A stretch of DNA of 64,000 nucleotides from an uncultured Fibrobacteraceae bacterium (lineage in GTDB: Bacteria; Krumholzibacteriota; Krumholzibacteriia; LZORAL124-64-63). Made by a program: the position numbers and the translations under genes. The notes under the pieces are model-generated. The model saw only the letters and a list, made by a program, of their open reading frames with translations. It was not told where the DNA came from and searched no databases. Below are positions 1 through 64,000 of the stretch, in pieces (within the stretch, counting starts at the first letter, position 1; each line of letters starts with the position of its first letter). Location of the stretch: NCBI GenBank assembly GCA_964607825.1, contig CAZSNA010000001.1, positions 23,697 to 87,696 on the forward strand, written 5' to 3'.

Positions 1-1362
1 GGCAAGGAGGGCCTCGACGGGCCCGGTCGCGAGATGCGCGGCCAGGACATCGCGGCTGCGCTCGGCCATCATGGCGCGGCGCTTGACCCGGGCCCGGCGG
101 CCGCGGGGCGGGTCGGCCAGGGGCGGCAGCAGCCCGAAGTTGACGTTCATGGGCGAGAAACGCGGCGAGGTGGTGTCGAAGAGGAAGCCGTCGAGCAGGG
201 CGCCCAGCAGGGTCTCGGGGGGCCAGGCCGGGAGGTCGAGCCCCCGCAGGCGGGCCGACAGGCGCCAGGCCGTGGTCAGGCCCGAGGCGATGGACTCCAC
301 GTAGCCCTCCACGCCGGTGATCTGGCCGGCGAAGGCCAGGCGAGGCTCCGTCGGCAGGGCGAAGCCCCGGTCCAGCATGCGGGGCGTATCCAGATAGAGG
401 TTGCGGTGGAGCTGGCCGTAGCGCACGAACTCGGCCCGTTCGAGCCCCGGGATCAGTCGGAAGACGCGCCGCTGCTCCCCCTGCTTGAGGCGGGTCTGGA
501 AGCCGACCAGACCGAAGAGCGTGCCTTCGCGGTTCTCCTGGCGCAGCTGGACCACGGCGTGGGGGCGCCGGCCGGTGCGAGGATCCGCCAGGCCCACCGG
601 GCGCAGCGGGCCGAAGGCCAGGGTCTCGGGCCCCGTGTCGGCGATCTCCTCCACGGGCTGGCAGCCGGCGAAGAGCAGGTCCTTGTCGAAGTCGTGGACC
701 TCGGCCCGCTCTGCGCCGACCAGGGCCGCGTGGAAGTCGCGGTACTCGTCCGCGTCCAGGGGGGCGTTGAGATAGTCGGCCTCGCCGCGGTCGTAGCGGG
801 CGGCGCGGTAGAGGACGTCCAGGTCGAGGGAGTCCAGGGTGACCGTGGGCGCGATGGCGTCGAAGAAGTGCAGGCCCGCGTCTCCGGTCAGGGCGGTGAT
901 CCTGGCGTGCAGGTCGGGCGAGGTCAGGGGGCCGGTGGCCACGATCCAGTGGGCGTCGGCGGTCTCGAGCGGGTCGACGATCTCGCCGCGTCGGATCTCG
1001 ATCCGCGAGGTCGCCTCGAGCTCGGCCGCGACCCGCGCCGAGAAGCGCGCCTTGTCCACGGCCAGGGCGGCGCCGGCGGGCACCGCGCATTCGCGGGCCA
1101 GGTCGAGCAGCCGGCATCCGGCGGCCTCCAGCTCGGTCTTGAACAGGCCCGAGGCCGAGGCGGGATCGACGCTCTTCAGGGAGTTGCTGCAGACGATCTG
1201 GGCGAGGTCTTCGCCGCTGTGGGCGGGGGTGCCGCGTGCGGGCCGCATCTCGTGCAGCACCACGTCGTGACCGAGCCGGGCCAGCTGCAGGGCGGCCTCG
1301 CAACCGGCCAGTCCGCCGCCGGCCACGTGGACGGCCGGGAGGACGGGCGGCCGGTCGGCCAT
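1..1362 (-). CDS. trmFO: Methylenetetrahydrofolate--tRNA-(uracil54-C5)-methyltransferase TrmFO/Gid, 5' part; C-terminus runs off the window
   Basis: Reverse-complement from the ATG at 1360-1362 reads MADRPPVLPAVHVAGGGLAGCEAALQLARLGHDVVLHEMRP..., the FAD-binding N-terminus typical of TrmFO. The open frame continues to position 1. Not in the ORF track because no stop falls in the window. The start overlaps the topA stop (ATGA). Confidence 0.85.
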   Translation of the reverse strand, partial: MADRPPVLPAVHVAGGGLAGCEAALQLARLGHDVVLHEMRPARGTPAHSGEDLAQIVCSNSLKSVDPASASGLFKTELEAAGCRLLDLARECAVPAGAALAVDKARFSARVAAELEATSRIEIRRGEIVDPLETADAHWIVATGPLTSPDLHARITALTGDAGLHFFDAIAPTVTLDSLDLDVLYRAARYDRGEADYLNAPLDADEYRDFHAALVGAERAEVHDFDKDLLFAGCQPVEEIADTGPETLAFGPLRPVGLADPRTGRRPHAVVQLRQENREGTLFGLVGFQTRLKQGEQRRVFRLIPGLERAEFVRYGQLHRNLYLDTPRMLDRGFALPTEPRLAFAGQITGVEGYVESIASGLTTAWRLSARLRGLDLPAWPPETLLGALLDGFLFDTTSPRFSPMNVNFGLLPPLADPPRGRRARVKRRAMMAERSRDVLAAHLATGPVEALLA

Positions 1363-4052
1363 CAGGGGGCCTTCTTCCCGGCCGTCTTCTTGGCGGTCTT
1401 CTTGCGGGTCGTCTTCTTCTTCGTGGTCTTCTTGGCGGTCTTCTTCTTGGCCGCCTTCTTCTTGGTCTTCTTCTTGGCCGTCTTCTTCTTGCCGGTCTTC
1501 TTGCGCTTGGCGGCCGCGGCCAGCAACGGCAGGGCGGCCTCGACGGTCATGTCCTGGGGATCGTCCCCCTTGGGCAGGGACGCGTTCACCTTGCCGTCGG
1601 ACACGTAGGGGCCGTAGCGGCCCTTGAAAACCTGCAGCGGCTCGCCGGTCTCGGGATGCGGTCCCAGCTCCTTCAGGACCGGCTTGCGGTGCTTGTTGGC
1701 GATGCGCTCCAGGGCCTGCTCGAGCGTGATCTCGAAGAGGACGTCCACGTTCTCGACGCTGGCGAAGATCCGGGCGCACTCCACGTAGGGACCGAAGCGG
1801 CCGAGGCCGGCGCGGACCGGCTTGCCGGATTCCGGATCGAGGCCGATCTCGCGGGGCAAGGCCAGCAGCCGCAGGGCGTACTCCAGGGTCATGCTGGCGG
1901 GATCGAACTTGCGGCCGAGGCTGACGCGCTTGGGCTTGGGCTTGCCGTCCTCCATGTCGCCGAGCTGGAGATACCAGCCATAGGGGCCGGTCTTGAGGTA
2001 AATGGGCAGCCCGGATTCGGGATCGGTGCCGAGGGGCTCGTCCGCCTTGGCCCGGGCCACCAGCAGCTCCGACGCCCGTTCGGGCGTGAGCTCGTCGATG
2101 AGCAGATCCACGGGCAGGGTGACCCGGCGCGCGTCCTCGCCTGAGCCCGCCTGGACGTACACGTAGTTTCGGCCGATGCGCACGGTCAGGGGCTCGCCTG
2201 TGGCCGGATCCTCTCCCAGAGGGATGTTGGGGTAGGCGATGTCCGGCAGCTCGCGCTCGATGGTCTCCGCCAGGCCGGCGGCGTCTGCGCCGTCCCCCTT
2301 GTAGAAGCCGTCCAGGAAGGCCGTGCGGTCCAGATCGCCCGCCGCGATGTGGTCGAGTCCCTCCTCCATGTGCGCGGTGAACTTCAGATCCACGTACTGG
2401 GAGAAGTGGCGGCGCAGTAGATGCATCACGGCCATGCCCACATAGGTGGGCAACAGGGCGCCGCCCTTCTTCACGGCGTATTCCCGGTTCTGGATGGTGG
2501 AGATGGTGGGCGCGTAGGTCGACGGACGTCCGATGCCCTCCTCCTCCATCCGTTTGATCAGCGAGGCTTCCGTGAAGCGCGCCGGCGGGGTGGTGGCGTG
2601 GCGCACGGGCTGGACCTCGGCCAGGGCGATGGCGGCGTCGTCTCCGCCGATGGCCTCGCCGGTCTTCAGGTCGGGGATGAGCGTCTCCTTGCCGGAGCCG
2701 CCGCTCACGCGCATGAAGCCCGGGAAGCGCACGGTCTGGCCGGAGGCGCGGAAGACGAGTTCCCGGCCGTCGGCGGTGGCGACCAGGTCGGCGCGCGTGT
2801 TGTCCAGGCGGGCGTCGCTCATCTGCGAGGCGATGGCCCGCGACCAGATCAGCCGGTAGAGGGAGAGCTGGTCCTTGTCCAGCCAGCGCGAGACGGTCTC
2901 CGGCGCGCGCATCATGTTGGTGGGCCGGATGGCCTCGTGGGCCTCCTGGGCACCCTTGGCCTTGGTCTTGTAGCGGCGCGGGCCCTGGTGGTAGTCGTCG
3001 CCGAATTCGGCCTTGACGTAGCGTTCCGCGGCGGACAGGGCCTCCCCGCTCAGGCTGAGGGAGTCGGTCCGCATGTAGGTGATCAGACCCTCGCGGGCGC
3101 CGCCGAGATCGATCCCCTCGTAGAGCCGCTGGGCGATCTGCATGGTACGCCGGGGCGAGAAGCCGAGACGCGAGCTGGCGGCCTGCTGCAGGGTCGAGGT
3201 GGTGAAGGGCGGGCTCGGACGTTTCTTGGTCTCCTTGCGCTCGACCTCGCCCACCGTCCAGGGCAGGGCCTCGCGGCAGGCGGCGGCCAGGCGCGCGGCG
3301 GTCTCGGTGTCGAGGTGCGCGCGGTCCTTGACCAGGCGGCCGGTGTCGGGATCGAAGTCCTTGCCCCCGGCCACGCGCTTGCCGTCCACGCGACGCAGGC
3401 GGGCGCCGAAGGGGGTGCCGCCGGCGCTCAGGGTGGCCTCCAGATCCCAGTACTCGGCCTCGACGAAGCGCTGCCGGGCCTCCTCCAGCTCCACGATCAG
3501 GCGCAGGGCGGCGCTCTGCACGCGACCGGCACTCAGCTTGGTCCGCACCTTCTTCCACAGCACCGGCGATAGGGAGTAGCCGAAAAGACGGTCCAGGATG
3601 CGGCGACCCTCCTGGGCGCGCACGACCTGCAGGTTCACCTCGCGCGGCTCGGCCAGGGCGCGGGCGACGGCGGCCTGGGTGATCTCGTGGAAGGAGATGC
3701 GCTTGACCGGCACCTTCGGCTTGAGCACCTCGAGTACGTGCCAGCTGATGGCCTCGCCCTCGCGGTCCTCATCCGTGGCCAGCAACAGCTCGTCGGCGCC
3801 CTTGAGAAGCTTCTTCAGCTCGGCGACGTGCGACTTGCTGTCCTTGGTGACCACATAGATCGGGCCGTAGTCGCCGGTCGTGTCCACGCCGAGGCGGGCC
3901 CATGGTTCCTTCTTGAGCTTGGCGGGGATCTCCGCGGCGGTCGACGGCAGGTCGCGGACGTGGCCGTAGCTGGCCGCGACCGCGTAGTCCTCGCCCAGGA
4001 ACTTCTCGATGGTGCGGGCCTTGGCGGGGGACTCGACGATGATCAGCTTCAA
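1362..4052 (-). CDS. topA: DNA topoisomerase I with a lysine-rich C-terminal tail
   Basis: The 896-aa ORF begins MKLIIVESPAKARTIEKFLG and contains Toprim and topo IA motifs (YMRTDS-like active-site region). It ends in a 45-aa K/T/A-rich tail. topA-trmFO synteny. Confidence 0.95.
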   Translation of the reverse strand: MKLIIVESPAKARTIEKFLGEDYAVAASYGHVRDLPSTAAEIPAKLKKEPWARLGVDTTGDYGPIYVVTKDSKSHVAELKKLLKGADELLLATDEDREGEAISWHVLEVLKPKVPVKRISFHEITQAAVARALAEPREVNLQVVRAQEGRRILDRLFGYSLSPVLWKKVRTKLSAGRVQSAALRLIVELEEARQRFVEAEYWDLEATLSAGGTPFGARLRRVDGKRVAGGKDFDPDTGRLVKDRAHLDTETAARLAAACREALPWTVGEVERKETKKRPSPPFTTSTLQQAASSRLGFSPRRTMQIAQRLYEGIDLGGAREGLITYMRTDSLSLSGEALSAAERYVKAEFGDDYHQGPRRYKTKAKGAQEAHEAIRPTNMMRAPETVSRWLDKDQLSLYRLIWSRAIASQMSDARLDNTRADLVATADGRELVFRASGQTVRFPGFMRVSGGSGKETLIPDLKTGEAIGGDDAAIALAEVQPVRHATTPPARFTEASLIKRMEEEGIGRPSTYAPTISTIQNREYAVKKGGALLPTYVGMAVMHLLRRHFSQYVDLKFTAHMEEGLDHIAAGDLDRTAFLDGFYKGDGADAAGLAETIERELPDIAYPNIPLGEDPATGEPLTVRIGRNYVYVQAGSGEDARRVTLPVDLLIDELTPERASELLVARAKADEPLGTDPESGLPIYLKTGPYGWYLQLGDMEDGKPKPKRVSLGRKFDPASMTLEYALRLLALPREIGLDPESGKPVRAGLGRFGPYVECARIFASVENVDVLFEITLEQALERIANKHRKPVLKELGPHPETGEPLQVFKGRYGPYVSDGKVNASLPKGDDPQDMTVEAALPLLAAAAKRKKTGKKKTAKKKTKKKAAKKKTAKKTTKKKTTRKKTAKKTAGKKAP
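1375..1520 (-). repeat. Imperfect tandem ~15-nt repeats (ggtcttcttcttggc-like) encoding the (A/T)KKK(T) repeats of the TopA tail
   Basis: Direct reading: cttcttggcggtcttcttgcgggtcgtcttcttcttcgtggtcttcttggcggtcttcttcttggc... Translates on the minus strand to KKTGKKKTAKKKTKKKAAKKKTAKKTTKKKTTRKK. Confidence 0.7.
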
Positions 4053-4073
4053 ACCGGGCTCCTCGGCGCGGAC

Positions 4074-4409
4074 TCAGTGGGGACGGTGTTCGCTGAACGC
4101 CGCGCGGGGCGCGTCGTCCTCGGGAATCGTGAAGAGCAGATGGTCCACGAGCTCCTCCACATCCCAGCGGTCCAGCGGCTCGCCGCCCAGCTGCGAGGCA
4201 TAGTGGATGATCAGCTCGCGCTGCTCGTTGGGGAGCGCGCCGCGTCGGCTCAGCTCCATCAGGTAGCCGCGCGCGTCGGGTGTCAGGGCGTGCTGCTCGA
4301 GGGCGTCGAAATGCCGCAGGGCGCCGTCGGACCCGGCGCAACGGCGGAATTCCTCGTCGTCGAACATGTGGACCAGAAGCTGTCGTATCTTGCTGCCGGT
4401 GCTGTTCAT
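4074..4409 (-). CDS. Small acidic hypothetical protein (~111 aa from MNSTGSKIRQLL; the ORF could start as far up as 4505)
   Basis: ORF lies between secA and topA on the same strand with high GC3. No family recognised (…LVHMFDDEEFRRCAGSDGALRHFDALEQHALTPDARGYLMELSRRG…). Confidence 0.4.
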   Translation of the reverse strand: MNSTGSKIRQLLVHMFDDEEFRRCAGSDGALRHFDALEQHALTPDARGYLMELSRRGALPNEQRELIIHYASQLGGEPLDRWDVEELVDHLLFTIPEDDAPRAAFSEHRPH

Positions 4410-4517
4410 CGGGTCCTCCACGAATCCTGCTCGATACCATGCACGTTCGCCCGCGTCGTCGCGACACGGCCGCAGAACGCTAGCACAGGGCCGCGACCGC
4501 CGCAAGGGCGACCGTTC

Positions 4518-7500
4518 TCATCGTCCGCAGCACTTCTTGTATTTCTTGCCGCTGCCGCAGGGACAGGGCGCGTTCCTGGGCACCTTCTCGACGCTGCGCT
4601 GCATGGGCTGGGGGCGTCCCGGTATGGGCGGCTGGCCCGAGGGTGTCGGCTGGGGCGCGCCGGGATCGTCGGGGGCCGGCGGCTGGCCGCCCAGGTAGTC
4701 GACGTCCTGCTTGCTGGCCTGCATCTGCTCGGGCGGCGGCGCCGCGGGCGCCTCCTCTCGGCGTACGAGCTCGGCGCGCAGCAGCAGCCGCACGCTCTCG
4801 CGCTCCACGTTGTCCATCAGCGCCTGGAACATGTTGAAGGACTCGGCCTTGTACTCGACCAGCGGGTCCTTCTGGGCGTAGGAGCGCAGGCCGATGCCGC
4901 TGCGCAGCATGACGAGCTGGTTCAGGTGGTCCTTCCAGTGCTCGTCGATCACCTGCAGCTTGACGATGCGCTCCAGCTCGCGCATGAGCTCGGGGCCGAG
5001 GCGCGCCTCCTTCTCGGCGTGCTTGGCCAGCGCCGCCTCTTCCATGGACTGGGTGAGGGCGCCGTGGCCGATGGTCAGCCGCTCGTCCTCGGCCACCGGC
5101 AGGGGGGTCAGGAACAGGGACTGGAATTCCCGCTCGAGCTCCTCGAAATCCCAGAAGTCGTTGGCCTGCTCCTCCGGGGCATGGGCCTCCGCCAGGGCGG
5201 TCACCAGGTTGAGGACGTCGTCCCGGACGATCCCGGAGATGTCCTCCCCCAGCAGGATGTCGCGCCGCAGCCCGTAGACCACCTCGCGCTGCTTGTTGAC
5301 CACGTCGTCGTACTCGATCAGGTGCTTCCGGATGCTGAAGTTGTGCCCCTCGACGCGCTGGGCGGCCCGCTCGATGGCCTTGGTGACCATCGAATGGGTG
5401 ATGACCTCGCCCTCGCCGACGCCCATGCGGTCCATCAGCTTGATGAGCTGCTCGGAGTTGAACAGCCGCATGAGATCGTCCTCGAGCGAGAGGAAGAAGA
5501 CCGAGGCGCCGGGGTCGCCCTGGCGGCCGGCGCGGCCGCGGAGCTGGCGGTCGATGCGGCGGCTCTCGTGGCGCTCGGTGCCGATGATGTGGAGCCCGGC
5601 GGGCTCGTCGCCCACCGCGGCGGTCTCCTTGTCGTAGCCGTCGTCGGCGGGCAGGCCCAGCAGGGCGGGCATGTCGATCTTGATGTCGGTGCCGCGCCCG
5701 GCCATGTTCGTGGCGATGGTCACTGCGCCCTTGCGGCCGGCCTCCGCCACCACCTCGGCCTCGGACTTGTGGTGCTTGGCGTTGAGCACGTTGTGGTTGA
5801 TGCCGCGGCGCTTGAGCAGACGGCTCAGCAGCTCGCTGACCTCCACGGTGGTGGTGCCCACCAGCACCGGCAGGCCCGCCTCGTGCAGGCGTCCCACCTC
5901 CTCGACGATGGCGTTGTACTTCTCCTTCTTGGAGCGGAAGACCACGTCGTCGCTGTCCACGCGGCGCACCGGCTCGTTGGTGGGGATCTCCACCACGTCC
6001 AGGTCGTAGATCTGGGCGAACTCGGCCTCCTCGGTGACGGCGGTGCCCGTCATGCCGGCCAGCTTCCCGTACATGCGGAAGAAGTTCTGCAGGGTGACGG
6101 TGGCCAGGGTCTGGGTCTCCTTCTCGACCTTCACGCCCTCCTTGGCCTCCAGGGCCTGGTGGAGGCCCTCGCTGAAGCGGCGGCCGGGCATCAGGCGGCC
6201 CGTGAACTCGTCCACGATCTGGATCTTGCCGTCCATGACCACGTACTCGTCGTCGCGGTCGTAGAGGGTGTAGGCGCGCACGAGCTGGTCCACGTTGCTG
6301 ATCTGCTCGTTCTTCTCGGCGTAGGCCCGCTCGAGGGCGTCGATGCGCTCGGTGCGCTGCTCCGGCGTGAGGTCGGCGTCCTCCTGGATCTCCCCCACGC
6401 CCACGGCCAGGTCGGGCAGGACGAAGAACTCCGGGTCCTCGGAGGAGAGCTGGTCACGCCCCTTCTCGGTGAGGTCGGCCGCGCGGTTCTTCTCCTCCAC
6501 GACGTAGAGCAGGGGTTCGTCGGCCTCCCACAGGGCCTTGTCGCGCATGTAGGCCTCCTCGGTGCGGTTGACCGCGTCGAGGACGCCGGGCAGCTGGGCC
6601 AGGCGGCGGAAGCGCTTGTTCTTGGGCGCGCCGCGGGAGATGCGCAGCAGATCGAGGGCGGTCTCGGCGTCGATGTCCACGGCGTCGCCGTCCTCGGTGG
6701 CGCCCCGGAAGGCCTTCTCGACCCGCGAGAGCCACTCGTTGACCAGTCGGTTCTGCTGGCGCACCAGCCGGTCGACCCGCGGCTTGAGCTCCTCGAAACG
6801 ATGGGTCGACTTGGCCACCGCGCCGGAGATGATCAACGGCGTCCGCGCCTCGTCGATCAGCACCGAGTCGACCTCGTCCACGATGGCGTAGTTGAACTCG
6901 CGCTGCACGAGCTGGCTCTTGTGGACGGCCATGTTGTCGCGCAGATAGTCGAAACCGAACTCGTTGTTGGTGCCGTAGGTCACGTCGGCGGCGTAGGCCT
7001 CGCGACGCTCGTCCGGCGTCATGCTGTTGACGATGTAGCGGACCTCGAGCCCCAGGAAGGAGAGCACGCCGCCCATCCACTCGGCGTCGCGGCGGGCCAG
7101 GTAGTCGTTGACGGTCACCAGGTGGGCGCCCTTGCCCGACAGGGCGTTCAGGTAGAGGGGCATCACCGCCACCAGGGTCTTGCCCTCGCCCGTGGCCATC
7201 TCGGCGATCTTGCCCTGGTGCAGGACGATGCCGCCGACGATCTGCACGTCGTAGGGCACCATGTCCCAGACCATCTCGCGCTCCCAGACGGCCCAGCCGG
7301 CCTTGTGCTCGGCCAGGCGGCGACAGGCCTCCCAGACGACTCCGAAGGCCTCGGGCAACAGGTCGTCGAGGGACTCGCCCTCGGCGTGGCGGCGACGGAA
7401 CTCGTCGGTCTTGGCGCGCAGGGCCTCGTCGTCCAGGCCGGCCAGGGGCTCGCGCGCGGACTTCACCGCCTCCAGCATGGGTTGGAGCTTCTTGTAGTCG

Positions 7501-7550
7501 CGCTGCGACTTCTTGCCGAAGAGCTTTTCCAGGATGTTCGCGAAAGCCAT
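4518..7550 (-). CDS. secA: Preprotein translocase ATPase SecA
   Basis: 1010 aa with Walker [15 protein letters not shown], a DEAD-like DEVDS region and the C-terminal zinc finger [14 protein letters not shown]. Confidence 0.97.
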
Positions 7551-7593
7551 TAGCGGATCTTCTTTCGGATGGGTCGGGCGACGTCGGGTACGC

Positions 7594-8271
7594 TCAGACG
7601 AACCAGGTGTCGCAGAACTGGATGACCGCCGCCGTCGCCAGCGGCATGGTCAGGTTGTCCCAGCGGCCGGGCGTCCAGCGCTCCATGGTGGCCGAGGCCA
7701 CGCCGCCGGCCACAGAGAGCAGCAGCGAGGCGTCGCTGACGATCAGGATGACGGCGACCGAGACCAGGACGCAGGCGCCGGTGCCCGCCCAGGTCTTGTT
7801 GCCGCGCTTGGCCACCACCGGGATCCGGGAGTCGTCGCCGCGTTCCAGGCCGAGCTGCTGTCGCCGGTACGAGACCGACTGGCCGACGATCGCGGCGGCC
7901 GCGTCGCCCCAGGCCAGGCAGAGGATGCCCGCGGCGGCCGGCACCGCGGGAAAGATATAGGAGGTGATGGTGGCCCCGATCATCATGACCGAGGCGCCGG
8001 TCAGCCAGCGACGTTCGTCCCTGCGGAAGATAAGGGGAAACGTTCGGTAGAACCAGAGGGCCCAGCGGCGAGAGGACAGGCGGGCCGTGTCCACGGAGAT
8101 GCCGAAGAGCGAGACGGCGGCCAGGACCAGCGTGCACAGGGGGTCGTCCACCAGCAGGACCCAGATCGCCAGGCCCGTGGAGCTCAGGTGGAAGGCCTTG
8201 CGGCCCCACTCGACGCTCTCGCGCCAGGTCAGGGCGGGCTGGGCGTCGGTCTTGCGGTCGGCGGGCGTCAT
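7594..8271 (-). CDS. Polytopic membrane protein of the CTP-dependent polyprenol/diacylglycerol kinase (COG0170, CdsA/dolichol-kinase-like) family
   Basis: Multiple TM helices. N-terminal E..GRKAFH and C-terminal [11 protein letters not shown] motifs are typical of the family. Stop overlaps the start of the downstream transglycosylase gene (ATGA). Confidence 0.45.
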
Positions 8272-10419
8272 CTGGGGTCCCCGGATTCTGGCGCGGGTGC
8301 GGCGGGGTCGGATCCCGCAGTCTCAGGGCCAAGTATCCAGGCGTAGACGGCCCGGTCAATCAAAACCTTCTCCACGTAGCGCCGGGTCTCCGGGTAGCCG
8401 ATCCAGGACAGGAAGACCTCGCCGGGCGCGCGCCCGCCGAGCTGGGCGTCCCAGCGCTTCACCGCGCCGGGACCGGCGTTGTAGTCGGCCAGACAGCGGT
8501 AGGGGTCGCTGTCGTAGCGACGGGCCGCCGTGGCCAGCAGCTCCAGGCCCGCCCCCACCGAGGCGCCGAGACGGCGCCAGGTCGCCTCGCCGTCGTGATG
8601 TCCGCGGCCGGGGTAATGGAAGGGCATGATCTGCATCCAGCCCAGGGCGCCCGAGCGGGAGCGCACGGCCGGATCGAAGAGGGACTCGTTGCGGGCGACG
8701 GCCAGCACCAGGGCCGGGTCGAGATCCGAGCCGTCGAGCCGGCGCCACAGCTCGGCGTCGCCGGGGACCGGATACAGGAGGCGCAGGTTCTCGTCCAGGC
8801 TCAAGCCCGGGCGCGACAGCGAGACCACGGCGGCGAGCTGGCCACGGGCGTCGTCCAGCAGGAGGGCGGCGCCGAGCAGGAGGTGGCGGTCCAGAACCGT
8901 CTCGTGCGCGTCGACCAGGTGCGGAATGGGCGTGGGGACCGCGGGGGGCGCCTGCGCCCCGTCATCGGCCAGACGGCGCAGGATCTCCCAGGCGCGGAGC
9001 TCATCGCGCCAGGGGCGGTCCGCCAGGGCGGACGGCAGGATCCGGCCCAGGGCGCTCATGGGGGCCTCTGCCCCACTTGCGGCCAGAAGATCGCCGTATT
9101 CGCGCCACCGGGGATCCTCGGGACGATCGGCGGCCAGTCTGCGGCCGAGGACGAGCCAGGCCCGGGCGGCCCGTGTCCGGGCGTTCAGGACCGATCCTCG
9201 CCCGGCCTCGACGCTGACGGGCTGCGCACGCCCCTCGCTCACCTGCGCCTCGTATCGGCCCAGACGCCCTGGCCGCGGCGTGGCGTCCGCTTCGCCGGCC
9301 AGGGCCGCGAGCAGTTCAGCGGCCCGCGCGCGACCCTGATGGGCCGTGAGAGCGGCCATACGCTCGATCTCCATGTTCACGCGGCGCAGCACGCGTCCCC
9401 GACCGCTGCGCTCGGCCAGCATGCGGGCGGCGCGCAGGTTCGGGATGACGCTGCCCCAGTAGCCGTCGCTCGCCTGCTTGTCGGCGGCCCGCCTCAGGTA
9501 GCCGGCGCGATGCTCGTCGGCGATCCCCGGCAAGGCGGCGAGTCGCTCGGCGGCCGCGGCCGTCCAGCCCAGCAGCCGCCAGCGTCCGCGCAACCAGTGC
9601 TCCTGATCTCTCGCGTTGACAGGGGGATCCGGGAATTGTCCGTAGTGACGTCTCAAGGACGACTCGCGCAGGACGGCCGCACCCAGAGCGCTGCGGGCGT
9701 CGGTCGCGTAGGGGGCGCGGTCGATGTCGCGGGGCCCGAGGCCCGGCGAGCGCAGGGCGGCCACGAAGCGGGCCGCCCTGTCGTCGGACGGCTTGTCGGG
9801 CAGCAGCGGCAGGCCGAGGTGCTCGCGACGGATCCGCCAGAGCGTCCAGCCCGTATCCCGATCGTAGGGGCCCAGGTCGAGGAGCTCGGGCCACAGGCTC
9901 GTGTCCCGGGTTCCGGGCACGATCCGCGCTTCCAGTCGACGCTTCCGCAGGGTCCAGACGAAACGCTCCAGCTCGTCGAGCCTGTGGGCGGGCACGGTCC
10001 TCAGGAGCAGGTCGATGGCTCGCAGGGCCAGTTCCGGCTCCCGAGGGGCCAGGTCGAGGGCGCGCTTGGCGAGCAGGCTCTCCGCGAGATCGTCGGGCAG
10101 CTCGGCCGCGGGGTCTGCGGCCAGGCTGTCGCGTGCCGACCATCGGGTCGCGGCGGCCGCCAGCCAGGCGGCGGCGCCGTCGGCCGTGTGGAGCCTGAGC
10201 GACGCGGGTTCGAGGCCGCGCATCCAGGCCGCCTCCCAGGCGGCCGACCAGTGCGGCGCGGCGAAGAGGTCGGCCGGCCAGCCGTCCACAGTCTCGACGG
10301 CGTCCGGGTCGCGGTACTTGCCGACGCGGGCGTCCTCCAGGAAGGGATCCACCAGGAGGTCGGCGGCGGCGGGAACGGCGAGGAGCAGACAGACGAACGC
10401 CGGGATCCATCCACGGTTC
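8268..10419 (-). CDS. slt: Slt70-like soluble lytic murein transglycosylase (true start at MNRGW, signal peptide; the track ORF is over-extended upstream)
   Basis: C-terminal SLT domain ...ARNESLFDPAVRSRSGALGWMQIMPFHYPG...ADYNAGPGAV. N-terminal signal MNRGWIPAFVCLLLAVPAAA. ATG at ~10417-10419 overlaps the stop of the upstream protease gene. Confidence 0.75.
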
Positions 10420-13108
10420 ATCTCAGCAGCACGACCTTTCGGGTCGGGGTGACGGCGCCGTCGGGCACCGAGAGGCGCAGCAGGTAGAGGCCGGCGGGCA
10501 GGCGGCGGCCGTCGTCGTCGCGACCGTCCCAGGATACGAGGTATGCGCCGTTCGGCAACCACCAGTTCCTCACGCGGCGGGCTCGGGCGTCGTAGGCGGA
10601 GAGGCGGGCGCCGATCGCTTCGGTGTGGACCTCGAGGAAGACCTCCCCCGCGCTGGGGTTGGGGCGCGGCAGGCCCAGGCTCAGCGCGGGTGGCGTAGCC
10701 AAGGCGCCCAGCAAGGCGCTGCGGGAGACCACCTCGCCGAGATCGATGCGGATGCGGCCACGGAGCAGGACCCGCGCGTCGCCGTAACCGTCGGGCAAGG
10801 CGAGCTGGGCGGCGGGGATCACCATGTCGTCGGCGGTCTGGCCCGCGGGCACGTCGCCGTCCCACACGGGACTCCAGGTGGCGCCGTTGTCCAGGCTCGC
10901 GTCGACCGAGATCCGCTCGGGCATCTCCCAGGGCCAGCTCAGGGCGACACCGCCCCGCGCCTCGTCCCAGGCGGCGGCGAAGGGCGAGCCCGGATCCGCG
11001 ACCAGATCCATCCGGCCGAGCAGCCATCCACGCCCCCGCCTGAGCCGGTCGCTGGCCAGCCGGAACTCGAGCCGGGTGCCGCCCGCCAGGTCTTCGGGGA
11101 AGACGAAGGTGTCCACGCGCCACACAGGGGCGTCGTCGTCGGTGAGGCCGCCGGGCGAGACGAAGGCCTCGCGGCCGTGCAGGGGATTCTCGACCGCGCC
11201 GTCCACGCGTCCGTCGTAGCCGCCGTCGGGGGTGAGCGTCGTGTAGTCGCCCTCGGGGTCGAGGTAGCTCACCAGGGCCCCGTCGCTGCCGGTCCCCGGC
11301 GTGAAGGCGTGGATGTCGACGGCGTGGATCAGGCGCAGGACCGAGCCCGGCTCGGGGATGAAGCGGGGCGAGGTCAGCCGGGCGTCGCCCAGGTTGGCGT
11401 AGAGCACGTCGGGCCAGTCGGAGCCGTCGCCGTGGGCGGTGGCCGTGCAGGCGAGCAGCGGCGCGTCGGGCAGCCCGGGGGCCGCCGCGGGGCTCCAGGC
11501 GAACCAGTGGGTGGTGCTGCCGATCGATGGCTCGGACCAGCCCGTCGCGAAGGGGTCGTCCAGGGCGAAGGGCTCGTCGGCGGGTTCCCAGACCCAGGTC
11601 CGCTCAACAGTCTCCAGCAGGGTCCCGTTCCGGAAGATCTGGACCGTGAATTCCGAGGCGTCGCCCGGTCCGGGCGTATCGCCGGGCTGCCAGACGATGG
11701 CCTCGGTCAGGATCCAGATGATGTGGTCGTCCCGCTCGAGAGACCGCTCGACCTGCAGGACGCCGGGGGCGAACCGCCCGAAGTCGTCGTAGTCGAGCTT
11801 GGTCACGATGACCGAGATCTCGTCGTCCCAGGCGGCATGGCCGGTCAGGACGATGTGGCAAGTGACCTCGCCGCCGTTGTCGATCATCGCGAAGTCGAGG
11901 TCGAAGGGGTTTCCGAGCAGGTCGTACATGAAGCTGTAGTCGTACGTGACGCCCTTGAACTCGAGTCGTGCCTCGGACGGACCCGCATACCCGTCGCTCG
12001 ACGGAGAAGAGTATGGACCGAACACGTCGCCGTCGCCGAAGAGGTCCTGCGGCCCGCCGGAGGTCTCCCCCGCGGCCACGTCGTCCACGCCGTCGGCCTC
12101 GACCAGGCGGACGCGCAGATGAGGGCTCGCCCCGGACGACACGGCGTCGTCCGGCACCGACTCGTCCACGTGCAGCACCTCGAAGCGGAGCTCCGGAAAG
12201 GCCGCGTCGTAGGGTGCGTCGTCGAAGCCTCCGCGCAGGCGCACCAGGAAGTACTCGCCGGGGTCGTCGGCGCTCGCGGGTATCCGGGTCACATGGCGTG
12301 GGGCGCGGATCACGGTGCCGGCGGTGCCGGACGACAGGACGGTCTCCTCGGCCCAGCCCAGTTCAAGCAGGCTGTAGGCGTCCGGCAGCGCGGCGCCGGT
12401 GCCGTCGCCCCGGCCCCAGGCCCCGGCGGCCATCAGGCTGACGGCGCCCAGGCCGCCGCGGCTGACGGCCGAACCGGGGTCGGCGGGCAGGTCCGTGTCG
12501 TAGCGGTCCTCGAGGCCGAGCAGGTGGCCCGTCTCGTGGGCCCACACGCCGGGTCCGCTGTGGAGGCTGGCGACGGCGTAGCTCTGGGCCTCGTGGCCGC
12601 CCTGGCGGTAGGGCTCCTCGAGGTAGAACTGCAGGGGCTCCACCCAGCCGTCGACGGGATCGTTCTCCAGGCCGGGCGCCGCATGGAGGATCAGGACGCC
12701 GTCGACGATCCCGTCGCCGTCGGCGTCGGCGGTCGCGAAGTCCAGCCCCGCCGCGTCGGCGCCGGCGATGGCCTCGGCCGCCAGGGCGCGGGTGCGCACC
12801 ACGCTGTGCGGGTTGTAGCGGTCCGAATACCAGGAGGTCTCCTCGACCAGATGGACCAGGGGCGCCAGGGTCACCCGCAGCACATCGCTGCGCCCGCTGG
12901 CGGCGTAGAAGTAGCGCTCGAGGGTCTCGGCGCCGAGGCCGGCCACCCGCGGCGTCAGGTCGCGGGCGGGATCCCAGTCCACGGGCAGACGCCGGTCGGC
13001 GAAATCGACGGGGATCACCAGCAGACGGAACAGGGGGCCGCTCTTGGCGGGGTCGGTGAAGGCCGTCCGCATGGCGTCGCGGCGCTCCGCCCGGCGCTCG
13101 CTCTGCAC
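10418..13108 (-). CDS. Immune-inhibitor-A-like M6 zinc metalloprotease with a type-A T9SS C-terminal sorting domain; the N-terminus is probably mis-called (see finding)
   Basis: M6 N-domain (LLVIPVDFAD) and HEXXH in VWAHETGHLLGLEDRYD. C-terminus has PNPSAGEVFLEV...YLVSWDGRDDDGRRLPAGLYLLRL...RKVVLLR (Por-secretion-tail-like). The track start is a GTG with no signal peptide. Confidence 0.75.
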   Translation of the reverse strand: MQSERRAERRDAMRTAFTDPAKSGPLFRLLVIPVDFADRRLPVDWDPARDLTPRVAGLGAETLERYFYAASGRSDVLRVTLAPLVHLVEETSWYSDRYNPHSVVRTRALAAEAIAGADAAGLDFATADADGDGIVDGVLILHAAPGLENDPVDGWVEPLQFYLEEPYRQGGHEAQSYAVASLHSGPGVWAHETGHLLGLEDRYDTDLPADPGSAVSRGGLGAVSLMAAGAWGRGDGTGAALPDAYSLLELGWAEETVLSSGTAGTVIRAPRHVTRIPASADDPGEYFLVRLRGGFDDAPYDAAFPELRFEVLHVDESVPDDAVSSGASPHLRVRLVEADGVDDVAAGETSGGPQDLFGDGDVFGPYSSPSSDGYAGPSEARLEFKGVTYDYSFMYDLLGNPFDLDFAMIDNGGEVTCHIVLTGHAAWDDEISVIVTKLDYDDFGRFAPGVLQVERSLERDDHIIWILTEAIVWQPGDTPGPGDASEFTVQIFRNGTLLETVERTWVWEPADEPFALDDPFATGWSEPSIGSTTHWFAWSPAAAPGLPDAPLLACTATAHGDGSDWPDVLYANLGDARLTSPRFIPEPGSVLRLIHAVDIHAFTPGTGSDGALVSYLDPEGDYTTLTPDGGYDGRVDGAVENPLHGREAFVSPGGLTDDDAPVWRVDTFVFPEDLAGGTRLEFRLASDRLRRGRGWLLGRMDLVADPGSPFAAAWDEARGGVALSWPWEMPERISVDASLDNGATWSPVWDGDVPAGQTADDMVIPAAQLALPDGYGDARVLLRGRIRIDLGEVVSRSALLGALATPPALSLGLPRPNPSAGEVFLEVHTEAIGARLSAYDARARRVRNWWLPNGAYLVSWDGRDDDGRRLPAGLYLLRLSVPDGAVTPTRKVVLLR

Positions 13109-13196
13109 CGCGTCGGTCGCGCCCCGGACGCACGCGGCCGTCCCCAGCAGGACGGCCAGCGTCAGGATCAGGCGTTGCGTCGTCGGCTTCAGGCGC

Positions 13197-14747
13197 TCAC
13201 TCCCATTCGATGGTGCTCGGGGGCTTCGAACTGATGTCGTAGGCCACCCGGTTGATCCCCCGCACCTCGTTGATGATGCGGTTGCTGACGCGGGCCAGCA
13301 CCTGGTCGGGGATGCGGGCCCAGTCGGCGGTCATGCCGTCGAGGCTGGTGACCGCCCGCAGGGCCACCACCGACTCGTAGGTGCGCTGGTCCCCCATCAC
13401 GCCCACGGTCTGCACGGGCAGCAGCACCGCGCCGGCCTGCCAGATGCGGTCGTACTCCCCGGAGGCGCGCAGCTCGCTGATGAAGATATGGTCGGCGGCC
13501 TGCAGAAGGCGAACGCGTTCCGGCGTGACGTCGCCGAGGATGCGCACGCCGAGGCCCGGCCCCGGGAAGGGATGGCGCATCAGCAGGGCGTCGTCGAGAC
13601 CCAGGCCGCGGCCCACCTTGCGCACCTCGTCCTTGAAGAGCTCGCCCAGGGGCTCGAGCAGCTCGAAGCCCAGCTCGGCGGGCAGGCCGCCCACGTTGTG
13701 GTGCGACTTGATCACGTGCGAGGGGCCGTTGACCGACACCGACTCGATGCGGTCGGGATAGAGCGTGCCCTGGGCCAGGAAGTGCAGGGGGCCCAGGTCG
13801 GACGTCGCCGTCTTGAAGACCTCGATGAAGGTCTCGCCGATGATCTTGCGCTTGCGCTCGGGGTCGGTCACGCCGCTCAACCGCTGCAGGAAGAGGTCGG
13901 CCGCGTCGACGCGCACCACCGGGCGGTGCAGGAAGCCGTTGAGGGTGCGCTCCACCTCGTCGGCCTCCTGGTGACGCAGCAGGCCGTTGTCGACGAAGAC
14001 CGTGTGGAGCTGATCTCGCACGGCGCGGTCGATGAGCGAGGCGGTCACGGTGGAGTCCACGCCGCCGGAGACCGCGCAGAGCACCTGGCGGTCGCCGACG
14101 GTCTCGGTGATGTCGGCCACGGTCGCCTCGATGAAGGCGGCCGCCGACCACTCGCTCTCGATGGCGCAGATGTCCCGGGCGAAGTGGCGCAGGATCGTCA
14201 TGCCGTGCTCGGTGTGCACCACCTCGGGGTGGAACTGCACGCAGTACCGGGCGCGGGCCTCGTCGCCCGCGGCGGCGAAGGGGATCGACTCGGAGCTCGC
14301 CAGGGCCGCGAAGCCCTCGGGCAGGGCGCCGACGCGGTCGCCGTGGCTCATCCACACGTCCTGACGCTCGGGCGTGTCGTCGAAGAGGCGGCTCTCCCCC
14401 GTGCGCGTGATGACGGCCGGGCCGTACTCGCGGCTGTCCGAGCCCTCGATGGCTCCGCCCAGCTTGCGGCACATGAGCTGCATGCCGTAGCAGATGCCCA
14501 GCAACGGCTTGCCCTCGTCGAAGAGCTCGTCGCCGATGTCGGGCGCGCCGTCCTCGTAGACCGACGACGGACCTCCGCTGAGTACCACGCCGCGGATCTC
14601 GTCGCGGCCGAGCAGCTCCCGGTAGCGGTCGAAGGGATAGATCTGGGAGAAGACGCCCACCTCGCGCAGTCGGCGCGCGATGAGCTGGGTGTACTGGGAT
14701 CCGAAATCGAGGACCGCCACCTCGGGCTGGCCCGGCTGGGTCGTCAT
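13197..14747 (-). CDS. guaA: GMP synthase (glutamine-hydrolysing)
   Basis: 516 aa. GATase domain with the catalytic-Cys motif [11 protein letters not shown]-loop SGGVDSTV, C-terminus ...PPSTIEWE. Confidence 0.95.
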
Positions 14748-14766
14748 GCTCGCGGTACCGTCCTTC

Positions 14767-16311
14767 TCAGTGGCGGAAGTGCCGCCGGTCGGTGTGGATC
14801 AGGGTGACGCCGAGACGGTTCGCCGCCTCGATGACCTCCTCGTCGCGGATCGAGCCCCCCGGCGCGATGACGCCGGCCACGCCCGCCTCGTGCAGGCGCT
14901 CGATGCTGTCCGGGAAGGGGAAGAAGGCGTCCGAGGCGCATACACATCCGGTCAGGTCGAGTTCCTGGTCCCCCGCCTTGCGCACGGCGATGCGCGTGGA
15001 GTCGACCCGGCTCATCTGGCCGGCGCCGATGCCCAGGGTGGCCTCGTGATCGCCGAGGACGATGGCGTTGGACTTGACGTGCTTGCAGACCTTCCACTGG
15101 AACCTCAGGGCGGCGGTCAGCCGCTCGTCGGGCTCGGGGCCGGCCACGTGCTTCCAGTCGTCCAGCTCGGGGAAGCCCTCGTCCTCCTCCTGGTGGAGCT
15201 GGACCTGTCCGAAGGCCAGTCCCTTGCCGGTGGTCGCCGCGCCGAACACCTCGGGGTCGAGGGCCAGCACCCGCAGGTTCTTCTTCTTGCAGAGGGTCGC
15301 GAGGGCGTCCTCGTCGTAGGACGGGGCCAGCACCACCTCGCAGAAGCGCTTGCGCAGGATCTGCACCGCCGCGTCGTCCACCTCGCAGGTGAAGGCGAAG
15401 ATGCCGCCGAAGGCCGACTCGGGGTCGCAGCGCAGGGCCGCCTCGAGGGCCTCGGCCGCGGTCGCGCCCACGCCCACCCCGCAGGGGTTGGTGTGCTTGA
15501 TGGCGGCGCAGCAGACGCCGTCGAGGTCGCCCACCAGCTTGGCCGCCGCGATCACGTCCACGAAATTGTTGAACGAGAGCGCCTTGCCGTTGAGCTGGAC
15601 CAGGCCCATGCCCGCCAGGGGGTCGTCGGCGTCCAGGCCGGGCAGGAAGAGCTCCGCGCGTTGATGGGGATTCTCGCCGTAGCGCAGCTCCACCGAGAGA
15701 TGGCCGTCGTGGGCGGCGCCTTCGAAGTACTCGGCGATCTGGGCGTCGTAGTCGGCGACCAGGGCGAAGGTCTCGGCGGCCATGCGGCGGCGGAAGTCGG
15801 CGTCGGGGAAACCGCCGCCGGCCTCGCTGGCCGCGATGAAGTCCTCGTAGAGCTCGGGGTCGCTCAGGACGCAGACCCGGGCGTGGTTCTTGGCCGCCGC
15901 CCGCAGCAGCGAGGGACCGCCGATGTCGATCTTCTCGATGGTGGCGGCGTGGTCGGCGCCGTCGGACACGGCCCCCGCGAAGTCGTAGAGGTTGCACACC
16001 ACCACGTCCACCGGCGAGACGCCCAGCTCGGACACGTCGGCGAAGTCGCTTTCGGCGGCGCCGAGGATGCCGCCGAAGACCAGCGGGTGGAGGGTCTTGA
16101 CGCGGCCGCCGAAGATCTCGGGGAAGCCGGTCAGATCGCTCACGTCGCGCACCTCGTGGCCCAGCTCGCGCAGCCGGGCGGCGGTGCCGCCGCTGGCGAC
16201 GAACTCGTATCCCTGCGCGGCGAGGGCGGCGGCCAGGCCGTCGAGACCGGACTTGTCCGTCACGCTCAGCAACGCACGGCGGGGGCGGTTCAGCTCAGGA
16301 TCGCGGACCAT
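14767..16311 (-). CDS. purH: Bifunctional AICAR transformylase / IMP cyclohydrolase PurH (start at [22 protein letters not shown]; the track ORF is extended by 233 codons)
   Basis: MGS-like N-domain [11 protein letters not shown]...SGGTA and AICARFT domain. ATG at ~16309-16311. 22-nt overlap with purC. Confidence 0.95.
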
Positions 16312-17195
16312 GCGCGGGCCTCCTCGGCGAACAGGATGTTGAGCACCTCGAGATACCGGGCCGAGGTGCGCTCCAGGATATCCGTCGGCAGCTGCGGCGG
16401 CGGGTAGGCCTTGTCCCAGTCCAGGGTGTCGAGATGGTTGCGCAGGATCTGCTTGTCCCAGCTCGGCGGCTCCTCCCCCGGCACGTGCTCGGCGGCGGGC
16501 CAGAAGCGGCTGGAGTCGGGCGTGAGCACCTCGTCGATCAGGACGATGTTCCCGTCGATGCGTCCGAACTCGAACTTGGTGTCGGCGATGAGCACGCCGC
16601 CCGCCTTGGCGTAGGCCGCGGCGCGCGTGTAGAGGTCGAGGGTGAGCTCGCGCAGCCGGTTCGCGTCCGCCTCGCCGATGAGATCGACGGTCTCCGCGAA
16701 GGAGATGTTCTCGTCGTGGCCCGTCTCGGCCTTGGTCGAGGGGGTGTACAGGGGCGCGTCGAGCTGCTGCGACTTGAGCAGGCCCTCGGGCAGCGTATGG
16801 CCGCAGATGGTCCCGTCGTTCAGATAGGAGCGCCAGCCCGAGCCCGTGATGTAGCCGCGGGCGATGCATTCCACCGGGAAGGGCTCCGCCTTGCGCACCA
16901 GCATGGAGCGACCGGAGAGCTCGTCGCGCAGATCGCTGAAGGGCGCCGGGAAGAGATCGGCCTCGGCAGTCACCAGGTGATTCGTGACTTCGTTGAAGTG
17001 ATTCAGCCAAGCCAGTGTCATCACGGTAAGTATGCAGCCGCGCCCCGGCACGGTCTGGTCCATGATGACGTCGTAGGCGGAGATCCGATCCGTGGCGACG
17101 ATGAGCAGCTCCTCGCCCAGATCGAAGATCTCGCGCACCTTGCCCTTGCGGTCGGGGGTCAGTCCTAGATCGACCGTGCTGCGCAGAGATTGCAT
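16290..17195 (-). CDS. purC: SAICAR synthetase
   Basis: 301 aa; GKVREIFDLGEELLIVATDRISAYD and other SAICAR synthetase motifs. Confidence 0.93.
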   Translation of the reverse strand: MQSLRSTVDLGLTPDRKGKVREIFDLGEELLIVATDRISAYDVIMDQTVPGRGCILTVMTLAWLNHFNEVTNHLVTAEADLFPAPFSDLRDELSGRSMLVRKAEPFPVECIARGYITGSGWRSYLNDGTICGHTLPEGLLKSQQLDAPLYTPSTKAETGHDENISFAETVDLIGEADANRLRELTLDLYTRAAAYAKAGGVLIADTKFEFGRIDGNIVLIDEVLTPDSSRFWPAAEHVPGEEPPSWDKQILRNHLDTLDWDKAYPPPQLPTDILERTSARYLEVLNILFAEEARAWSAILS

Positions 17196-17243
17196 GGGTC
17201 TCCCGTTTCTGCGGAGGGTTCTGAGGGGTGGGACGCGGGCATG

Positions 17244-19595
17244 TTAGCCGCCGTCCTGCACGGTGTCAAGTCGGCGCGACGGCGGTCCGTGCAGGCTGGA
17301 AATGCGAGGCGGTCCCGGGCCGTCCCAATGGACGAACAGGGTGCCCCTCAGGTCCGTGCGCAGGGTCGCGAGCGTCTCCCCGGCGGCCGTGAAGGGACCG
17401 TGGCTGGGGTGGCCGTGACGACTGTCGATGCCGCAGCTGATCAGGACCAGTCGAGGGCGCGTGGCCTCCAGCAGGGCGGGCGAGCTGGACGTACGGCTGC
17501 CGTGGTGCCCGGCCTTGAGCACGTCGATCCCTCCGGGGGGCCAGGCAGTCGTGTGGGACAGCAGCCGCCGTTCGCCGACGCCTTCCAGATCGCCGGTCCA
17601 CAGGCCGCGGATCCGTTCCCCGTCGACCAGGATCACGGCCAGGGAGCGATCGTTCTCGTGTTCGGCGTCGAGATTCGACGCGCAGACCAGCGACCAGGCG
17701 CCGGCCCGGTGCAGGGTATCCCCCGGCGCGGGTCGGAGGGCGACCGCCTCCCCGGGCGCCGTGGTCGCGCCGCCCAGCCACCAGGCGCCCACCGGCAGGG
17801 CGTCGCCGACAGCGTCGGCCGCTCCGTCGTGGTCGGCGTGGTGGTGGGTCAGGATCACGCCGGCGAGACGTTCGACGCCCTCGCGTCGCAACCACGGCCG
17901 CACATCGCGCACGAAGGGCCCGCTGGCGCCCCAGGACTCGCCCGTGTCGATCAGCACGGCGCTGCGGTCGGGGAACACGAGCAGGGCGCAGTCCCCCTGG
18001 CCCACGTCGAACTGGACGGCGCTCATGCCGTCCGCAGGCAGACGGCGGTCCAGCGTGGGCAGCAGGATCAACAGGCCGGCGCCGAAGACGCCCGCCGTCC
18101 GCCAGCGCAGGGACGGTCCCCGCAGGAGCAGCGCGAACCCCACGGCGCCGGCCAGGAAGATCGAACAGCCCGCCAGGCTCCAGACCGGCAGACCGATGCG
18201 CAGGTCCGTTCCGGACGACAACCACGCGGCGCCGCCCGAGATGAGGCGCAGCACCAGCCAGGCGTCCGCCGCCAGCGCCTGCGCCGCCCAGGGCCAGGGA
18301 CTGAGCAGGGCTCCGGCCGACAGCCAGACCGCCGCTCCGAAGGCGGGTACGGCCGCGAGGTTGTAGGCCGTGGCCAGGGGATGGATCCAGCCGAAGCTGC
18401 GGGCGGTCTCGGGCAGCGCACCGAACTGGGCGCCCAGGCTCACAGTCACGGCGTTGCCGAGCCAGCGGAGCGGTCGCGGGAGGGTCGACAGGACCGGGAC
18501 GGCCAGGCGCAGGGAGACCAGGATGCCGGCCGCCGCCCCGAAGGAGAGTCGCAGTCCGGAGTCGGTCAGGGCGTCGGGCGTCGCCAGGGCCCAGAGCCAG
18601 AGCATCAGGCCCAGGGTCCGGAGTCCGTCGTGGGCCCGTCCGCTCCAGGCGGCCAGGGCGGCGGCGAGCAGCAGACCGGAGGCCCTCAGCGCGGAGCCCG
18701 GCGCGCCCGTCAGCAGGACGTAGACGGTCAGGAACGCGGCCAGCCCCAGCAGGCGCGACAGCGCACCGGCACGCAGGCCCTTCAGGCACAGCAGCCACAC
18801 CCCCGCCACCAGGCCCACGTGCAGGCCGCTCACGGCGAAGAGATGGCCCAGGCCGACCGCACCATAGGCCGCGCGCAGGTCGCGAACCTCGGCCCCGCGA
18901 CGACCGAGGAGCACGGAGGCGAGCAGGTTGGCTTCGCCCGTCGGGAAGAGGTGGGCGAGGCGGGCGAGCATGGCGCCGCGGATCACGCCCAGGGCCGAGC
19001 CGGCCGTGCCGGCCAGGGCATCTCCGGCCGTGGGAGCCGACTGCATGCGTGACAGGCGACCGTCTAACGACAGGCCCCGGCCCCGCAGGAAGCGCCGGGG
19101 ATCGAAACCCCCGGGTACGGTCGCGCGTCCAGGTGGCGAGGCCTCCAGCTCCCCCGCCACGCGGGACCACATGCGCGGCGCGGAGCCACGTCCGCGCAGC
19201 ATCACGCCCGTGCCCGGCGCCAGGTCGCCTTCATGTGCAATCACCGTGGCCGGGGCTCGCCAGCGGTCCGCGTCGACCGACGGCCAGGCGGTGGTGCGCA
19301 GGAGGGCCGGTGCGGTGTGGGACACGGGCCGCGACGGCGCCCAGGGCGTGTCCGCGAGCAGCTCGCGGGGCCGATCGTCGGCGGCGCGGACGGCGCGACC
19401 GGCGCACCAGCCGGCGACGGCGGTGATCGCGGAGGTTCCGCCCGTCAGGACGGGATGTCCGCCGGCCAGGCGCAGCAGCGGCGCCGAGCAGGCCAGGCGA
19501 ATCCAGGCGGACGCCGCGCCGGGCGGCTCGGGTCGGCCAGGACTCTCTTCACCGACGGTGAACGAGACGATCATCAGCAGCGACCAGGCCACGGG
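17244..19595 (-). CDS. comEC: ComEC/Rec2 DNA-uptake channel protein (competence domain plus C-terminal metallo-beta-lactamase domain). Start uncertain (GTG ~19595 or ATG 19574); the track ORF is over-extended
   Basis: TM-rich competence domain (…LFAVSGLHVGLVAGVWLL…) and MBL motif ILTHHHADHDG after GMSAVQFDVGQGDCALLVFPD. Confidence 0.8.
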   Translation of the reverse strand, partial: PVAWSLLMIVSFTVGEESPGRPEPPGAASAWIRLACSAPLLRLAGGHPVLTGGTSAITAVAGWCAGRAVRAADDRPRELLADTPWAPSRPVSHTAPALLRTTAWPSVDADRWRAPATVIAHEGDLAPGTGVMLRGRGSAPRMWSRVAGELEASPPGRATVPGGFDPRRFLRGRGLSLDGRLSRMQSAPTAGDALAGTAGSALGVIRGAMLARLAHLFPTGEANLLASVLLGRRGAEVRDLRAAYGAVGLGHLFAVSGLHVGLVAGVWLLCLKGLRAGALSRLLGLAAFLTVYVLLTGAPGSALRASGLLLAAALAAWSGRAHDGLRTLGLMLWLWALATPDALTDSGLRLSFGAAAGILVSLRLAVPVLSTLPRPLRWLGNAVTVSLGAQFGALPETARSFGWIHPLATAYNLAAVPAFGAAVWLSAGALLSPWPWAAQALAADAWLVLRLISGGAAWLSSGTDLRIGLPVWSLAGCSIFLAGAVGFALLLRGPSLRWRTAGVFGAGLLILLPTLDRRLPADGMSAVQFDVGQGDCALLVFPDRSAVLIDTGESWGASGPFVRDVRPWLRREGVERLAGVILTHHHADHDGAADAVGDALPVGAWWLGGATTAPGEAVALRPAPGDTLHRAGAWSLVCASNLDAEHENDRSLAVILVDGERIRGLWTGDLEGVGERRLLSHTTAWPPGGIDVLKAGHHGSRTSSSPALLEATRPRLVLISCGIDSRHGHPSHGPFTAAGETLATLRTDLRGTLFVHWDGPGPPRISSLHGPPSRRLDTVQDGG

Positions 19596-19615
19596 CCAGG
19601 GGAGCCGGTCGGCGA

Positions 19616-21004
19616 TCAGTCGGTGGGCGCGCTGTAGCGGGGCAGGGTGAGGACCGGGTCTCCGTCTGGATTCCAGAAGTGGCACCGGTTGCGGCCCCTC
19701 TGCTTGGACAGGTAGAGCATGCGGTCGGCGTTGCGGTAGAGCTCGTCGGGCGTGTCGCCCCCGCCCGGGAAGGCGGCGCCCCCGAAGGAGACGGTCACGC
19801 GCAAGGGGGACTCCGCGTCGGGATCGGACAGACGCAGGTTGGCGATGCCCACCTGGATGCGCGTCACGATGTCGCGGGCCGCGTCGAGTTCGGTGTTGGG
19901 CAGCACCAGGGCGAATTCCTCCCCGCCCACCCGGCAGACCAGATCGATCCGGCGCAGGCCGCGGAGCAGTTCGCGGGCCACGGCCCGCAGCACGCGGTCG
20001 CCGGCCGGATGTCCGAAGCGGTCGTTGATGTCCTTGAAGTGGTCGATATCCCCGAGGAGCAGCACCAGCGTGGAGTTGCGGCGCTGCGCACGTTCGATCT
20101 CGAGGGCGATCTGCTCCTCGAAGAAGCCCCGGTTGTGGACGCCGGTCAGCGGATCGACGTGGACCAGGCGCGTCATCCGGTGGGCCTGGCGCCACCCGTT
20201 GGTGACGAAGCGCGAGATGCGGCGGGCGAGCCGGATCAGGCTTTCACGCTCCGTGCCGACGCGGGCCACGGCGTAGAGCAGGCCGGCCTCCGCGACCGCG
20301 GTCCCGTCCGGCGTCTCGAGGACCTCGCGCGGCGGATAGAGCGGCACCGCCACGCCGCCGTGGAAGTCGGCGTCGCCGTCCGTTGCCGCGGCTCGCAGAC
20401 GCGGGGGCAGCTCCTCGCGGTCATGGATCCACACGGCCTCGCCCGCGCGGCGGGACGAGGTCCAGAACGGGCGTTCGCCCTGCGGGCAGTGGGTCACGTC
20501 CGGCAGCGGGTCGAGACCCTCGAGCTCGTCGAAGAGCTCGACGTGAAGGTCCACGTCGTCGAAGGCGGGTCGAAGCATGTCCAGCACGCCCTGCAGCAGG
20601 ACGGCCTCGCCATCGCTGGCGGCCCGCGTGAGGTTCAGGTCCTGGGCCCGCTCCATGGCGTTCAGCACGCGCTCGTGCATGCTGAACTCGTTGCCGGGAA
20701 TGCGGTCGCCTCGGTCCGTTCCGGCGGGGTCGCGAGCGATGTCCGCAGGGGCTTCGCTGAAGATCGGCGCCAGATCCAGAAGCATCGAATGACCGCGGAG
20801 CGCGAAATGCCGGGCCGGGCCCTCGTCCTGGTCGCCGACCAGGACGCGCACCAGATCTCCCCGGCCGACCAGGGTCGCCACCAGCGTCCGTCCGGCCGCC
20901 TGCAACGCCGCGGTATCGCCGCCGGCCAGGGCCACGCGCAGGTCGTGGCGCAGCGCGGGTCCGATGCGGGCTACGGACATCAGATGTCGGATCAGGTCGA
21001 TCAC
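19616..21004 (-). CDS. Diguanylate cyclase (GGDEF) with an N-terminal ~290-aa uncharacterised (GAF-like) sensory region
   Basis: GGDEF domain with active-site GGEEF (RVGGEEFALVL) and DxLTG…NRG upstream motifs. Directly upstream of comEC on the same strand. Confidence 0.85.
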   Translation of the reverse strand: MIDLIRHLMSVARIGPALRHDLRVALAGGDTAALQAAGRTLVATLVGRGDLVRVLVGDQDEGPARHFALRGHSMLLDLAPIFSEAPADIARDPAGTDRGDRIPGNEFSMHERVLNAMERAQDLNLTRAASDGEAVLLQGVLDMLRPAFDDVDLHVELFDELEGLDPLPDVTHCPQGERPFWTSSRRAGEAVWIHDREELPPRLRAAATDGDADFHGGVAVPLYPPREVLETPDGTAVAEAGLLYAVARVGTERESLIRLARRISRFVTNGWRQAHRMTRLVHVDPLTGVHNRGFFEEQIALEIERAQRRNSTLVLLLGDIDHFKDINDRFGHPAGDRVLRAVARELLRGLRRIDLVCRVGGEEFALVLPNTELDAARDIVTRIQVGIANLRLSDPDAESPLRVTVSFGGAAFPGGGDTPDELYRNADRMLYLSKQRGRNRCHFWNPDGDPVLTLPRYSAPTD

Positions 21005-21093
21005 GGCGAGAGGCGTCTCCGATCAGTTGTCGTTTCCAATGCCGGGCCCCGAGCGTATATTGGTGCGTCTGATGCACGAACGCACACCCTTAA

Positions 21094-21122
21094 TTGTGAC
21101 ACATGATGTGCATTCTTTCAAT
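21094..21122 (+). promoter_or_regulatory. Sigma70-like promoter (TTGTGA-N17-TTCAAT) in an AT-rich island upstream of mltD
   Basis: Direct reading of ttgtgacacatgatgtgcattctttcaat. Local AT content is far above the window average. About 65 nt upstream of the mltD ATG. Confidence 0.4.
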
Positions 21123-21185
21123 ATCGATGGCTTCCGGTAGACCTCCCAGTGACCATCGATCCCCTCCGCACCGTGGAGTTCAAGG

Positions 21186-22919
21186 ATGAACCGACCGATC
21201 GTTCCGCACAAGGTCCTTCCCCTGTCGATGCTGTTGCTCCCCCTGCTGGCCTTCTGGGCGGGGTGCGCCGGCGTCCCGGATTCGTCCCCGCGAGCGGCGG
21301 TCGACGTCGATGCGGCCGTTCCCGTTCCGGCGCCCGTCGACACCGCCGCGACGACCGCAGAAGTCCTCGCGGAGCCCTCGCCTCCCCCGCAGGACGGCGA
21401 CGGCCTCGCGTTGCAGCGCGTGCTCGAGGAACGGCCCGACCTGGCCCAGCTCGATCGCGCCTACCGCCAGGCCCTCGAGCTCCTCTCCCGGGCCCAGTAC
21501 GAGGCCGTCGAGGATCTGCTCTTCCTGCTCAAGGGCGAGACCGTGACCACGGTGCCCGCGGACCGCGACAGCCTGGCCCGCGCCTTCCTGTCCAGCCTGG
21601 ACCGTCGCGTGGGCCTGCTGGCTGGCGTCCTGGCCGAGGACCGGACCCTGAGCACCTCGGTCGCCGCCGACGACTCCCTGCTGACCGAGGCCTACGCCAG
21701 CCTGAAGGGTCTGTCCTTTCCGGACTCACTGATCCCCGTCTCCGGCGAGCGGCGGCGCGAGCTCCAGCGCGATCTGCTGCTGGTGGAGAACGAGGCCGTC
21801 GACAAGTGGATGGCCTACTTCACCGGCAACGGCCGTCTCAGCGTGCAGGCGTGGCTCGACCGCAAGGCCGCCGTCGACTCCCTGATCTACGCGGGACTCG
21901 ACGCCGCGGGCCTGCCCCGGGAGCTCATCTACCTGGCGGCCATCGAGAGCGGCTTCAATCCGCGCGCCCGCTCCGAGGCCGGCGCGGTGGGCACCTGGCA
22001 GTTCATGGCCAGCACCGCGCGCCATTTCCACCTGCGCTGCGACTGGTGGGTGGACGAGCGCCAGGATCCCGAGATGGCCACCCGCGCGGCGGCCACCTAC
22101 CTCTCCCAGCTTTACCACCACTTCGGCGACTGGGCCCTGGTGCTGGCCGCCTACAACACGGGCGAGCACAGGGTCGACCGCGCCATCCGCCTGGCCGGGC
22201 ACGACGACTTCTGGCGCCTGCACCTGCCCTGGCAGACACGCAACCACATCCCCAAGTTCATCGCCGTCGCCCGCATCTGCGAGGACCCGCTGGCGTACGG
22301 CTTCGAACCCACCGTCGCGCCCGCCCTCGGCTACGACGTGATCGACGTGACCGATGCCACCGACCTGGATCTCATCGCCCGCTGCGCCGACGTGGCGTCG
22401 GACGAGGTGGTCGCCCTCAACCCCGCCCTGCTCCGACGGGCCACGCCCCCCGGCCGCTCGGACTACCCCGTGCGCGTTCCCACCGGCACGGGCGCCCCGG
22501 CCCTGCGCGCCCTGCGCTCGATCCCCCTGGCGGAGCGTCTCACCTGGCGGCGCCACGTGGTGGAGCGGGGCGAGTCCCTGGGCGCCATCGCGGATCGCTA
22601 CGGCACCTCGGTCCGCGACATCGCGCGTCTGAACGGGATCGACGACGTGGCCCTCATCCATCCGGGCGACCGGTTGCTGATCCCCATGCCCGCCGAACTG
22701 GCCGAGCGGGCGCGCCTGCGCGTCGCCGAGAGCGGTCATTACGTGCCCCCTTCGGGCTACGAGCGCGTCAGCTACCGGGTTCGCTCCGGCGACACCCTCA
22801 CCGGCATCGCACGCAAGCTCGGCGTCACCCTGCGGCACCTGCGGCGCGTGAACAACATGCACGGCAACGCGCTGATCCGGCCGGGCGATCGCGTCTATGC
22901 GTACAGACCCCCGCGGTAA
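21186..22919 (+). CDS. mltD: Membrane-bound lytic murein transglycosylase D-like lipoprotein (SLT domain plus two C-terminal LysM domains)
   Basis: Lipoprotein signal MNRPIVPHKVLPLSMLLLPLLAFWAGCAG, SLT core AAIESGFNPRARSEAGAVGTWQFM...AAYNTGEHRV, and two LysM repeats (YVVERGESLGAIADRYG..., YRVRSGDTLTGIARKLG...). SD aagga before the ATG. Confidence 0.8.
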   Translation: MNRPIVPHKVLPLSMLLLPLLAFWAGCAGVPDSSPRAAVDVDAAVPVPAPVDTAATTAEVLAEPSPPPQDGDGLALQRVLEERPDLAQLDRAYRQALELLSRAQYEAVEDLLFLLKGETVTTVPADRDSLARAFLSSLDRRVGLLAGVLAEDRTLSTSVAADDSLLTEAYASLKGLSFPDSLIPVSGERRRELQRDLLLVENEAVDKWMAYFTGNGRLSVQAWLDRKAAVDSLIYAGLDAAGLPRELIYLAAIESGFNPRARSEAGAVGTWQFMASTARHFHLRCDWWVDERQDPEMATRAAATYLSQLYHHFGDWALVLAAYNTGEHRVDRAIRLAGHDDFWRLHLPWQTRNHIPKFIAVARICEDPLAYGFEPTVAPALGYDVIDVTDATDLDLIARCADVASDEVVALNPALLRRATPPGRSDYPVRVPTGTGAPALRALRSIPLAERLTWRRHVVERGESLGAIADRYGTSVRDIARLNGIDDVALIHPGDRLLIPMPAELAERARLRVAESGHYVPPSGYERVSYRVRSGDTLTGIARKLGVTLRHLRRVNNMHGNALIRPGDRVYAYRPPR

Positions 22920-22957
22920 CGGAACCGCGGGGGCCTTTCCCGAATCGCAGACTGTGA

Positions 22958-24046
22958 CTAGAAGCGGGCGGTGAGGCTGATCCGATGGGTCTCCTCGTCG
23001 ATCCCGAGCATGTCGCCGGCGTAGGCGTAGTCGATGGTCAGCCGCGAGACGCGGAAGCCGGCGCCCATGGTGATGTCGTTCAGGCTCCAGCCCGAATCGA
23101 AGCCTCCGCGCAGGAAGACCTTCTCGTGGAAGGCCAGCTCGCCGCCGAAGTGGATGTTCGTGCTGAGCGAGCCGGCGCTGTACTGGTCCGCCTCGCGCCG
23201 GTTGTCGAAGCGCGTCTCGGCGCTGGTGGCCAGGGTCACGCGCGCGCTCCACTCGGGCAGCATCAGGTGGTAGGCCAGGGCGGGCACCAGCGCCGGGCTG
23301 ATGTACTCGGTCAGGCTGTAGCCGTCGGGTCCGCTCCAGGCCAGCACCGTGGTGGTGATGTCCTGCAGCTTCAGGCCGAAGTCGAGGCCGCGCCAGACGC
23401 GAGGCCGGATCAGGCCCAGGTCGAGACCGATGCCCAGGCTGTTGTAGTCGCCCACGCTCTGACGGATGAACTTGACCGAGCCGCCGAGCTCCCAGTCGCC
23501 CTTGCGCTCGGCGTAGGACGCGAAGACGGCCAGCTCGGAATCGCTGGCGAAGCGGAACTGGTCCTGGAGGGTGAACAGGCCCTGGAGCTCGTCGTCGTCG
23601 ACGACGTCGTCGCCGTTCACGTCGAGCTGGTCGAAGAGGTGGTCGGTCAGGGGGATGTCGTCGATGCCGACCCGGATGGCCGAGACGGCGAAGGCGCCGT
23701 CCTCGCCGCCGAGCAGGGACCAGTCCACCGGCTGGGCGTAGGCCACGTAGTCGCGGTCGATCAGGTCGCCGAAGCGCTCGGCGTGCATCAGCAGCAGGTT
23801 CCGCTCGGCGGTGCCGGCGAGGCCGGCGGGGTTCCAGTAGGCCGCCGAGGGATCGTCCGCCACGGCGGTGAAGGCGCCGCCCATGGCCAGGGCGCGGGCG
23901 CCACCGCCGTCGTCCATGAAGGCGCCGGCGTACTTGGCGGCGTCGGCCGCGGCCGGGACGAGGGCGAGACAGGCGGCGAACAGCACGAGCGCCGTCCGCG
24001 CGAGGCGGGGCGACCGGCCGGTTCCGGGATTCGACATGAAGGCTCC
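22958..24046 (-). CDS. Outer-membrane beta-barrel protein of the FadL/PorV-PorQ-like family (candidate T9SS-associated OMP)
   Basis: Signal peptide MSNPGTGRSPRLARTALVLFAACLALVPAAADA followed by the family-typical GGGARALAMGGAFTAVADDPSAAYWNPAGLAG motif. Alternating beta-strand pattern, C-terminal aromatic (…LTARF). GAGGAG SD before the ATG at ~24044-24046. Confidence 0.5.
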   Translation of the reverse strand, partial: GAFMSNPGTGRSPRLARTALVLFAACLALVPAAADAAKYAGAFMDDGGGARALAMGGAFTAVADDPSAAYWNPAGLAGTAERNLLLMHAERFGDLIDRDYVAYAQPVDWSLLGGEDGAFAVSAIRVGIDDIPLTDHLFDQLDVNGDDVVDDDELQGLFTLQDQFRFASDSELAVFASYAERKGDWELGGSVKFIRQSVGDYNSLGIGLDLGLIRPRVWRGLDFGLKLQDITTTVLAWSGPDGYSLTEYISPALVPALAYHLMLPEWSARVTLATSAETRFDNRREADQYSAGSLSTNIHFGGELAFHEKVFLRGGFDSGWSLNDITMGAGFRVSRLTIDYAYAGDMLGIDEETHRISLTARF

Positions 24047-24096
24047 TCGCATTCCCAGGGGTCAGGAATCAGGGTCCGGGACGTTCAGCAAGGCCG

Positions 24097-24118
24097 TCCG
24101 TGGCGGACGGCCCGCTCA
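24097..24118. other. Perfect 9-bp stem hairpin (GGCCGTCCG-tggc-CGGACGGCC) in the fleQ/OMP intergenic region
   Basis: Direct reading. Lies just downstream of the fleQ-like stop and within the first ~30 nt of the predicted OMP transcript. No U-tract. Confidence 0.5.
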
Positions 24119-24119
24119 C

Positions 24120-24149
24120 ATTATACGACAGGGCCCGCACCGGGGCCAA
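24120..24149 (-). promoter_or_regulatory. Sigma70-like promoter for the PorV-like gene (TTGGCC-N18-TATAAT on the minus strand)
   Basis: Reverse complement reads ttggccccggtgcgggccctgtcgtataat with a perfect -10 hexamer. Confidence 0.4.
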
Positions 24150-24162
24150 GCCCGAGTCCGGT

Positions 24163-25743
24163 CTAACCCAGTCCGTACTTCTTGAGTTTCCGATAGAGCG
24201 TGCGCTCGCTGATGCCCAGGCGTTCGGCCGCCAGGCGACGCTTTCCGCCGGTCGCCCGCAGGGCCTGTTCGATCAGCGCGTGCTCGGCGCTCTCCAGGTC
24301 GCCGTCGCCGGCGACGGGTTCCGTCGAGTAGCCGGCCTCGCCGGCGAAGGTGTCCACGACGCGGCCGTCGAAACCCACCGGTCCGCCCACGGGACCGTCG
24401 ACCGACAGGGCCGCCTTGATCCGCTTCAGGTCCTCCCGCATCTCCAGCAGGGTGGCCATGATCAGTTCGGTCTCCCGCCCCGCCGTCATGGGGCCCACGG
24501 GCACCGGCAGCCGGTCCGCCCGGCCGGGCGCCCGGCCCGTGAGGATCTCCTCGGGCAGGTCCGCGGTCTCGATCATGCCGGTCTGCTTGAAGACGGCCAT
24601 CGACCGGATCGCGTTGCGGAGCTCACGCACGTTGCCGGGCCAGGGATAGGACGTGAGCAGATCCAGCGCCGGGCGGGCGATGCCGCGCAGGGAGAAGCCG
24701 TGCTCGCCGTTCTCCTGCTCCAGGAAGGTCCGGGCCAGGATGGGGACGTCCTCAGGCCGGTCGCGCAGCGGCGGCGTGGGGATGACCACCACGCGCAGAC
24801 GGTAGTAGAGGTCCTGGCGGAAGCGCCCGGCCTCCACCTCGGCGGCCAGGTCGCGATGGGTGGCCGCCACCAGGCGGATATCGCTGCGCTCGGTGCGGGT
24901 GCCGCCCACGGGCGTGAACTCCCCCGTCTCCAGGGCGCGCAGGAAGCGGGTCTGCATGGCCAGGGGCAGCTCGGCCACCTCGTCCAGGAAGAGGGTGCCC
25001 CCGTCCGCGCGCTTGAAGACGCCGTCGTGACGGCTCACCGCGCCGGTGAAGGCGCCCTTCTCGTGACCGAAGAGCTCGCTCTCCAGGACGCCCTCGCTCA
25101 GGGCGCCGCAGTTGAGGCTGACGAAGGGCTTGTCGGCGCGGCGGGAATGGTGATGGAGGGCGCGGGCGACCAGCTCCTTGCCGGTGCCGCTCTCCCCGAG
25201 CACGAGCACGTTCACGTCCAGGGGGGCCGCCTGGGCGATCAGGGCGATCATCTGGTTGACCGCGCGCGAGCGGCCGGCGATGCCGCTGCGCTGGCGCACC
25301 TCGCGCAGCTTGAGCAGCCGCTCCACCTCCAGCCGCAGCTCGTCCGCGCCCACGTTGGGCGCGAGCCGCCGCAGGGCGCCGCGATGGGGCTCGTCCTGCA
25401 GGCCCGACAGCACGGCCGGCGTGCCCAGCAGGATGAGGTCGGCGTCGCCCTTGAGGGTCAGGAACTTCTCGACCACGTGGCGGGAGCGGCCGAACTCGGC
25501 GGTGTCGAAGATCAGCAGGGCGCCCTCGCCCTCGGCGAAGAGGGCCAGGGCCTCCGAGGGGGAATCGTGGAGGCTGAGATCGACGCCCGGCAGGTGCCAG
25601 TCGGCGACGGTCTTGTAGAGGGCGGGTCTGCGTCCCAGGAGCGCGACGACGTGCGACACGGAAGGTCCTCCTGCTATTCTGTCAGACGATATGACATGCG
25701 AGCGCTCGGCGAGTGCGCGGCCAATCCGCTGATACGATAGCAT
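24163..25743 (-). CDS. fleQ: Sigma54-dependent transcriptional activator, FleQ/FlrA-like (degenerate N-terminal receiver-like domain, AAA+ sigma54-interaction domain, C-terminal Fis-type HTH)
   Basis: Walker A GESGTGKELVARALH, GAFTGA motif (EKGAFTGA), HTH GGKRRLAAERLGISERTLYRKLKKYG. N-terminal ~140 aa lacks the DD/phospho-acceptor pattern. Sits at the edge of the flagellar cluster. Confidence 0.75.
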   Translation of the reverse strand: MLSYQRIGRALAERSHVISSDRIAGGPSVSHVVALLGRRPALYKTVADWHLPGVDLSLHDSPSEALALFAEGEGALLIFDTAEFGRSRHVVEKFLTLKGDADLILLGTPAVLSGLQDEPHRGALRRLAPNVGADELRLEVERLLKLREVRQRSGIAGRSRAVNQMIALIAQAAPLDVNVLVLGESGTGKELVARALHHHSRRADKPFVSLNCGALSEGVLESELFGHEKGAFTGAVSRHDGVFKRADGGTLFLDEVAELPLAMQTRFLRALETGEFTPVGGTRTERSDIRLVAATHRDLAAEVEAGRFRQDLYYRLRVVVIPTPPLRDRPEDVPILARTFLEQENGEHGFSLRGIARPALDLLTSYPWPGNVRELRNAIRSMAVFKQTGMIETADLPEEILTGRAPGRADRLPVPVGPMTAGRETELIMATLLEMREDLKRIKAALSVDGPVGGPVGFDGRVVDTFAGEAGYSTEPVAGDGDLESAEHALIEQALRATGGKRRLAAERLGISERTLYRKLKKYGLG

Positions 25744-25804
25744 ATGTAAGAAGCGGACGCCAGCCGGAGGGGCGCCCGCTTTCCTGGCGTGTCAGGTGTC
25801 CGGA

Positions 25805-26272
25805 TCAGGAATGACGGTGGAGATATTCCATGTCCAGGCCGGTCAGGAAGGCCTGGTAGCTCTCGCCGCTGCCGGCCGCCTGGCCGCTGCGCAGGGCGAG
25901 CGCCTCGAGCGATTCGGCCGCCGAGCGCAGACGACCCAGGAGATCGTCCAGGGAGTCGGGCAGGGGCGTCTCGTCCCGGGGCGGCGTCTTCAGCCGCGTC
26001 TGTTCGATCCGATAGGCGGCCACGCCCGTCGGCGCGGCCACGCTGGGCTCGGGCGCCGTCTCGACGACCGGTTGCGTCTTCGCGACGGGACGGGGGCGGA
26101 TGCGCGGCTCGGGGCGGCCGGCCTTGCGCAGGGGCGGTTTCCCGCGCCAGCGTCGCCACTGGAGATAGAGGGTGACCACGATGGCGGTTCCGCCGGCGGC
26201 CAGCGCCACCGCGGCCAGCCAGGCCAGGGTGGTGTTCCCGCCGTTCATGCCGTTGACCATGTCGAGTTCCAT
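25805..26272 (-). CDS. Hypothetical single-pass membrane protein (N-terminal TM, Pro-rich linker, C-terminal helical domain)
   Basis: TM TLAWLAAVALAAGGTAIVVTLYLQW followed by RRWRGK (positive-inside), high GC3 coding. Downstream of fliA in the same orientation. No family recognised. Confidence 0.4.
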   Translation of the reverse strand: MELDMVNGMNGGNTTLAWLAAVALAAGGTAIVVTLYLQWRRWRGKPPLRKAGRPEPRIRPRPVAKTQPVVETAPEPSVAAPTGVAAYRIEQTRLKTPPRDETPLPDSLDDLLGRLRSAAESLEALALRSGQAAGSGESYQAFLTGLDMEYLHRHS

Positions 26273-26295
26273 CTGCGTCCCCTTCCGGGTATCCC

Positions 26296-26607
26296 TCAGG
26301 CCCGGGTGTCCAGCCGCCGGCCCACGCCGTCGGCGTCGTCCTCTTCGGTCTCGTCCCCGGCCGCCACCTCGGCGTCGCGGGAGTCGGCCGCCTCGTCCTG
26401 CTCCCGTTGCCGGCGCTCGTCCGGATCCACGCGGGAGCGGGTGTCCGTTTCCTCGGTCTGCTTGACCCGGTCCACGCGCTTGTCGTCCTGCGCCGTCTTG
26501 CTGGCGGCGGCGGGGTCGGTCTGGTTGGCCTGGCCCTTGGCCTGGGTACGGGCCACGTTCGAGGCCTGGCTCAGGGTCGTGTTGACCGAGATGCCGTCTG
26601 CGGCCAT
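26296..26607 (-). CDS. Hypothetical highly charged, probably disordered 103-aa protein
   Basis: D/E/R/Q/T-rich (…TEETDTRSRVDPDERRQREQDEAADSRDAEVAAGDETEEDDADG…). Immediately downstream of fliA. Lacks the conserved FlgM C-terminal motif. Confidence 0.35.
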   Translation of the reverse strand: MAADGISVNTTLSQASNVARTQAKGQANQTDPAAASKTAQDDKRVDRVKQTEETDTRSRVDPDERRQREQDEAADSRDAEVAAGDETEEDDADGVGRRLDTRA

Positions 26608-26629
26608 GGCCCCTCCTCTCCCCTGCCCG

Positions 26630-27574
26630 CTAGGTTCTCAGCGGGACATCCAACTCCATCAGGGCCGACGCCAACTTGATCAGCGGCGGCATCGCGAGAC
26701 CGGCCATGATGTTGATCTTCTCCACCAGCTCGCGCTTCAGATCCGACTCCTCGCCGTCGCTGCGCTGTTCGCGGATCTCGCGGGTCAGGCGGCTGAGGGA
26801 CTTGCGACCGTCGCTGCGCTGGATCTTGCCGCGCAGCCGCAGGATCGCCTTGGTGTGGATCTGGCACACGCGCGATTCGGTCACGTCGAGGATCTCGCCG
26901 ATCTCCTTGAGGGTGAGCTCCTCGTAGTAGTAGAGCACCAGCACGAGCTGCTCCTTGTCGGAGAGCTCGCCCAGGCTGCCCGCGACCAGGGCGCGCATCT
27001 CGTCCTCGGAGACGCTGGTCTCGGCGTCGGGCGTGCGGGTGTCGGGCAGGTAGTCGCCCAGACTGGAGCTGTTGGAATCGTCGTCCGAGTTGTCGGCGTC
27101 CAGGGAGACGATGGTGGCCACGGCCACCTCGTCCATCATCTGCGACAGCTCGCCGCGACTGACGCCCAGGTCCTTGGCGATCTCCTCGTCCGTGGGCGTG
27201 CGCCCGAAGCGCGCCTCCAGTCTGACGAAGGCGTCCTCGAGCTGGCGCGCCTTGCGGCGCAGCGAGCGCGGGAACCAGTCCTGCGAGCGCAGCTCGTCGA
27301 GGATCGCGCCGCGGATGCGCGGGATCGCGTAGGTCTCGAACTTGTTCCCGCGCCGGTAGTCGTAGTTGTCGATGGCCTGGATCAGGCCCAGCAACCCGGC
27401 GGAGATCAGATCCTTGTGGTCCACGTAATGGGGCAGTCCGATGGACATGCGCCCCGCCACGAACTTGACCACCCGCGCGTAGAGCTCGACCAGGTCCCGG
27501 CGGGCCTCCTGGTCCTCGCCCGCCTGCAGGCGCTCCCAGAGTTCGAAATGGGCGATGGTTTCTGTCTTCAGCAT
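26630..27574 (-). CDS. fliA: Flagellar sigma factor sigma28 (FliA/SigD), with a ~60-aa C-terminal extension
   Basis: Region 2 (HKDLISAGLLGLIQAIDNYDYRRGNKFETYAIPRIRGAILDELR), region 3 and region 4 HTH (LTLKEIGEILDVTESRVCQIHTKAILRL). 314 aa, against ~240 typical. Confidence 0.9.
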   Translation of the reverse strand: MLKTETIAHFELWERLQAGEDQEARRDLVELYARVVKFVAGRMSIGLPHYVDHKDLISAGLLGLIQAIDNYDYRRGNKFETYAIPRIRGAILDELRSQDWFPRSLRRKARQLEDAFVRLEARFGRTPTDEEIAKDLGVSRGELSQMMDEVAVATIVSLDADNSDDDSNSSSLGDYLPDTRTPDAETSVSEDEMRALVAGSLGELSDKEQLVLVLYYYEELTLKEIGEILDVTESRVCQIHTKAILRLRGKIQRSDGRKSLSRLTREIREQRSDGEESDLKRELVEKINIMAGLAMPPLIKLASALMELDVPLRT

Positions 27575-27612
27575 GCAGTGCCTCGTTGTGGGTGTCGGGT
27601 CTCGTTCAGGTC

Positions 27613-27627
27613 AGCAGTTTCCGTGCC
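27613..27627 (-). promoter_or_regulatory. Candidate sigma54 promoter upstream of fliA (GGCACG-N5-TGCT on the minus strand)
   Basis: Reverse complement gGGCACGgaaacTGCTg satisfies GG-N10-GC with a strong -24 element. About 40 nt upstream of the fliA ATG. Confidence 0.35.
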
Positions 27628-27632
27628 CGTCG

Positions 27633-27983
27633 TCATGGGGTCGCAGCCTCTTCGGCCGCCTTCTCCTCCGCCTCGCCGATGAGCTGCTTCTTGCGCTCTT
27701 CCTTGCGCCGGTCGCGCTCGGCCTGACGTTCGGCTTCCGCCTTCAGGCGCGTCTCTTCCTGCTCCTGCTGCTTGCGAAGTATCCGCTCGTGGTCCTCGCG
27801 CACCCACTCGTCGTGGATGCCGGCCCTGAAGACCAGGCTCAGGAGCGATCCCACCAGGTAGAAGGCGAAGTAGGCGATGGCCGCCCGCTTGAGCGTGGGC
27901 AGCGCGCCGAAGTCGCGCAGCAGCGCGTGGAGGATCGTGATGAGGGCCGCCCCCATGGCGGCGCTGTTGACGAACATCCGCAA
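27633..27983 (-). CDS. Hypothetical 116-aa protein: two predicted TM helices plus a K/E/R/Q-rich charged C-terminal tail. Occupies the slot where flhG/fleN normally lies
   Basis: MRMFVNSAAMGAALITILHALL…AYFAFYLVGSLLSLVF then …RKQQEQEETRLKAEAERQAERDRRKEERKKQ…. Fits exactly between flhF and fliA. Confidence 0.45.
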   Translation of the reverse strand: MRMFVNSAAMGAALITILHALLRDFGALPTLKRAAIAYFAFYLVGSLLSLVFRAGIHDEWVREDHERILRKQQEQEETRLKAEAERQAERDRRKEERKKQLIGEAEEKAAEEAATP

Positions 27984-28001
27984 GGGTCTCCTCCTTCAGG
28001 C

Positions 28002-29123
28002 TCAGCGGCTCTCCGCGGCCCGGACCGCGTCGACGCCGAGGATGCGCTCCACGAGGTCCGCGGCGTCGGGAATGACGGGGTGCGACCCCGGCCACTCGCC
28101 GCCGGCGACCAGCGACACGGCCATGGGAGCCGAGAGCAGCACGTCGACCAGCTTGCCCGGACCCGCCGTACGGTCCAGCCGCGTCAGGGACAGCCAGTCG
28201 CAGTTCCAGCCCCGCGCCTCGCTCCAGGCGCGCTCGCGGGCGGGGGTGTCGATATCCAGGGGCAGGACCAGGTGGCGGTGCACGTTCTCCAGGCCCGCCA
28301 GCATGTCCCGGAGGTCGGGATCGGACATGACGTCGCCGGTATGGGCCGGCGTGTCGATCAGCACGACGTCGTAGGCGGCGAAGATCTCGAGCCCGGCGGC
28401 GAGATGGGCCGCGTCCTTGAGGATGGCGGCGTCGTAGCCGTGGGCGGTGGCCTCCTCCCGGAAGCGCTCGATCTCGCCGGCGTGGCGCGGCGCGTAGGTC
28501 AGCACCAGGGCGCGATGACCCAGATCCTTCAGGCGCGCGGCCGTGGCGAGCACCAGGTCGGTCTTGCCCGCGCCCGGCCCCCCCAGGAAGAGATGGCATC
28601 CGGCCAGCGAGGCCCAGTCCCCGCCGCTGGTGCGGAGCTGGTCGCGCAGATGCCGCTCGGCCGTATGGGGCCGCCGGCCGCCGGTCTCGGCCAGGTAGAG
28701 GCGGCGCAGGAGGCGGACCGCGGGCAACGAGGCGCCGGTGGCCAGGAGCCGCTTGGCCAGGGGGTAGTCGTCGAAGCCGGTCTCGCGTTCCGCGCGTTCG
28801 GCGGCCTCGCGCTTCACGAGCGTCTCCACCATGGTCTCGATCCGCTCGACCTCGGCGCGGATGGCCTCGGCGGTGCGGGCGGGATCGGGACGCGGCTGCG
28901 GCGGCGTCGATGCGATCGGCGTCTCCCCCGGCGCCGGGCAGACGCTCACCTCGATGAACCGCTCGTCGCCGCGGGTCACGCTGCGCGTCTCGATGATGCA
29001 GGCGTCTTCACCGAACTCCCTGCGAGCCCCGGCGAGGGCGGCGCGGAGGGTCCGGCCGCGGATCTTGTGGACCACGGGGTCCAGGATCGCGGCGCCGGTC
29101 TCAGGCGTTGGCTTGCTGCTCAT
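28002..29123 (-). CDS. flhF: Flagellar biosynthesis SRP-type GTPase FlhF
   Basis: G1 LFLGGPGAGKTDLVLATAARL, G3 DTPAH, N-terminal B-domain-like region. Immediately after flhA. Confidence 0.85.
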   Translation of the reverse strand: MSSKPTPETGAAILDPVVHKIRGRTLRAALAGARREFGEDACIIETRSVTRGDERFIEVSVCPAPGETPIASTPPQPRPDPARTAEAIRAEVERIETMVETLVKREAAERAERETGFDDYPLAKRLLATGASLPAVRLLRRLYLAETGGRRPHTAERHLRDQLRTSGGDWASLAGCHLFLGGPGAGKTDLVLATAARLKDLGHRALVLTYAPRHAGEIERFREEATAHGYDAAILKDAAHLAAGLEIFAAYDVVLIDTPAHTGDVMSDPDLRDMLAGLENVHRHLVLPLDIDTPARERAWSEARGWNCDWLSLTRLDRTAGPGKLVDVLLSAPMAVSLVAGGEWPGSHPVIPDAADLVERILGVDAVRAAESR

Positions 29124-31215
29124 GTTGCACTCCCTGTAAGGAGACGGTTCCCGCGGACTGGACCTTGGTCTGGGCGGTCACCTCGGTGTAGCCCATGACC
29201 GGCAGGGTCGGGAACGTGGGTTCGATGAGTCGTTTGACGAACAGCCGCAGGGGCGTCGGCAGCAGCAGCACCGGCGGACGGCCCCGGGCGTAGACCTTCT
29301 GCAGGGTTCGTTCCAGCTGCTCCAGGAAGGACTGGGCCAGCAGCGGATCCAGCACCACCGCGCCGGCGCGCTCCGATTCGTGGACGGCCTGGCCGAGGCG
29401 CTGTTCGAGCTCCGGATGCAGGGTGACGGCGTAGACGTTCCCGTCGGGTTCCACGTAGAGGCGGCTGACGGTCCGCCGCAGCGCCTCGCGAACCTTCTCG
29501 ACCAGGTAGTCGGGACCGGCCTTGGCCTCCACGTGGTTGGCCAGCGTCTCCAGGATGGTGACGACGTCCTTGATGGGCACCCGCTCGTGCAGCAGCCCCT
29601 TGAGCACGTTGTGCAGGGTGTTGACGGGCACCTTGTCGGGGATCAGGTCCTCGATCAGGGCCGGCGCGAATTCGCGCACCGACTCGCACATGTCCTTCAC
29701 GTCCTGCCGCGAGAGCAGCTCGTCGGCGTGGGCGCGGATGGTCTCGCTCAGGTGGGTCGCCAGCACGGCGGTGGGCTCCACGACGGTGTAGCCCTCCATC
29801 TCGGCGGCGGCCTTGCGCGCGGGGTCGATCCAGACGGCGGGCAGCTGGAAGGCCGGCTCGACGGTCTCGAGGCCCTCGATCCGCTCCCCGCTCGTGTTGC
29901 CGGTGCTCATGGCCAGCAGGCGCCCCGGCTGCAGCTCGGCACGGTTGATCTCCACGCCCTTGAGCTTCAGCACGTAGGCGTTGGCCTCGAGCTGGAGGTT
30001 GTCCCGCACGCGGATGGGCTGGATGACCAGCCCCAGCTCGGAGCTGATCTGCTTGCGGATGTTGGTGATGCGCACCAGCAGGTCGCCGCCGCGCGACTCG
30101 TCCACCATGGGCAGCAGGCCGTAGCCCAGCTCCAGCTCCAGGGCGTCGGTCACGTAGAGCTCGCGGGTCAGGGACTCCTGCTCCGTCTCGGCGGGCGTGG
30201 CCGCCTCCTGCGCGGCCTGCTCGGCCGCGTCCTGGCGCTTCATGCGCTCGACGCGGCCGGCCACGATCCGTCCCGCCAGCGCGAACACGCCCGCGAGGCT
30301 CAGGAAGGGCATGGTGGGCAGACCGGGAATGAGGCCGAATACGGCCAGTGATCCCGCGGCCAGATACACGGCCTTGGGCTGGCGGAAGATCTGCAGCGTC
30401 AGGGCCTGGCCCAGGTTGAGCTTGCCGCTGGAGCGGGTGACCACCATGCCGGCGGCGGTCGAGACCAGCAGGGCGGGGATCTGGCTGACCAGGCCGTCGC
30501 CGACGGTCAGGATGGTGAACTGCCGCAGGGCCTCGCCGGCGGACAGGCCCATCTGGAGCATGCCCACCACGAAGCCGCCGATGATGTTGATCAGGGTGAT
30601 CACGATGCCGGCGATGGCATCGCCGCGGACGAACTTGCTGGCGCCGTCCATGGCGCCGAAGAACTCGGCCTCCGAGGCCACCTCGGCCCGACGCTCCCGG
30701 GCCTGGGCCTCGGTGATCAGGCCGGCGTTGAGGTCGGCGTCGACGGCCATCTGCTTGCCGGGCATGGCGTCCAGGGTGAAACGGGCGGCCACCTCGGCGA
30801 TCCGGCCCGAACCCTTGGTGATCACCACGAACTGGACGATCACCAGGATGGCGAAAACTATGACACCGATGACATAATTCCCGCCGATCACGAAGTCGCC
30901 GAAACTGGCGATCACCTTGCCGGCCGCGCCCTTGGAGAGGATCAGACGCGTCGAGGCCACGTTCAGGGCGAGCCTGTAGAGGGTCACCATCAGCAGCAGC
31001 GAGGGGAAGCTGGAGAAGTGGAGGGGCTCTTTCAGGTACAGGGCCACCAGCAGGACGACCACCGCGAAGGCGATGTTGAAAGTGATCAAAAGGTCCAGGA
31101 CGATGGGATTTACGGGCATGATCATCAGACCGATGACCGCCACCACCGCCAGGGCGCTCAGCACGTTGCTATTGGCCAGGATCAGATCCCGGTCGATGCC
31201 CTTGGTCCCTTCCAC
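29101..31215 (-). CDS. flhA: Flagellar export apparatus protein FlhA
   Basis: 704 aa; N-terminal 8-TM domain (…FGDFVIGGNYVIGVIVFAILVIVQFVVITKGSGRIAEVAARFTLDAMPGKQMAVDADL…) and large cytoplasmic C-domain. Confidence 0.95.
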   Translation of the reverse strand: MEGTKGIDRDLILANSNVLSALAVVAVIGLMIMPVNPIVLDLLITFNIAFAVVVLLVALYLKEPLHFSSFPSLLLMVTLYRLALNVASTRLILSKGAAGKVIASFGDFVIGGNYVIGVIVFAILVIVQFVVITKGSGRIAEVAARFTLDAMPGKQMAVDADLNAGLITEAQARERRAEVASEAEFFGAMDGASKFVRGDAIAGIVITLINIIGGFVVGMLQMGLSAGEALRQFTILTVGDGLVSQIPALLVSTAAGMVVTRSSGKLNLGQALTLQIFRQPKAVYLAAGSLAVFGLIPGLPTMPFLSLAGVFALAGRIVAGRVERMKRQDAAEQAAQEAATPAETEQESLTRELYVTDALELELGYGLLPMVDESRGGDLLVRITNIRKQISSELGLVIQPIRVRDNLQLEANAYVLKLKGVEINRAELQPGRLLAMSTGNTSGERIEGLETVEPAFQLPAVWIDPARKAAAEMEGYTVVEPTAVLATHLSETIRAHADELLSRQDVKDMCESVREFAPALIEDLIPDKVPVNTLHNVLKGLLHERVPIKDVVTILETLANHVEAKAGPDYLVEKVREALRRTVSRLYVEPDGNVYAVTLHPELEQRLGQAVHESERAGAVVLDPLLAQSFLEQLERTLQKVYARGRPPVLLLPTPLRLFVKRLIEPTFPTLPVMGYTEVTAQTKVQSAGTVSLQGVQHEQQANA

Positions 31216-31229
31216 TCACTCGCCTCCTC

Positions 31230-32288
31230 TCAGGATCGCTTGAGCCGGTAGACGTAGGCCAGCACCTCGGCCACGGCCTGGTACAGGTCGTCCGGTATGA
31301 AGCCGCCCACCTTCACGACCTTATGCAGCGCCCGTGCCAGGGGCTTGTTCTCGATCACCGGGACGCGATGTTCCCGCGCGATGCGCCGGATGACGGCGGC
31401 CAGCTCGTCGGCGCCCTTGGCCACCACCGTGGGCGCCACGTCGCCCGGGGCGTAGCGCAGGGCCACCGCGAAGTGGGTCGGGTTGGTGACCACCACGTCG
31501 GCCCGGGGCACGTCGGCCAGCATGCGCTTGCGCATGGCCTCGAGCTGGATGGCGCGGATACGGGCCTTGATCTGCGGATCGCCCTCGGTGTCCTTGTGCT
31601 CCTCCTTGACCTCCTGCAGGGTCATCTTCAGCCGCTGCTCGTGCTGCCACTTCTGGAAGGTCCAGTCGATGACCGCCAGCAGGGCCAGGAAGGCGATCAG
31701 CCGATAGGCCAGCACGGCCACCGACTTGATGCCCAGGGTGATGATCCCCTCGATCGGCAGCTCGGCCGAGCCGGGCATGTCCTCCCCCAGCCCCCGGACC
31801 GTCCACCAGGCCAGCACGCCGATCAGGGTGATCTTCAGCAGGTTCTTGAAGAGGTCGAAGGCCGCGCGCTTGCCGAAGATGTTCTTGATGCCGTTGATCG
31901 GGTTGATGTTCTCCACCCGGAAGGCCAGGGCGCTGATGTTGACCTTCCACCCCACCTGCAGGACGTTGCCCAGGAACCCGAAGATCAGGATGCCGAGCAT
32001 CAGCGGCGCCAGGGCGGCCACGATCACGCCCACGTTGGCGCGGGCGATCTCCACCAGGGCGTAGGGGCTCTCGAGCAGGAAGATGTGCGCCTCGCGGAAC
32101 AGGTAGCGGCTGTTGTCGCCCAGGACGTTGCGCATGTGGCGGGCGGCCACGAAGAGCAGGGAGAAGCCGGCCAGCAGCACCATGGCGCTGTTGACCTCCT
32201 GGCTCAACGCCACCTGACCCTTCTCGAGGGCCTTTTCGCGGCGTCTGGGTGTTGCTTGTTCCGTGCGTTCGCCGGCCGCGTCCGCCAT
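31230..32288 (-). CDS. flhB: Flagellar export apparatus protein FlhB
   Basis: 352 aa; 4 TM, NPTH autocleavage motif (VVTNPTHFAVALRY). Confidence 0.92.
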   Translation of the reverse strand: MADAAGERTEQATPRRREKALEKGQVALSQEVNSAMVLLAGFSLLFVAARHMRNVLGDNSRYLFREAHIFLLESPYALVEIARANVGVIVAALAPLMLGILIFGFLGNVLQVGWKVNISALAFRVENINPINGIKNIFGKRAAFDLFKNLLKITLIGVLAWWTVRGLGEDMPGSAELPIEGIITLGIKSVAVLAYRLIAFLALLAVIDWTFQKWQHEQRLKMTLQEVKEEHKDTEGDPQIKARIRAIQLEAMRKRMLADVPRADVVVTNPTHFAVALRYAPGDVAPTVVAKGADELAAVIRRIAREHRVPVIENKPLARALHKVVKVGGFIPDDLYQAVAEVLAYVYRLKRS

Positions 32289-32336
32289 GACGTCTCACCT
32301 CCTCGGGGGCGCGCCGCTCCCGCGGCGGAAAGGGGA

Positions 32337-33122
32337 TCAGCCCTGGAGCGAGCCCAGCAGCAGGGCCAGCTCGTTCTCCATGCGCCCGACCACGGCGCCG
32401 AAGACCTGGTGGAAGAACGTGAGCGACACGCCCATGGCGGCCAGGCCCACCGCGATCTTGATGGGGAAGCCCACCACCAGGATGTTGATCTGGGGCACCG
32501 TCTTGACGATGAAGCCCATGGACACGCTCAGCAGCAGCAGCACCAGGATCACCGGCGCCGCCACGCGCAGCCCGATGGCGAAGAACTCGGCGAAGCGCTC
32601 CAGGGTCAGCCAGGTGGCGCCGCCCAGCTCCACCGGCGCGAAGGGCGGCACCAGCCGCGTGCTCTCCACCATGGCCGCCACCAGCGTGTGGTGCGCGTCC
32701 AGGGTGAAGAACAGCAGCACCGCCAGCAGGTAGTAGATGTTGGACAGCACCGTGTAGCGGCCGCCGGTCTGCGGGTCGAGGGTGTTGACCATGCCGAAGC
32801 CGATCTGCACGCCGATCACGGCGCCCGCGAAACGCACCGCCGCGAAGGGGATGCCCACCGAGAAGGCGATCAACGCGCCCACGCCCAGCGAACGCAGGCC
32901 CTCGGCGGCCAGTCCGCGCCAGCTCAGGTCCAGGGCGTCGGGGGACATCTCGGCGGCGATGGCCGGGGCGGTCGAGATGGCGAGACAGACCGCCAGGGCG
33001 ATCCGCCAGGTCGGGGGCACGGTGCGTCCGGCGAGCAGGGGCAGGAGGGCGGTCAGCATCGCGAGACGCAGGGTCAGGACCAGGCCCACGATCATCCAGG
33101 TCAGGTCGAGCTCGAACCCCAC
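32337..33122 (-). CDS. fliR: Flagellar export apparatus protein FliR
   Basis: 261-aa polytopic membrane protein between fliQ and flhB, FliR-like helices. Confidence 0.85.
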   Translation of the reverse strand: MGFELDLTWMIVGLVLTLRLAMLTALLPLLAGRTVPPTWRIALAVCLAISTAPAIAAEMSPDALDLSWRGLAAEGLRSLGVGALIAFSVGIPFAAVRFAGAVIGVQIGFGMVNTLDPQTGGRYTVLSNIYYLLAVLLFFTLDAHHTLVAAMVESTRLVPPFAPVELGGATWLTLERFAEFFAIGLRVAAPVILVLLLLSVSMGFIVKTVPQINILVVGFPIKIAVGLAAMGVSLTFFHQVFGAVVGRMENELALLLGSLQG

Positions 33123-33131
33123 GCCGTCCTC

Positions 33132-33395
33132 CTACATGGCGCCGATGCGCTCGAAGATGCCCATGGTGAAGGTGGTGAGCTGGTGGATGATCCAGGGCAG
33201 CGCCAGGATCATCACCACGAACACGGCCACGATCTTGGGCACGAAGGTCATGGTCATCTCGTTGATGTGGGTGGCCGCCTGGAAGATGCTGATGGTCAGA
33301 CCCACCAGCATGCCCGCGGCCAGCATCGGACCCGCCACCATCAGCGTGGTGCGCAGGGCGAGCTGTCCGAGTTCGACGACGGTTTCGGGTGTCAT
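33132..33395 (-). CDS. fliQ: Flagellar export apparatus protein FliQ
   Basis: 87 aa; LGQLALRTTLMVAGPMLAAGMLVGLTISIFQAATHINEMTMTFVPK. Confidence 0.9.
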   Translation of the reverse strand: MTPETVVELGQLALRTTLMVAGPMLAAGMLVGLTISIFQAATHINEMTMTFVPKIVAVFVVMILALPWIIHQLTTFTMGIFERIGAM

Positions 33396-33408
33396 GTCGT
33401 CCTTTCTG

Positions 33409-34185
33409 TCAGCCGTTCTGGAAGGCCGTCACCAGCGAGCGCACGATCAGGTACCAGCCGTCCACCAGCACGAAGAGCAGCACCTTGAAGGGCAGGCTGA
33501 TCAGCACCGGCGGCAGCATCATCATGCCCATGGACATCAGGACCGACGCCACGACCATGTCGATGATCAGGAACGGCAGGAAGAGCACGAAGCCGATCTG
33601 GAAGGCCATCTTCAGCTCGCCCAGCACGAAGCTGGGCACCACGATCAGCAGGGAGAGCTCCGCGGGATCCTCGGGGGGATCCTGCCCCGTGAGCTCCAGG
33701 AACAGGGAGACGTCCTTCTCGCGCACCTGGCGGAGCATGAACTCCTTCAGGGGGCCCTGGGCGCGCTGCAGCGCCTCCCCCTGCTCGATCTCCTCGGCCA
33801 GGTAGGGCTGCAGGGCCTCGTCGTTGATCTGGGTGAAGACGGGGCTCATGATGATGAAGGTCAGGAACAGGGCCAGGCCGATGAGGATCTGGTTGGAGGG
33901 CATCTGGTTGGTGCCCATGGCCTGGCGCAGGAAGCCCAGCACGATGATGATGCGGGTGAAGCTGGTCAGCAGGATCAGGAGCGCCGGCGCCAGCGACAGC
34001 AGGGTCATCAGCAGGACGATCTCGACCGCCACGTCCAGGCGCGCGCCGCCGTCCATGTCCCCCAGCGAGAGGTTCACGGCGCCGGTCGCCGCGGGGGTCG
34101 CCGCGTCCTGGGCCTGGACCGGGGCGACGGCCGCCGCGAGCACGGTCAGGAGGCAGGCGATGATCTGGACGTGTCGTCGGGTCAA
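33409..34185 (-). CDS. fliP: Flagellar export apparatus protein FliP (with signal peptide)
   Basis: 258 aa; signal peptide then IVLLMTLLSLAPALLILLTSFTRIIIVLGFLRQAMGTNQMPSNQILIGLALFLTFIIMSPV. Confidence 0.92.
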   Translation of the reverse strand: MTRRHVQIIACLLTVLAAAVAPVQAQDAATPAATGAVNLSLGDMDGGARLDVAVEIVLLMTLLSLAPALLILLTSFTRIIIVLGFLRQAMGTNQMPSNQILIGLALFLTFIIMSPVFTQINDEALQPYLAEEIEQGEALQRAQGPLKEFMLRQVREKDVSLFLELTGQDPPEDPAELSLLIVVPSFVLGELKMAFQIGFVLFLPFLIIDMVVASVLMSMGMMMLPPVLISLPFKVLLFVLVDGWYLIVRSLVTAFQNG

Positions 34186-34249
34186 GACGCTTTCCTTGGT
34201 GCGGGCGGCTCGGGTCCCGGGCGTACCGAGAGGACGATCTGGCAGGACT

Positions 34250-34267
34250 CCGCAAGGCGCGTGCCAG
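34250..34267 (-). promoter_or_regulatory. Sigma54 promoter (cTGGCACG-cgcc-TTGCG on the minus strand) in the 175-nt fliO-fliP gap
   Basis: Direct reading of the reverse complement of ccgcaaggcgcgtgccagg. Near-perfect match to TGGCACG-N4-TTGCA. About 55 nt upstream of the fliP ATG. Confidence 0.6.
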
Positions 34268-34360
34268 GTGTGCGAGGCTTATATGGCGGTCGGATAGGGA
34301 GTTAGACGTGAGCGGGCGGGAAGGCCGGACGGCTTCCGTCCACGGCTGGCCAGGAACGCG

Positions 34361-34723
34361 TCAGCGCTTCAACAGGGCGCGCAGACGCTCCAGCCAGCCG
34401 CCCAGCGAGGGCGCGTCGGCGCCGGGCTGGTGCCGGGCGGGGTCGTAGGGCTCCTCCTCCAGGAGCGCCATGGAGGACTCGCTCCGGTAGAGGGTGTAGA
34501 CCCGCTCGCCGCAGCGCAGGTATTCCAGGCTGCGCCGCGGCCCCAGGGACTGGACGCGCAGCAGGGCGGCGTCCTCGGCGACGGCGCCCCTCTGCAGGCG
34601 TCCCACCAGCCTCAGGAACAGCACCAGCAGCGCGAAGACCAGCAGGAAGGCCCCGCCCAGCTTCCACCAGGAGGGGTCCTCGGGCCGGGCCGCGGCCGCC
34701 AGGAAGACCGGCAGGACGGGCAT
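34361..34723 (-). CDS. fliO: Flagellar protein FliO/FliZ-like (single TM, between fliN and fliP)
   Basis: 120 aa; N-terminal TM LGGAFLLVFALLVLFLRLV. Assigned by position and topology; weak sequence conservation is normal for FliO. Confidence 0.55.
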   Translation of the reverse strand: MPVLPVFLAAAARPEDPSWWKLGGAFLLVFALLVLFLRLVGRLQRGAVAEDAALLRVQSLGPRRSLEYLRCGERVYTLYRSESSMALLEEEPYDPARHQPGADAPSLGGWLERLRALLKR

Positions 34724-34724
34724 C

Positions 34725-35135
34725 TCAGATCAGCTTCCGGATGCGGTCGCCGCGGCTGAGCAGCTTGTTGATGCGGACGGAGAACTGCTCGTCCACCACG
34801 ACCACCTCGCCGCGGGCCAGCAGCACGCCGTTGACCAGGATGTCCACGGGCTCCGCCGGCGAACGTCCCAGCTCCACGACGGAGCCCGGGCTGAGGTTCA
34901 TGATGTCGCGGATCTTCATCTGGGTGCGGCCCAGCTCCACGGTCACCTTCATGTCGATGTCCAGGAGCACGCCGATGTTCTTGACGCCGGGCGCCGCGGC
35001 GGCCAGGTCGTCCTCCAGCGCCTGGGTCTCGTCGTCCTGGGCGGCCGCGGTCGGCGCGGCCGGTGCGGGCGTCTCGGGTGCGACGGTCGTCTCGGCGACG
35101 GTCTCCTCGACCTTGTCTTCGACTTCGGTGACCAT
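34725..35135 (-). CDS. fliN: Flagellar motor switch protein FliN
   Basis: 136 aa; C-terminal SpoA domain IGVLLDIDMKVTVELGRTQMKIRDIMNLSPGSVVELGRSPAEPVDILVNGVLLARGEVVVVDEQFSVRI. Confidence 0.85.
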   Translation of the reverse strand: MVTEVEDKVEETVAETTVAPETPAPAAPTAAAQDDETQALEDDLAAAAPGVKNIGVLLDIDMKVTVELGRTQMKIRDIMNLSPGSVVELGRSPAEPVDILVNGVLLARGEVVVVDEQFSVRINKLLSRGDRIRKLI

Positions 35136-35136
35136 G

Positions 35137-36201
35137 CTAGTCCTCCTCCTCGAGTCGTTCCGTGAGTTTCAGGGCGCGCATCTGGTTCAGCTTGCCGGGC
35201 TGGCCCTGGAACATGGGCTTGCCCTGGATCTCGAGCACCAGCGGCGAGTTGACCGTCCGGCCGAGGGGGATCATGTCGCCCTCGCTCAGCTCCAGGATGC
35301 GCTGGAAGCAGAGGTTGATCTCCGCGAGGTTAACCACCAGCTCGGCCTGCGAGGACTTGACCGCCTCGAAGACCATCAGCCGGTCGCGTCGTACCTCCGC
35401 GGGAGACCGGTATTCGGAGTTCTCCTCCGGATCGAACTTGTCCCAGACCGGCTCGAAGGCCGTCATGGGGATGCAGATGCGCATGGGACCCGACTGGTCG
35501 TCGATGCTGATCTCGAAGTTCAGCACCACCACCGGGTCGTTCTGGGCCACGATGCCCAGGTAGGCGGGGTTGTTCTCCAGATGGATGAACTCGGGCCGCA
35601 GCTCGACCAGCTTCGACGCCGATTCCTTGAGATCGGTGATCACCTGGTCGGTGATCATCTTGCCGATGCCCAGTTCGATGTCCGTGAACTTGCGCTCGGT
35701 GGTCGCCTCCCTGATGGGTCCGCCGAGCAGGCGCATGACCATCAGGTACATCATGTTCAGGTCGAAGTGGATCAGCGAGAAGCCGCCCAGGGGCGGCAGC
35801 GACACGATGCTCACCGCGGTCAGCTCGTCCAGGTCGATGCCGAAGGTGCCGTAGGCGACCAGTTCCAGCCGGGTGAAGCGGATCGACGTGTTGGCGCGCA
35901 GCTGGCGCGTCATGGCCAGCGACACCGTCTTGGCGAAGCCCTCGCACATCTTCAGCAGGTTCTTCTCGAACTGCCGCGACAGCTTGTGATGATGGCTGAA
36001 GTCGAAGGACTCGGTGCCCGGGAAGGGCGCCTGGCCCCGGTCCATGCCCGCGATCGCCTCGTGGGGCGCGTCCGGACGCTCCTCGACCACGAGCGTGGCC
36101 TTGGATTCGTCTTCACCGCCCTCCTCGACCGGCTCCTGGCCGTCCTCGGCCTCGAGCATCTCGTCGATCTCGGCGTCGGGGGTCTGCGTCTCGTCGCTCA
36201 T
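35137..36201 (-). CDS. fliM: Flagellar motor switch protein FliM
   Basis: 354 aa; middle CheC-like domain and C-terminal SpoA domain. N-terminus has an acidic extension with a partial EIDEML CheY-binding-like motif. Confidence 0.85.
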   Translation of the reverse strand: MSDETQTPDAEIDEMLEAEDGQEPVEEGGEDESKATLVVEERPDAPHEAIAGMDRGQAPFPGTESFDFSHHHKLSRQFEKNLLKMCEGFAKTVSLAMTRQLRANTSIRFTRLELVAYGTFGIDLDELTAVSIVSLPPLGGFSLIHFDLNMMYLMVMRLLGGPIREATTERKFTDIELGIGKMITDQVITDLKESASKLVELRPEFIHLENNPAYLGIVAQNDPVVVLNFEISIDDQSGPMRICIPMTAFEPVWDKFDPEENSEYRSPAEVRRDRLMVFEAVKSSQAELVVNLAEINLCFQRILELSEGDMIPLGRTVNSPLVLEIQGKPMFQGQPGKLNQMRALKLTERLEEED

Positions 36202-36246
36202 GGCGCTCCTGGTGCTCCTGGTTGACCCGGTCCGCAGGGGTCTCCC

Positions 36247-36771
36247 CTACTGGACCACCATGTCGGAGAAGTAGATGTTCATCAGGCTGTCCTCGGGCAG
36301 CGTGTCGCCCAGCTTGCGGAAGAGCTCCGCCTTCAGCGCCGACTTGCCGTCCATGGACTTCAGGTCGGTCGCGAACTTGTTGGACAGGGACAGGATCACG
36401 ATGTCGCGCAGGTGCGGCAGCCGCTGCTCGACCATGCTCGCCACCTTCCCGTCCACGACCTCCAGGTCGATGTTGATGCGCAGGTAGCTCGTGGTGGGGC
36501 CGCCGTCCCTGAGCGTGACGACCACCTCGTTCAGGCCCACCAGCACGCCCTGCTCGGGCTGCTCCTTGTCCTGCTCGGCCTCGGCGACCTCCTCGGTCTC
36601 CGGCGCCGCCAGGGCCTGCAGCTTGGGCGCGATCACGAACTGGGTCACGCCGAAGGCCACCAGGGCCTGGGCCACGATGATGGCCGCCAGCAGGATGAGC
36701 TTGTTGTCGAGAAAACCGCCGCCGGCCTTCTTCTCCTTGGACTCGTCCTTCTTCTTGTCGTCATCAGCCAT
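36247..36771 (-). CDS. fliL: Flagellar basal body-associated protein FliL
   Basis: 174 aa; N-terminal TM LILLAAIIVAQALVAFGV and C-terminal FliL domain (…LRINIDLEV…ELFRKLGDTLPE…IYFSDMVVQ). Overlaps motB by 8 nt. Confidence 0.8.
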   Translation of the reverse strand: MADDDKKKDESKEKKAGGGFLDNKLILLAAIIVAQALVAFGVTQFVIAPKLQALAAPETEEVAEAEQDKEQPEQGVLVGLNEVVVTLRDGGPTTSYLRINIDLEVVDGKVASMVEQRLPHLRDIVILSLSNKFATDLKSMDGKSALKAELFRKLGDTLPEDSLMNIYFSDMVVQ

Positions 36772-37516
36772 CGGTCTCTCCCGGTGTTTCGAGGGGCAGC
36801 CCCTCGTGTCGCGTGGTCTGGGTCTTGGCGGTCTTCAGGAAGATCTCCACGCGACGGTTGGCCGCGCGTCCCTGACTCGTGTCGTTGTCGTCGATCGGCC
36901 GCCACTCGCCGAAGCCCGTGGCGCTGATCCGCTCGGGCGCGATGCCCAGGTCCTGGAAGCGCCGGGCCACCGAGATGGCCCTCGCCGCCGACAGTTCCCA
37001 GTTCGAGGGGAATCGCGGCGTGTTGATGGGCACCGAATCCGTGTGGCCGGAAACGGTCACTTCCTGGCCGACGCCGTCCACCATGACGGCGATCCTGTCC
37101 AGCAGGTCCAGGGCCGTGGCCTGCAGATCGGCCTTCGCCGAGGCGAACAGCACCGAATCCACGATGCTCAGCTTGATGCCGTCGTCCGTCACCTCGACGC
37201 GGACGGCCTGGTCGAGATTCTCCTTAAGCAGGAACTGTTCCAGTTGCCGGACCTGGTAGTAGATCTCCGAGTTGTCCGTCTGGCGCGGCTGCGGGATGAG
37301 CACGTTGGGCTGCTCGATCATGGTGGGGTACTCCTCGAGCACGCCCAGCGCCCCCTGCAGGGACTCCATGGCCTCCTTGAACTTCGTCTCCTGGATCGTC
37401 GAGAAACTGATCAGCAGGATGAAGAAGGTCAGCAGCAGGGACATCATGTCGCCGTAGGTGACCACCCATCCGGGGATCCCCAGCTCTTCCGGCGGACATT
37501 TGCACTTCTTGGGCAT
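36764..37516 (-). CDS. motB: Flagellar motor stator protein MotB (OmpA-like peptidoglycan-binding C-domain)
   Basis: 250 aa; WVVTYGDMMSLLLTFFILLISF plug/TM region and OmpA-like …TVSGHTDSVPINTPRFPSNWELSAARAISVARRF…NRRVEIFL. Confidence 0.85.
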   Translation of the reverse strand: MPKKCKCPPEELGIPGWVVTYGDMMSLLLTFFILLISFSTIQETKFKEAMESLQGALGVLEEYPTMIEQPNVLIPQPRQTDNSEIYYQVRQLEQFLLKENLDQAVRVEVTDDGIKLSIVDSVLFASAKADLQATALDLLDRIAVMVDGVGQEVTVSGHTDSVPINTPRFPSNWELSAARAISVARRFQDLGIAPERISATGFGEWRPIDDNDTSQGRAANRRVEIFLKTAKTQTTRHEGLPLETPGETDG

Positions 37517-37532
37517 GACGCTCCCGTGTCTC

Positions 37533-38321
37533 CTAGGCCGCCGCGCCGGCGTCCTTTTCCTCGTCCATCGCGTTCTGGACCGTGGGCATCAGGAAGGACT
37601 TGAGCTTCTCCTCCACGATGCGGGGCGAGTCGCCGCTCTGGATGGCCAGCACGCCCTCGATGATCATCTCCCGGATCAGGTTCTCCTCCCGGGACCGCGC
37701 CTCCAGCTTGCCCGCCAGGGGCAGGAAGAAGGCGTTGGCCATGACGGCGCCGTAGAGGGTGGTCAGCAGGGCCACGGCCATGCCGGCGCCGATGGTGCTC
37801 GGGTCGTCGAGGGTGGCCAGCATGTTCACCAGGCCCACCAGCGTGCCGATCATGCCGAAGGCCGGCGCGAAGGTGCCGCCGCTCTCGAGGATCTTCTTGC
37901 CCTCGGTGTGGCGGTTGCGCTGCTGGTCGATGTCGGTCTCCATGATCTGCTGCAGCACGGCGGGGTCGTTGCCGTCCACGGCCAGTCGCAGCCCCTTGCG
38001 CAGGAAGTGGTTCTCCTCGGTCTCGGCGTACTCCTCCAGGGCCAGCATGCCTTCCTTGCGGGCCTTCTCGGCGTACTTGACGATCTTCTCGATGTACTCG
38101 CGCGGATCGCTGGCGGCGGCGAAGAGGGTCTTCTTCATGATGGCGATCATGCCCAGCACCTTGGGCAGGGGATAGTTGGCCAGCAGGGCCATCACCGTGC
38201 CGCCCACCACCATCACCAGCGAGGGGATGTTGACGAAGCCCATGATGTCTCCGCCCATCATGATGGCGGATACGATCAGCGCTCCGGCTCCGATCACCCC
38301 GATCAAAGTTGCGATATCCAC
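37533..38321 (-). CDS. motA: Flagellar motor stator protein MotA
   Basis: 262 aa; 4 TM, MotA/TolQ/ExbB channel motifs (…GGTFAPAFGMIGTLVGLVNML…ALLTTLYGAVMANAFFLPLAGKL). Confidence 0.85.
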   Translation of the reverse strand: MDIATLIGVIGAGALIVSAIMMGGDIMGFVNIPSLVMVVGGTVMALLANYPLPKVLGMIAIMKKTLFAAASDPREYIEKIVKYAEKARKEGMLALEEYAETEENHFLRKGLRLAVDGNDPAVLQQIMETDIDQQRNRHTEGKKILESGGTFAPAFGMIGTLVGLVNMLATLDDPSTIGAGMAVALLTTLYGAVMANAFFLPLAGKLEARSREENLIREMIIEGVLAIQSGDSPRIVEEKLKSFLMPTVQNAMDEEKDAGAAA

Positions 38322-38356
38322 GACTCGCTCCTCGGTTCTCGCTGCTCAGGAGAGGA

Positions 38357-38583
38357 CTACTGGTCCTCGAACACGTTGCTCGGTCCGCCGCAGGGCACGG
38401 GATGGCTGCGCGACTGGCGCCGGTACTCGATGATCAGCCGCACCACCGCTTCCAGCTCCTCGCGGATCATGAGCTTGCGCCCGGTCGTCAGGCACAGGAG
38501 CGTGTCCGGCGTGCTCTCGATGAACTCCACCAGGTCGGCGTTGATCACCAGCCGGCTCCCGTTGAGTTTGGTCACGTTGATCA
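38357..38583 (-). CDS. flbD: Flagellar protein FlbD (75 aa). Only the last 75 codons of the 293-aa track ORF are real
   Basis: MINVTKLNGSRLVINADLVEFIESTPDTLLCLTTGRKLMIREELEAVVRLIIEYRR matches the FlbD family closely. The upstream part of the ORF is Arg/Gly-rich junk overlapping flgE in another frame. Confidence 0.75.
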
Positions 38584-38613
38584 TGTCATTCACTCCTGCG
38601 CCGCACGCGCGGG

Positions 38614-40710
38614 TTAGCGGATCATCGACACGACTTCCTGCAGGATCTGGTCCCCGGTGGAGATGACCTTGGCGTTGGCCTGGAAGGCCCTCTGGGCCAC
38701 CACCATGTTGGTCAGCTCCTGGGTCAGGTCCACGTTCGAGGTCTCCAGCACGCCGGACAGCACGTAGGAGCCGGTGTCGCCGCCCACGAAGCCGTACATG
38801 GCCTGGCCCGAGTTGCCGCTGGTGGTGAAGGTGTTGCCCTCGGAGCGGGTCAGACCCTGGTTGTTGGCGAAGCGCGCCACGCCGATCTGGGCCAAGGTCA
38901 GCACCGTGTCGTTGCTGAACCGGCCGATCACCAGGCCGTCCGTGTTGATCTCGTAGTCCAGCAGCTGGCCCACGGAATAGCCGTCGGTGATGGACTGGAC
39001 GCCGCCCGATGCGGCGTACTGGGTCAGGCCGTTGAACTCGCCGAACTGGCCGGCGTCGAGCTGGATCGTGAGGTCCTGGGCTCCCGCGTCGCCGGTCGGC
39101 TGGGGACGCAGGGACAGGCCGCCGGCGCCGTCGTCGTAGGTGAAGGACAGGATCTCGCCGGTGTCGGTGAAGCTGATGGTGCCCGAGCCGCCCTCGAGGA
39201 TCTCCTCGTCGCCCTCGGGCGAGGCCACCCAGGTCCACTCGTTGCGGCCCACGACCTTGGTGAAGGTGAACTGCAGGTTGTGCACGTCGCCCAGCGAGTC
39301 GTAGACCGCCGACGTCACCGTGTACTCGTCGCCGTCGGAGGCCGCCTGGAGCTCGGCGAAGTCGAAGGAGGTCTCGAGGATGGGGTTGACCTCCCCCGTC
39401 TCGCGGATGTCCACCTGGCCCAGGGCGTTGGCCAGGCCGACCTCCCCCTGCATCACGATCTCGCCGTCGCCGTTCAGGGACACCGGCTCGCTCGAGATGC
39501 CGAAGGCGATCTGCAGCCCCGTCAGCAGGTCGGCCATGGTCGTGGAGTCGTCCACGGCCAGGCTGTAGGAGGCGTCGGCGGTCTCGCCGATGGTGCCGCT
39601 GATGCTCAGGTTGGTGGTCGGGTTCGTCGGCGTCACGTTCAGGCCCAGGGACTGGCCGTCGCTGTTGTAGACGGCCGTCAGCAGGTCGGTGTCGGTGGCC
39701 GCGGCGCGCAGCTGGCCGGCCTCGCGGTCGGCGTCGTAGGTGGTGCCGGTCTCGGCGGGTCCGATGGACCCCGTGAAGCGGAAGCTCTGGTTGAAGTCGG
39801 CGCGGCTCGGCGCGGTGAGCAGGAGGTTCTGCAGGGTGACGGTGCCGCTGCCGTTGGTCAGTTCGAGGGCGCCGTCCGCGGACAGGGCCACGGTGATGTC
39901 GCCCGGGTTGAAACCGGGCTGGTTCTCGAGGGTGGTGACGATCCAGGCGCTCAGGTCGTCCAGGGTCGAACCGTCGGTGCCCACCACGAAGGCCGGCTCG
40001 GCGATCTGCGTGCTGCCGCCGTCGTCGACCATGCCGGTCAGGCTGATCTCGTCGCCCACGCTCAGGCCCATCAGGTCGCCGTTCTGGGCGTAGAGGGCGG
40101 TCAGGGCGTCGGTGCCCTCGGCCGCGGCCATGAAGTGGGCGGATTCCAGCAGCGAGGACTGGGCCTCGGCGGCCGCGTCCAGGTTGCCGTGGAGCTGCAG
40201 GCTGGTCGTCGCGCTGGCGGGGACGGTCTGGCTCGGGTCGATGAACAGGTCCTCGAACTGGCTGCCGGTGATGGCGCCCGTGTCGTCGGCCAGCAGGCCC
40301 TGCAGGCGCATGCCGGTCGAGGGATCGACCAGGTAGTTCTCGGCGTCGAGGCCGAAGGCGCCGGCGCGCGTGTAGTACTGGCTGCTGCCGTCGCTCAGGA
40401 CGAAGAAGCCGTCGCCCTGCAGCGCGAGGTCGTTGACCAGGCCGGTGTTCTGCGTGCCGCCCTGGGTGAAGCGGGCGTCGATGCTGCCGACGGTGGAGCC
40501 CAGGCCGATCTGCTGGGCGTTCATGCCGCCGCGACCGCCCGAGACGGGACGCTGGGCCGGACGCAGGGTCTGGCTCAGCATCTCGCGGAAGGTCACGCGC
40601 GAGGACTTGTACCCCACCGTGTTCGCGTTGGCGATGTTGTTGCCGATGACGTCCAGCTCGACGGCATTGGAATTGAGACCGGAGATGCCGGCATAGAGGG
40701 AACGAAGCAT
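38614..40710 (-). CDS. flgE: Flagellar hook protein FlgE (long form, 698 aa)
   Basis: N-terminal MLRSLYAGISGLNSNAVELDVIGNNIANANTVGYK and C-terminal VVAQRAFQANAKVISTGDQILQEVVSMIR rod/hook family termini. Confidence 0.9.
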   Translation of the reverse strand: MLRSLYAGISGLNSNAVELDVIGNNIANANTVGYKSSRVTFREMLSQTLRPAQRPVSGGRGGMNAQQIGLGSTVGSIDARFTQGGTQNTGLVNDLALQGDGFFVLSDGSSQYYTRAGAFGLDAENYLVDPSTGMRLQGLLADDTGAITGSQFEDLFIDPSQTVPASATTSLQLHGNLDAAAEAQSSLLESAHFMAAAEGTDALTALYAQNGDLMGLSVGDEISLTGMVDDGGSTQIAEPAFVVGTDGSTLDDLSAWIVTTLENQPGFNPGDITVALSADGALELTNGSGTVTLQNLLLTAPSRADFNQSFRFTGSIGPAETGTTYDADREAGQLRAAATDTDLLTAVYNSDGQSLGLNVTPTNPTTNLSISGTIGETADASYSLAVDDSTTMADLLTGLQIAFGISSEPVSLNGDGEIVMQGEVGLANALGQVDIRETGEVNPILETSFDFAELQAASDGDEYTVTSAVYDSLGDVHNLQFTFTKVVGRNEWTWVASPEGDEEILEGGSGTISFTDTGEILSFTYDDGAGGLSLRPQPTGDAGAQDLTIQLDAGQFGEFNGLTQYAASGGVQSITDGYSVGQLLDYEINTDGLVIGRFSNDTVLTLAQIGVARFANNQGLTRSEGNTFTTSGNSGQAMYGFVGGDTGSYVLSGVLETSNVDLTQELTNMVVAQRAFQANAKVISTGDQILQEVVSMIR

Positions 40711-40759
40711 TGGGTCCTCCTTGTCCTCCGTCTCACCCAGGGGGTGAGCGTCGATCGGG

Positions 40760-41404
40760 TCAGATGCCCACCCTGGCGATTTCCGAGGCGTAGTAGTCGC
40801 GCCCGTTGATGCTCATGAGCGCGAGGTTGTTCTCGAATCGGATGCTCTCCACGACACCCTCCATGTAGGTGATCGCGGAGACGTCGTTGCCGGCGCGGTC
40901 GGTCACGCCGACCGTCACCGAGTAGGTGCCGTCCCCGGCGGCGTCGCCGCCCGAGAGGACGCCGTCCCAGGACACGTCGTTCCAGCCGGCCTGGACCTCG
41001 GTCGTGTAGCTGGCGACCAGAGCGCCGCTCTCGTCGCGGACCTCGACGGAGGCCGTGCCGGCGGCCGAGGCCTGGATCCGGCTCGCGCCGGTCGCGCCGT
41101 CCTCGACGCGCACCTCGTTCCCCTCCACCACGGCGCTGCGGCCCACCAGACCCAGCAGCATGGTGTTGTTCAGGGACTGGCTGTAGACCATGTTCTGCTC
41201 GAGGCTCGCGTTCATCTGCTCCAGCTCCTCCAGCATGGCGAACTGGGAGAGCTGCGAGGTGAACTGCGCGTTGTCCAGGGGGTCGAGCGGGTTCTGGTTC
41301 TGGATCTGGGTGACCAGCAGCTGCAGGAACTGGTCCTGCTCGCTGGCGGCGCCCTGGCTCACGGACGTCGTGGACGTGCCGCTGCCGACCGGATTCACGT
41401 TCAT
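40760..41404 (-). CDS. flgD: Flagellar hook capping/assembly protein FlgD
   Basis: 214 aa; FlgD N-domain (DQFLQLLVTQIQNQNPLDPLDNAQFTSQLSQFAMLEELEQ) and Ig-like C-domain. Confidence 0.85.
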   Translation of the reverse strand: MNVNPVGSGTSTTSVSQGAASEQDQFLQLLVTQIQNQNPLDPLDNAQFTSQLSQFAMLEELEQMNASLEQNMVYSQSLNNTMLLGLVGRSAVVEGNEVRVEDGATGASRIQASAAGTASVEVRDESGALVASYTTEVQAGWNDVSWDGVLSGGDAAGDGTYSVTVGVTDRAGNDVSAITYMEGVVESIRFENNLALMSINGRDYYASEIARVGI

Positions 41405-42447
41405 GTCGTCTCCCCCTCCTCTGGCCGGTGATCGGACTCGACGTCGCCGCGGCCGGCGAGGTCGCGGTCATCCGAAGCGTCCGGATCGTCCTGGCGCCGC
41501 TCGCGCCGCGCCTCCGCCTCTTCGTCCTGCTCGACGTCGATGTCGATCCGCGTCCAGTGGTCGTTGCGGCCGAGCAGCAGCTCCTGGAGCGGGCCGGCCC
41601 CGTCCATCAGGGCGCGGGCGGCCGCGGCCGACTCCACGCGGAACTGCAGGTGCAGATGGTCGCCCTCGCGGGTGAACCGGATCTCGACGCGGCCCAGCTC
41701 GGGCGGCGTGAGCTCGAACTTGAGCTGGCCCTTGCCGCCCAGACCACCCAGCTTGCCGGCCAACTGGGCGGCGACCTGGGCGCGGATCTCCTCGGCGGGG
41801 ACCTGGGCCGGTGCGGGAGCCGGCGCCGGTGCGGGGTCGGCGGGCATGGGCTCGCCGAGCGGTTTCAGTCCCTTGATCACGGCCGCCGCCGGGTCGAAGG
41901 CGTCGAGGACGGCGGCCTGCTGGCCGGCCGTCGGGTCGGGGACGGCCCCGCCGGTCTTCGCCTGCGGCGTCTCCCCGGGCGCGGGCTCGGTCGCTTCCTG
42001 GCCCGTGACCGTCTTCAGGGTGTTGCGGACGTGTTCGAGCAGGCGGGCGTAGTCCGCGGCGTCGCGGTCCTGGAGCGCGGCCGCGGCGGCCTCGCGGGAC
42101 GACGCCGGCAGCTCCAGTCCGGGCTGGGCGCCGACGCCCGGCCGCAGGCAGGCCCCCATGATCGGGATCCCCCGCAGGTTCGTCCGGCCCTGCGGTCCGT
42201 TGCGTGCGTCGCCTTCGCGCACCGGCGCCTCCTCGGCGCGTGCGTTGCCGGACGTCGCCCCGGCGTCCGCTCGGGAAGCGGGGGCGTCCGCAGCGGCGCG
42301 ACGGCCGGCCGCTGTGCGCGGCTGGCCGAGCAGGCGTTCGAAGGTGTGGCCGTCCGGAGTGGCCATGGACACGGCCGCCGTGACGTCCGAACGGTAGCGG
42401 TCGGTGTCGCGGCGGGGCGCGTGGCTCGTCTGACCGAGTTCGTGCAT
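41401..42447 (-). CDS. fliK: Flagellar hook-length control protein FliK (start at MHELGQTS; the track ORF is over-extended by ~196 junk codons)
   Basis: C-terminal Flg_hook domain (KGQLKFELTPPELGRVEIRFTREGDHLHLQFRVESAAAARAL) and Pro/Ala-rich central region. ATG overlaps the stop of the upstream gene. Confidence 0.7.
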   Translation of the reverse strand: MHELGQTSHAPRRDTDRYRSDVTAAVSMATPDGHTFERLLGQPRTAAGRRAAADAPASRADAGATSGNARAEEAPVREGDARNGPQGRTNLRGIPIMGACLRPGVGAQPGLELPASSREAAAAALQDRDAADYARLLEHVRNTLKTVTGQEATEPAPGETPQAKTGGAVPDPTAGQQAAVLDAFDPAAAVIKGLKPLGEPMPADPAPAPAPAPAQVPAEEIRAQVAAQLAGKLGGLGGKGQLKFELTPPELGRVEIRFTREGDHLHLQFRVESAAAARALMDGAGPLQELLLGRNDHWTRIDIDVEQDEEAEARRERRQDDPDASDDRDLAGRGDVESDHRPEEGETT

Positions 42448-43001
42448 CAACCCGCTCCCTTCATCTCGTCGGCCTTGCGGGCGCTCATGCGCGAGCTGAT
42501 CTCCGCGGCGAGCCCGGGATTCATGGCGGCCAGGATCTTGGCGGCCTGACGGTCCTTCATGTTGCGCAGGATAGGCAGCACGATGTCGAGGTCCAGGCTC
42601 GACAGGATCGGCGCCGCCTGCGCGGGCTTCATGGCCTCGTAGACCTTGGACAGCTTGCTCGCCTGGGCGTCGCTCCCCGAGGCGAACTGCTTCTGGGCCT
42701 CCTGCAGGTCGGCGATCAGTTCGGATAGCTTGTCGTCGCGTTCGGAAAGCAGCTTGTCCTCCACCTCGTAGAGCGACTGGCGCATCAGGTCGTGCTCGCG
42801 CTCGCGCTGGATGTCGTCGCGGGCCCGGGCCAGGTTCATGTAGAGCGTCTGCTCGGCGTCGCCGTCCCGTTCGACGGAGGCGGCCTCCTTGAGCGTCCGC
42901 TTCAGATCGCGCACGGCGTCCTGGTAGAGGCCGCCGCTGATCATGACGACGGCCAGGATCACCGTGAAGGTCAGGGAGGAGATGATGATGATCGACTTCA
43001 T
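42447..43001 (-). CDS. MotE/FlbB/YlxF-like flagellar protein (N-terminal TM, coiled coil, MgtE-N-like C-terminal motif)
   Basis: MKSIIIISSLTFTVILAVVMISGGL, then coiled coil, then …AAPILSSLDLDIVLPILRNMKDRQAAKILAAMNPGLAAEI… Positioned between fliJ and fliK as in the B. subtilis and spirochaete fla operons. Confidence 0.5.
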   Translation of the reverse strand: MKSIIIISSLTFTVILAVVMISGGLYQDAVRDLKRTLKEAASVERDGDAEQTLYMNLARARDDIQREREHDLMRQSLYEVEDKLLSERDDKLSELIADLQEAQKQFASGSDAQASKLSKVYEAMKPAQAAPILSSLDLDIVLPILRNMKDRQAAKILAAMNPGLAAEISSRMSARKADEMKGAG

Positions 43002-43435
43002 GCTCTGCGTCCGCTCCCCCTGGAGGCGATCTCATCGGTGCGTTTCTGGTCCAGACGGCGTTGCCGCTGCGACCATTCGTCGTGACGGCGGTCCTTCAGC
43101 ATCTCCAGGGCGCGCACCTCTCGTTGAGCGGCCAGCAGGTGCCGGCGCTGCGCGTCGGCCCGCTGCCGGATGGCCCGGATCTCGTCCTCGTTGTGCCGGA
43201 TCAGCCGCTGCTGCCCCTGTACGAATTCCGTGAGACGCCGTCGCTCGTTCAGGTCGTCGCTCGTGACGCCGGGCGCCGCGGCCGCCGCCAGCTCCCTGCA
43301 GCGCGCCGCCATGCGGGCGTTCTCACGCTCCAGGACCAGCGCCGCGGACTCGATCGCATGCAGTTTTCGTGCCTCGGCCTCCATGCGTCGGACACGATGG
43401 CGCAGCACGGCCTCGAGCTTGAAGCGGAATGGCAT
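42998..43435 (-). CDS. fliJ: Flagellar export chaperone FliJ
   Basis: 145-aa coiled-coil protein (MPFRFKLEAVLRHRVRRMEAEARKL…) immediately after fliI. Confidence 0.65.
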   Translation of the reverse strand: MPFRFKLEAVLRHRVRRMEAEARKLHAIESAALVLERENARMAARCRELAAAAAPGVTSDDLNERRRLTEFVQGQQRLIRHNEDEIRAIRQRADAQRRHLLAAQREVRALEMLKDRRHDEWSQRQRRLDQKRTDEIASRGSGRRA

Positions 43436-43438
43436 CCG

Positions 43439-44752
43439 TTACTCCGATGTCAGTGCGGACAGGTCGTTTAGCGTATCGTCCCAGTCGGCCCTGTCGGTCA
43501 GCGTCTGGCGAAGGAACACGTTCATCGCGTCGCGCTTGCGCAGGGCGGTGTCGACCAGGGGATCGGATCCGGCCACGTACGCTCCGATGTTGATCAGGTC
43601 CCGGTTCTCTTCCAGGGCCTTGAGCCAGCGCAGCAGGGTGATGCCGGCCTCCTGGATCCCGTCGTCCACCACGTCGTTACGCAGGCGCGAGACGCTGCCC
43701 AGGACGTCGACGGCCGGGAAGTGGCCCTGGCGCGCCAGGTCGCGGCTGAGCATCACGTGGCCGTCCAGGATCGAACGCATGGCGTCGCCCACGGGGTCGT
43801 GCTCGTCGTCGCCCTCGATCAGGACCGTGAAGAAGGCGGTGATGGCGTTGGTGTCCGTCCAGCCGGGGCGCTCGCAGAGCTTGGGCAGGGTCGCGAAGAC
43901 CGACGGCGTGTAGCCCTTGGTGGTGGGCGGCTCCCCCGCCGCCAGACCGATCTCGCGCAGGGCCATGGCGTAGCGGGTCACCGAGTCCATCATGAACAGC
44001 ACGTTGTCGCCGCGGTCGCGGAAGAACTCCGCGATGGTCATGGCCGTCTCGGCGCCCTTGACGCGCAGCACGGCGTTCTCGTCCGAGGTCACCACGATCA
44101 CCACGCTGCGGGCCAGCCCCTCGGGGCCGAGGTCGCGCTCGATGAACTCGCGCACCTCGCGGCCGCGCTCGCCGATCAGGGCCACCACGTTGACGTCGGA
44201 GGCGGCGTTCCGGGCCATCTGTCCCAGCAGCACGCTCTTGCCCACGCCGCTCCCGGCGAAGATGCCCATGCGCTGGCCCCGGGCCACGGTGACCAGACCG
44301 TCGATGGAGCGGATGCCGGTGGGAAAGGGACTCGCGATGCGCTGCCGGCTCAGGGCCGGGGGCGGCGGCGCGGTGACGGTGCGTTCCGAGGCCGAATCCA
44401 GGGGCGGGCCGCCGTCGATGGGCTGCCCCAGGCCGTCGAGCACGCGCCCGAGCAGATGCGATCCGGCCGGGACGGTCAGGCGCTTGGAGGTCACGGTCGC
44501 CCGTTGTCCGGGCGCGATGCCGGCCAGGGACCGGTAGGGCATCACCACGGCGCGTCCGTCGCGATAGCCGATCACCTCGCCGTTGACGGGCTCCTCGGCC
44601 CGCCCCCGCTCGATGCGGCAGACCGTGCCCACCGACGCGGACAGGCCCTTCACCTCGACGGTCAGGCCCACGATGCTCTCGACGGTGCCGGTGACGCGGA
44701 CGGTATCGACGCGGCTGACGCGGCGGATGGTCTCGGCCCAGGGCAGGCTCAC
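43439..44752 (-). CDS. fliI: Flagellum-specific ATPase FliI
   Basis: 437 aa; Walker A GIFAGSGVGKSVLLG, Walker B …VLFMMDSVTR, F1/T3SS ATPase family. Confidence 0.95.
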   Translation of the reverse strand: MSLPWAETIRRVSRVDTVRVTGTVESIVGLTVEVKGLSASVGTVCRIERGRAEEPVNGEVIGYRDGRAVVMPYRSLAGIAPGQRATVTSKRLTVPAGSHLLGRVLDGLGQPIDGGPPLDSASERTVTAPPPPALSRQRIASPFPTGIRSIDGLVTVARGQRMGIFAGSGVGKSVLLGQMARNAASDVNVVALIGERGREVREFIERDLGPEGLARSVVIVVTSDENAVLRVKGAETAMTIAEFFRDRGDNVLFMMDSVTRYAMALREIGLAAGEPPTTKGYTPSVFATLPKLCERPGWTDTNAITAFFTVLIEGDDEHDPVGDAMRSILDGHVMLSRDLARQGHFPAVDVLGSVSRLRNDVVDDGIQEAGITLLRWLKALEENRDLINIGAYVAGSDPLVDTALRKRDAMNVFLRQTLTDRADWDDTLNDLSALTSE

Positions 44753-45426
44753 GACGGCGCCCCCTCCTGCGGCGCGCCGCCCAGCATGGCCTGCCGGACC
44801 GCCTCTTCCATCACCTCGAGGCGGCCGGAGACGGTGTAGTCGAATTCCTGGCCGTCCACCTCCACCAGGCAGCCGCCGCGCTCGATGCGCTGGTCCACCT
44901 CGATGCCGACGATGTTCAGGCGCTCCAGCTCCTCGGGCTGCGAGCGGAGGAATTCCGCGTCCGCGGGGTTGACCAGGACGGTGAAGCGGGTGCCGCGCTT
45001 GGTGCGGTAGATGACGGTCTCCAGGGCCGTCAGCAGCGCGTCGCTGTCGAGCTCGATGCTCCGGCGCACGATCTGCTCGGCCATGGCGATGGACAGGTCG
45101 AGGGCCTGGCGGGATACGGTCTCCAGCGCGGCGTCGTACTTCTTCTCGAGGGCCTGGACCAGGTGCCTGGCGACGCTCTTGCCCTTCTCGAGCCAGAGGG
45201 CGTTCTCCTCCTCCAGCTCGCTCCGGATCTCCTCGCGGAGCTCGTCGCTCACCAGTTGGTAGAGGGATTCGCGCTCGTCGAGCTCCAGGCGGTCCAGGAA
45301 GCCCTTCAGGCCGTCGCGGGGGAAGTCCTCGACGAAGTCCTGCCCCGCGGGTTCGGAGGGCTCGGCCACGGCCGTGGCCACGGCTTCGGAGGCGGCGTAG
45401 AGATCATCAGGCGACCACGGACGCAC
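44749..45426 (-). CDS. fliH: Flagellar assembly protein FliH (exact start uncertain)
   Basis: 225 aa; acidic coiled-coil N-half and C-terminal FliH-domain (…FTVLVNPADAEFL…GGCLVEVDGQEFDYTVSGRLEVMEEAV). Position between fliG and fliI. Confidence 0.7.
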   Translation of the reverse strand: MRPWSPDDLYAASEAVATAVAEPSEPAGQDFVEDFPRDGLKGFLDRLELDERESLYQLVSDELREEIRSELEEENALWLEKGKSVARHLVQALEKKYDAALETVSRQALDLSIAMAEQIVRRSIELDSDALLTALETVIYRTKRGTRFTVLVNPADAEFLRSQPEELERLNIVGIEVDQRIERGGCLVEVDGQEFDYTVSGRLEVMEEAVRQAMLGGAPQEGAPS

Positions 45427-46411
45427 CGCCGCCTCCCCTGCCGAGCACGATCACGCCTTCGTCCATCATGCGACGTACGACGGCCACGATCTTCTGCTGG
45501 GCCTCCTCCACGTCCGAGATGGGCACCGGGCCCATGTACTCCATGTCCTCCTGGATGCCGGACGCGGCGCGCTTGGACATGTTCTTGTAGATCTTCTCCT
45601 GGATGTTGCTGGGCGTGCCCTTCAGGGCGGTCGCGAGCTCCTTGCCCTTGACCTCCTTGAGGATCTCCTGGATGTAGTGGTCGTCCAGGTTCACCAGGTC
45701 CTCGAAGACGAACATGAGGTTCTTGATCTCGGTGGCGCACTCGTCGTCGATCTCGCGCACGTCGTCGATGATCTCGAGCCAGGAATCCTGTTCGATCTCG
45801 TTGAGCACCGCGGCCACCTGCTTGCGGCCGCCGAAGTTGCGGGCGGTGCCCTTGATCTCGTCGCGGACCAGTCCGTTGATGGTCTCCTCGACGATCTTCA
45901 GGGCCTGGGGATTGGGCTTGTCGAGACTGGCCATGCGATGCGCGATGCGCCCCTGCAGGGACGCGGGCATGATGGACAGGATGGGCCCGCTGGTGCGCGG
46001 GTCCACGTAGGAGAGCACCAGCGCGATGGTCTGCGGATGCTCGTTCTTCAGGTAGTTCATCACCGTCAGGTGATCGACGCGCTTGAGGTTGTCGAAGCCC
46101 GGCATGTCGCTGAAGCCCGTGGCGCGGTTCAGCACCGAGTCCGCCTGGCGCTTGCCGAGGGCCTCCTCGAGGATCTCCAGGGCGCTGTTCTCGCCGCCGA
46201 ACTCCACGCCGGAGGCCTTGCGCCGCAGGTCGACGAACTCCTCGAGCACCGAGGACTTGTCGCGGTTGCTGACCAGCTTCACCTCGGAGATCTCCGCGGT
46301 GACCCGCTCCATCAGCTCCTCGGGCAGCCGCTTCATGATCTGGCCGGCGACCTTCGGTCCCAGCGAGATCATCAGGACGGCGATCTTGTGTACGGTTTCC
46401 CTGTCAGCCAC
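45407..46411 (-). CDS. fliG: Flagellar motor switch protein FliG
   Basis: 334 aa; HKIAVLMISLGPKVAGQIMKRL…, C-terminal torque helix region …GIQEDMEYMGPVPISDVEEAQQKIVAVVRRM. Confidence 0.92.
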   Translation of the reverse strand: MADRETVHKIAVLMISLGPKVAGQIMKRLPEELMERVTAEISEVKLVSNRDKSSVLEEFVDLRRKASGVEFGGENSALEILEEALGKRQADSVLNRATGFSDMPGFDNLKRVDHLTVMNYLKNEHPQTIALVLSYVDPRTSGPILSIMPASLQGRIAHRMASLDKPNPQALKIVEETINGLVRDEIKGTARNFGGRKQVAAVLNEIEQDSWLEIIDDVREIDDECATEIKNLMFVFEDLVNLDDHYIQEILKEVKGKELATALKGTPSNIQEKIYKNMSKRAASGIQEDMEYMGPVPISDVEEAQQKIVAVVRRMMDEGVIVLGRGGGGASVVA

Positions 46412-46434
46412 GTGTCATGCTCCCGGTGGTCTCG

Positions 46435-47946
46435 CTAGCCGTCCGCCTCGCCGACCCAGGCCTGGACCAGGTCGGCGATCTCCTGCGGGTTCGCGCCGGC
46501 GAAGTCCCGCACTTCGGTCAGGTTCTGCTCCAGCGTCACGACGGAGCTGTCGGTCTCCAGGATGTCCAGCGAGGCGCCGGTCTCGTCGACGACGGGGCCT
46601 GCGACGCCCGCTGCGACCGCACCGCCGGGCTCGGCCGCGCGTCCCACCATGGAGCCCAGGGTGCTGCGCAGCCGCAGGGCCATGAAGATGGCCAGGCCGA
46701 ACAGGAGCACCTTGCCGATGGTCTCGGGCAGGGTCTCCAGCAAGCCGCCCATGCCGCCGCCCTCGCCTTCGAGGGGCAGCGGATCGGGGTCGCGGAAGCG
46801 CATGTTGACGACCTCGATGCGGTCGCCGCGCGCGTCGTCCAGTCCCACGGCGGTCTGCACGATGCGGCCGATCTGCTCCAGCTCCTCCTCGGGCAGCGGC
46901 GTGTAGACCGGGTCGGCGCCGTCCTCGGCGGCCTCGTAGCTGCCGTCGACGAACACGGCGACCGACATGCTCTTCACGCCGCCCACCTCGCCCACGACCG
47001 TCTCGAGGGTCTCGTTGATCTCGTAGTTGGTGGTGGAGGTCTCGTTGCTGCCGCCCTCGCCCTCGCTGCTCTCGTTGCGCTCCTCGCTGCGGACCACCGT
47101 CTGGTTGGGGTCGAAGGTGCGGCGCTGCTGCTCGAGCCGCTCGAAATTCAGGGTGGCGTCCACGCGCACGATGGAGCGGTCGGGGCCGAGCACCTGGGCG
47201 AGCATGCCCTGGGCCTTCTCGGCCAGGTAGGTGTCGACTTCCTTCTTCATGGCCAGCTGGCTGTCGGAGCGGGCGACCGCGTCGTCGCCGTGGTTCTCGC
47301 TCAGCAGGACGCCGTACTGGTCGAGCACCGACACGTTGGGCGTCTCCAACCCCTCCACGCTGCCCGAGACCAGGCTCTGCACGCCGCGGATCTGCTGGGG
47401 CGACAGCGCGCTGCCCCGACCGAGGGTCAGCACGACGGTGGCGGTGGCCGGCGCCTGCATCTTCTTGAAGATCGACGGCTTGGGCGTGACCAGGTGGACG
47501 CGCGCGGCGCGGATCCCCGCGATGCTCTCGATGGTGCGGGTGAGCTCGCCCTCCAGGGCGCGCTTGAAGTTCACGTTCTGGACGAACTCGGTCATGCCGT
47601 ACTGCTTGCCGTCGAAGATGCCCCAGCCCACGGTGCCCGACGAGGGGATCCCCTTGGCCGACAGGTCGACCCGCAGCCTGTGGACCAGGTTGTCGGGCAC
47701 CATGATGGTGGTGCCGCCGTTGGACAGCTCGGCCTCCACGTTCGCCTTGGCGAGCTCGTCGATGGCCAGGGAGGCGTCTTCGGGCGAGAGGTTGGTGAAC
47801 AGGACCGCCTGTTCCTCGCTCTGCAGCCAGACGCTGAAGATGGCCACGCTGAGCATGGCGGCGCCGAGGATCACGCCCATCAGGATCTTCTGATTGAACG
47901 TGAAGCGGGCCGTCACGGCCTTCAGGTTGTCGAGCAGTTGCCTCAT
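46435..47946 (-). CDS. fliF: Flagellar MS-ring protein FliF
   Basis: 503 aa; N-terminal TM ILMGVILGAAMLSVAIFSVWL, YscJ/FliF ring domains, second TM near the C-terminus. Confidence 0.9.
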   Translation of the reverse strand: MRQLLDNLKAVTARFTFNQKILMGVILGAAMLSVAIFSVWLQSEEQAVLFTNLSPEDASLAIDELAKANVEAELSNGGTTIMVPDNLVHRLRVDLSAKGIPSSGTVGWGIFDGKQYGMTEFVQNVNFKRALEGELTRTIESIAGIRAARVHLVTPKPSIFKKMQAPATATVVLTLGRGSALSPQQIRGVQSLVSGSVEGLETPNVSVLDQYGVLLSENHGDDAVARSDSQLAMKKEVDTYLAEKAQGMLAQVLGPDRSIVRVDATLNFERLEQQRRTFDPNQTVVRSEERNESSEGEGGSNETSTTNYEINETLETVVGEVGGVKSMSVAVFVDGSYEAAEDGADPVYTPLPEEELEQIGRIVQTAVGLDDARGDRIEVVNMRFRDPDPLPLEGEGGGMGGLLETLPETIGKVLLFGLAIFMALRLRSTLGSMVGRAAEPGGAVAAGVAGPVVDETGASLDILETDSSVVTLEQNLTEVRDFAGANPQEIADLVQAWVGEADG

Positions 47947-47973
47947 CGCGTCGCGTCAGCTCCTCGTGGCGGT

Positions 47974-48276
47974 CTAGACCTGCATCTGCATGATCGTGTT
48001 GTAGCTCTCCAGCAGCTTGTTCCGCACCTCGAGCATGAGCTCGAAGGCCAGCTGCGCCTCCTCGGCGGCGATCATCACGTCGTGGACCTCGCCCACGTGT
48101 CCGGAGACCGCGCCCTCGATGACCTCGTCGCGGAACGACTGGGCGTCGTTCACCGCGGAGACGGCCTCTTGCAGTTTCGTTGCAAAGGACGGACCAGCCC
48201 CGGCGCCCGCGGCGTTTCCGCCGTAGACCTGCCGCGGATCGACGGCTCCGGGTATCCTGACGGCGTTGATGGCCAT
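47974..48276 (-). CDS. fliE: Flagellar hook-basal body protein FliE
   Basis: 100 aa; C-terminal …AAEEAQLAFELMLEVRNKLLESYNTIMQMQV typical of FliE. Confidence 0.85.
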   Translation of the reverse strand: MAINAVRIPGAVDPRQVYGGNAAGAGAGPSFATKLQEAVSAVNDAQSFRDEVIEGAVSGHVGEVHDVMIAAEEAQLAFELMLEVRNKLLESYNTIMQMQV

Positions 48277-48292
48277 GCGCGTCCTCCCCGTC

Positions 48293-48799
48293 CTAGATGT
48301 CCAGGGCCTTGGCGAACATCTGCTTGGCCGCCTGGACGGCCGAGATGTTGGCCTCGTAGGCCCGGCTGGCTGTGATCATGTCCACCATCTCGGTGATGAC
48401 GTTCACGTTGGGCATAAGTACGTAGCCCTCGGCGTCCGCGTCCGGATGGCCGGGATCGTAGACGACCTTGAATTCGGAGGCGTCGGGGGCCGTCTCGACC
48501 TGCATCTCGACGCCCCGGCTCACCCGGGTTGCGCCGCCGGCCCCGCCGGTGATGTGGCGCGGATCCGTGGCGGACAGGCCGCCCGATGCGCGTGACTCGG
48601 GACCGGGCAGGGCGCGACCGTCGAGCTTCTGCGCCAGGGTCTGCTCGAAGACGACCCGCTCGCGGCGATAGGGGGTGCCGTCCTCGGTGCGCGTGGTCTC
48701 GGCGTTGGCCAGATTCTTGGCGACCGTGTCCATTTTCGTCCGCATGCCCGACAGGCCGGACGAGCTGATCTTGATGGAGCCGAACAGTCCGTCACTCAT
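48293..48799 (-). CDS. flgC: Flagellar basal-body rod protein FlgC
   Basis: 168 aa; SSSGLSGMRTKMDTVAKNLANAETTRT… and C-terminal …ITEMVDMITASRAYEANISAVQAAKQMFAKALDI. Confidence 0.92.
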   Translation of the reverse strand: MSDGLFGSIKISSSGLSGMRTKMDTVAKNLANAETTRTEDGTPYRRERVVFEQTLAQKLDGRALPGPESRASGGLSATDPRHITGGAGGATRVSRGVEMQVETAPDASEFKVVYDPGHPDADAEGYVLMPNVNVITEMVDMITASRAYEANISAVQAAKQMFAKALDI

Positions 48800-48815
48800 G
48801 TCGTCGCCTCCTTCC

Positions 48816-49229
48816 CTACTTCACACGGCCCGAGACCGCTTCGCTCAGCTGCGTGTATTTCATGCTCAGCAGACGGGTGGCCAGGCGGTACGACAGCTCC
48901 GTCGTCGCCAGGGTCGCCATCTCCGTGTCCACGTTCACGTCGTTGATGCCGTTGTCGTGGCCGCTGTCCTGGGCCACGACCTCGCCGCGGGCGTCCTCGA
49001 GGGAGCGCACGCCGACAGGCAGATGCGCCGCATGGGTTTGCGCGCCCTGCAGCCGGCGTCCGGCCTCCTGGCGCAGCAGGCTCTCGAAGCGGTACTCCTG
49101 GGCCTTGTACCCGGACGTCTCCACGTTGGCGATGTTCTCGGCGGTCACGCGGTGGCGTCCCGAGTAGACCGTCAGCGCCTGTTTGAGATGACCGAGGTGG
49201 GCCTGTCCGAAGATGGTGGTGTCGAACAT
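48816..49229 (-). CDS. flgB: Flagellar basal-body rod protein FlgB
   Basis: 137 aa; …RHRVTAENIANVETSGYKAQ… and C-terminal …MATLATTELSYRLATRLLSMKYTQLSEA. Confidence 0.9.
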   Translation of the reverse strand: MFDTTIFGQAHLGHLKQALTVYSGRHRVTAENIANVETSGYKAQEYRFESLLRQEAGRRLQGAQTHAAHLPVGVRSLEDARGEVVAQDSGHDNGINDVNVDTEMATLATTELSYRLATRLLSMKYTQLSEAVSGRVK

Positions 49230-49343
49230 GGGACCGCCTAGCCTCCTTGCCGGGGACAGGTGGGGGCCGCCGTCGGCGACGCCGTCCGGGATCCGTCCCG
49301 GACATCCGGCCGCTTCAGCCCATCAAGAACCGTTCCGGGCCGA

Positions 49344-49697
49344 TCAGGCGCCATGTCCCGCCAGCTCCAGGAACAGCTTGTCGTTCTCCGCCTCCACCTG
49401 GAGGATCTGCTCGATGAGCTCCCCCATCGACACCAGGGACTGCTGCAGCCGCACCGGCAACGAGCCGCGCAGGTCGCCGCGGTGCCGTTCCCAGCAGGCG
49501 CGGGCCTCGGCGCCGCGCCGCTCCAGACGGGCGATCTCGTCCAGCCGCTCGCGCTTGGCTTCCAGCACGCGCCGGATGCCGCGCAGGCTCTCCCCGTCGC
49601 GGATCAGGTCGGCCTGGTCACGGGAGAGCTGCAGGACCTCCTCGTAGAGGACCCGCTCGCGGGCGAAGAGATCGATCAGGCCCTCCAGCAGCATCTG
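49344..49697 (-). CDS. FlgN-family-like helical protein (possible flagellar export chaperone). Start may be the M at 49697 or further up at 49742
   Basis: Heptad pattern MLLEGLIDLFARERVLYEEVLQLSRDQADLIRDGESLRGIRRVLEAKRERLDEIARLERR resembles the FlgN family (L..LL..E..LY..LL.L...Q). Directly upstream of flgB. Confidence 0.4.
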   Translation of the reverse strand, partial: QMLLEGLIDLFARERVLYEEVLQLSRDQADLIRDGESLRGIRRVLEAKRERLDEIARLERRGAEARACWERHRGDLRGSLPVRLQQSLVSMGELIEQILQVEAENDKLFLELAGHGA

Positions 49698-49713
49698 GGG
49701 AGCGGTGGACGTC

Positions 49714-50781
49714 TCAGCGGGCGTGCAGGCTGTCGATGCCATAGGGCGCGCCCTCCTTCCGGATGTCGGCCAGGGTGACGGCCGCCTCGGCCAGGGCGCA
49801 GGCGCGCAACTGCCAGGAGGCGGGGTCGGTTGCGTTGCAGGATTCCTCGAGCAGCGGCGCGGCCTCTTCGTAGCGGCCGGCCAGCATCAGATCGTAGGCG
49901 ATCACGTAGCGGGCCCAGCGGCCGGCCTCGACATCGTCGCGCGCCGCCAGCAGGGTATAGAGCCGATAGGCGTCGCGGCGGCGATCCGTCACCAGCAGCA
50001 GGTCCGGCAGGGTGCGGACGAACCAGGCCACGTGGGCCGGTTCGAGTCGCTCGCTGAGACGTGCGTCGCTCGCCAGGGACAGCAGCAGGGGCGCGGCCTC
50101 GGACGGCCGGTCGCGTCGGACAAGCGCGAAGGCGTGCCAGAAGCGGACTTCCGCCGGCAGCCTGTCGATCTGGGCGCCCACCTTCTCGATCAGCAGGTTC
50201 AGGTTGTTCCGGTCGTGCCGGCCGAGGTAGTGGCGATAGGCCAGGACGACCGCGCCGGCGCGCCGCTCGAGCCGGGGGGCCCCCACGGTGTTCAGGAGCT
50301 GTTCGATGATCAGCAGCGAATCGCCCGACTGGATCGCCGTGGCGAAGATCTCGCGGGACAGGTCGTCGTCCACGGCGGTGGCGCCGCCCATGTCCGACAC
50401 GGCCATGCCGTACCAGTCCAGGGCGCTCTGGTAGTCCAGGATCTCGGCGCTGGAGCGCGCGTGGTTGATTCCCCGGACCGCGTCGCCGAATTCACGATCA
50501 TCCCAGGCGCGGCCGACGGACTCGTCGTAGTCCAGCAGGGCGCGGGCGGCGGTCAGCCGTCGCTCGGGACCGCCGGCGCCGATCTCGGCCTCGGTGCGGC
50601 CGGTCGGGTAGAGACGCGCCTTGGGCTCCGCGTCCAGGGCCTGCAGCCACTGGGCGTAGCCGAGCAGGGTGGCGCGGGAGAGCCCCTTGGCCGCACGGGC
50701 CTCGCCGTCGATCAGGACCGCGAAGAACGCGATCCAGACCCACAGGACGACCACCGGGCCATTTTCTTGACGAAGGCGCAT
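49714..50781 (-). CDS. Hypothetical 355-aa protein with an N-terminal signal/anchor and an Ala/Leu/Arg-rich helical-repeat body, preceded by a sigma54 promoter
   Basis: N-terminal hydrophobic segment VVVLWVWIAFFAVLIDGEARA, high GC3 coding. First gene after the fleR terminator, upstream of flgN-like and flgB. No family recognised. Confidence 0.4.
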   Translation of the reverse strand: MRLRQENGPVVVLWVWIAFFAVLIDGEARAAKGLSRATLLGYAQWLQALDAEPKARLYPTGRTEAEIGAGGPERRLTAARALLDYDESVGRAWDDREFGDAVRGINHARSSAEILDYQSALDWYGMAVSDMGGATAVDDDLSREIFATAIQSGDSLLIIEQLLNTVGAPRLERRAGAVVLAYRHYLGRHDRNNLNLLIEKVGAQIDRLPAEVRFWHAFALVRRDRPSEAAPLLLSLASDARLSERLEPAHVAWFVRTLPDLLLVTDRRRDAYRLYTLLAARDDVEAGRWARYVIAYDLMLAGRYEEAAPLLEESCNATDPASWQLRACALAEAAVTLADIRKEGAPYGIDSLHAR

Positions 50782-50825
50782 GATTTCCTTGCTTCAAAAG
50801 CCGTAAACGACGGTTTCAGTGAGGA

Positions 50826-50842
50826 TTCGCAATCGACATGCC
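50826..50842 (-). promoter_or_regulatory. Sigma54 promoter (aGGCATG-tcga-TTGCGa on the minus strand) upstream of the 355-aa gene
   Basis: Reverse complement of tcgcaatcgacatgcct. GG-N10-GC spacing is exact, with a good match to TGGCACG-N4-TTGCA. Confidence 0.5.
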
Positions 50843-50859
50843 TGCCGGGCGGCGGGCAC

Positions 50860-50887
50860 GAAAAACCGGGAGGCCAAGGGCCTCCCG
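50860..50887 (-). terminator. Rho-independent terminator after fleR (10-bp GC stem CCGGGAGGCC/GGCCTCCCGG, 3-nt loop, U5 tract on the minus strand)
   Basis: Plus strand reads aaaaaCCGGGAGGCCaagGGCCTCCCGG. 27-54 nt past the fleR stop. Confidence 0.75.
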
Positions 50888-50913
50888 GCTCGGTCGGGGC
50901 GTCGTCGGGCGGG

Positions 50914-52340
<1,427 letters not shown>

Positions 52341-52344
<4 letters not shown>

Positions 52345-54674
52345 GACATCTCCTGTTCCTGGGCGGCCGGTGCGGTCTCCTCGGAGTCCCGCAAGTCGGG
52401 CAACAAGATGGCGAAAATGGTGCCGTTCCCGTCGCAGTCGACGGAAATGCGGCCGGCGTGGGCCTTGACGATCTTGCGGCAGATGGACAAGCCCAGGCCC
52501 GTGCCTGAGTTCTTGGTCGTGTAGAAGGGACGGAAGATGCGGTCGCGGTCCGCGGGCGCCACGCCGGGCCCCTCGTCCGTGACCGCGAGACGGAAACCGG
52601 GGCGCACGCGGGACTCCCCGCTCACGGGGTCGTCCACCAGCAGGTCGTCCACGCGGGTCAGGGTGGCCGAGACGGTGCCGCCGGCGGGCGAGGCGTCCAC
52701 GGCGTTGAACAGCAGGTTCAGCACCACCTGCTTGAGCTGGGTGCCGTCGGCCGCGAGGGTCGCGCTCTCGCCGCGGGGCAGGTCGCGCCCCAGGCCCAGC
52801 CGCACGTCCTTGTCGTCGGCGCGGGGGCGCGCCAGCACCAGGCTGTCGCGCAGCAGGCGGTCGAGGTCCACGTGGCCGAGTTCGGGTTCGTAGGGGCGCA
52901 CGAACTGGAGCATGCGGGTGATGGTGTCGTTGATCCGGCCCACCTCGCCGGTGATCACGTCGATGTAGCGGCGGCGCGGGTCGTCGTCCTCCAGGTTGTC
53001 GCCGAGCAGTTCGGCCTGGGCGCTCAGGCCCATCAGCGGATTGCGGATCTCGTGGGCCAGGGCCGCCGACATCTCCACCAGGCTCTCCAGGGCGTCGGCG
53101 CGGCGGGTCTCCTGGGCCAGCCGCTTGACCGGGCGGAGGTCCTCCAGCACGACCACGCGCCAGAGCTCGTCGCGGGCGCGGCCCGGCATCAGGTGGGCCT
53201 GGACCATCACCGGGACCGCGGTGCCGTCCGCGCGCACGACCCGCCCCTCCCCGTAGAAGGGCTCGGGATCCTCGTGCTTGAAGGCGGCCAGGGCCGGCCC
53301 CTCCTGGTCCTCCAGGCGCAGCATGGCGTCCAGGAGCAGTTCCGGCAGACCCTCCAGGTGGAAGGTGTCGCGGCGGAAGAAGGCCGAGGTGGACCCGGTG
53401 TCGTCGGGGTGGCGACCGCGTCCGAGGGCCGTGTCGGGCTCCGTGATGATGCGCGGCGCTTGGGCGCGGCCGGTGACCAGTTCGCGGCCGCCCCGGTTGC
53501 AGAAGATGGTGCGGCCCAGGTCGTCCAGAACCCAGATGCCGCTGTCCACCGCCTCGAGCACCCGCGAATTGAAGGTGCCGAGCTCGCGCATGCGGTCGAG
53601 CATCTGGGCCGCCGCCACCTCCTCGGCCAGGATGATCTGGGCGGTGCGCAGGAAGGCGAGCTGGCCGCTGGTGGCCGTGCGCGGCTGGAAGTCCAGCAGC
53701 AGCAGGTAGCCGAGGCAGGCGTGCATGTGGTCCAGGGACAGGGCCGCCACCACGGGCAGCGTGTCGTCGCGCTCCGCTTCGGGTTCCAGGGTGATCACGA
53801 CGGGCTCGCCGGGATCCCCGTCCTCGCGCCGGCGTTCGGCCTCGAGACGGGTCAGCACCCGGTCCCAGCCCTCCTCGTTCCAGTGGAAGGTCTGGCGGGG
53901 CGCGAAGGGGGCGTCGGGCGCGGGACGCAGCACCAGGGCGGCGCCCTGGGCGCCCACGAAGTCGGCCATGGTGCCCAGGAGCGACTCGAGGGTGCTGTCC
54001 CAGTTGGGCGTGGTGCTCAGCTCGCGCACGATGGTGTAGAGCAGCGAGAGCTGGTCCATGTGCTCGGTCAGGGCCTGGTTGGCCTCTTCCAGGCGCAGGT
54101 GCGAACGGGCCAGATCGTCACCGGCGCGCACGAGTTCCACCTGCAGGCGTTGACGGTGCTCGAGCAGCCGCTCGGTGGTCTCCTGCTGGGCGGCCTCGAG
54201 ACGATCCGCCTCGTCGAAGACGGCCAGACGCGCGCCAACCCGCTGGAGCAGGTCTTCCCACGCCGCGTCGTCGCCCAGGGGGATCGCGTCGAAGAGGCCG
54301 GCGCGGAAGCAGGCCGGCAAGAGCAGGTCCTCGCTGCCGTCATGGAGCAGGACCGGCAAGGCGGCGGGGTTGATCACGCGCAGGGCCCGCACGAGTTCGG
54401 GCAGATCCGCGGCGGCGCGTCGTTCGCGCGTCAGGGGCAGGATCACGAGCATGGGCCGGGGCCCGTCGGACGCTCTCGCGCGCAAGTCCACGAGCAGATC
54501 GCTCGCCGCGGCGTGGAAGATCAACTCGTCGGTCGTGGCCGGAACCAGGTCGGTCCAGGCGGAATCCGCGACCACGAGAATGGGAAATCGATCCGGATCT
54601 CGATCTGAAAAACGAAGTGGCACGCCGCCCCCCGAGCGCTCGAGTCGTCGATCACTGGAACCGCTGTCGGACAA
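52341..54674 (-). CDS. fleS: Cytoplasmic sensor histidine kinase (FleS/FlrB-like) with a long N-terminal region (pseudo-receiver-like plus PAS/GAF-like). Apparently a TTG start
   Basis: HisKA H-box LAHEIRNPLMGLSAQAELL, HATPase_c N/G boxes (NLLFNAVDASPAGG…DEGPGV…GTGLGLSICRKIV). No TM helices seen. An in-frame TAA lies 9 codons upstream of the TTG. Confidence 0.8.
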
Positions 54675-54778
54675 GGAGTAACGGACAGACTGTAAGGTTT
54701 CTTACCAGACGCGGCAAGTCAACATCTATCTGAGTTGGGCAGGAAAAGAGACGTTTCGGTCGGTGGGAGCGCCCCGCT

Positions 54779-55153
54779 CTACTCGAGCAGGGTGTCGAGT
54801 CCGCGCATGAGTTCGGTGAGCCGGCCGGCCACCTGCTGCCGGATCTCGTTCGAACCGTACACGCCGGACTGCAGCCGACGCTGGACGGTCTCCATCTTCT
54901 CCCTGCGCACCGGATCCGCCTCGTCCAGCTTGGCCTGCCCCGCCTCGAGCAAGTCCCGCATCTGCTCCAGCTTGCGCGCCGACGACGAGATCTCCAGCCG
55001 CTCCCCCTCCGGCCTGACGGAGGCCTGGGTCTCGGCACCGGCCTCGGCCTGGGCGGCGCGAGCGCCGTCCGCTTCCGCTTGACGCGTCTGCTGGAACTGG
55101 GCCAGTGCGCGGGGATCGTTGAGCTGCGAGTGGTCGATCTTGGGGGTCGGCAT
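54779..55153 (-). CDS. flgM: Anti-sigma28 factor FlgM
   Basis: 124 aa, low complexity, with the FlgM signature C-terminus …GERLEISSSARKLEQ…VRREKMETVQRRLQSGVYGSNEIRQQVAGRL. A sigma28 promoter lies upstream. Confidence 0.7.
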   Translation of the reverse strand: MPTPKIDHSQLNDPRALAQFQQTRQAEADGARAAQAEAGAETQASVRPEGERLEISSSARKLEQMRDLLEAGQAKLDEADPVRREKMETVQRRLQSGVYGSNEIRQQVAGRLTELMRGLDTLLE

Positions 55154-55254
55154 CTGGGCTTCGCTCCTGGGTCTCGTGGGTTCGGACTCGGAATCAGGGC
55201 CATGCTAGCAAGGCCGGGACCAGGCGACAAGGTCGGCGACGCTGCGTGTAGTGG

Positions 55255-55282
55255 TTATCGGACGAGAGGGCATTATCTTTAG
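55255..55282 (-). promoter_or_regulatory. Sigma28 (FliA) promoter for flgM: TAAAGATA-N11-tCCGATAA on the minus strand
   Basis: Reverse complement of ttatcggacgagagggcattatcttta. Spacer is exactly 11 nt. About 95-nt leader to the flgM ATG. Confidence 0.6.
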
Positions 55283-55434
55283 CATATAATCCGCATAATG
55301 TGCGTATAGACACCTTCCTGGATCTCGTCATCCACCGTCCTTGACCGATACACCGTTCATTCTATCCATCAAGCTCGCGGCACGGTCGTGTGAACCCGAT
55401 TCCGACATATTCGGGATTGCCGGGAAGATTGGGC

Positions 55435-55462
55435 TAAAGTTTCGCCCCCCCGCCGCCGATAC
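55435..55462 (+). promoter_or_regulatory. Sigma28 (FliA) promoter for fliC: TAAAGTTT-N12-GCCGATAc
   Basis: Direct reading of ctaaagtttcgcccccccgccgccgatacc. About 140-nt leader to the fliC ATG at 55611, with SD aggaaggag. Confidence 0.6.
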
Positions 55463-55610
55463 CTACTCCACGACAGAATCGTGTCGGTCGGCGAGAAGGC
55501 CGAACAACCGCAACGAAAGGAAGTCCAGCCGATCATCGACCGTCATGCGGGCCCCGGGCCCGCGCGAGTCAGGCAAGGATGTCTGACACGACCCTAGGAA
55601 GGAGCTAATC

Positions 55611-56450
55611 ATGTCCCTGCGCATCAACACCAACGTCGCCAGCCTCAACGCTCAGCGTAACCTGTACAACACCACCATGAATCTGAACAAGTCGCTGGAG
55701 CGGCTCAGCTCGGGTCTGCGCATCAACCGCGCCGGCGACGACGCTGCCGGCCTGGCGATCTCTGAGAACCTGAAGTCCGACATCCGCGCCCTGGAGCAGT
55801 CCGCGCGGAACGCGGCCGACGGCATCTCCATGATCCAGGTGGCCGAGGGCGCGCTGAACGAGGTCAGTGACATCCTCATCCGCATGCGCGAGCTGGCCCA
55901 GCAGGCCTCGAACGAAACCCTGGGCACCGCCGAGCGCGGCTACCTGGACACGGAGTACGAGGCCCTGGCCGCGGAGATCACCCGTATCGCCGACAGCACC
56001 GAGTTCAACGGCACCAACCTGCTGGACAGCTCGGCGTCGTCCCGCGACATCCAGGTCGGTCTCTCGAACACCGCCGCCGACGTCATCACGCTGGACTTCA
56101 GCACCGACACCGACGCGACCGCGCTCGGCGTTGATGCTGCTGCGGCCGATCTGACCGGCGCCAACAACACGAACGCCCAGGCGGCCATGGCGTTGATCGA
56201 GACGGCCATCGACTCGATCAGCAGCACGCGGGCCTCCTTCGGCGCCTCCCAGAACCGCCTGGAGTCCTCCATCCGCGGTATTCACAACTCGGTGGAGAAT
56301 CTCTCCGCGGCGAACAGCGCCATCCGGGACGTGGACATCGCGGCCGAGACCGCGCACATGACCAGCTCGCAGATCCTGCAGCAGGCCGGTGTGTCGGTGC
56401 TGGCCCAGGCGAACATGTCGCCGCAGATGGCTCTGATGCTGCTGCAGTAA
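55611..56450 (+). CDS. fliC: Flagellin (short, 279 aa)
   Basis: N-terminal D0/D1 MSLRINTNVASLNAQRNLYNTTMNLNKSLERLSSGLRINRAGDDAAGLAISE… and C-terminal …SQILQQAGVSVLAQANMSPQMALMLLQ. Confidence 0.95.
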   Translation: MSLRINTNVASLNAQRNLYNTTMNLNKSLERLSSGLRINRAGDDAAGLAISENLKSDIRALEQSARNAADGISMIQVAEGALNEVSDILIRMRELAQQASNETLGTAERGYLDTEYEALAAEITRIADSTEFNGTNLLDSSASSRDIQVGLSNTAADVITLDFSTDTDATALGVDAAAADLTGANNTNAQAAMALIETAIDSISSTRASFGASQNRLESSIRGIHNSVENLSAANSAIRDVDIAAETAHMTSSQILQQAGVSVLAQANMSPQMALMLLQ

Positions 56451-56469
56451 GCGCATGATCCGCACAGGT

Positions 56470-56500
56470 GGGGCCCTCCGGGGCCCCGCCTCTTCCTTCG
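56470..56500 (+). terminator. GC-rich hairpin (GGGGCCC-tcc-GGGCCCC) followed by a pyrimidine-rich tract, just after fliC; possible partial terminator
   Basis: Direct reading of ggggccctccggggccccgcctcttccttcg. The U-tract is imperfect, so read-through into fliD is plausible. Confidence 0.4.
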
Positions 56501-56524
56501 ACGCGTACGGGAGGACGTGTTGAC

Positions 56525-57826
56525 ATGATCCAGTTCAGCGGTATCGCCTCAGGCATGGATACGGGTTCCATCGTGGCCCAGCTCGTGGAGTTGCGCCGGC
56601 AGCCCATCTATCGCCTGGAGAGCAAGAAGACAGGTTACGAGATGCAGAAGGCGGCGTACGCCGACCTGGAGAGCAAGCTCTCCGCCATGCTCTCGACCAT
56701 CAACGACATCGACAGCATCCGCGGCTTCGCGTCCCTGGCCGCCACCTCGAGCGACGAGGACGCGCTGACCGCCTCGGTCGGCGAGCTGGGAGCCCAGGGC
56801 AGCTACGACATCACCATCAACGCCCTGGCCCAGGCCCAGAAGTCCATGACCCAGGGCTTCGACACGCTCAACGACAGCGTGGGCACCGGCACCTTCTCGA
56901 TCACCGTCGGCGGCGAGACCACGGACATCACCCTCGAGGCGGGCGCCAGCGGCCTGAGCGCTCTCGCGGCGGCGATCAACGAATCCGGCGCGGGCGTCAC
57001 GGCGACCGTGCTCTACAACGGCGCCGAGTCCGGCGGCTACCACCTGGTGGTCAGCGCCGAGGAGACCGGCACCGAGTCGGCCTTCACCCTGGACGCCAGC
57101 GGTCTGAGCGGCGGCACCGCCCCCGTCTTCTCGACGACGCAGGAGGCGGCCAACGCCGAGTTCGTCATCGACACCCTCACGGTCACCTCCCAGACCAACG
57201 AGGTGTCGACCGCCATCCAGGGCGTCACCCTGAACCTGGCTGCGGCCGATCCGGCCACCGAGCACCGGCTGGACGTCGGCGTGGACGGCGAGGCCCTGCA
57301 GGAGAAGCTCCAGGCCTTCGTCGACGCCTACAACGACCTGTTCGGCTACATCAACGACCAGAGTTCCGAGGGCTCCACCCTGCGCGGCGACTCGCTCATG
57401 CGGAGCGTCGGGACGCGGGTGCGCATGGCCATGACCCAGTCCCTGAGCGACGCGGACATCACGACGCTCTACCAGGTCGGTCTGCGCCAGCAGGACGACG
57501 GCCTCCTGAGCTTCGACTCGAGCCTGTTCAACGAGGAGCTGGTGGAGGATTACACGGGCGTCCGCGACCTGTTCGTGGGCACGGACACCCACTCGGGCAT
57601 CATCTACTCGCTCGGCCTGTCCCTGGACGACATGACCGACTCGACCGACGGCGTCTTCAAGATCCGCAAGGAGTCGCTCACCGATCGCATGGACGACATC
57701 GACGACCGGATCGAGCGCTACGAGCTGAGCATCGACAAGTACGAGGCGACCATGATCGCCAAGTTCACGGCCATGGAGACGATGATCGCCACCTTGCAGG
57801 CGCAGTCGTCCTACCTGGCCTACTAA
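56525..57826 (+). CDS. fliD: Flagellar filament cap protein FliD (start at MIQFSG; the track ORF starts 19 codons earlier)
   Basis: FliD N-terminal MIQFSGIASGMDTGSIVAQLVELRRQPIYRLESKKTGYEMQKAAY and C-terminal …KFTAMETMIATLQAQSSYLA. SD gggagg before the ATG at 56525. Confidence 0.85.
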   Translation: MIQFSGIASGMDTGSIVAQLVELRRQPIYRLESKKTGYEMQKAAYADLESKLSAMLSTINDIDSIRGFASLAATSSDEDALTASVGELGAQGSYDITINALAQAQKSMTQGFDTLNDSVGTGTFSITVGGETTDITLEAGASGLSALAAAINESGAGVTATVLYNGAESGGYHLVVSAEETGTESAFTLDASGLSGGTAPVFSTTQEAANAEFVIDTLTVTSQTNEVSTAIQGVTLNLAAADPATEHRLDVGVDGEALQEKLQAFVDAYNDLFGYINDQSSEGSTLRGDSLMRSVGTRVRMAMTQSLSDADITTLYQVGLRQQDDGLLSFDSSLFNEELVEDYTGVRDLFVGTDTHSGIIYSLGLSLDDMTDSTDGVFKIRKESLTDRMDDIDDRIERYELSIDKYEATMIAKFTAMETMIATLQAQSSYLAY

Positions 57827-57843
57827 CCCTTCACGGGAGAGAC

Positions 57844-58341
57844 ATGTACTACGACGGCGTCCGCAAGTACCAGGAAAGCAACGTGAGCACCATGAGCCCC
57901 GAGCGCATGATCGTGATGCTCTACGAGGGGATCGTGCGCCACCTCGAGGACGCGCGCGCGGCCATCGCCGCCGGCGACATCGCCGCCAGGGCCCGTGGGC
58001 TGGACAAGGCCCGGGACATCATCTCGGAGCTGAACCACAGCCTCGATCTCGAGGTGGGCGGCGACATCGCCCGCAACCTCTCCGCCCTCTACGGTTTCCT
58101 GGGCCACGAGCTGCTGGAGGCCCGCATCTCCGGCCGCGTCGAGCACGTGGACAACGCCCTGCGCGTGATCCAGCCCGTGCTGGAATCCTGGCGGGCCGTC
58201 AAGCCCGGCGCCGCCGATCGCGCCAGGGCCGAATCGAGCCCCGCCGGCGTCGAGGACGGCCCCGAACTTGCAGCGCCCCCGCAGACCCCTTCGGTCGACG
58301 AGGCCGAACGGACCCGCAAGGACTTCTGCGTGGCGGTGTGA
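57844..58341 (+). CDS. fliS: Flagellin-specific chaperone FliS (with an ~40-aa C-terminal extension)
   Basis: MYYDGVRKYQESNVSTMSPERMIVMLYEGIVRHLEDARAAIAAGDIAARARGLDKARDIISELNHSLD… is classic FliS. Confidence 0.85.
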   Translation: MYYDGVRKYQESNVSTMSPERMIVMLYEGIVRHLEDARAAIAAGDIAARARGLDKARDIISELNHSLDLEVGGDIARNLSALYGFLGHELLEARISGRVEHVDNALRVIQPVLESWRAVKPGAADRARAESSPAGVEDGPELAAPPQTPSVDEAERTRKDFCVAV

Positions 58342-58343
58342 CG

Positions 58344-58672
58344 TGGATCCCGATCTCAACCGACTGATCGCCCTGACCGAGGAGATGTCCGTCGCCTTCG
58401 CGCGCGACGATCTCGACCGGTGCGCCGAACTGCTCGACGCCCGGGGCGGCCTGCTGCGCGATCTGCATGCGCGCTACGGTCCCGGCGGCCCTCTCCCCGT
58501 CCCCGAGGGCCTGCAGCGGGTGCTGGACGAGGTCAACGCCCAGGACCGGGCCCTCGAGGCGCGCCTGACCGGCGCCCTGGCCGAGACGGGTCGTCGTCTC
58601 GGTGACCTGCAGCAGAAGACCCGCCGCGGCGGCGACGGGTCGAGCGGGATCCACCTGAATCGGCGAGCCTAG
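58344..58672 (+). CDS. Small helical protein downstream of fliS (FliT-like position); GTG start
   Basis: ~109 aa, L/A/R/D/E-rich heptads (…[37 protein letters not shown]…[19 protein letters not shown]…), high GC3. The competing minus-strand ORF is Arg/Gly/Pro junk. Confidence 0.35.
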
Positions 58673-58914
58673 TCGGTCTCTTCCTCTTCCTTCTTGTCCT
58701 TGTCCAGGAACTTCTTGGGATCGGGCTGATCCGAATCGGCGGCCTTCATGGTGATGTTCTTGATCTCTTCGTAGATCTCGTGACGGTGGACCGGAATCGA
58801 GCGCGGCGCGTCGATGCCGATCTGGACCTGGTCGCCACGTATATCGACGATCATGATCGAGATGTCGTCCCCGATCATGATCTTCTCGTTGCGCTTGCGG
58901 CTCAGGATTAACAC
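58669..58914 (-). CDS. csrA: Carbon storage regulator CsrA (81 aa, acidic C-terminal tail)
   Basis: [51 protein letters not shown]… is near-invariant CsrA. Tail is …[11 protein letters not shown]. Confidence 0.93.
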
Positions 58915-58963
58915 GGGACCTCCATGTCTCCGCGGTACTCCAATGGGACCGAACGTCGTGCGG

Positions 58964-59536
58964 TCAGCGCACGTCTACGAGCTCGGCCTCCGGGTCGCGC
59001 ACCGTCGGTTCCGCCGACCCATCCTCATCATATCCACCCGTCATGGCCTTGTCCACCGCTGTTCCGACCACCGTCTCGGGGTGTCCGGCGGCGTAGGCCT
59101 GGCAGGCCTCGCCGAACCTGAGCTGGTTGATCTCGTGTCGCATCCCGTAATGACCGCTCTCGAGGATGCACTGTATCCCCTTGCGGTTCTTCACGTTGAC
59201 GACCAGGGGCGCCGACAGGTTGCCCGTGATCCGCTGTCCGCCGGGGTGGACCGTGGAGATGATCATCACCACGATGTCTTCCACGTCCTCGGCGTTGATG
59301 ACCGCCTGCGAGGCGTCGTCGATCTCGAAACTGTAGGCCTCGGTGTAGAAGCCGGGGTCCGTGATCGGCAGTCGGAAGCCCTCGCGATCCAGGCTCTGGA
59401 GCCATTTCATGGGCAATACGGGCTCCATGTCAACCAGAATCCAGCGCTTAAGCTCCGGCAGGCCGACCAGACCGTTCCGGAACGTCAGCACGTCCTCGGG
59501 CCTGTGGGTGCGGGTCTCTTCGTTCGCCTGGCTCAT
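58964..59536 (-). CDS. fliW: Flagellar assembly factor FliW (CsrA antagonist), with a C-terminal extension
   Basis: …[20 protein letters not shown]…[23 protein letters not shown]…[20 protein letters not shown]… matches the FliW family. fliW-csrA adjacency. Confidence 0.85.
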
Positions 59537-59566
59537 GATCTCTCCTTCGTGAGGCGGCCGCCGCCG

Positions 59567-61117
59567 CTACAGGTAGTCGAACAGGTTCATCTGCAACATC
59601 TCGCTGGAGACTCTCAGGCTGGCCTCGTAGGACACCTCGGCCTGGCGCAGGTCCGAGGTCACCTGGATCAGGTCCGCGTCCCGCACCTCGGCGAGATTGC
59701 GGTTCAGGTTGTAGTCCCGGTCCATGTTCAGGCCTTCCATCCAGTCCAGCATGTTCTCGCGGGCGCCGACCTTCACCTCGAGGGCCAGCAGGTGGTCCTC
59801 GATGGCTTCCAGCTCGCCCAGCGCGCGTTTGACGCCGTCCGAGTCGGCGGCGTCCAGGGCGTCGCGCAGGCTCTCCAGCACGTCGAAGATGCGATGGGGC
59901 GCGCCCGTGCCCAGCAGACCCAGCCGCTGGGCCGTGTCGTCGCCCGTGACCGACCTCACCTCGAACACATCGGCGTTGCTCGAGACGATCTTGACGGAAT
60001 TCTCGCCCAGCTCGAGGGTCAGGGGCGGCAGTCCCGCCGCCGTGACCTGGGCCTCGAAGAGGGTCTTGACGTCGTCCAGGGTGGCGGCGGTGGACAGGTC
60101 GATCAGCGCCGTGGTCCCGTCCAGTACCACCTCCAGGTTTCCCAGGGGCAGACCGCCGACCAGGCTCTCGATATCGACCAGGGCCGTGGTCCAGTCGGGC
60201 GAGAGCCGGATGTCGTGGCCGATCACCACGCCGTCCGCGGCCGTGCCGGTCAGGCCCAGCGAGAGCGCCGTGTCGCCGCCGTCCACGTCCGAGACGGTCA
60301 GGGGGCCGCCGCCGGGATCGGTGAGCGTGATCCCGGTGCCGTCCGCCGAGATGGCGGCCGTCAGGCCCGCGGCGTTCAGGATGTCGAGTATGTCCTGCAC
60401 GGTGCCGGCGCCGGAGAGGTCCACCTCCAGGGGGACGCCCAGGCTGCCGGTCCAGGTGATGGTGCCGGGGGTCCAGCCCTCGCCGTAGCCGATGTCGCTC
60501 AGGGAGTCGGCGCCCGTCAGCCGCGGCGACAGGTCGCCGAAACCGTACAGGCTCGACTCGCTCGAACCCATCAGGTCGCTGCCCGGTATGTTCACCGCCA
60601 TCTCGGTGTTGGGCCCGATCTGCACGTTCATCACGCCCTGGTCGCCCTGGTAGAGCACCTGTCCCCCGCTGTTCACGAAGGCGGCGTGATCGGTGCGGTG
60701 ACCGCCGAAGAGCGAGTTGCCCTCCTGGGTCTGGTTGAGGATGTTCAGGGCCGCCTGGATCATCTGGTCGACCTCTGCGGCGGCGACGCGGCTCGATTCG
60801 ACCGTCCAGGTGGCGTTGAGCTGCTCGCGTCCCGAGTCGCGGGCCTCGCGCATGAGCTCCACCAGGTCCAGCAGGGCCGCGTCGGTCTGCTCCACGAAGG
60901 TGCGGGCGCGGATGATGTTCTCCTGGTACTGGGCGTTCTCCTGGATCAGCAGCTCGTAGCGCTGGATCAGGCCCACCGCCTGCGGGTCGTCGGCGTAGCT
61001 GTTGACGCGACGGCCGGTGGAGACCTGTTCCTGCAGCTCCGTCATGCGTCCCAGGTTGGTGTGGGAGTGACGGTAGATCAGGCTGGCGATCTGTTGGCTC
61101 GTGACGCGGGTCAGCAT
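59567..61117 (-). CDS. flgL: Flagellar hook-associated protein 3 FlgL (516 aa)
   Basis: Flagellin-like N-terminus MLTRVTSQQIASLIYRHSHTNLGRMTELQEQVSTGRRVNSYADDP and C-terminus …EVSYEASLRVSSEMLQMNLFDYL. Confidence 0.85.
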   Translation of the reverse strand: MLTRVTSQQIASLIYRHSHTNLGRMTELQEQVSTGRRVNSYADDPQAVGLIQRYELLIQENAQYQENIIRARTFVEQTDAALLDLVELMREARDSGREQLNATWTVESSRVAAAEVDQMIQAALNILNQTQEGNSLFGGHRTDHAAFVNSGGQVLYQGDQGVMNVQIGPNTEMAVNIPGSDLMGSSESSLYGFGDLSPRLTGADSLSDIGYGEGWTPGTITWTGSLGVPLEVDLSGAGTVQDILDILNAAGLTAAISADGTGITLTDPGGGPLTVSDVDGGDTALSLGLTGTAADGVVIGHDIRLSPDWTTALVDIESLVGGLPLGNLEVVLDGTTALIDLSTAATLDDVKTLFEAQVTAAGLPPLTLELGENSVKIVSSNADVFEVRSVTGDDTAQRLGLLGTGAPHRIFDVLESLRDALDAADSDGVKRALGELEAIEDHLLALEVKVGARENMLDWMEGLNMDRDYNLNRNLAEVRDADLIQVTSDLRQAEVSYEASLRVSSEMLQMNLFDYL

Positions 61118-61134
61118 GGCATCGCTCTCCGGGT

Positions 61135-62508
61135 TCAGACCATGTTCAGGATCGAGTCGAACATGTCCTGGGCCATCGCGATCACCCTCGCGTTGGCGTT
61201 GTAGGCATTCTGGTACAGGGCGAGATTGGCGGCCTCCTCGTCGAGGCTCACGCCGCGGACGCTCTCCAGCCTCATGTCCAGGGCGTCGACCAGCTGCTGC
61301 TGGCCCTCCACCCGGTAGCCGCTGGCCGACGACTCCGCGGCCAGGTCGACCACGATGGCCGTGAAGAGCTCGGTCATGCTCATGCCGTCGGCCACGTCGG
61401 TGTCGCCCTGGCCGAGGGCCGCGATCTCCAGGGCGATGTCGGCGTCGCCGGACAGGTTGGAGCGCGAGGTGGCGATGTGGCTGGGATTGTCCACCAGCCG
61501 GGCGTTGACGGCGATGTCTGCGGCGGTGCTGCCGGTGAAGAACATCAGGCCCCGGCCGCCGTCGCTCAGGCCCTCGGCATGCAGCGCGTTGACCCGGTCG
61601 ACCAGGGTGCCCACCAGCTCGTCGAGCTGGGCGCGGGCGCCGAGAACCTGCTCGTCGCGGGCGATCATCAGCCCCTTGATCAGACCGTCGCCCAGGTTCA
61701 CGTCGAAGCGGCCGTTCTTGACGCTGATCTCCACGCGGCCCGGCTCCAGGTCCTCCCCCGGCGCCACGCTCACCTCCAGGTGCTCCACATGGTCGCGGGT
61801 GACCAGGGTGCGGCCCGAGAGGATCACGTCCAGCGTGCCGTCCGAGCGCTCCTCGATATCGACCCGCGCCAGCTCCGTCAGCTCGGACAGCAGGGCGTCC
61901 CGGTGGTCGCGCAGGTCGTTGGCGGGGGTGCCCGAACTCTCGGCCGCCACGATCTGGCGGTTGTAGTCGCCCACCGCGGTCAGCAGCTGGTTCATCTGCC
62001 CCACGCCCGCCACGATCTGGTCGTCCAGGTCCTGGGCCAGATTCATCAGGTTGGCGTCCATGGCGTTCAGGTCCAGCACCAGGCGCTCGGCGCTGCCCAG
62101 CACCTCCTCACGCAGCACGGGATCGTGGGACGGCGTCGCCAGGGTGCTCCAGGCCGTGAAGAACTGGGTCATGGCATCGCCCAGGTGGTTGTTCTCCACC
62201 GAGCCGAAGATCATCTCCACGTTGCTCAAGGCCAGGTTCTCGGAGTCGTACTGGGCCAGCAGCGAGGACTGGTCTCGGCGCTGGGCCACCAGGAAGTTGT
62301 CGGTCTGGCGGCTGACGTCCACGATCTGGGTGCCGCTGCCCAGCAGGCCGTAGGCGGTCAGGACGCCCGGCGTGCTGCCGGACAGGGCCCGCTGCCGCGA
62401 GAAGCCCGGCGTGGCGGCGTTGGCGATGTTGTGGCTGGTCGTCTGCATGGACGCGCCGGCCGCGAACATGCCCGTCAAGCCGATCTGCAGGATGTTGTTC
62501 AGGCTCAT
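61135..62508 (-). CDS. flgK: Flagellar hook-associated protein 1 FlgK
   Basis: N-terminal MSLNNILQIGLTGMFAAGASMQTTSHNIANAATPGFSRQ and C-terminal …EEAANLALYQNAYNANARVIAMAQDMFDSILNMV. Confidence 0.9.
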   Translation of the reverse strand: MSLNNILQIGLTGMFAAGASMQTTSHNIANAATPGFSRQRALSGSTPGVLTAYGLLGSGTQIVDVSRQTDNFLVAQRRDQSSLLAQYDSENLALSNVEMIFGSVENNHLGDAMTQFFTAWSTLATPSHDPVLREEVLGSAERLVLDLNAMDANLMNLAQDLDDQIVAGVGQMNQLLTAVGDYNRQIVAAESSGTPANDLRDHRDALLSELTELARVDIEERSDGTLDVILSGRTLVTRDHVEHLEVSVAPGEDLEPGRVEISVKNGRFDVNLGDGLIKGLMIARDEQVLGARAQLDELVGTLVDRVNALHAEGLSDGGRGLMFFTGSTAADIAVNARLVDNPSHIATSRSNLSGDADIALEIAALGQGDTDVADGMSMTELFTAIVVDLAAESSASGYRVEGQQQLVDALDMRLESVRGVSLDEEAANLALYQNAYNANARVIAMAQDMFDSILNMV

Positions 62509-62517
62509 CTCGTCTCC

Positions 62518-63054
62518 TCAGGCCTGCTTGACGATGACGCCGGCGCAGGCGCCGCTCGCCTCGCCGCCGCGGGCGTCGTAACAGCCGTCCTTGCCGCTCA
62601 CGCCGCGACGGAGGATGTCGGCCTCGGCGCCCACCATGTCCAGACAGAAATCGGCCAGCAGCCCGTTCAGGGCGTTCTGGCGCATGAGTTCACCGGTCGT
62701 CTTCTCCCACGCGCGCAGGTCGGCGCGCAGGGCGCGTCCGGTCTCGCCCGTGGTGCTCCGCGCCAGACGGCTCATGCGGAGCTCGTCCGTCCCGATGCCG
62801 TGGCGGCGGCCCAGCTCCAGCAGATAGGTCTCGCGGGCGCGGCGCGCGTCCTCGGCCACGGGCAGCCGGTCGGTCCAGGTGGCGACGACCTCGGCCAGGT
62901 GCACCACGTCCTGGCTGCGCAGCCACTCGTTCTGATGCTGCGCCAGCTCCAGCAGCTCGCCGTAGGCCCGCGCTTCGGCCCTCAGCAGGGCCCGCAGGTT
63001 GTCGGCCTCGGCTCTCGAGAGAGGAGCTGTGGTGCGCTGGGTCGGGGTCGTCAT
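62518..63054 (-). CDS. FlgN-family-like protein (putative FlgK/FlgL chaperone), 178 aa
   Basis: …ADNLRALLRAEARAYGELLELAQHQNEWLRSQDVVHLAEVVATW…LLELGRR… has the FlgN-like heptad pattern. Located immediately upstream of flgK as in flgN-flgK-flgL operons. Confidence 0.45.
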   Translation of the reverse strand: MTTPTQRTTAPLSRAEADNLRALLRAEARAYGELLELAQHQNEWLRSQDVVHLAEVVATWTDRLPVAEDARRARETYLLELGRRHGIGTDELRMSRLARSTTGETGRALRADLRAWEKTTGELMRQNALNGLLADFCLDMVGAEADILRRGVSGKDGCYDARGGEASGACAGVIVKQA

Positions 63055-63071
63055 GATGTCGTCTCCGTGTC

Positions 63072-63950
63072 TCAGGGCGCGAAGCCCAGGCTCGGGTTTC
63101 CGTCCAGGTCGCCGTACATGGCGCCCACCTTCTGCACGTAGGTGCGGGTCTCGGCGAAGTCCGGCACCACGTCGCCCGCACGTCGCACGTTGCCGGGGCC
63201 GGCGTTGTACGCGGCCAGCACCAGATCCAGGTCGCCGCCGAACTGCTCGCGCATGCGGGCCAGGTAGCGGACGCCGCCGCGGATGTTCTGGACGGGGTCG
63301 AAGGGATCGTCCACGCCCATCTCGGCGGCCGTGCCCGGCATGAGCTGCATCAGGCCCTGGGCGCCGGCCCGGGAGACGGCGTCCGGCCGTCCGCCCGATT
63401 CCTGGACCATGACCGCCAGCACCAGCTCCGGCGCCAGGTCGTGGTCGCGGGCCGCGGCCTCGATCTCGGGTCCCCAGCGACGCAGGGTGTCGGCCGCGGC
63501 GCCGCCCAGGGCATGGGCCCGCTCCGTCAGGCCGCTGGTGTCCCGCCGAGGCGCGCGTCGATCGGCGTCCGCATAGGCCGCCAGGGCGCGGTCGATCTCG
63601 GGCCCCAGCCGGCTCGTCGCGGGCAGCGGCGCGAAGGTGTCGACCGGCAGCGCGCCGCCGGTGCGGTCGTCCGGGATCGGCGCCATGCCCGGCCCGTCCC
63701 GGGTGTCGGGGGCCCCGTCGCCGTTCACGTAGGGCTCGTACTGGCGGGTCACCATCTCGGCGATGCCGAGTCCGCCTGAACCGCCGATGCGGTCGGCCAT
63801 GGCCTCGTCCAGCATCTGCTTGTAGGTGTCCATCTCGCCGCCGCCGGTCAGCTCCGAGGTGGGCACGGTCTGCCGCATGGTCTTCATGAGCGTCTGCACG
63901 AACAGGGACTCGAAGTGCTCGGCGGCCTGGTGGAGCTTCGACAGACGCAC
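63072..63950 (-). CDS. flgJ: FlgJ-like protein: N-terminal rod-binding domain fused to a C-terminal SLT lytic transglycosylase domain (N-terminus may extend beyond the called GTG or past the window end)
   Basis: Rod-binding motif …KLHQAAEHFESLFVQTLMKTMRQ…. SLT core …LVLAVMVQESGGRPDAVSRAGAQGLMQLMPGTAAEMG…LAAYNAGPGNV. The open frame continues upstream (…APPSAPDLPGGPDARE) to the window edge without a canonical start. Confidence 0.7.
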   Translation of the reverse strand: MRLSKLHQAAEHFESLFVQTLMKTMRQTVPTSELTGGGEMDTYKQMLDEAMADRIGGSGGLGIAEMVTRQYEPYVNGDGAPDTRDGPGMAPIPDDRTGGALPVDTFAPLPATSRLGPEIDRALAAYADADRRAPRRDTSGLTERAHALGGAAADTLRRWGPEIEAAARDHDLAPELVLAVMVQESGGRPDAVSRAGAQGLMQLMPGTAAEMGVDDPFDPVQNIRGGVRYLARMREQFGGDLDLVLAAYNAGPGNVRRAGDVVPDFAETRTYVQKVGAMYGDLDGNPSLGFAP

Positions 63951-64000
63951 CTCGCGCGCGTCGGGACCGCCCGGCAGGTCCGGCGCGGACGGCGGCGCGG

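Follow-up and report, generated by a model that had tools for sequence, protein, structure and literature searches.

What does the long interval between fliO and fliP carry, and does it divide this flagellar gene cluster into separately transcribed parts? The window, that is, the whole 64-kb stretch of DNA that was analysed, holds most of the cluster on its minus strand. NCBIfam and Pfam assignments gave the order flgJ, flgN, flgK, flgL, fliW and csrA, later flgM, a histidine kinase and a response-regulator activator, continuing with a 355-aa ORF (ORF355), a FlgN-like ORF, flgB, flgC, fliE, fliF, fliG, fliH, fliI and fliJ, and then an MgtE_N-like ORF, fliK, flgD, flgE, flbD, motA, motB, fliL, fliM, fliN and fliO, followed by a gap of 175 nt. 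On the 3' side of the gap lie fliP, fliQ, fliR, flhB, flhA, an flhF-like gene, a small ORF, fliA, two small ORFs and an orphan activator gene. The flagellin gene, fliD and fliS are on the plus strand, between csrA and flgM.

The initial annotation had singled out the fliO-fliP gap as unusually long within an otherwise tightly packed cluster, and both descriptions held. The gap (34186-34360, minus strand) is truly 175 nt long, as an in-frame stop keeps fliP from extending further 5', and it is the largest in the flgB-to-fliA run; from flgB to the activator gene 3' of fliA, the other genes are separated by at most 61 nt or overlap. An apparent gap of 292 nt between flgE and motA is filled by a 75-aa flbD gene (38357-38584, minus; PF06289 in relatives), which was hidden in the ORF listing as the end part of a spurious 293-aa ORF (38357-39238) because it shares its frame with a start codon inside flgE. 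The gap is bounded on the 5' side by fliO (34361-34723, minus; 120 aa), the last gene of the upstream unit. Its match to TIGR03500 is weak, and the position between fliN and fliP is taken by a small membrane protein in all relatives. On the other side is fliP (33409-34185, minus), which encodes a protein of 258 aa with a TTG start and a signal peptide (TIGR01103, E 1.8e-84). The genes fliQ, fliR, flhB, flhA, the flhF-like gene and the small ORF follow at spacings of 48 nt or less (27633-33395, minus) and likely form the remainder of its unit.

Within the gap, the coding (minus) strand carries a sigma-54 -24/-12 element, TGGCACGcgccTTGCG, at 34266..34251, with its GG at 34265-34264 and its GC at 34253-34252. 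The sequence cacaccTGGCACGcgccTTGCGgag (34266..34251, minus) matches 7/7 bases of TGGCACG and 4/4 of TTGC with the GG-N10-GC spacing, and TGGCACGcgccTTGC, at 34266..34252, matches all ten core bases of TGGCAC-N5-TTGC, so that the near-perfect sigma-54 element first reported here was borne out in core, spacing and strand. The sole deviation is a G after TTGC, where the consensus has A/T; this position is G or C in 12/12 of the loci compared below. The flanks of the element depart from the extended sigma-54 consensus, and the region 5' of it is not conserved. Flanking positions are reportedly weak in the sigma-54 consensus published by Barrios et al. in 1999.

The element is intergenic, on the strand of fliP, and 66 nt 5' of the fliP TTG. 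With the fixed geometry of sigma-54 promoters, in which the C of the GC (34252) is taken as -12, the predicted transcription start falls at ~34240 (34238-34242, minus), roughly 55 nt 5' of the fliP start codon and thus at the distance of ~55 nt originally given. The predicted fliP 5' leader (34186-34237, minus) carries a Shine-Dalgarno sequence, AAGGAAAG, at 34197-34190; the TTG start comes seven bases after it, and fliP is the first gene 3' of the predicted promoter. Most relatives also have a purine-rich, Shine-Dalgarno-like sequence (GGAAGGA, GGAGAAC or GGGAGAG) just 5' of the fliP start.

The exact pattern TGGCAC-N5-TTGC occurs a single time in the 64-kb window. When dinucleotide-preserving shuffles of the window (n = 100) were searched on both strands, 0.14 exact matches per 64 kb were found, with at least one match in 14 of the 100 shuffles; this rate corresponds to an expectation of ~2e-4 for the coding strand of the 175-nt gap. 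A sigma-54 matrix scan, which the initial annotation had proposed for the genome, was run over the window, on both strands, using a weight matrix built only from the sites of the 11 other loci. The fliP-gap site ranked first in the window at 17.8 bits, and random first-order windows gave a matrix maximum of 14.1 +/- 1.9, the highest being 20.1. Given that the whole-window significance of a lone site is modest by both measures, the case for the element rests on its position and its conservation.

Conservation was assessed at homologous loci from Krumholzibacteria-like MAGs and metagenomes, with a FliP identity of 66-81% and a GC content of 41-70%. Three of them, L001 (a Candidatus Krumholzibacteriia MAG), L002 (a low-GC MAG) and L081 (a metagenome contig, equally close), were the only close relatives among the GTDB species representatives and JGI metagenome contigs. 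Eight others, L164-L171, were reached through FliP homologues in a large protein collection, which holds many such homologues at 64-87% identity, some of them named Krumholzibacteriia. All twelve loci, the window included, have the same gene order and a long fliO-fliP gap (137-249 nt), and all twelve carry TGGCA[C/T]-N5-TTGC on the coding strand 5' of the fliP start. The distance from the motif to the fliP start, whether called or read (several starts are uncertain), is 16-98 nt in the relatives and 38-61 nt in 8/11. The outlying values, 98 nt in L170 and 16 nt in L171, both come from doubtful start calls; at L167 the motif lies inside a mis-called ATG start, and a TTG ~60 nt further on is the likely start.

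A MAFFT alignment covering four of the gaps misplaced the motif because the flanks are unrelated, and column identities were therefore taken from a motif-anchored comparison, as mean pairwise values. The mean for the ten core positions was 0.98, compared with 0.47 for the spacer and 0.26-0.28 for the flanks of 30 nt. Outside the -24/-12 core, the gap sequence is without conservation among the relatives.

A broader set of 157 fliP loci from many phyla was also searched. Only the loci of the three closest relatives and one from Marinimicrobia had the full TGGCAC-N5-TTGC 5' of fliP; five more loci had weaker matches with up to two mismatches, in which the full core is missing. Forward-strand matches were thus found in nine loci altogether, and a reverse-strand match in one. 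With strong matches limited to the close relatives and this one other locus, the element appears specific to the clade. The Marinimicrobia sequence, L004 (a Candidatus Neomarinimicrobiota SAG), has TGGCACAGAGTTTGCC at 5962-5977, at the extreme end of fliO and 24 nt 5' of the fliP ATG. It is the sole strong match beyond the Krumholzibacteria-like clade among the 157 loci, and may be a chance occurrence or a sign of an older arrangement.

As the motif is kept in all twelve loci examined, the fliO-fliP gap very probably contains a working promoter that depends on sigma-54 (RpoN), named PfliP here, and we put the probability of this reading at about 0.85. We infer that sigma-54 binds here, and likewise where transcription starts, how far it runs and which activator acts. 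At PfliP, sigma-54 RNA polymerase would bind TGGCACG-N4-TTGC (34266..34251) as a closed complex, and the DNA would open only on contact by an ATP-hydrolysing enhancer-binding protein. Transcription would then begin at ~34240, giving a leader of ~55 nt with the Shine-Dalgarno sequence and a transcript that would comprise fliP, fliQ, fliR, flhB and flhA, the genes of the flagellar export gate, together with the flhF-like gene. Most likely, PfliP would serve as an internal (nested) promoter and make transcription of the export gate separately controllable.

The gap may instead mark a true operon boundary, at which upstream transcription ends after fliO and fliPQR-flhBA depends wholly on PfliP. 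The gap is long and its length class is conserved (137-249 nt). In low-GC L002, a GGCCC-N5-GGGCC stem with a T-rich run behind it comes after the fliO stop, and stems of 8-11 bp are found past the fliO stop in L164, L169 and L170. The organism also uses canonical terminators elsewhere: GGGAGGCC-cttg-GCCTCCC with a T run, at 50886..50859 on the minus strand, stands 3' of the response-regulator gene. However, a scan for canonical terminators gave no same-strand site in the gap of the window, L002 or L168, the window hairpin GGACGG-aag-CCGTCC is just 6 bp long and has no T run, and the post-fliO hairpins are conserved neither in sequence nor in position. We therefore regard such a boundary as possible but doubtful. 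Since no canonical terminator follows fliO in the window, PfliP as an internal promoter is at least as likely as a real break in transcription at this point.

Could the element be a chance match, or a sigma-54 site that is not a promoter (a roadblock or a silent site), with fliP expressed by upstream read-through only? Non-productive and intragenic sigma-54 sites are reported for Salmonella in the available text of a regulon study (PMC3844500), and an exact match did arise somewhere in 14 of the 100 shuffled windows. Against this stands the presence of the motif in 12/12 loci, always in the equivalent intergenic position, in coding-strand orientation and a promoter-like distance from the start codon, over a 30-point range of GC content and between unconserved flanks; for a roadblock, such a position and orientation are not required. 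This explanation is very improbable.

Other contents of the gap were also considered, namely an sRNA, a structured leader, a small protein and a promoter of the sigma-70 or sigma-28 type, any of which would make the -24/-12 look-alike incidental. The unusual length of the gap would accommodate these, and there is an A/T-richer patch (ccatataag) ~20-30 nt 5' of the -24 element. No Rfam family matched the gap at gathering score or at E<=1, however, and its RNA fold was weaker than that of shuffles (z +1.42). A small ORF was rejected, the overlapping ORFs being out-of-frame artefacts of high GC content, and no sigma-70-like promoter was found on the coding strand of the gap in the window or in L002 and L168, both low-GC relatives. 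A sigma-28 candidate, TAAC-N13-GCCATATAA, was likewise rejected as a poor match by eye that is not conserved. With conservation among the relatives confined to the -24/-12 core, it is highly unlikely that any of these contents accounts for the gap.

We next looked for activator-binding sequence upstream of PfliP. Enhancers of sigma-54 promoters typically lie 80-150 bp upstream. Just 3' of the fliO stop, ~80 bp 5' of the -24 element, there is an imperfect dyad, TTCCTGGCCAGCCGTGGACGGAA (34334-34356, minus), and it is possible that this dyad is an activator site (enhancer) or, as RNA, a 3' hairpin. Only some relatives have the dyad, the dyad or box feature having been noted in the window, L164, L165, L168 and L170. 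A TGGCC(A)G box is present in 5-7/12 loci, 7-11 nt past the fliO stop in 5/12, at a frequency not above that of shuffles. When 8-mers were counted over the 12 gaps with one mismatch allowed, the best (CCTGGCCA and similar) occurred in 7/12 gaps, and shuffles gave 5-8. The sequence CTGGCCAG occurs twice in the window, which matches chance expectation.

Two sigma-54 activators had been proposed for this cluster, one described as FleQ-like and the other as FleR-like. Both are encoded in the window, each with a sigma-54 interaction domain (E 1e-65 to 1e-68). The first is an orphan activator of 526 aa (24163-25743, minus; PF00158, E 2.8e-68) with GAFTGA at residue 230 and intact Walker A and Walker B motifs. 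Its residues 1-145 have no Pfam match, so that the FleQ N-terminal domain (PF06490) was not found, and no FleQ/FlrA NCBIfam model matched; the term FleQ-like can thus stand as an analogy only. The gene occupies the same position in 5/8 of the relatives having that flank (L164-L168), and L169-L171 have an HDOD gene there instead.

The second activator is part of a histidine kinase/response-regulator pair (50914-54674, minus), whose layout is indeed of the FleS/FleR type. The kinase (52341-54674) adjoins the regulator (50914-52344) inside the flagellar cluster, and the regulator combines a receiver, a sigma-54 AAA+ domain (PF00158) and HTH_8. Its loop reads GAFTDA, not GAFTGA. GAFTDA or GSFTDA was seen in 101 of 120 regulator homologues and GAFTGA in none, the remaining 19 not being caught by the pattern; with a looser pattern, 102/102 regulator loops end in TDA. 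These counts identify GAFTDA/GSFTDA as a clade-wide loop variant, and GAFTDA is listed among the activation-compatible variants in the Desulfovibrio vulgaris regulome (PMC4641369). The pair was also found in two additional loci, L172, which belongs to the genome of L170, and L173.

The activator of PfliP would most likely be one of these two cluster-encoded proteins, the GAFTGA orphan or the kinase-coupled GAFTDA regulator. At L172, a more distant relative, genes for another kinase-like protein and another response-regulator activator are inserted between the FlgN-like gene and flgB (9352-11453), and an HDOD protein replaces the orphan activator 3' of fliA. Two activators per cluster seem to be a conserved theme, with types that vary. 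As for sigma-54 itself, no Sigma54 domain was found in the window ORFs scanned, and the window and 173 loci, translated in six frames, contained no RpoN-box peptide. From the activators and the several conserved -24/-12 sites, we infer that rpoN is present in the genome.

At least three conserved promoters of the sigma-54 type are predicted in the cluster: PfliP, one 5' of fliA and one 5' of the operon that begins upstream of flgB. A sigma-54-like element, GGGCACGgaaaCTGCT (27628..27613, minus), lies 38 nt 5' of the fliA start. Its counterparts, [T/G]GGCA[C/T]-N5-[C/A/G]TGC, were found in 9/9 loci, 34-40 nt 5' of the called ATG in eight of them; at L171 the distance is 78 nt, and an earlier ATG is probably the true start. 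Thus, fliA appears to have its own sigma-54 promoter, here PfliA. At the head of the upstream half, AGGCATGtcgaTTGCG (50843..50828, minus) ends 46 nt 5' of ORF355 and fronts the unit of ORF355, the FlgN-like ORF, flgB and the following genes to fliO, with the terminator at 50886..50859 on its 5' side. This head element is the third best matrix match in the window and is conserved as CGGCAC[A/G]-N4-TTGCG in L172 and L173 (3/3 loci with the window).

An intragenic candidate was also seen. TGGCACGggcgCTGCAT (31339..31323, minus) lies inside the 3' end of flhB, ~110 nt 5' of flhA, and overlaps the codons of the conserved FlhB peptide PLARALH. Within it, 7/10 loci retain GCA, a rare codon that accounts for 4-7% of Ala codons in the high-GC loci. 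Its retention hints that an intragenic sigma-54 promoter of flhA is under selection, an effect not separable from constraint on the protein.

These sites bear on the proposal that the cluster is split before fliP into at least two units, of which the export-gate half, from fliP to fliA, would be under sigma-54 control. The comparison strongly supports a sigma-54 promoter before fliP, with its element in 12/12 loci. Given the conserved fliA element and the candidate inside flhB, the proposed unit is probably nested rather than single. The upstream half also begins with a conserved sigma-54-like promoter, and control by sigma-54 would therefore not be particular to the export-gate half.

Further promoter-like sequences were found around the kinase, flgM and flagellin genes. 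Between flgM and the histidine kinase gene there is a sigma-70-like TTGCCG-N17-TACAGT (54689-54717, minus), part of which, TGGTAA...TACAGT, is conserved; the counterparts in L172 and L173 read TTGATT or TTGCAG, N17, and TACAGT or TACGAT. The cascade may be entered through the kinase/regulator pair under sigma-70 control. Ahead of the flagellin gene (55611-56450), a near-consensus sigma-28 (FliA)-like promoter, TAAAGTTT-N12-GCCGATAC, lies on the plus strand at 55435-55462. A deviant -24/-12-like site, TGGTCCCggccTTGCT (55207-55222, minus), ends 53 nt 5' of the flgM start and has counterparts in the same place, TGGTCTC-N4-TTGCT in L173 and AGGCACC-N4-TTGCA in L172. Taken together, the promoter-like sites suggest a hierarchy in which sigma-70 would drive the kinase/regulator pair, sigma-54 the structural genes and fliA, and FliA the flagellin gene.

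Between the flhF-like gene and fliA, no gene for an FlhG/FleN/MinD-type ATPase was found (27633-29123, minus). In its place is an ORF without a family assignment, 116 aa long in the window and 66-118 aa long in the relatives. The upstream neighbour itself matches FlhF weakly (E 3.9e-14, below the cut-off).

The nearest parallels to this arrangement are in known sigma-54 flagellar systems. The P. putida flagellar cluster has twelve sigma-54-type promoters, primary and internal, including PfliL (fliLMNOPQR-flhB), PflhA and PflhF (bioRxiv 10.1101/2021.08.29.457346). As is predicted for the window, -24/-12 promoters of the Pseudomonas FleQ/sigma-54 system drive export-apparatus genes within nested operons that have internal promoters; the available text of two sources also describes a cascade with FliA and flagellin at its end and a pair of activators, one of them kinase-coupled (bioRxiv 10.1101/2021.08.29.457346; PMC6424431). 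In contrast, no fliO-fliP promoter is described for Pseudomonas in the searched text of the first of these (bioRxiv 10.1101/2021.08.29.457346). The window further differs in its Bacillus/spirochaete-like collinear order, flgE-flbD-motAB-fliLMNOPQR-flhBA-flhF-fliA, in an orphan activator without a FleQ N-terminal domain match, and in having no FlhG/FleN-sized gene between flhF and fliA.

D. vulgaris has 19 sigma-54 flagellar operons and the regulators DVU1063 and DVU2894 (PMC4641369). Like the window, it has many flagellar -24/-12 promoters and two activators, its own being a two-component regulator and an FlrA/FleQ-like protein (PMC4641369). It tolerates non-canonical GAFTGA variants, including GAFTDA, and many of its flagellar sigma-54 promoters have no identifiable enhancer (PMC4641369). 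Unlike the window, it belongs to a different phylum and has a scattered gene layout, and its promoters are compared here through the description in the paper.

The export gate of the window lies itself behind a predicted sigma-54 promoter, and this sets the cluster apart from that of Campylobacter. There, the export-gate genes are sigma-70 early genes, and their product activates FlgSR. Vibrio, with FlrA/FlrBC, and Campylobacter and Helicobacter, with FlgSR, resemble the window in that sigma-54 and a kinase-coupled regulator control structural genes ahead of FliA-dependent flagellin, as far as the available text of one account goes (PMC7064773). Cross-phylum matrix surveys found sigma-54 promoters enriched for fliQ, fliR and flhB in Gammaproteobacteria and Desulfobacteria (PMC12316311).

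For Krumholzibacteriota, flagellar genes are recorded as present (PMC10936416). The literature searched held nothing on flagellar regulation in this phylum, and no paper pairing the phylum with sigma-54. Control of flagellar genes by sigma-54 is well known in Proteobacteria and Desulfobacterota, and PfliP leaves general concepts unchanged: the principle is already known, and what is new is the fliO-fliP placement in a Bacillus-like collinear cluster and the host lineage.

A more far-reaching idea, which we consider rather improbable, is that a collinear super-operon of the Bacillus type has been rewired into a nested chain of sigma-54 promoters, running from the head element through PfliP and the PLARALH codons of flhB to PfliA, with the two activators reading different promoters. 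If this were true, synthesis of the export gate would be controlled separately from the genes for rod, hook and switch, in a checkpoint layout differing from the Pseudomonas, Vibrio and Campylobacter hierarchies.

The orthologous -24/-12 sites described here would offer a clean training set for promoter models beyond Proteobacteria. Together with PfliA, the head promoter and the predicted promoters of the kinase/regulator pair (sigma-70-like) and of flagellin (sigma-28-like), PfliP would provide a testable first map of the flagellar hierarchy of this phylum.

Follow-up and report, generated by a model that had tools for sequence, protein, structure and literature searches.

What does the 355-residue protein, here called X, that is encoded between a sigma54-dependent response regulator and the first basal-body genes of a flagellar cluster contribute to the flagellum of an uncultured bacterium? 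A sequence-only reading of this DNA took X for a sigma54-dependent flagellar accessory factor, perhaps in a FlgA/FlgJ/FlgT-like role. We analyzed X, its relatives and its surroundings in the window (the whole stretch of 64,000 nt; Table 1), and tentatively favor, with somewhat less than even confidence, an accessory component of the basal body, a periplasmic scaffold by analogy with the PflA/MotC class, in uncultured Krumholzibacteria-like (FCB-group) bacteria.

Conservation and flagellar context of X

X is a genuine gene, with a coding-type GC content at third codon positions (0.90, versus 0.49 at the second position) and conserved homologs; the long antisense ORF at 49705..51018 (+) is its high-GC shadow. 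Both the reading frame and the Ala/Leu/Arg-rich body described from the sequence are confirmed (Ala 16.3%, Leu 13.5%, Arg 11.0%). The relatives of X comprise 15 close homologs and 92 representative clusters, nearly all of 330-370 aa and all from uncultured bacteria, and a search seeded with a diverse alignment (A2) recovered almost the same close homologs (14 of 15 hits). A lack of conservation, which the sequence-only reading named as grounds for abandoning its proposal, is set aside by these ~90 homolog clusters. Searched with X alone, Pfam and NCBIfam gave no significant match, nor any match to a flagellar family at E <= 1, and a literature search turned up no account of the family.

The genomic context of X could be followed in 17 independent loci: the window, L001-L007, L010, L012, L016, L017, L019-L021, and the short contigs L009 and L018, in which only part of the conserved gene order is visible. 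Where the contig reaches, X is preceded by a block of flgM, a histidine kinase, and a sigma54 response regulator; wherever the sequence continues beyond X, a small FlgN-like gene lies directly 3' of it, and flgB-flgC-fliE-fliF-fliG lie further 3' where the contig is long enough. The linkage to flagellar genes claimed earlier is therefore conserved, and the order is kept at 17-22% identity and also in one contig labeled Krumholzibacteria. X itself diverges faster than its neighbors (in L006, X is 35% identical to its counterpart in the window, the regulator 74%, and FlgB 63%), a pattern that would fit a peripheral component. A FleR/FlrC-type sigma54 activator (Pfam Response_reg 5e-32, Sigma54_activat 6e-65, HTH_8 4e-15) lies directly 5' of X in each locus with enough upstream sequence, L005 excepted. 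In the window, where a second sigma54 activator is encoded at 24163..25743, it is presumed to activate the X promoter.

In the window, flgB is followed by flgC, fliE, fliF, fliG, fliH, fliI, fliJ, flgY, fliK, flgD, and flgE, and then by motA, motB, fliL, fliM, fliN, fliP, fliR, flhB, flhA, flhF, and fliA. Across the ~45 kb of flagellar sequence inspected, no second TPR gene turned up, and X adjoins neither flgY (~7 kb away) nor motA/motB (~12 kb away; 37533..36764). Most other clades carry a second kinase/sigma54-activator pair (HK2 and RR2) between the X/FlgN-like pair and flgB. In these type-B loci (L007, L010, L012, L016, L019, L020, and L021) the order is X, FlgN-like, HK2, RR2, flgB, with overlaps of 1-4 nt between the FlgN-like gene, HK2, and RR2; HK2 has ~240 aa and no sensor domain was seen in it. 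The clade of the window retains X and the FlgN-like gene and has neither HK2 nor RR2.

Both genes expected 3' of X are present, flgB and a FlgN-like gene, whose protein scores below the family threshold (E = 1.7e-6, 29.0 bits, with a cut-off of 30.5). AlphaFold2 predicts three long helices for it, i.e., a three-helix bundle (pLDDT 85), a PDB profile search and Foldseek returned nothing beyond "three-helix bundle", and its homologs in L017, L019, and L021 have precomputed PF05130 matches, two of them weak. This gene is not the genuine flgN of the window, which lies at 62518..63054 and, unlike the FlgN-like gene, adjoins flgK/flgL; the two proteins align in hhalign with a probability of 4%, and the FlgN-like gene is a paralog-like extra. 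Its start overlaps the end of X, and the two genes are probably translationally coupled.

The same genome encodes FlgA (ChapFlgA), FlgH, FlgI, FlgJ (Rod-binding plus SLT), the genuine FlgN, FliS, and FliT. Because FlgA, FlgJ, FlgN, FliS, and FliT are all encoded elsewhere, X is an extra component and not a replacement; we rejected X as a substitute for FlgA or FlgJ, both of which are present. With these canonical proteins in place, and with no ChapFlgA/SAF domain, no Rod-binding plus lytic domain, and no FlgT fold detected in X by Pfam or NCBIfam, the FlgA/FlgJ/FlgT-like role suggested earlier is unlikely. PflA, MotC, MotK, and FlcA would be closer analogs.

Table 1. Features of the X locus in the window
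Feature	Coordinates	Strand	Remarks
Sigma54 response regulator/activator, FleR/FlrC-type	50914..52344	-	REC, AAA+, Fis-HTH
Terminator-like hairpin with T5	50861..50888	-	After activator gene; stem 50866..50888, T5 50861..50865
Sigma54-type -24/-12 element GGCATG-tcga-TTGC	50829..50842	-	aGGCATGtcgaTTGCGa; GG-N10-GC spacing; GG 61 nt 5' of X ATG
Shine-Dalgarno AAGGAA	50785..50790	-	Inside conserved block GCAAGGAAATCATG
X CDS, 355 aa including signal peptide	49714..50781	-	ATG start
Predicted signal peptide, residues 1-30	50692..50781	-	n-region MRLRQEN, h-region G8-I24, c-region DGEARA
Segment with Cys315 and Cys328	49798..49839	-	Motif C-x(7)-W-x(4)-C
FlgN-like gene, 132 aa	49344..49742	-	No signal peptide; start overlaps X end by 29 nt
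Conserved sigma54-like block cGGAAC-ggttc-TTGAT	49322..49337	-	8 nt past FlgN-like stop codon, ~95 nt 5' of flgB
flgB	48816..49229	-	First of downstream basal-body genes; Pfam
FlgY/YlxF/FlbB-type E-ring protein	42447..43001	-	N-terminal TM helix, coiled coil, MgtE_N/ARM-like domain

Putative regulatory elements around X

The GG-N10-GC element reported in the sequence-only reading is present 5' of X, and in 15 of the 17 independent loci a GG-N8-TTGC motif precedes the X start codon by 45-82 nt; a shuffled upstream region of 110 nt would contain one with a probability of 0.039 per locus. The weight of the motif comes from this conservation and not from enrichment in the window: the GGCATG-tcga-TTGC element is one of two exact matches there, and with one mismatch allowed there are 9 matches versus 10.8 expected, not above chance in a window of 69.5% GC. 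The motif is kept in L005 although its upstream DNA otherwise differs, whereas the divergent loci L016 and L020 have no clear motif 5' of X. This pattern suggests that X expression is sigma54-dependent.

Between the activator gene and this element, the intrinsic terminator described earlier was recovered as a terminator-like hairpin with T5, its coordinates shifted by about one base. Its hairpin folds at -30.3 kcal/mol (z = -2.73; none of 200 shuffles was as stable). A simple terminator scan did not flag it, likely because a G-U extension of the stem uses up the T-run. Most of the 17 loci likewise have a hairpin and a T-run behind the regulator gene, with differing stem sequences in L001-L004 and L018; in L007 the hairpin is followed by a weak T-run and in L016 by none. 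The block around the ribosome-binding site is kept in the window and L002-L005, with ATT in place of ATC ahead of the ATG in L004. No RNA family of Rfam matched within 48500..51500.

No recognizable promoter was thought to separate the FlgN-like gene from flgB; their spacer contains, however, an invariant sigma54-like block, TGGAAC-N5-TTGAT, that has sigma54 spacing but GA, not GC, at the -12 position. Apart from the ribosome-binding site, this is the only invariant block of the spacer in the window, L001-L006, and L017, and it has a single match within the window. With such an element just upstream, flgB may not depend on the X promoter alone.

Predicted export and fold of X

The hydrophobic N-terminus of X was initially read as a signal anchor. 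Across the family, the pattern is instead that of a cleavable Sec (SPase I) signal peptide with no membrane anchor: a basic n-region, 14-25 uncharged residues, and an A-x-A-like site are found in nearly all of 71 members. By the heuristic -3/-1 rule that we applied, cleavage of X is predicted after A28-R29-A30, and alignment A1 has small-x-small at the equivalent place in every full-length close homolog. A lipoprotein was rejected for lack of a lipobox, as was a Tat substrate, the twin-arginine motif not being consistent. X is therefore predicted to be periplasmic. Its sole cysteines, Cys315 and Cys328, co-vary: both are present in 57 of the 71 members, one alone in 1, and neither in 13 (Fisher p = 2e-13, a statistic that ignores phylogeny). 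Because the two co-vary family-wide, they probably form a disulfide in the periplasm.

X is modeled as a degenerate TPR alpha-solenoid in which a long helix caps ~6-7 helical hairpins, all-alpha save for two isolated bridge residues (57 and 62). The model has the hallmark of the TPR superfamily, namely at least three tandem helix-turn-helix repeats of ~34 residues in a right-handed solenoid. At the profile level, X of the window is sub-threshold (TPR_2 E = 0.34, TPR_19 E = 0.49), but 7 of 17 diverse family members match TPR_12, TPR_14, TPR_16, and others, with a best E of 2e-7; the absence of recognizable homology stated earlier thus holds for this X taken alone and not for its family. Likewise, of the TPR- or Sel1-like repeats that had been suggested for a structural check, the TPR-type solenoid was found and a Sel1 match in Pfam was not. 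A profile search against PDB sequences gave weak, generic TPR matches (kinesin light chain TPR, E = 0.0025), and the fold matches are all generic, BamD- and LapB-like TPR proteins among them; no sequence similarity or specific structural similarity to characterized flagellar TPR proteins was found. The family is lineage-specific and TPR-based. Two other assignments were rejected: a GDSL esterase, because the conserved G-D-S-L motif (residues 153-156) lies in an all-alpha context, and a cytoplasmic class-II TPR chaperone of type III secretion, given the signal peptide and predicted disulfide pair.

Possible roles of X in the motor

X does look like the sigma54-dependent, flagellum-linked periplasmic accessory that was first proposed, with synteny in 17 loci and the promoter motif in 15. 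Judging by the motifs and the arrangement of the genes, we favor a scheme in which a FleQ-like activator would switch on a sigma54 promoter of the flgM/kinase/response regulator block, and the phosphorylated response regulator would fire the sigma54 promoter directly before X, so that X would be made first, coupled to the cytoplasmic FlgN-like protein, and would appear with rod, MS-ring, C-ring, and export-gate proteins. Exported by the Sec pathway, X would be a soluble periplasmic TPR solenoid of ~36 kDa (mature), probably with one stabilizing disulfide. By analogy, it could scaffold proteins around the MS-ring and proximal rod, in the same functional class as PflA, MotC, MotK, and FlcA, the TPR "spokes" that bind the FlgY/MotE/FlbB E-ring and position or stabilize the MotB stator. 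We infer both this role and the partners from known motors, and the FlgY-type protein of the window (Pfam MgtE_N 31.5 bits, above the cut-off of 25.9, with a TM helix in its translation) is the partner proposed. Its gene lies between fliJ and fliK, the position described for FlgY homologs (PMC13023049); a FlgY/YlxF homolog is also found in L017, and in L001 a gene with a weak MgtE_N match follows fliJ.

The known partners of E-ring proteins are periplasmic TPR proteins (PflA, MotC, MotK, CC_2058, FlcA/B) that are not conserved in sequence, and ~52% of flagellated species have a TPR gene in or near their flagellar clusters (PMC13023049, PMC11870540, PMC7990780). Since PflA-like proteins are said to be unconserved in sequence, location in a flagellar cluster serves as an operational criterion, and X is so located (PMC11870540); by the definitions of the same study, X is a TPR protein of at least three repeats inside a flagellar cluster, in a genome with a FlgY homolog. 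PflA of Campylobacter and Helicobacter, a proposed partner of the FlgY E-ring (PMC11870540), resembles X in its signal peptide and TPR repeats and in the periplasmic location predicted for X. PflA, however, begins with a beta-sandwich (AMIN-like) domain, wraps PflB with a long loop, and contains ~17 TPRs (PMC11870540), whereas X is modeled as all-alpha with ~6-7 repeats and without a beta-sandwich/AMIN domain, and so is not of the PflA type; the flagellar cluster yielded no PflB-like TM-TPR protein. MotC of Sinorhizobium meliloti and CC_2058 of Caulobacter, the periplasmic TPR partners of the E-ring proteins MotE and CC_2059, are like X in having a signal peptide, consisting mainly of TPRs, and being encoded in flagellar clusters, and all three genomes encode a FlgY/MotE-type MgtE_N protein (PMC13023049). 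CC_2058 adjoins its E-ring gene (PMC13023049). No sequence similarity of X to either protein was detected. The motC gene is located in the motB operon, and X differs from both motC and CC_2058 in its place between a sigma54 regulator and the FlgN-like gene, away from flgY and motAB.

FlcA/BB0236 of the Borrelia collar and MotK of Cereibacter are lineage-specific TPR proteins on a FlbB/MotE base that affect stator recruitment (PMC7990780, PMC13023049). They differ from X in size and domain content, with no detectable homology; MotK has an AMIN domain, which X lacks, and some Borrelia collar proteins are membrane-anchored, unlike X. MotX of the Vibrio T-ring is a small soluble periplasmic protein with Sel1-like repeats and an intramolecular disulfide, and belongs to the sigma54-controlled polar-flagellum regulon. 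X resembles it as a small, apparently soluble periplasmic helical-repeat protein with a conserved cysteine pair (a probable disulfide) in a sigma54-type regulon, but has no Sel1 match; the stator here is MotA/MotB-like, and no MotY was found in the flagellar cluster.

A periplasmic TPR protein need not be a permanent part of the motor. TPR domains often serve as modules of chaperones and adaptors, FlgA escorts FlgI, and MotE has been proposed to do likewise for MotC; X could thus be a transient assembly chaperone or escort for one exported flagellar subunit (rod, P-ring, or stator-associated). As the first cistron of an early sigma54 unit, X would be made before or along with the rod, and its signal peptide predicts a soluble periplasmic protein, as would suit an escort; a canonical FlgA is already encoded, however, and no client can be named, so that we consider this unlikely. 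Sequence alone does not separate an escort from a scaffold. Several observations count against a scaffold: the generic nature of all fold matches, the missing AMIN domain and small number of repeats, the two loci with no clear sigma54 motif, and a gene position next to neither flgY nor motAB, the invariant neighbors of X being regulators and the FlgN-like protein. With HK2/RR2 lying between the X pair and flgB in most other clades, X is tied at least as tightly to regulators as to rod genes; HK2 and the second sigma54 activator, overlapping by 1-4 nt in most clades, fit a regulatory or checkpoint role for X equally well. X and the FlgN-like protein could form a module of the sigma54 cascade that times later flagellar genes, X reporting the periplasmic assembly state and its partner acting on HK2/RR2 or, in the clade of the window, on the first kinase. 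The constant presence of two-component sigma54 regulators beside the pair, the overlapping type-B order, the sensorless HK2, and the coexistence of the FlgN-like protein with a genuine FlgN all speak for such a module. We nevertheless judge it quite unlikely: X is predicted to be soluble and periplasmic, with no evident transmembrane partner to relay to cytoplasmic kinases, the clade of the window keeps both genes without HK2 and RR2, and neighborhood within a single long flagellar operon says little about a shared regulatory function. Its most elaborate form would be a long shot, in which the two proteins are the halves of an undescribed trans-envelope checkpoint that couples periplasmic motor assembly to the sigma54 cascade, X reading the assembly state of the MS-ring, E-ring, and rod and the FlgN-like protein gating HK2 and the sigma54 activator, or the first kinase where HK2/RR2 have been lost.

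NlpI and LbcA, which are TPR platforms for peptidoglycan-lytic enzymes, offer a model for X as an adaptor that recruits or restrains a lytic enzyme at the site of rod passage through the cell wall. X would be a periplasmic TPR protein made together with the rod genes, and the cluster and its surroundings encode two proteins with SLT domains (FlgJ at 63072..63950 and an SLT-LysM protein at 21186..22919); yet FlgJ has its own rod-binding domain, and X has neither a lipobox nor a peptidoglycan-binding domain and is unlinked to either SLT gene, which leaves such an adaptor very improbable. Finally, the generic fold matches, including those to BamD- and LapB-like proteins, might be expected of a general TPR protein of the envelope, carried along in the flagellar locus with no flagellar function. 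This we disfavor as scarcely credible in view of the invariant flagellar position over 17 independent contigs at very deep divergence, the conserved sigma54 promoter motif, and the likely translational coupling to the FlgN-like gene.

If X is a scaffold as we propose, its interest lies in the recent suggestion that the E-ring (FlgY) and TPR "spokes" are an ancient and widespread part of the motor. Because the TPR partners are untraceable by sequence, each lineage needs its own candidate, and the X family is a well-defined spoke candidate for Krumholzibacteria-like FCB-group bacteria, being compact, TPR-only, and encoded by the one TPR gene of the cluster. It offers targets for mutation in the conserved export signal, the cysteine pair, and invariant Trp, Arg, and Asp residues. 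From its motifs and gene order, the locus also provides a phylogenetically footprinted, putative three-tier sigma54/sigma54/sigma28 flagellar hierarchy outside the Proteobacteria. X would, if this is true, be a minimal spoke without an AMIN domain, and the spoke/E-ring architecture would extend to a phylum without a cultured motile representative; the family is probably a new one among the periplasmic scaffolds with which many bacteria supplement their flagellar motors.

The X gene and its product

The 355-aa ORF directly downstream of a sigma54 activator gene, here called X, has GC contents of 0.74, 0.49 and 0.90 at the three codon positions, the coding profile that all confirmed genes of the window (69.5 % GC) share; a longer ORF opposite X (49705..51018, plus strand) was rejected as a high-GC shadow. 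A word-indexed search returned 15 homologues, and a full HMM scan found 92 representative clusters (50 % identity), nearly all of 330-370 aa and 59 of them below 1e-10. The ORF is therefore real. All homologues are metagenome or MAG sequences, labelled 'bacterium' or 'uncultured Fibrobacteraceae bacterium', with one Krumholzibacteria.

X is composed of 16.3 % Ala, 13.5 % Leu and 11.0 % Arg. The sequence-only reading saw no recognisable homology, which is true of the window protein alone (no significant Pfam or NCBIfam match) but false family-wide, as 7 of 17 diverse members match TPR models, down to E = 2e-7. Its proposal of a helical-repeat body agrees with an AlphaFold2 model built on a 15-sequence alignment, an all-helical solenoid (pLDDT 81.8, pTM 0.76) of some six or seven helical hairpins, capped at the C-terminus by a long helix. 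Near-invariant residues in the family are R109, W123, D154-S155, R183, W215, W253, D260, W289, Q293, A307 and W323.

The N-terminus, previously described as a signal anchor, instead resembles a Sec-type signal peptide, in which a basic n-region (MRLRQEN) is followed by a hydrophobic stretch of 17 residues and by A28-R29-A30. Because the small-x-small site is kept in all close homologues and a typical Sec signal peptide occurs in nearly all of 71 full-length members, X is predicted to be exported and its signal peptide is probably cleaved; under either topology, cleaved or anchored, the TPR body is on the periplasmic side. X contains exactly two cysteines, 315 and 328. Across the 71 members, 57 have both, one has a single one and 13 have neither (Fisher p = 2e-13, uncorrected for phylogeny), a pattern to be expected of a structural disulfide formed in an oxidising compartment.

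Gene order and the FlgN-like neighbour

Upstream of X lie a FlgM-like gene, a histidine kinase gene and the activator gene. Pfam recognises no sensor or transmembrane domain in the first ~370 residues of the kinase, the sole such match being a weak PAS_8 at 371-399. Downstream, the FlgN-like gene is followed by flgB, flgC, fliE, fliF, fliG, fliH, fliI, fliJ, a gene for an MgtE_N protein, fliK, flgD, flgE, motA, motB, fliL, fliM, fliN, fliP, fliR, flhB, flhA, flhF and fliA, and then by a second, FleQ-like sigma54 activator without a receiver-domain match. Between flhF and fliA the window shows no MinD-like flhG but a 116-aa ORF, hydrophobic in its N-terminal part and ending in a highly charged tail rich in Glu, Lys and Arg.

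Coordinates of features in the window
Feature	Position	Strand	Remarks
GGDEF diguanylate cyclase	19616..21004	-	just past flagellar cluster
SLT-LysM lytic transglycosylase	21186..22919	+	just past flagellar cluster
fliA	26630..27574		
116-aa ORF	27633..27983	-	flhF-fliA interval
flhF	28002..29123		
FlgY/YlxF/FlbB-type homologue	42447..43001	-	between fliJ and fliK; MgtE_N 31.5 bits, above cut-off
TGGAAC-N5-TTGAT	49322..49337	-	8 nt after FlgN-like stop codon, ~95 nt before flgB
FlgN-like gene	49344..49742	-	132-aa ORF, overlaps X end by 29 nt
X	49714..50781	-	355-aa ORF, ATG start
Ribosome-binding block GCAAGGAAATCATG		-	between activator stop codon and X
Sigma54-type motif GGCATG-tcga-TTGC	50829..50842	-	between activator stop codon and X
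Hairpin + TTTTT	50866..50888 (stem)	-	folds at -30.3 kcal/mol, z = -2.7
Sigma54 activator (REC / sigma54-AAA+ / Fis-HTH)	50914..52344	-	directly upstream of X
777-aa histidine kinase	52341..54674	-	upstream of activator gene
flgM upstream motifs	55207..55222; ~55240..55270	-	sigma54-type; further upstream, sigma28-like TAAAG-N15-CCGATAA
Genuine flgN	62518..63054	-	53 bits, adjoins flgK/flgL

We compared 17 independent loci. The order flgM, kinase, sigma54 regulator, X, FlgN-like, flgB, flgC, fliE, fliF, fliG recurs in every sufficiently long locus with the single exception of L005, which has different DNA upstream of X; linkage of X and the FlgN-like gene to flgB, as first described, is kept wherever loci extend far enough. 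In type A loci (the window, L001-L006, L017) flgB directly follows the FlgN-like gene. The more divergent type B loci (L007, L010, L012, L016, L019, L020, L021), which represent most of the other clades, insert a ~240-aa sensor-less kinase and a second REC-sigma54 activator, a second two-component tier absent from the window's clade; there the FlgN-like, kinase and activator genes overlap or abut by 1-4 nt (e.g. L020:9026-11519), and the activator-to-flgB gap is just 9-70 nt.

The FlgN-like protein, a predicted three-helix bundle (pLDDT 85), reaches 29.0 bits with Pfam FlgN (cut-off 30.5), aligns to genuine FlgN with just 4 % probability in hhalign, and is confined to the same lineage as X. 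It is a second, divergent FlgN-family-like protein, so that one cluster carries both a genuine FlgN and a divergent one coupled to X. The window's own contig, continuing past the window end, encodes flgF, flgG, flgA (ChapFlgA), flgH, flgI, flgJ (Rod-binding + SLT), the genuine flgN, flgK, flgL, fliW, csrA, fliT, fliS, fliD and fliC, and has a PilZ-domain gene shortly before flgF. The genome thus already provides for FlgA-, FlgJ- and FlgN-type functions, which argues against the FlgA/FlgJ-like role first suggested for X; X is an additional component.

Promoter-like elements and a possible hierarchy

Three elements separate the activator stop codon from X: a hairpin with T-run, a sigma54 motif and a ribosome-binding block. 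The terminator-like hairpin noted earlier folds stably and recurs with its T-run in L001-L004 and L018, where the stems differ in sequence; in L007 the hairpin is followed by a weak T-run, and in L016 by none. A simple promoter/terminator scan called no terminator here, though hairpin and T5 are clear and conserved, probably due to greedy G-U stem extension removing the T-run from the tail window. The sigma54 motif is present as claimed, but alone it is not above chance in the window (9 matches with one mismatch against 10.8 expected; 25 against 19.8 for the textbook consensus with two), so its weight is comparative. In 15 of 17 loci, L005 and clades with otherwise unalignable intergenic DNA among them, GG-N8-TTGC precedes the X start codon by 45-82 nt, against a chance of ~0.04 in a shuffled 110-nt upstream region; L016 and L020, where it is missing, come from the most divergent subfamily, in which the cysteines are absent too. 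The window has a single further exact GGCAYG-N4-TTGC match, GGCACGCGCCTTGC (34252..34265, minus strand); it sits shortly before the fliP start and could be fortuitous or mark an internal sigma54 promoter.

The statement that no recognisable promoter precedes flgB does not stand, because the 114-nt type A spacer contains one invariant block, TGGAAC-N5-TTGAT, with exact sigma54 spacing but GA instead of GC at -12; it may act as a weak internal sigma54 promoter or as some other regulatory site. The flgB leader (49230..49320, minus strand) carries conserved GGA-bearing blocks, GGATGGAGCC and, at the Shine-Dalgarno site, ACGGAGG, with a small hairpin; because the cluster also includes fliW and csrA (58669..59536, minus strand), flgB translation might conceivably be under CsrA control.

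Nine loci share TGGTCCC-N4-TTGCT 68-76 nt upstream of the flgM ATG. Taken together, the two motif types upstream of flgM would place the flgM / kinase / regulator operon under both sigma54 and sigma28 control, and the sigma54-type motif suggests a hierarchy in which the FleQ-like activator would turn on this operon, its regulator would turn on the genes from X through fliA, and FliA (sigma28) would turn on flagellin.

Candidate function of X

An E-ring, formed by the MgtE_N-domain protein FlgY/FlbB/MotE/YlxF, surrounds the MS-ring; its gene usually adjoins fliJ or fliK, and it is linked to the stator by periplasmic TPR proteins without sequence conservation (PflA, MotC, MotK, CC_2058, FlcA/B), about half of flagellated species having one TPR gene in or near the flagellar cluster (PMC13023049, PMC11870540, PMC7990780). 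The window encodes a FlgY homologue with an N-terminal transmembrane helix, a coiled coil and an MgtE_N domain. The gene for this homologue is overlapped in a different frame by an ORF listed as 'fliK' (41401..43035); fliK itself therefore probably begins near 42450.

It is very probable that X serves the flagellum as a periplasmic accessory protein. Given the E-ring literature, the FlgY homologue and X being the sole TPR gene in ~45 kb of flagellar genes, we tentatively rank first a periplasmic scaffold of the PflA/MotC class, at somewhat below even chances. X nevertheless fails the PflA architecture test, since it lacks a beta-sandwich/AMIN domain and has many fewer repeats, and adjoins neither motB nor flgY; we file it as a putative functional analogue of the class, not a family member. 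A transient periplasmic chaperone is an unlikely alternative reading of the exported solenoid, and membership in a regulatory or checkpoint module alongside the FlgN-like protein and kinases, suggested by the type B gene order, slightly less likely still. We consider a peptidoglycan-remodelling adaptor improbable, and an envelope protein merely hitch-hiking in the flagellar locus highly so.

The original observation was real and mostly accurate, and its interpretation right in outline, with four details corrected: the nature of the N-terminus, the sigma54-like element ahead of flgB, the presence of FlgA and FlgJ in the genome, and the TPR homology seen across the family. We regard X as a new family, restricted to one lineage, within a known kind of flagellar accessory protein, which is unsurprising but of use to motor specialists.

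Follow-up and report, generated by a model that had tools for sequence, protein, structure and literature searches.

The feedback logic that ties the flagellar sigma factor sigma-28 to FlgM is established and has been restated elsewhere (PMC11187230), and the locus described here follows the same logic. Its counterparts include the class 3 (late) FliA promoters of fliC and flgM in E. coli and Salmonella and the fliC promoter of P. aeruginosa, with which it shares both the bipartite promoter motif and the target genes. In enteric bacteria flgM belongs to the flgAMN operon and is located far from fliC, unlike the arrangement found here, in which the two promoters are divergent neighbours in a single gap. 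The P. aeruginosa fliC promoter reads (-36)TCTAAAG(-30) and (-15)GCCGATAA(-8), and the solved open complex has a spacing of 14 between its -35 and -10 elements (PMC12784957). A second precedent concerns the supply of the anti-sigma factor: in C. jejuni, FlgM has two sources, an RpoN-dependent transcript and the FliA promoter of flgM itself (PMC11187230), the same pair of sigma-54 and sigma-28 routes that we propose below. The sigma-54 input in C. jejuni is read-through from the upstream genes flgI and flgJ, whereas the sigma-54-like element described here would be a dedicated promoter inside the leader of the sigma-28 transcript, overlapping sigma-70-like hexamers. The third precedent is translational. 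The hag leader of B. subtilis carries two CsrA sites, one of them over the Shine-Dalgarno sequence (PMC7652899, PMC6529632), and the kin of this Hag-FliW-CsrA system include C. jejuni flaA, where a CsrA-FliW switch likewise acts on the major flagellin, and Clostridioides difficile fliC.

Our analysis of a 64-kb stretch of DNA with 68% G+C from an uncultured lineage known through metagenomes only (the window) centred on a gap of 457 bp (55154-55610) that separates flgM from the flagellin gene and contains two outward-facing, conserved sigma-28 promoters. We consider it likely that this gap is the late-gene control region of the flagellar regulon and comprises four working parts. What can be read directly are the motifs, how rare and how conserved they are, and the genes for FliA, CsrA, FliW and two sigma-54 activators. 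A search against Rfam gave no match across the whole window at gathering thresholds, and none in 54600-55700 at E≤1. Small open reading frames in the gap (81, 61, 55 and 45 aa) were dismissed, the DNA there being unconserved.

The leftward gene (54779..55153, minus strand, 124 aa) probably encodes the anti-sigma-28 factor FlgM, as suggested by Pfam FlgM, TIGR03824 and its family relatives. TIGR03824 is the sole match for eight of nine members of the family, one orthologue (P0013) is named 'anti-sigma factor FlgM' by NCBI, and PF04316 is present as a precomputed match in one relative. When the FlgM profile was searched against PDB sequences, nothing meaningful and no relative by sequence came up. 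The window protein itself scores 19 bits with the Pfam model (cut-off 25) and 30.5 bits with TIGR03824 (cut-off 40.75); that both scores fall below the curated cut-offs is a point against the account of the gap given here. The rightward gene (55611..56450, plus strand, 279 aa) encodes a flagellin (Flagellin_N, 3e-42; Flagellin_C, 1.6e-24) and is the first gene of a flagellin-fliD-fliS-fliT-like unit. A FliA/WhiG-family sigma-28 gene, fliA, is found at 26630..27574 on the minus strand (TIGR02479 FliA_WhiG, 269 bits; cut-off 189.6), and its product, in which Sigma70 regions r2, r3 and r4 are all present, is expected to read both sigma-28 promoters.

The conservation counts given below come from related metagenomic lineages gathered by exact-protein look-ups, ten on the flgM side and the eight with data on the flagellin side. 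FlgM identity across the ten is only 57-77%, and L005 and L007 are the two closest relatives. One further locus (L020) was left out, as its FlgM-like protein is 32% identical and it has another gene order and none of the conserved blocks. Scanning a genome collection with the window FlgM gave no match, and scanning it with the family profile gave one MAG contig, which ends short of the flagellin gene; a metagenome scan added a single extra locus, identical to L012 in the region.

On the minus strand, the sigma-28-type promoter P1 of flgM (55282..55255) reads CTAAAGATAATGCCCTCTCGTCCGATAA, or TAAAGATA-N11-TCCGATAA, with a -35 element CTAAAG at 55282..55277, a 14-nt spacer and a -10 element TCCGATAA at 55262..55255. 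Its plus-strand counterpart before the flagellin gene (55434-55462) reads CTAAAGTTTCGCCCCCCCGCCGCCGATAC, or TAAAGTTT-N12-GCCGATAC, and consists of CTAAAG at 55434-55439, a 15-nt spacer and GCCGATAC at 55455-55462. Two details count against this reading: the last base of the flagellin -10 element is C where A is expected, and the spacer exceeds that of the P. aeruginosa fliC reference by 1 nt. The preliminary description had placed back-to-back FliA-type promoters here, leftward for flgM and rightward for fliC, and the elements are indeed found at these positions. Scored over 14 positions (CTAAAG and GCCGATAA, spacer 12-15, cut-off 11/14), the two promoters reach 13/14 each, the top two sigma-28 scores in the 64-kb window, which also encodes the cognate fliA; the sole other site at or above the cut-off scores 11. 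By numbering from P. aeruginosa fliC, which puts the start about 8 nt past the -10 element, the predicted start of P1 would be near 55247 on the minus strand, and that of the flagellin promoter is predicted near 55470 on the plus strand.

Could such motifs arise by chance in an AT-richer gap, with another sigma factor reading the genes? TAAA-N14-17-CCGATA occurs just twice on both strands of the 64 kb, at these two promoters; 0.00 matches are expected, and none of 100 shuffled sequences had even one. The orientation of both motifs is correct, a fliA gene is present, and the -35 and -10 elements are kept across lineages while the DNA between the promoters is scrambled. At P1, TAAAG is invariant in 10/10 lineages and is followed after 14-15 nt by CCGA(T/A)A in nine of them, L018 having TCGAAA; the flagellin promoter is kept in all eight lineages, as GCCGATA or ACCGATA in seven and as GCCGAAG in L005. 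The intervening stretch (55312..55433) cannot be aligned, contains no conserved alignment columns and differs in length by lineage; the two -35 elements of the window are 152 bp apart. This pattern of conservation effectively refutes a chance origin, which we regard as extremely improbable. We are highly confident that the two motifs are the sigma-28 promoters of flgM and flagellin, and from them we infer binding and start sites. Two other candidates in this stretch were set aside. A lone CCGATAC at 55345-55351 is attributable to chance, having no TAAA upstream that could serve as a -35 element and no conservation, and the CCGATA hexamer by itself occurs in the window at the chance rate (8 observed, 11 expected). 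A 26-nt inverted repeat is merely the two promoters facing each other, and where its likeness continues downstream of the -10 elements, the flgM side shows no conservation.

Directly upstream of P1 is an AT-rich patch (55283..55311, about -37 to -64 of P1) that contains a perfect TATAAT (55285-55290, plus strand; -38 to -43), as the preliminary description had noted. G+C falls to 0.43 at 55260-55319, compared with about 0.65-0.75 in the flanking coding sequence. Over the 25 nt that precede the flgM -35 element, A+T content is 56-72% in the nine lineages scored (L018 was left out), against 32-42% for the whole loci; the patch is A/T-rich in every one of the nine, and its sequence is not itself conserved. 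The flagellin promoter of the window has no such upstream enrichment (44% A+T). DNA that is A/T-rich without sequence conservation, at the position of an UP element, looks like an UP element, and we somewhat favour the view that the patch is an UP-like element of P1 rather than an independent promoter. A literature search turned up no usable work on UP elements of sigma-28 promoters. Fredrick et al. reportedly described in 1995 an UP element at a sigma-D promoter, such as that of B. subtilis hag. The sigma-28/sigma-D elements likewise consist of A/T-rich DNA directly upstream of the -35 element of a flagellar-sigma promoter, a resemblance and nothing further, and strong UP elements are near-pure A/T tracts, whereas the patch here is just 56-72% A+T.

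The TATAAT had been put forward as part of a second promoter, read by the housekeeping sigma factor. The hexamer is perfect, intergenic and rare in a window of 68% G+C (two copies, 0.35 expected), and could in principle serve as the -10 element of a sigma-70 promoter on the plus strand, whose transcript would begin near 55297 and run toward flagellin independently of FliA. This proposal is not supported. Besides its -10 hexamer, such a promoter needs a -35 element at 16-18 bp or a TG extension; here the best -35 element, ACGAGA, matches at 3/6 positions, a TG extension is missing, and the site was not among the calls of the sigma-70 scan. The hexamer is kept at this position in one other lineage of nine (L008); L012 has TATTAT, and L005 and L007 have neither. 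Moreover, such a transcript would add about 170 nt of unconserved leader, and its promoter would overlap, back to back, the -35 element of P1. The TATAAT is therefore probably not a sigma-70 promoter, and a plus-strand start from it seems very unlikely.

The other suggestion made for the patch, that it is a regulator binding site, can be put more specifically: it might be an upstream activator site (UAS) or an IHF-type bending site for the second flgM promoter P2 described below, or an operator of P1. Its distance of about 85 to 115 nt upstream of the predicted P2 start would suit an enhancer, GCATAT(A/T)ATCCGCA is common to three lineages (the window, L008 and L012), and the window has an imperfect 22-bp palindrome, GCAyATwATsCGsATwATrTGC, with 16/22 positions matching. 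The motif is nevertheless missing from the other seven lineages, the two closest relatives among them, although every lineage retains P1 and P2; if its own imperfect palindrome is set aside, GCATATWATCCGCAT occurs once in the window, no copy stands before the other candidate sigma-54 sites, and the IHF consensus is not matched. We accordingly regard a specific protein-binding site as improbable, and retain the UP-like element as the preferred reading of the patch.

The intuition that flgM has a second promoter was sound, but its location was not: the conserved element is downstream of P1, in a block that the first reading missed. This block, P2 (55231..55202, minus strand), spans 30 nt with the invariant core C-TTG.CG..TGGT..C..C.TTGCT(A)...T, 17 of its 30 positions being invariant across the ten lineages, where it occurs 58-63 nt downstream of the sigma-28 -35 element; in the window it follows the sigma-28 start by about 50 bp. 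An RNA structure was ruled out as the cause of this conservation by the consensus fold of the flgM leader, which reaches -1.6 kcal/mol with no covarying pairs. As the leader contains no conserved RNA structure, the block would act at the DNA level, and very probably it is a promoter of some kind.

Which holoenzyme reads P2? As a sigma-54 site, a type in which TGG belongs at -26 to -24 and TTGC at -15 to -12, it reads TGGTCCCGGCCTTGCT (55222..55207), with TGG at 55222..55220, an N8 spacer and TTGC at 55211..55208, and with a start predicted near 55196. Neither TGG(T) nor TTGC(T) varies in any of the ten lineages, and the GG-N10-GC spacing is exact. Exact matches to TGGY-N7-TTGCW number four in the window against 0.92 expected, and further sigma-54-like sites precede fliA (27628..27613) and the gene at 49714-50781. 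Two genes with Sigma54_activat domains are located in the cluster, at 24163..25743 and at 50914..52344, the latter on the minus strand like flgM, from which it is the second gene downstream. No rpoN was found among the window genes scanned, so a sigma-54 factor is presumed only from its activators. Among the ten lineages, the sigma-28 promoter is the sole conserved block upstream of P2, and no conserved UAS, which would be looked for within about 70-150 bp, goes with it. Some flagellar activators act without a UAS or from downstream sites, and hence the missing UAS is compatible with membership of P2 in the sigma-54 family. On this evidence we lean, by a modest degree, toward a sigma-54-type promoter.

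The invariant CTTG.CG and TA...T that flank the sigma-54 core are outside the sigma-54 consensus and are better explained as sigma-70 -35 and -10 elements. The block can also be written as TTGTCG (55230..55225), N17 and TAGCAT (55207..55202), with a predicted start near 55195 that is essentially the same as that of the sigma-54 reading. It is conceivable, at a clearly lower probability, that P2 is a housekeeping promoter of the sigma-70 type, TTG(C/T)CG-N17-TAnnnT, and not a sigma-54 promoter; equally tentative is the corollary that it would supply basal FlgM constitutively, the TGGT and TTGC in its spacer forming an overlapping operator. TTG.CG is invariant, as are the first and last T of TAnnnT, with the A kept in 9/10 lineages, and exactly 17 bp separate the two elements in each of the ten. 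A conserved block of like arrangement, TTGCCG-N17-TACAGT with CTGGT in its spacer, precedes the kinase gene, and it has no GC at -12 and thus cannot be a canonical sigma-54 site. Yet 10 of the 17 positions that would be spacer are invariant, something sigma-70 does not need, and they spell TGG-N8-TTGC exactly; the hexamers are weak, matching at 4/6 positions each, and the -10 element of L013 is TTATTT. In addition, clusters with FleQ-like and FleR-like regulators normally drive early flgM through sigma-54.

A further conception, to which we give a slim chance, is that P2 is a superimposed promoter for two holoenzymes, with the sigma-54 -24/-12 elements placed inside the sigma-70 spacer and one start for both. 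In that event the sigma-54 and sigma-70 polymerases would compete for a single flgM site, the supply of anti-sigma factor would become a switch between a basal and an activator-driven mode, and the similar block at 54717..54689, before the adjacent kinase/sigma-54-activator operon, would represent this design in a form that is degenerate or bound by a regulator. A sigma-54-type promoter remains our preferred reading of P2.

On the opposite side of the gap, the flagellin transcript would have a 5' leader of about 141 nt (55470..55610, plus strand), in which a long 5' hairpin, a GC hairpin (55547-55563), a CsrA-type hairpin and the ribosome-binding site follow one another. Its minimum free energy fold is -57.9 kcal/mol (z -1.66), and the GCGGG…CCCGC hairpin forms in 8/8 lineages, although the inner part of its stem has another sequence in every one. 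The CsrA-type hairpin, BS1 (55568..55587, GUCAGGC-AAGGAU-GUCUGAC), is a putative high-affinity CsrA site with a 7-bp stem and the hexaloop AAGGAU, which presents GGA at 55577-55579; across eight lineages a single loop base (U or C) is all that varies in it. Because its stem never varies, there is no covariation to draw on, and support for the hairpin comes from sequence invariance only. BS1 agrees at 10/12 positions with the SELEX consensus RUACARGGAUGU, in which GGA is displayed in a hexaloop (PMC7652899); most SELEX hairpins have stems of 4 bp or fewer (PMC7652899), and the BS1 stem, at 7-8 bp, is longer. The ribosome-binding site (55596..55606, AGGAAGGAGCU) doubles as a second putative site, BS2, whose two GGA motifs precede the ATG at 55611 by 8-14 nt. 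Its core GGAAGGAGCT is invariant in eight lineages and is 20-24 nt from the GGA of BS1; AGGAAGGAG at 55596-55604 forms the second GGA site, overlaps the Shine-Dalgarno sequence and is likewise invariant in the eight.

The BS1 hairpin and the ribosome-binding site GGAAGGAG thus amount to a two-site CsrA design, which had been overlooked. To call the gap a compact late-gene control hub, as the preliminary description did, is a fair summary that omits this CsrA/FliW-type translational control in the flagellin leader. The genes required are at hand: csrA (58669..58914, minus strand, 81 aa; Pfam CsrA 2.7e-25, NCBIfam CsrA above cut-off) and fliW (58964..59536, minus strand; Pfam FliW 3.4e-31) are adjacent, about 3 kb from the flagellin leader, with flgK and flgL directly upstream on the same strand. 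This order, fliW and csrA side by side after flgK and flgL, is also that of the Hag-FliW-CsrA system of B. subtilis, a comparison to which the C-terminally extended CsrA belongs as well (about 29 aa past the 52-residue CsrA domain in the window). The flagellin leader shares the two-site layout of hag, and departs from it in the longer, 7-bp stem of its upstream site and in the extra, covarying GC hairpin immediately 5' of that site; the lineage, moreover, is uncultured and of high G+C, and its CsrA sites are putative. We think it likely that BS1 and BS2 are CsrA sites.

We propose the following model for the regulation of the gap, in which we infer all binding events, start sites and the direction of regulation. 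RNA polymerase with FliA would transcribe leftward into flgM from about 55247 and rightward into flagellin-fliD-fliS from about 55470. With both promoters read by FliA, free FliA would make the filament protein and its own inhibitor together, and this co-production would constitute the classical negative-feedback and export-checkpoint loop. The A/T-rich DNA at the UP position may assist the sigma-28 promoter of flgM. P2 (55231..55202) would be a FliA-independent promoter of flgM, most likely of the sigma-54 type and dependent on either of the cluster's two sigma-54 activators, and could provide FlgM while the hook-basal body is still incomplete. At the level of translation, a CsrA dimer bound to the GGA hairpin and to the GGA-rich ribosome-binding site would block flagellin synthesis, until export of flagellin frees FliW and FliW in turn removes CsrA, the partner switch described for Bacillus subtilis and Campylobacter.

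What is the relevance of this arrangement? All of its elements are textbook flagellar regulation, and knowledge of flagellar control is unchanged by them. Within 457 bp, the late flagellar wiring of an uncultured, high-G+C lineage would bring together three known layers of control: the sigma-28 feedback through FlgM, an earlier input into flgM of the sigma-54 type (or the sigma-70 type), and CsrA/FliW acting on flagellin. The locus may be of use in the annotation of such genomes, and it offers clean, conserved motifs for models of sigma-28 promoters, sigma-54 promoters and CsrA sites beyond the model organisms.

The gap under study (55154-55610, 457 bp) has on one side an FlgM-like gene of 124 aa (54779-55153, minus strand) and on the other a flagellin gene of 279 aa (55611-56450, plus strand). 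A histidine kinase gene and the gene of a sigma-54-dependent response regulator lie 3' of the former; fliD, fliS and a FliT-like gene follow the latter and converge with a flgK-flgL-fliW-csrA unit. The 124-aa protein scores under the curated cut-offs (Pfam, 19 bits versus 25; TIGR03824, 30.5 versus 40.75). FlgM is nevertheless our working assignment, since it is the sole family matched by eight of nine relatives, one relative has a precomputed PF04316 match, and NCBI names an orthologue FlgM. The source organism is uncultured and known from metagenome assemblies only. Searches with the FlgM protein and with a profile yielded 17 relatives, and exact look-ups supplied the DNA of nine further lineages with flagellin divergent from flgM-kinase as in the window. 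In one of these metagenomic loci (L019:1950-2570), flgM and the kinase gene are parted by the insertion of a 206-aa gene of unknown family that lies on the opposite strand, which makes flgM and the kinase operon separable units. Three independent assemblies of one lineage (L013, L014 and L015) all stop at the expected start of the flagellin gene, 270-410 bp upstream of flgM; assemblies typically break in this way at flagellin genes present in several copies.

The preliminary description placed back-to-back sigma-28 promoters in the gap, and both motifs lie exactly where it put them: CTAAAG-ATAATGCCCTCTCG-TCCGATAA for flgM (55282..55255, minus) and CTAAAG-TTTCGCCCCCCCGCC-GCCGATAC for flagellin (55434-55462, plus). 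These are the only two matches to TAAA-N14-17-CCGATA in the 64 kb window (expected 0.00), and in a 14-position motif scan each scores 13/14, with a single further site reaching the cutoff of 11/14, at 11. The window also encodes the cognate sigma factor, fliA (26630-27574, minus; FliA/WhiG model, 269 bits versus a cut-off of 189.6). In the solved open complex of Pseudomonas aeruginosa fliC, the elements are (-36)TCTAAAG(-30) and (-15)GCCGATAA(-8) (PMC12784957); the flgM promoter matches this spacing exactly and the flagellin promoter is 1 nt longer, and by the same numbering transcription would start at 55247 (minus) and 55470 (plus). Two alignments of the gap (A1 and A6) keep discrete blocks and scramble nearly all else, the 120-bp inter-promoter stretch (55312-55433) being unalignable between lineages. 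At flgM, ten lineages share an invariant TAAAG, followed after 14-15 nt by CCGA(T/A)A in nine of them (TCGAAA in L018), while all eight lineages covering the flagellin side hold CTAAAG-N14/15-(G/A)CCGA(T/A)(A/G). Functional promoters should leave just such blocks amid scrambled DNA, which settles the main claim of the preliminary description as far as sequence analysis can settle it.

What is the role of the AT-rich patch at 55283-55311? The dip is real (GC 0.43), as is the TATAAT within it (55285-55290, plus), a hexamer that occurs twice in the window (0.35 expected). The proposal that it marks a second, housekeeping-sigma promoter does not hold: the best plus-strand -35 matches at 3/6, the TG extension is lacking, the promoter scan made no call there, and a same-position copy occurs only in the window and L008, with TATTAT in L012 and neither in the two closest relatives. 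By comparison, A+T makes up 56-72% of the 25 nt preceding the flgM -35 in all nine lineages scored, against 32-42% for whole loci. The patch covers about -37 to -64 in flgM coordinates, the zone of alpha-subunit contacts (UP elements); given this position and the shared composition, we prefer to read it as an UP element of the flgM sigma-28 promoter. There is a minor possibility that it is a specific regulator or enhancer site, in keeping with the imperfect palindrome it forms in the window and with GCATAT(A/T)ATCCGCA, common to three lineages but missing from the other seven. The window has just one more TATAAT (24120-24125, minus), in a gap of 110 bp and about 68 nt before the gene at 22958-24052, for which it may serve as the -10 element.

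Another flgM promoter is nonetheless predicted, at a site that the preliminary description, despite suspecting a further promoter here, overlooked. The P2 block, C-TTG.CG..TGGT..C..C.TTGCT(A)...T (55231..55202, minus), is 30 nt long, is kept in ten of ten lineages and lies 58-63 nt downstream of the sigma-28 -35, a nearly constant distance. No conserved RNA structure was found in the flgM leader, so the constraint acts at the level of DNA. The block holds a canonical sigma-54 core, TGG-N8-TTGC (TGGTCCCGGCCTTGCT, 55222..55207); exact TGGY-N7-TTGCW matches number four in the window against 0.92 expected, two sigma-54 activators are encoded there, and further sigma-54-like sites precede fliA and the rod-gene side of the cluster. 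The other invariant positions spell a weak sigma-70 promoter, TTG(C/T)CG-N17-TAnnnT, a serious if rather doubtful rival that accounts for what lies outside the core but leaves 10 of its 17 "spacer" positions invariant. Because these form the sigma-54 core exactly, we rank P2 as a sigma-54 promoter first; an overlapping dual promoter is a further, unlikely reading. Both readings predict starts within 1 nt of 55196, and either way P2 would be a FliA-independent flgM promoter in tandem with the FliA promoter. Campylobacter jejuni similarly transcribes flgM by an RpoN-dependent route as well as from a FliA promoter belonging to the gene itself, a two-route supply like that predicted here (PMC11187230). 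In a distant relative of different layout (L020; FlgM-like protein of 163 aa, 32% identical, with two tandem flagellin genes and an acetyltransferase-like gene upstream), the P2 block is absent and a weak GCCGATCA-type motif is found.

Related sites occur elsewhere in the window. Between the flgM stop codon and the kinase gene, a second block (54689-54722, minus), TTGCC-N5-CTGGT(A/C)AGAA(A/T)C(C/T)T-TACA(G/C)T, is nearly invariant in six lineages and resembles P2 (TTGCCG…TGGT). Its sequence fits a sigma-70-like TTGCCG-N17-TACAGT whose spacer is unusually conserved; lacking GC at -12, it is no canonical sigma-54 site, and it probably serves the kinase/sigma-54-activator operon as promoter and operator. 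Sigma-54-like sites lie in the 58-bp gap directly upstream of fliA (GGGCACGGAAACTGCT, 27613-27628, minus) and before the gene at 49714-50781 (AGGCATGTCGATTGCG, 50828-50843, minus), and suggest that the upper tier of the hierarchy is sigma-54-driven. Within fliE (coding sequence 47974-48276), towards its 5' end, TGGTCCGTCCTTTGCA (48181-48196, minus) matches TGGY-N7-TTGCW exactly, whether as an internal promoter for fliF or by chance.

Possible CsrA-type control of the flagellin leader had also been overlooked. The leader, of predicted length 141 nt, carries two elements at its 3' end that are invariant in eight lineages (alignment A7): a putative CsrA hairpin, GUCAGGC-AAGGA(U/C)-GUCUGAC (55568-55587, plus), and the ribosome-binding site GGAAGGAGCU (55597-55606, plus). 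GGA lies in the hexaloop of this hairpin, which agrees with the CsrA SELEX consensus RUACARGGAUGU at 10 of 12 positions (PMC7652899); two more GGA motifs lie in the ribosome-binding site, 20-24 nt away. In Bacillus subtilis, CsrA blocks hag translation at two sites and FliW is its antagonist (PMC7652899, PMC6529632), a design shared by the putative sites read here from sequence, and 3 kb downstream come fliW and csrA (81 aa). Directly 5' of the CsrA hairpin, a GC hairpin (55547-55563) forms in all eight lineages, and its stem covaries, as the inner stem sequences differ among them. The whole-leader fold is unexceptional by itself (z -1.66), and Rfam holds no family matching the leader. In the leaders of several relatives (L008, L012, L017 and L019), folding predicts that the GGAAGGAG ribosome-binding site pairs with an upstream UUCC(A/G)CC, which would be an anti-Shine-Dalgarno sequence; the corresponding pairing in the window is weak.

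From the motifs observed, their rarity and conservation, and the trans-acting genes present, we infer binding events, start sites and regulatory directions as follows. Free FliA would fire both outward promoters, so that filament subunits and its own inhibitor are made together. P2 would supply FlgM without FliA, activator-driven if a sigma-54 promoter and basal if a sigma-70 promoter, and this FlgM would hold FliA in check until its export via the finished hook-basal body. CsrA would keep flagellin mRNA untranslated until flagellin export releases FliW.

All the control layers have well-studied counterparts: the class 3/IV promoters of enterics and Pseudomonas for the sigma-28 promoters, two-route flgM in Campylobacter for the tandem flgM promoters, and the CsrA-FliW switch of Bacillus and Campylobacter for the predicted leader control. 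Particular to this locus are the head-to-head flgM and flagellin promoters, the sigma-54-like promoter within the flgM sigma-28 leader, and its overlap with sigma-70-like hexamers. These are known kinds of control, found here in an uncultured lineage.

Follow-up and report, generated by a model that had tools for sequence, protein, structure and literature searches.

A FlgJ-type protein pairing a Rod-binding domain with an SLT lytic transglycosylase domain in a bacterial flagellar operon

The window (the whole stretch of 64,000 nucleotides of DNA analyzed here) carries a minus-strand gene, flgJ-SLT, whose product joins the N-terminal Rod-binding scaffold domain of FlgJ to a family-1 (SLT) lytic transglycosylase domain in a single polypeptide. 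This gene is very likely the organism's flgJ, encoding a two-module protein that would act as a rod cap exported by the flagellar type III secretion system (T3SS) and would carry a tethered lytic transglycosylase that cuts peptidoglycan. The fusion is real, conserved and under-annotated; it overturns no model, fits those that exist and is of the kind expected from domain shuffling.

Three classes of FlgJ are distinguished in a recent paper (PMC13584718, 2026, J. Bacteriol., after Nambu et al., 2006): those with a C-terminal peptidoglycan-hydrolyzing domain, those with a C-terminal peptidase and those that consist of the scaffold only, with a separate enzyme. In Rhodobacter sphaeroides, the separate enzyme SltF is Sec-exported and is recruited non-covalently by FlgJ, both proteins being encoded in flagellar operons (PMC7277832). 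In Borrelia, the SLT domain of BB0259 is needed for the passage of the flagellum through the peptidoglycan and the protein interacts with FlgJ (PMC8517470). Family-1 lytic transglycosylases cut between MurNAc and GlcNAc and leave a 1,6-anhydro-MurNAc end (PMC8517470).

Gene and domain architecture

The coding sequence extends on the minus strand from a stop codon at 63072-63074 up to the very edge of the window, where the reading frame is still open (63072..>64000), the 3' 308 codons and the stop lying inside the window. The preliminary description had noticed the open frame, suspected a longer protein and advised extending the contig to find its N-terminus; the suspicion was right. The public contig L001 overlaps the window over 10,929 nt with 1 mismatch and therefore comes from the same organism. 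In L001 the gene starts with a GTG codon, preceded by GGAG and situated 7 nt past the flgI stop, at the window-equivalent position 64056-64058, i.e., outside the window and 58 nt or 20 codons past its edge. The full-length product has 328 residues and is also found as a called protein (P0001), which matches the window part at 100% identity and is 20 residues longer.

In the 308-residue part inside the window, Pfam detects the Rod-binding domain (PF10135) at residues 39-86 (49.2 bits, cut-off 25.1, E 7.6e-13) and the SLT domain (PF01464) at residues 179-276 (104.7 bits, cut-off 21.3, E 2.8e-30), and returns no match to Glucosaminidase/GH73 (PF01832) at E ≤ 0.01. In the numbering of the full protein, which we use from here on, the Rod-binding domain occupies residues 59-106 (63741..63884, minus strand). 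The same pairing of a rod-binding domain with an SLT core had been read from motifs alone in the preliminary description; the Pfam scan that it proposed bears it out at both ends of the protein, the C-terminal domain being SLT and not GH73, and the motifs that it quoted (EHFESLFVQTLMKTMRQ, VMVQESGGRPDAVSRAGAQGLMQLMP and AYNAGPG) are all present in the translation of the ORF. Of the full-length family models of NCBIfam, that for FlgJ (TIGR02541) reaches 68.1 bits against a cut-off of 193 and matches only in its N-terminal half (profile positions 21-183), and the best-scoring model for the C-terminal domain, that of the BB0259 family (NF047373), reaches 94.9 bits against a cut-off of 234 in a match confined to profile positions 546-681, i.e., the SLT part. 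Scores below both cut-offs are what would be expected of a chimera, and the protein is an equivalog of neither family.

An AlphaFold2 model of the full protein, built with a 20-sequence alignment, predicts a disordered N-terminus (residues 1-29), a Rod-binding region of three helices (32-64, 74-93 and 99-111 within residues 32-111), a linker at about residues 112-152 (63603..63725, minus strand), one further helix (residues 153-168) and an all-helical lytic transglycosylase fold at residues 174-319 (63102..63539, minus strand) with pLDDT > 95, inside which the Pfam SLT match lies (63171-63464, minus strand). The linker is modeled with low confidence (pLDDT < 50 at residues 125-150) and predicted to be disordered; it is of low complexity and rich in Pro, Ala, Gly and Asp, and the gaps in the alignment indicate that its length and sequence differ among homologues.

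The N-terminus of the product has no hydrophobic stretch, its maximum 12-residue Kyte-Doolittle mean being 0.34, compared with 2.56 for the Slt70-like protein and 2.39 for the MltD-like lipoprotein that are encoded elsewhere in the window, both of which have obvious signal sequences. The combination of a disordered N-terminus with the absence of a Sec signal suggests that the protein may be a rod-type substrate of the flagellar type III export gate.

The flgJ slot of the flagellar operon

Together, the window and L001 give an operon in the order flgF-flgG-flgA-flgH-flgI-[Rod-binding-SLT]-flgN-flgK-flgL-fliW-csrA. flgN (62518..63054, minus strand; PF05130, E 6.4e-14) lies 17 nt downstream of flgJ-SLT in one operon with it, and is followed by flgK (61135..62508, minus strand) and flgL (59567..61117, minus strand), both identified by Pfam, the latter through a match to Flagellin_N only. 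The canonical gene order flgI-[X]-flgN-flgK-flgL supports the identity of the gene between flgI and flgN as flgJ. This slot is occupied in the same way in four distant relatives, whose products are 38-47% identical to that of flgJ-SLT, hence in five lineages in all: the order flgF-G-A-H-I-[X]-flgN-K-L of L001 is also found in L010 (bacterium HR20), L085 (the 4.2-Mb chromosome GCA_942493235.1) and L086 (a JGI contig), all of which keep the synteny flgI-[X]-flgN-flgK. The genomes with this synteny are Krumholzibacteria/Latescibacteria-like, KSB1 and of the Kapabacteria/Ignavibacteria/Chlorobi type, and all belong to the FCB group.

The same genes could be read as encoding a flagellum-targeted lytic transglycosylase for which the Rod-binding domain is a docking tag only, with a single-domain FlgJ encoded elsewhere in the genome as the scaffold. 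Contacts between proteins are what Rod-binding domains mediate, so that one might in principle be a mere tag, and the sequence inspected amounts to ~74 kb of the genome. We nevertheless consider this reading unlikely: it has to accommodate a protein that sits in the exact flgJ slot, from flgI to flgN, in five lineages and whose match to the N-terminal part of TIGR02541 (positions 21-183) exceeds the 50-residue Rod-binding core, and a six-frame search of the window and L001 (~74 kb) with an HMM of the family's N-terminal domain found no second FlgJ N-domain. Within the flagellar supercluster, flgJ-SLT is the sole FlgJ candidate.

That search covered nearly the whole flagellar gene set. The supercluster fills ~38 kb of the window (26630-58672 and 58669-64000) and includes fliA, flhF, flhA, flhB, fliR, fliP, fliM and fliL; motB, motA, flgE (698 aa), flgD, fliK, fliI, fliH, fliG, fliF, flgC and flgB; and a sigma-54 two-component pair, flagellin, fliD, fliS, fliT, csrA and fliW. 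The genes for FlgH and FlgI lie just outside the window, and the flagellum is therefore of the diderm type.

Several further features of the supercluster deserve mention in their own right. FlgL, at 516 residues, is unusually long, with a long middle region that has no Pfam match, and the length is kept in L086 (515 aa). Directly downstream of flgL, and likewise in L086, lies the csrA-fliW pair (58669-58914 and 58964-59536, both minus strand), which we take to be the partner switch of FliW, CsrA and flagellin that has been described in Bacillus and Campylobacter. In L085, a gene of the 23S_rRNA_IVP family (PF05635; 6446-6790) is inserted between flgN and flgK in an otherwise conserved operon. 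Regulators flank the flagellar genes, along with fliA: a sigma-54-dependent response regulator and a histidine kinase resembling FlrBC/FleSR (50914-52344 and 52341-54674, both minus strand) and a second sigma-54 activator (24163-25743, minus strand), which, taken together with fliA, suggest a sigma-54/sigma-28 flagellar hierarchy. A small PilZ-domain gene is found just upstream of flgF in two lineages (L001, 5100-5495; L086, 31-417) and a GGDEF diguanylate cyclase is encoded at 19616-21004 of the window, a hint of c-di-GMP control of motility.

Catalytic core, distribution and origin of the fusion

Structural comparison of the C-terminal domain with Foldseek gives Pseudomonas aeruginosa Slt, Neisseria LtgA, MltF, MltC and E. 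coli Slt70 as the best matches, with a probability of 1.00, and residues 174-319 thus have the goose-lysozyme-like all-helical fold in both the AlphaFold2 model and the Foldseek comparison. Searches of the PDB with the single protein and with a profile likewise match this domain to lytic transglycosylases; they gave SLT-domain matches only, and no solved FlgJ N-domain was found among them. The predicted catalytic acid is Glu220 of the E-S motif (codon at 63399..63401, minus strand), which phmmer aligns with the catalytic E503 of P. aeruginosa Slt, the residue replaced in PDB 6FC4, described as the inactive E503Q mutant. The GLMQ motif (residues 235-238; 63345..63356, minus strand) and the AYNAGPG motif (residues 283-289; 63192..63212, minus strand) can be read directly from the sequence and, like E220-S221, are invariant in 20 homologues and at least 90% conserved in 150 homologues. 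Judged by these residues, the lytic transglycosylase core is intact.

The domain could in principle be catalytically inactive or bind glycan only, anchoring the cap to the peptidoglycan without cutting it, and such a reading can point to Salmonella, which is able to build flagella without the catalytic activity of its FlgJ (PMC13584718). That 150 diverged homologues keep every family-1 catalytic motif, Glu-Ser dyad included, at a level of at least 90% is however the pattern expected of an active enzyme under purifying selection, and makes the inactive alternative very unlikely.

The fusion extends well beyond one genome. An exhaustive HMMER search of 1.84 billion cluster representatives at 50% identity returned 399 matches at E ≤ 1e-30, and among the best 150 of these 399 cluster representatives the SLT domain is present in all (150/150) and the Rod-binding domain as well in 116/150; with both domains kept in so many representatives, selection maintains the fusion. 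Almost all of the best 120 clusters at 90% identity carry PF10135 together with PF01464, and their source names, where given, are Candidatus Krumholzibacteria or Latescibacteria metagenome-assembled genomes (MAGs). A scan of species-representative genomes returned mostly SLT-only matches and sets a lower bound on the taxonomic spread: full-length relatives occur in at least two MAGs labeled 'Fibrobacteraceae', a KSB1 MAG, a MAG labeled Chloroherpeton and bacterium HR20, with no cultured species identified among the matches listed in that scan. A protein search seeded with the HR20 sequence adds MAGs of Kapabacteria, Ignavibacteria, Chlorobi, Bacteroidetes and the 'FCB group'; many of these relatives align over their full length, yet their Rod-binding part is too diverged for a precomputed Pfam call. 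The Rod-binding-SLT protein is therefore a conserved orthologous form of flgJ in the FCB group, present in a large set of mostly uncultured bacteria, and not a one-off. The architecture had been called less common in the preliminary description; this holds for the model organisms that have been studied but not for metagenomic data, in which the protein forms a large and diverse family, as the count of 116/150 shows, and the description needs correcting in that the architecture is common, not rare, in FCB-group bacteria. In a Gastranaerophilales (Melainabacteria) MAG (L037, 6007-6663), a 218-residue SLT protein matches residues 80-315 of the query, a stretch that reaches upstream of the SLT domain; no Rod-binding domain is detectable in it.

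That the fusion is an artefact, in which adjacent single-domain flgJ and sltF-like genes became joined through a frameshift from sequencing or assembly or through loss of a stop codon, might be entertained in view of the low-complexity linker and of split FlgJ and SltF systems with both genes in flagellar operons (PMC7277832), but its probability is negligible and the conserved architecture effectively refutes it: the identical 328-residue product is called on 11 public contigs that stem from several independent sequencing runs, the uninterrupted architecture is shared by more than 100 diverged homologues, third-position GC is 0.94 over the entire ORF, a value expected of a real gene given the 69.5% GC of the window, and the SLT part begins with neither the signal peptide nor the start context that a separate Sec-exported SltF would need.

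As the preliminary description had noted, two further SLT genes occur in the window, and both are real. One encodes a Slt70-like protein of 717 residues with a signal peptide (8268-10419, minus strand) and the other an MltD-like lipoprotein with an SLT domain and two LysM domains (21186-22919, plus strand); these are ordinary housekeeping lytic transglycosylases and not part of the flgJ-SLT feature. With the SLT domain fused to FlgJ, theirs share no more than 34-37% identity, on which grounds we rejected a recent local duplication as the source of the module. Among the matches listed, the nearest SLT-only relatives, from Desulfosarcina (L012) and Myxococcota (L009), are 58-59% identical, and their non-flagellar neighborhoods led us to reject descent from a dedicated flagellar SLT lineage as well. 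By its sequence relatives, the SLT module looks to have been recruited from a generic small SLT enzyme. The window also encodes, at 10418-13108 (minus strand), an 896-residue protein with a weak match to M6 (immune inhibitor A) metalloproteases and an HETGHLLGL motif. The C-terminal tail of this protein (...LYLLRLSV...KVVLLR) looks similar to sorting domains of type IX secretion, as would suit a member of the FCB group.

Relation to known FlgJ systems and proposed function

With the dual-domain FlgJ of beta- and gamma-proteobacteria (Salmonella; TIGR02541), flgJ-SLT shares the N-terminal Rod-binding scaffold domain, and it resembles Salmonella FlgJ in size (328 versus ~316 residues), in having no Sec signal, in the position of its gene directly after flgI and in the principle of joining a scaffold to a module that cleaves peptidoglycan. 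The catalytic module is different: a family-1 lytic transglycosylase (GH23, PF01464) here, a GH73 beta-N-acetylglucosaminidase there. Since the enzyme belongs to this family, it would act on another bond than GH73 FlgJ and yield another product, the SLT form being predicted to cleave the other glycosidic bond (MurNAc-GlcNAc) non-hydrolytically and to leave 1,6-anhydro ends. The M23-fused FlgJ, class 2 in PMC13584718 (after Nambu et al., 2006), likewise bears a non-GH73 wall-cleaving domain on the scaffold; its peptidase acts on peptide cross-links, whereas flgJ-SLT would be a transglycosylase that cleaves glycan strands.

The FlgJ and SltF of R. sphaeroides provide the same two functions, encoded in flagellar operons and brought together at the rod (PMC7277832), but do so as two polypeptides, of which SltF has a signal peptide, is Sec-exported and finds FlgJ via its C-terminus. 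In flgJ-SLT, one polypeptide without a signal peptide would localize the enzyme covalently, with export presumably through the flagellar T3SS. A comparison with this split system, also recommended in the preliminary description, sets the present protein apart from SltF-type enzymes in that a single ORF contains the FlgJ domain and lacks a signal peptide. Borrelia burgdorferi, in turn, combines a single-domain FlgJ with BB0259 (LTase-Bb; NF047373), which has the same ES-GLMQ-AYNAG SLT domain; BB0259 is a 717-residue lipoprotein with a large unrelated N-terminal region, and its SLT part alone matches flgJ-SLT. The housekeeping family-1 enzymes Slt70, P. aeruginosa Slt, MltF and MltD have the same fold and catalytic motifs, but are equipped with Sec or lipoprotein signals and with accessory domains of other kinds.

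By analogy with Salmonella FlgJ (PMC13584718, PMC8517470), we propose that FlgJ-SLT would be handled as a rod-type substrate and exported by way of the flagellar type III gate. Its helical Rod-binding domain would then cap the growing rod (FlgB/C/F/G) at its tip and serve as scaffold there, a role suggested by its domain family, and the flexible linker of ~40 residues would hold the family-1 (GH23) lytic transglycosylase in place. The enzyme would cleave MurNAc-beta-1,4-GlcNAc bonds directly ahead of the rod, producing 1,6-anhydro-MurNAc ends; the rod would pass the opened peptidoglycan, after which the P and L rings (FlgI, FlgH) would form. FlgJ and PleA form another non-covalent partnership, as do FlgJ and SltF and FlgJ and BB0259, in alpha-proteobacteria and spirochaetes. 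The covalent fusion may fill the role of these partnerships and that of the GH73 domain in the FlgJ of beta- and gamma-proteobacteria, namely to confine the cutting of the wall to the site of assembly. The precedents of SltF (PMC7277832) and BB0259 (PMC8517470) support the reading of the protein as a FlgJ scaffold with its SLT enzyme. The hydrolase activity of Salmonella FlgJ improves assembly and is not strictly required (PMC13584718), so by analogy the role of the SLT module may be an auxiliary, non-essential one.

The domain databases already annotate Rod-binding and SLT on these proteins, and the names given to them are 'Rod binding domain-containing protein' for some in JGI and the less informative 'transglycosylase SLT domain-containing protein' in NCBI. 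We found no description of a Rod-binding-SLT fusion in the full-text literature accessible to us, and none in PMC13584718, PMC8517470, PMC7277832, PMC6913195, PMC6403190, PMC7198779 or PMC8781033; the key older papers may contain a mention. Where genes are named after the SLT domain only, flgJ looks absent from many FCB-group genomes, and a dedicated family model would cure this under-annotation.

Passage of the rod through the cell wall varies by lineage, and to the three FlgJ solutions given in reviews the fusion would add a fourth. Taken as one claim, and with somewhat more in its favor than against it, our reading is that Rod-binding-SLT is an unrecognized fourth class of FlgJ, the standard flgJ of much of the FCB group, the result of an independent fusion, a T3SS-exported protein and a 'Rosetta-stone' fusion. 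If this is true, Rod-binding-SLT stands beside the GH73-fused, M23-fused and single-domain forms; much of the FCB superphylum (Krumholzibacteria, Latescibacteria, KSB1, Kapabacteria, Ignavibacteria and Chlorobi-type bacteria) would have it as the standard flgJ, and it would have come about when the scaffold was fused independently to a small SLT enzyme of a generic kind. The proposed mechanism, if correct, further implies that the flagellar type III channel can export a GH23 enzyme in unfolded form. As a 'Rosetta-stone' fusion, it would make the FlgJ-transglycosylase partnership of alpha-proteobacteria and spirochaetes a general one, and its conservation would give independent evolutionary support to the partnership described from Rhodobacter and Borrelia.
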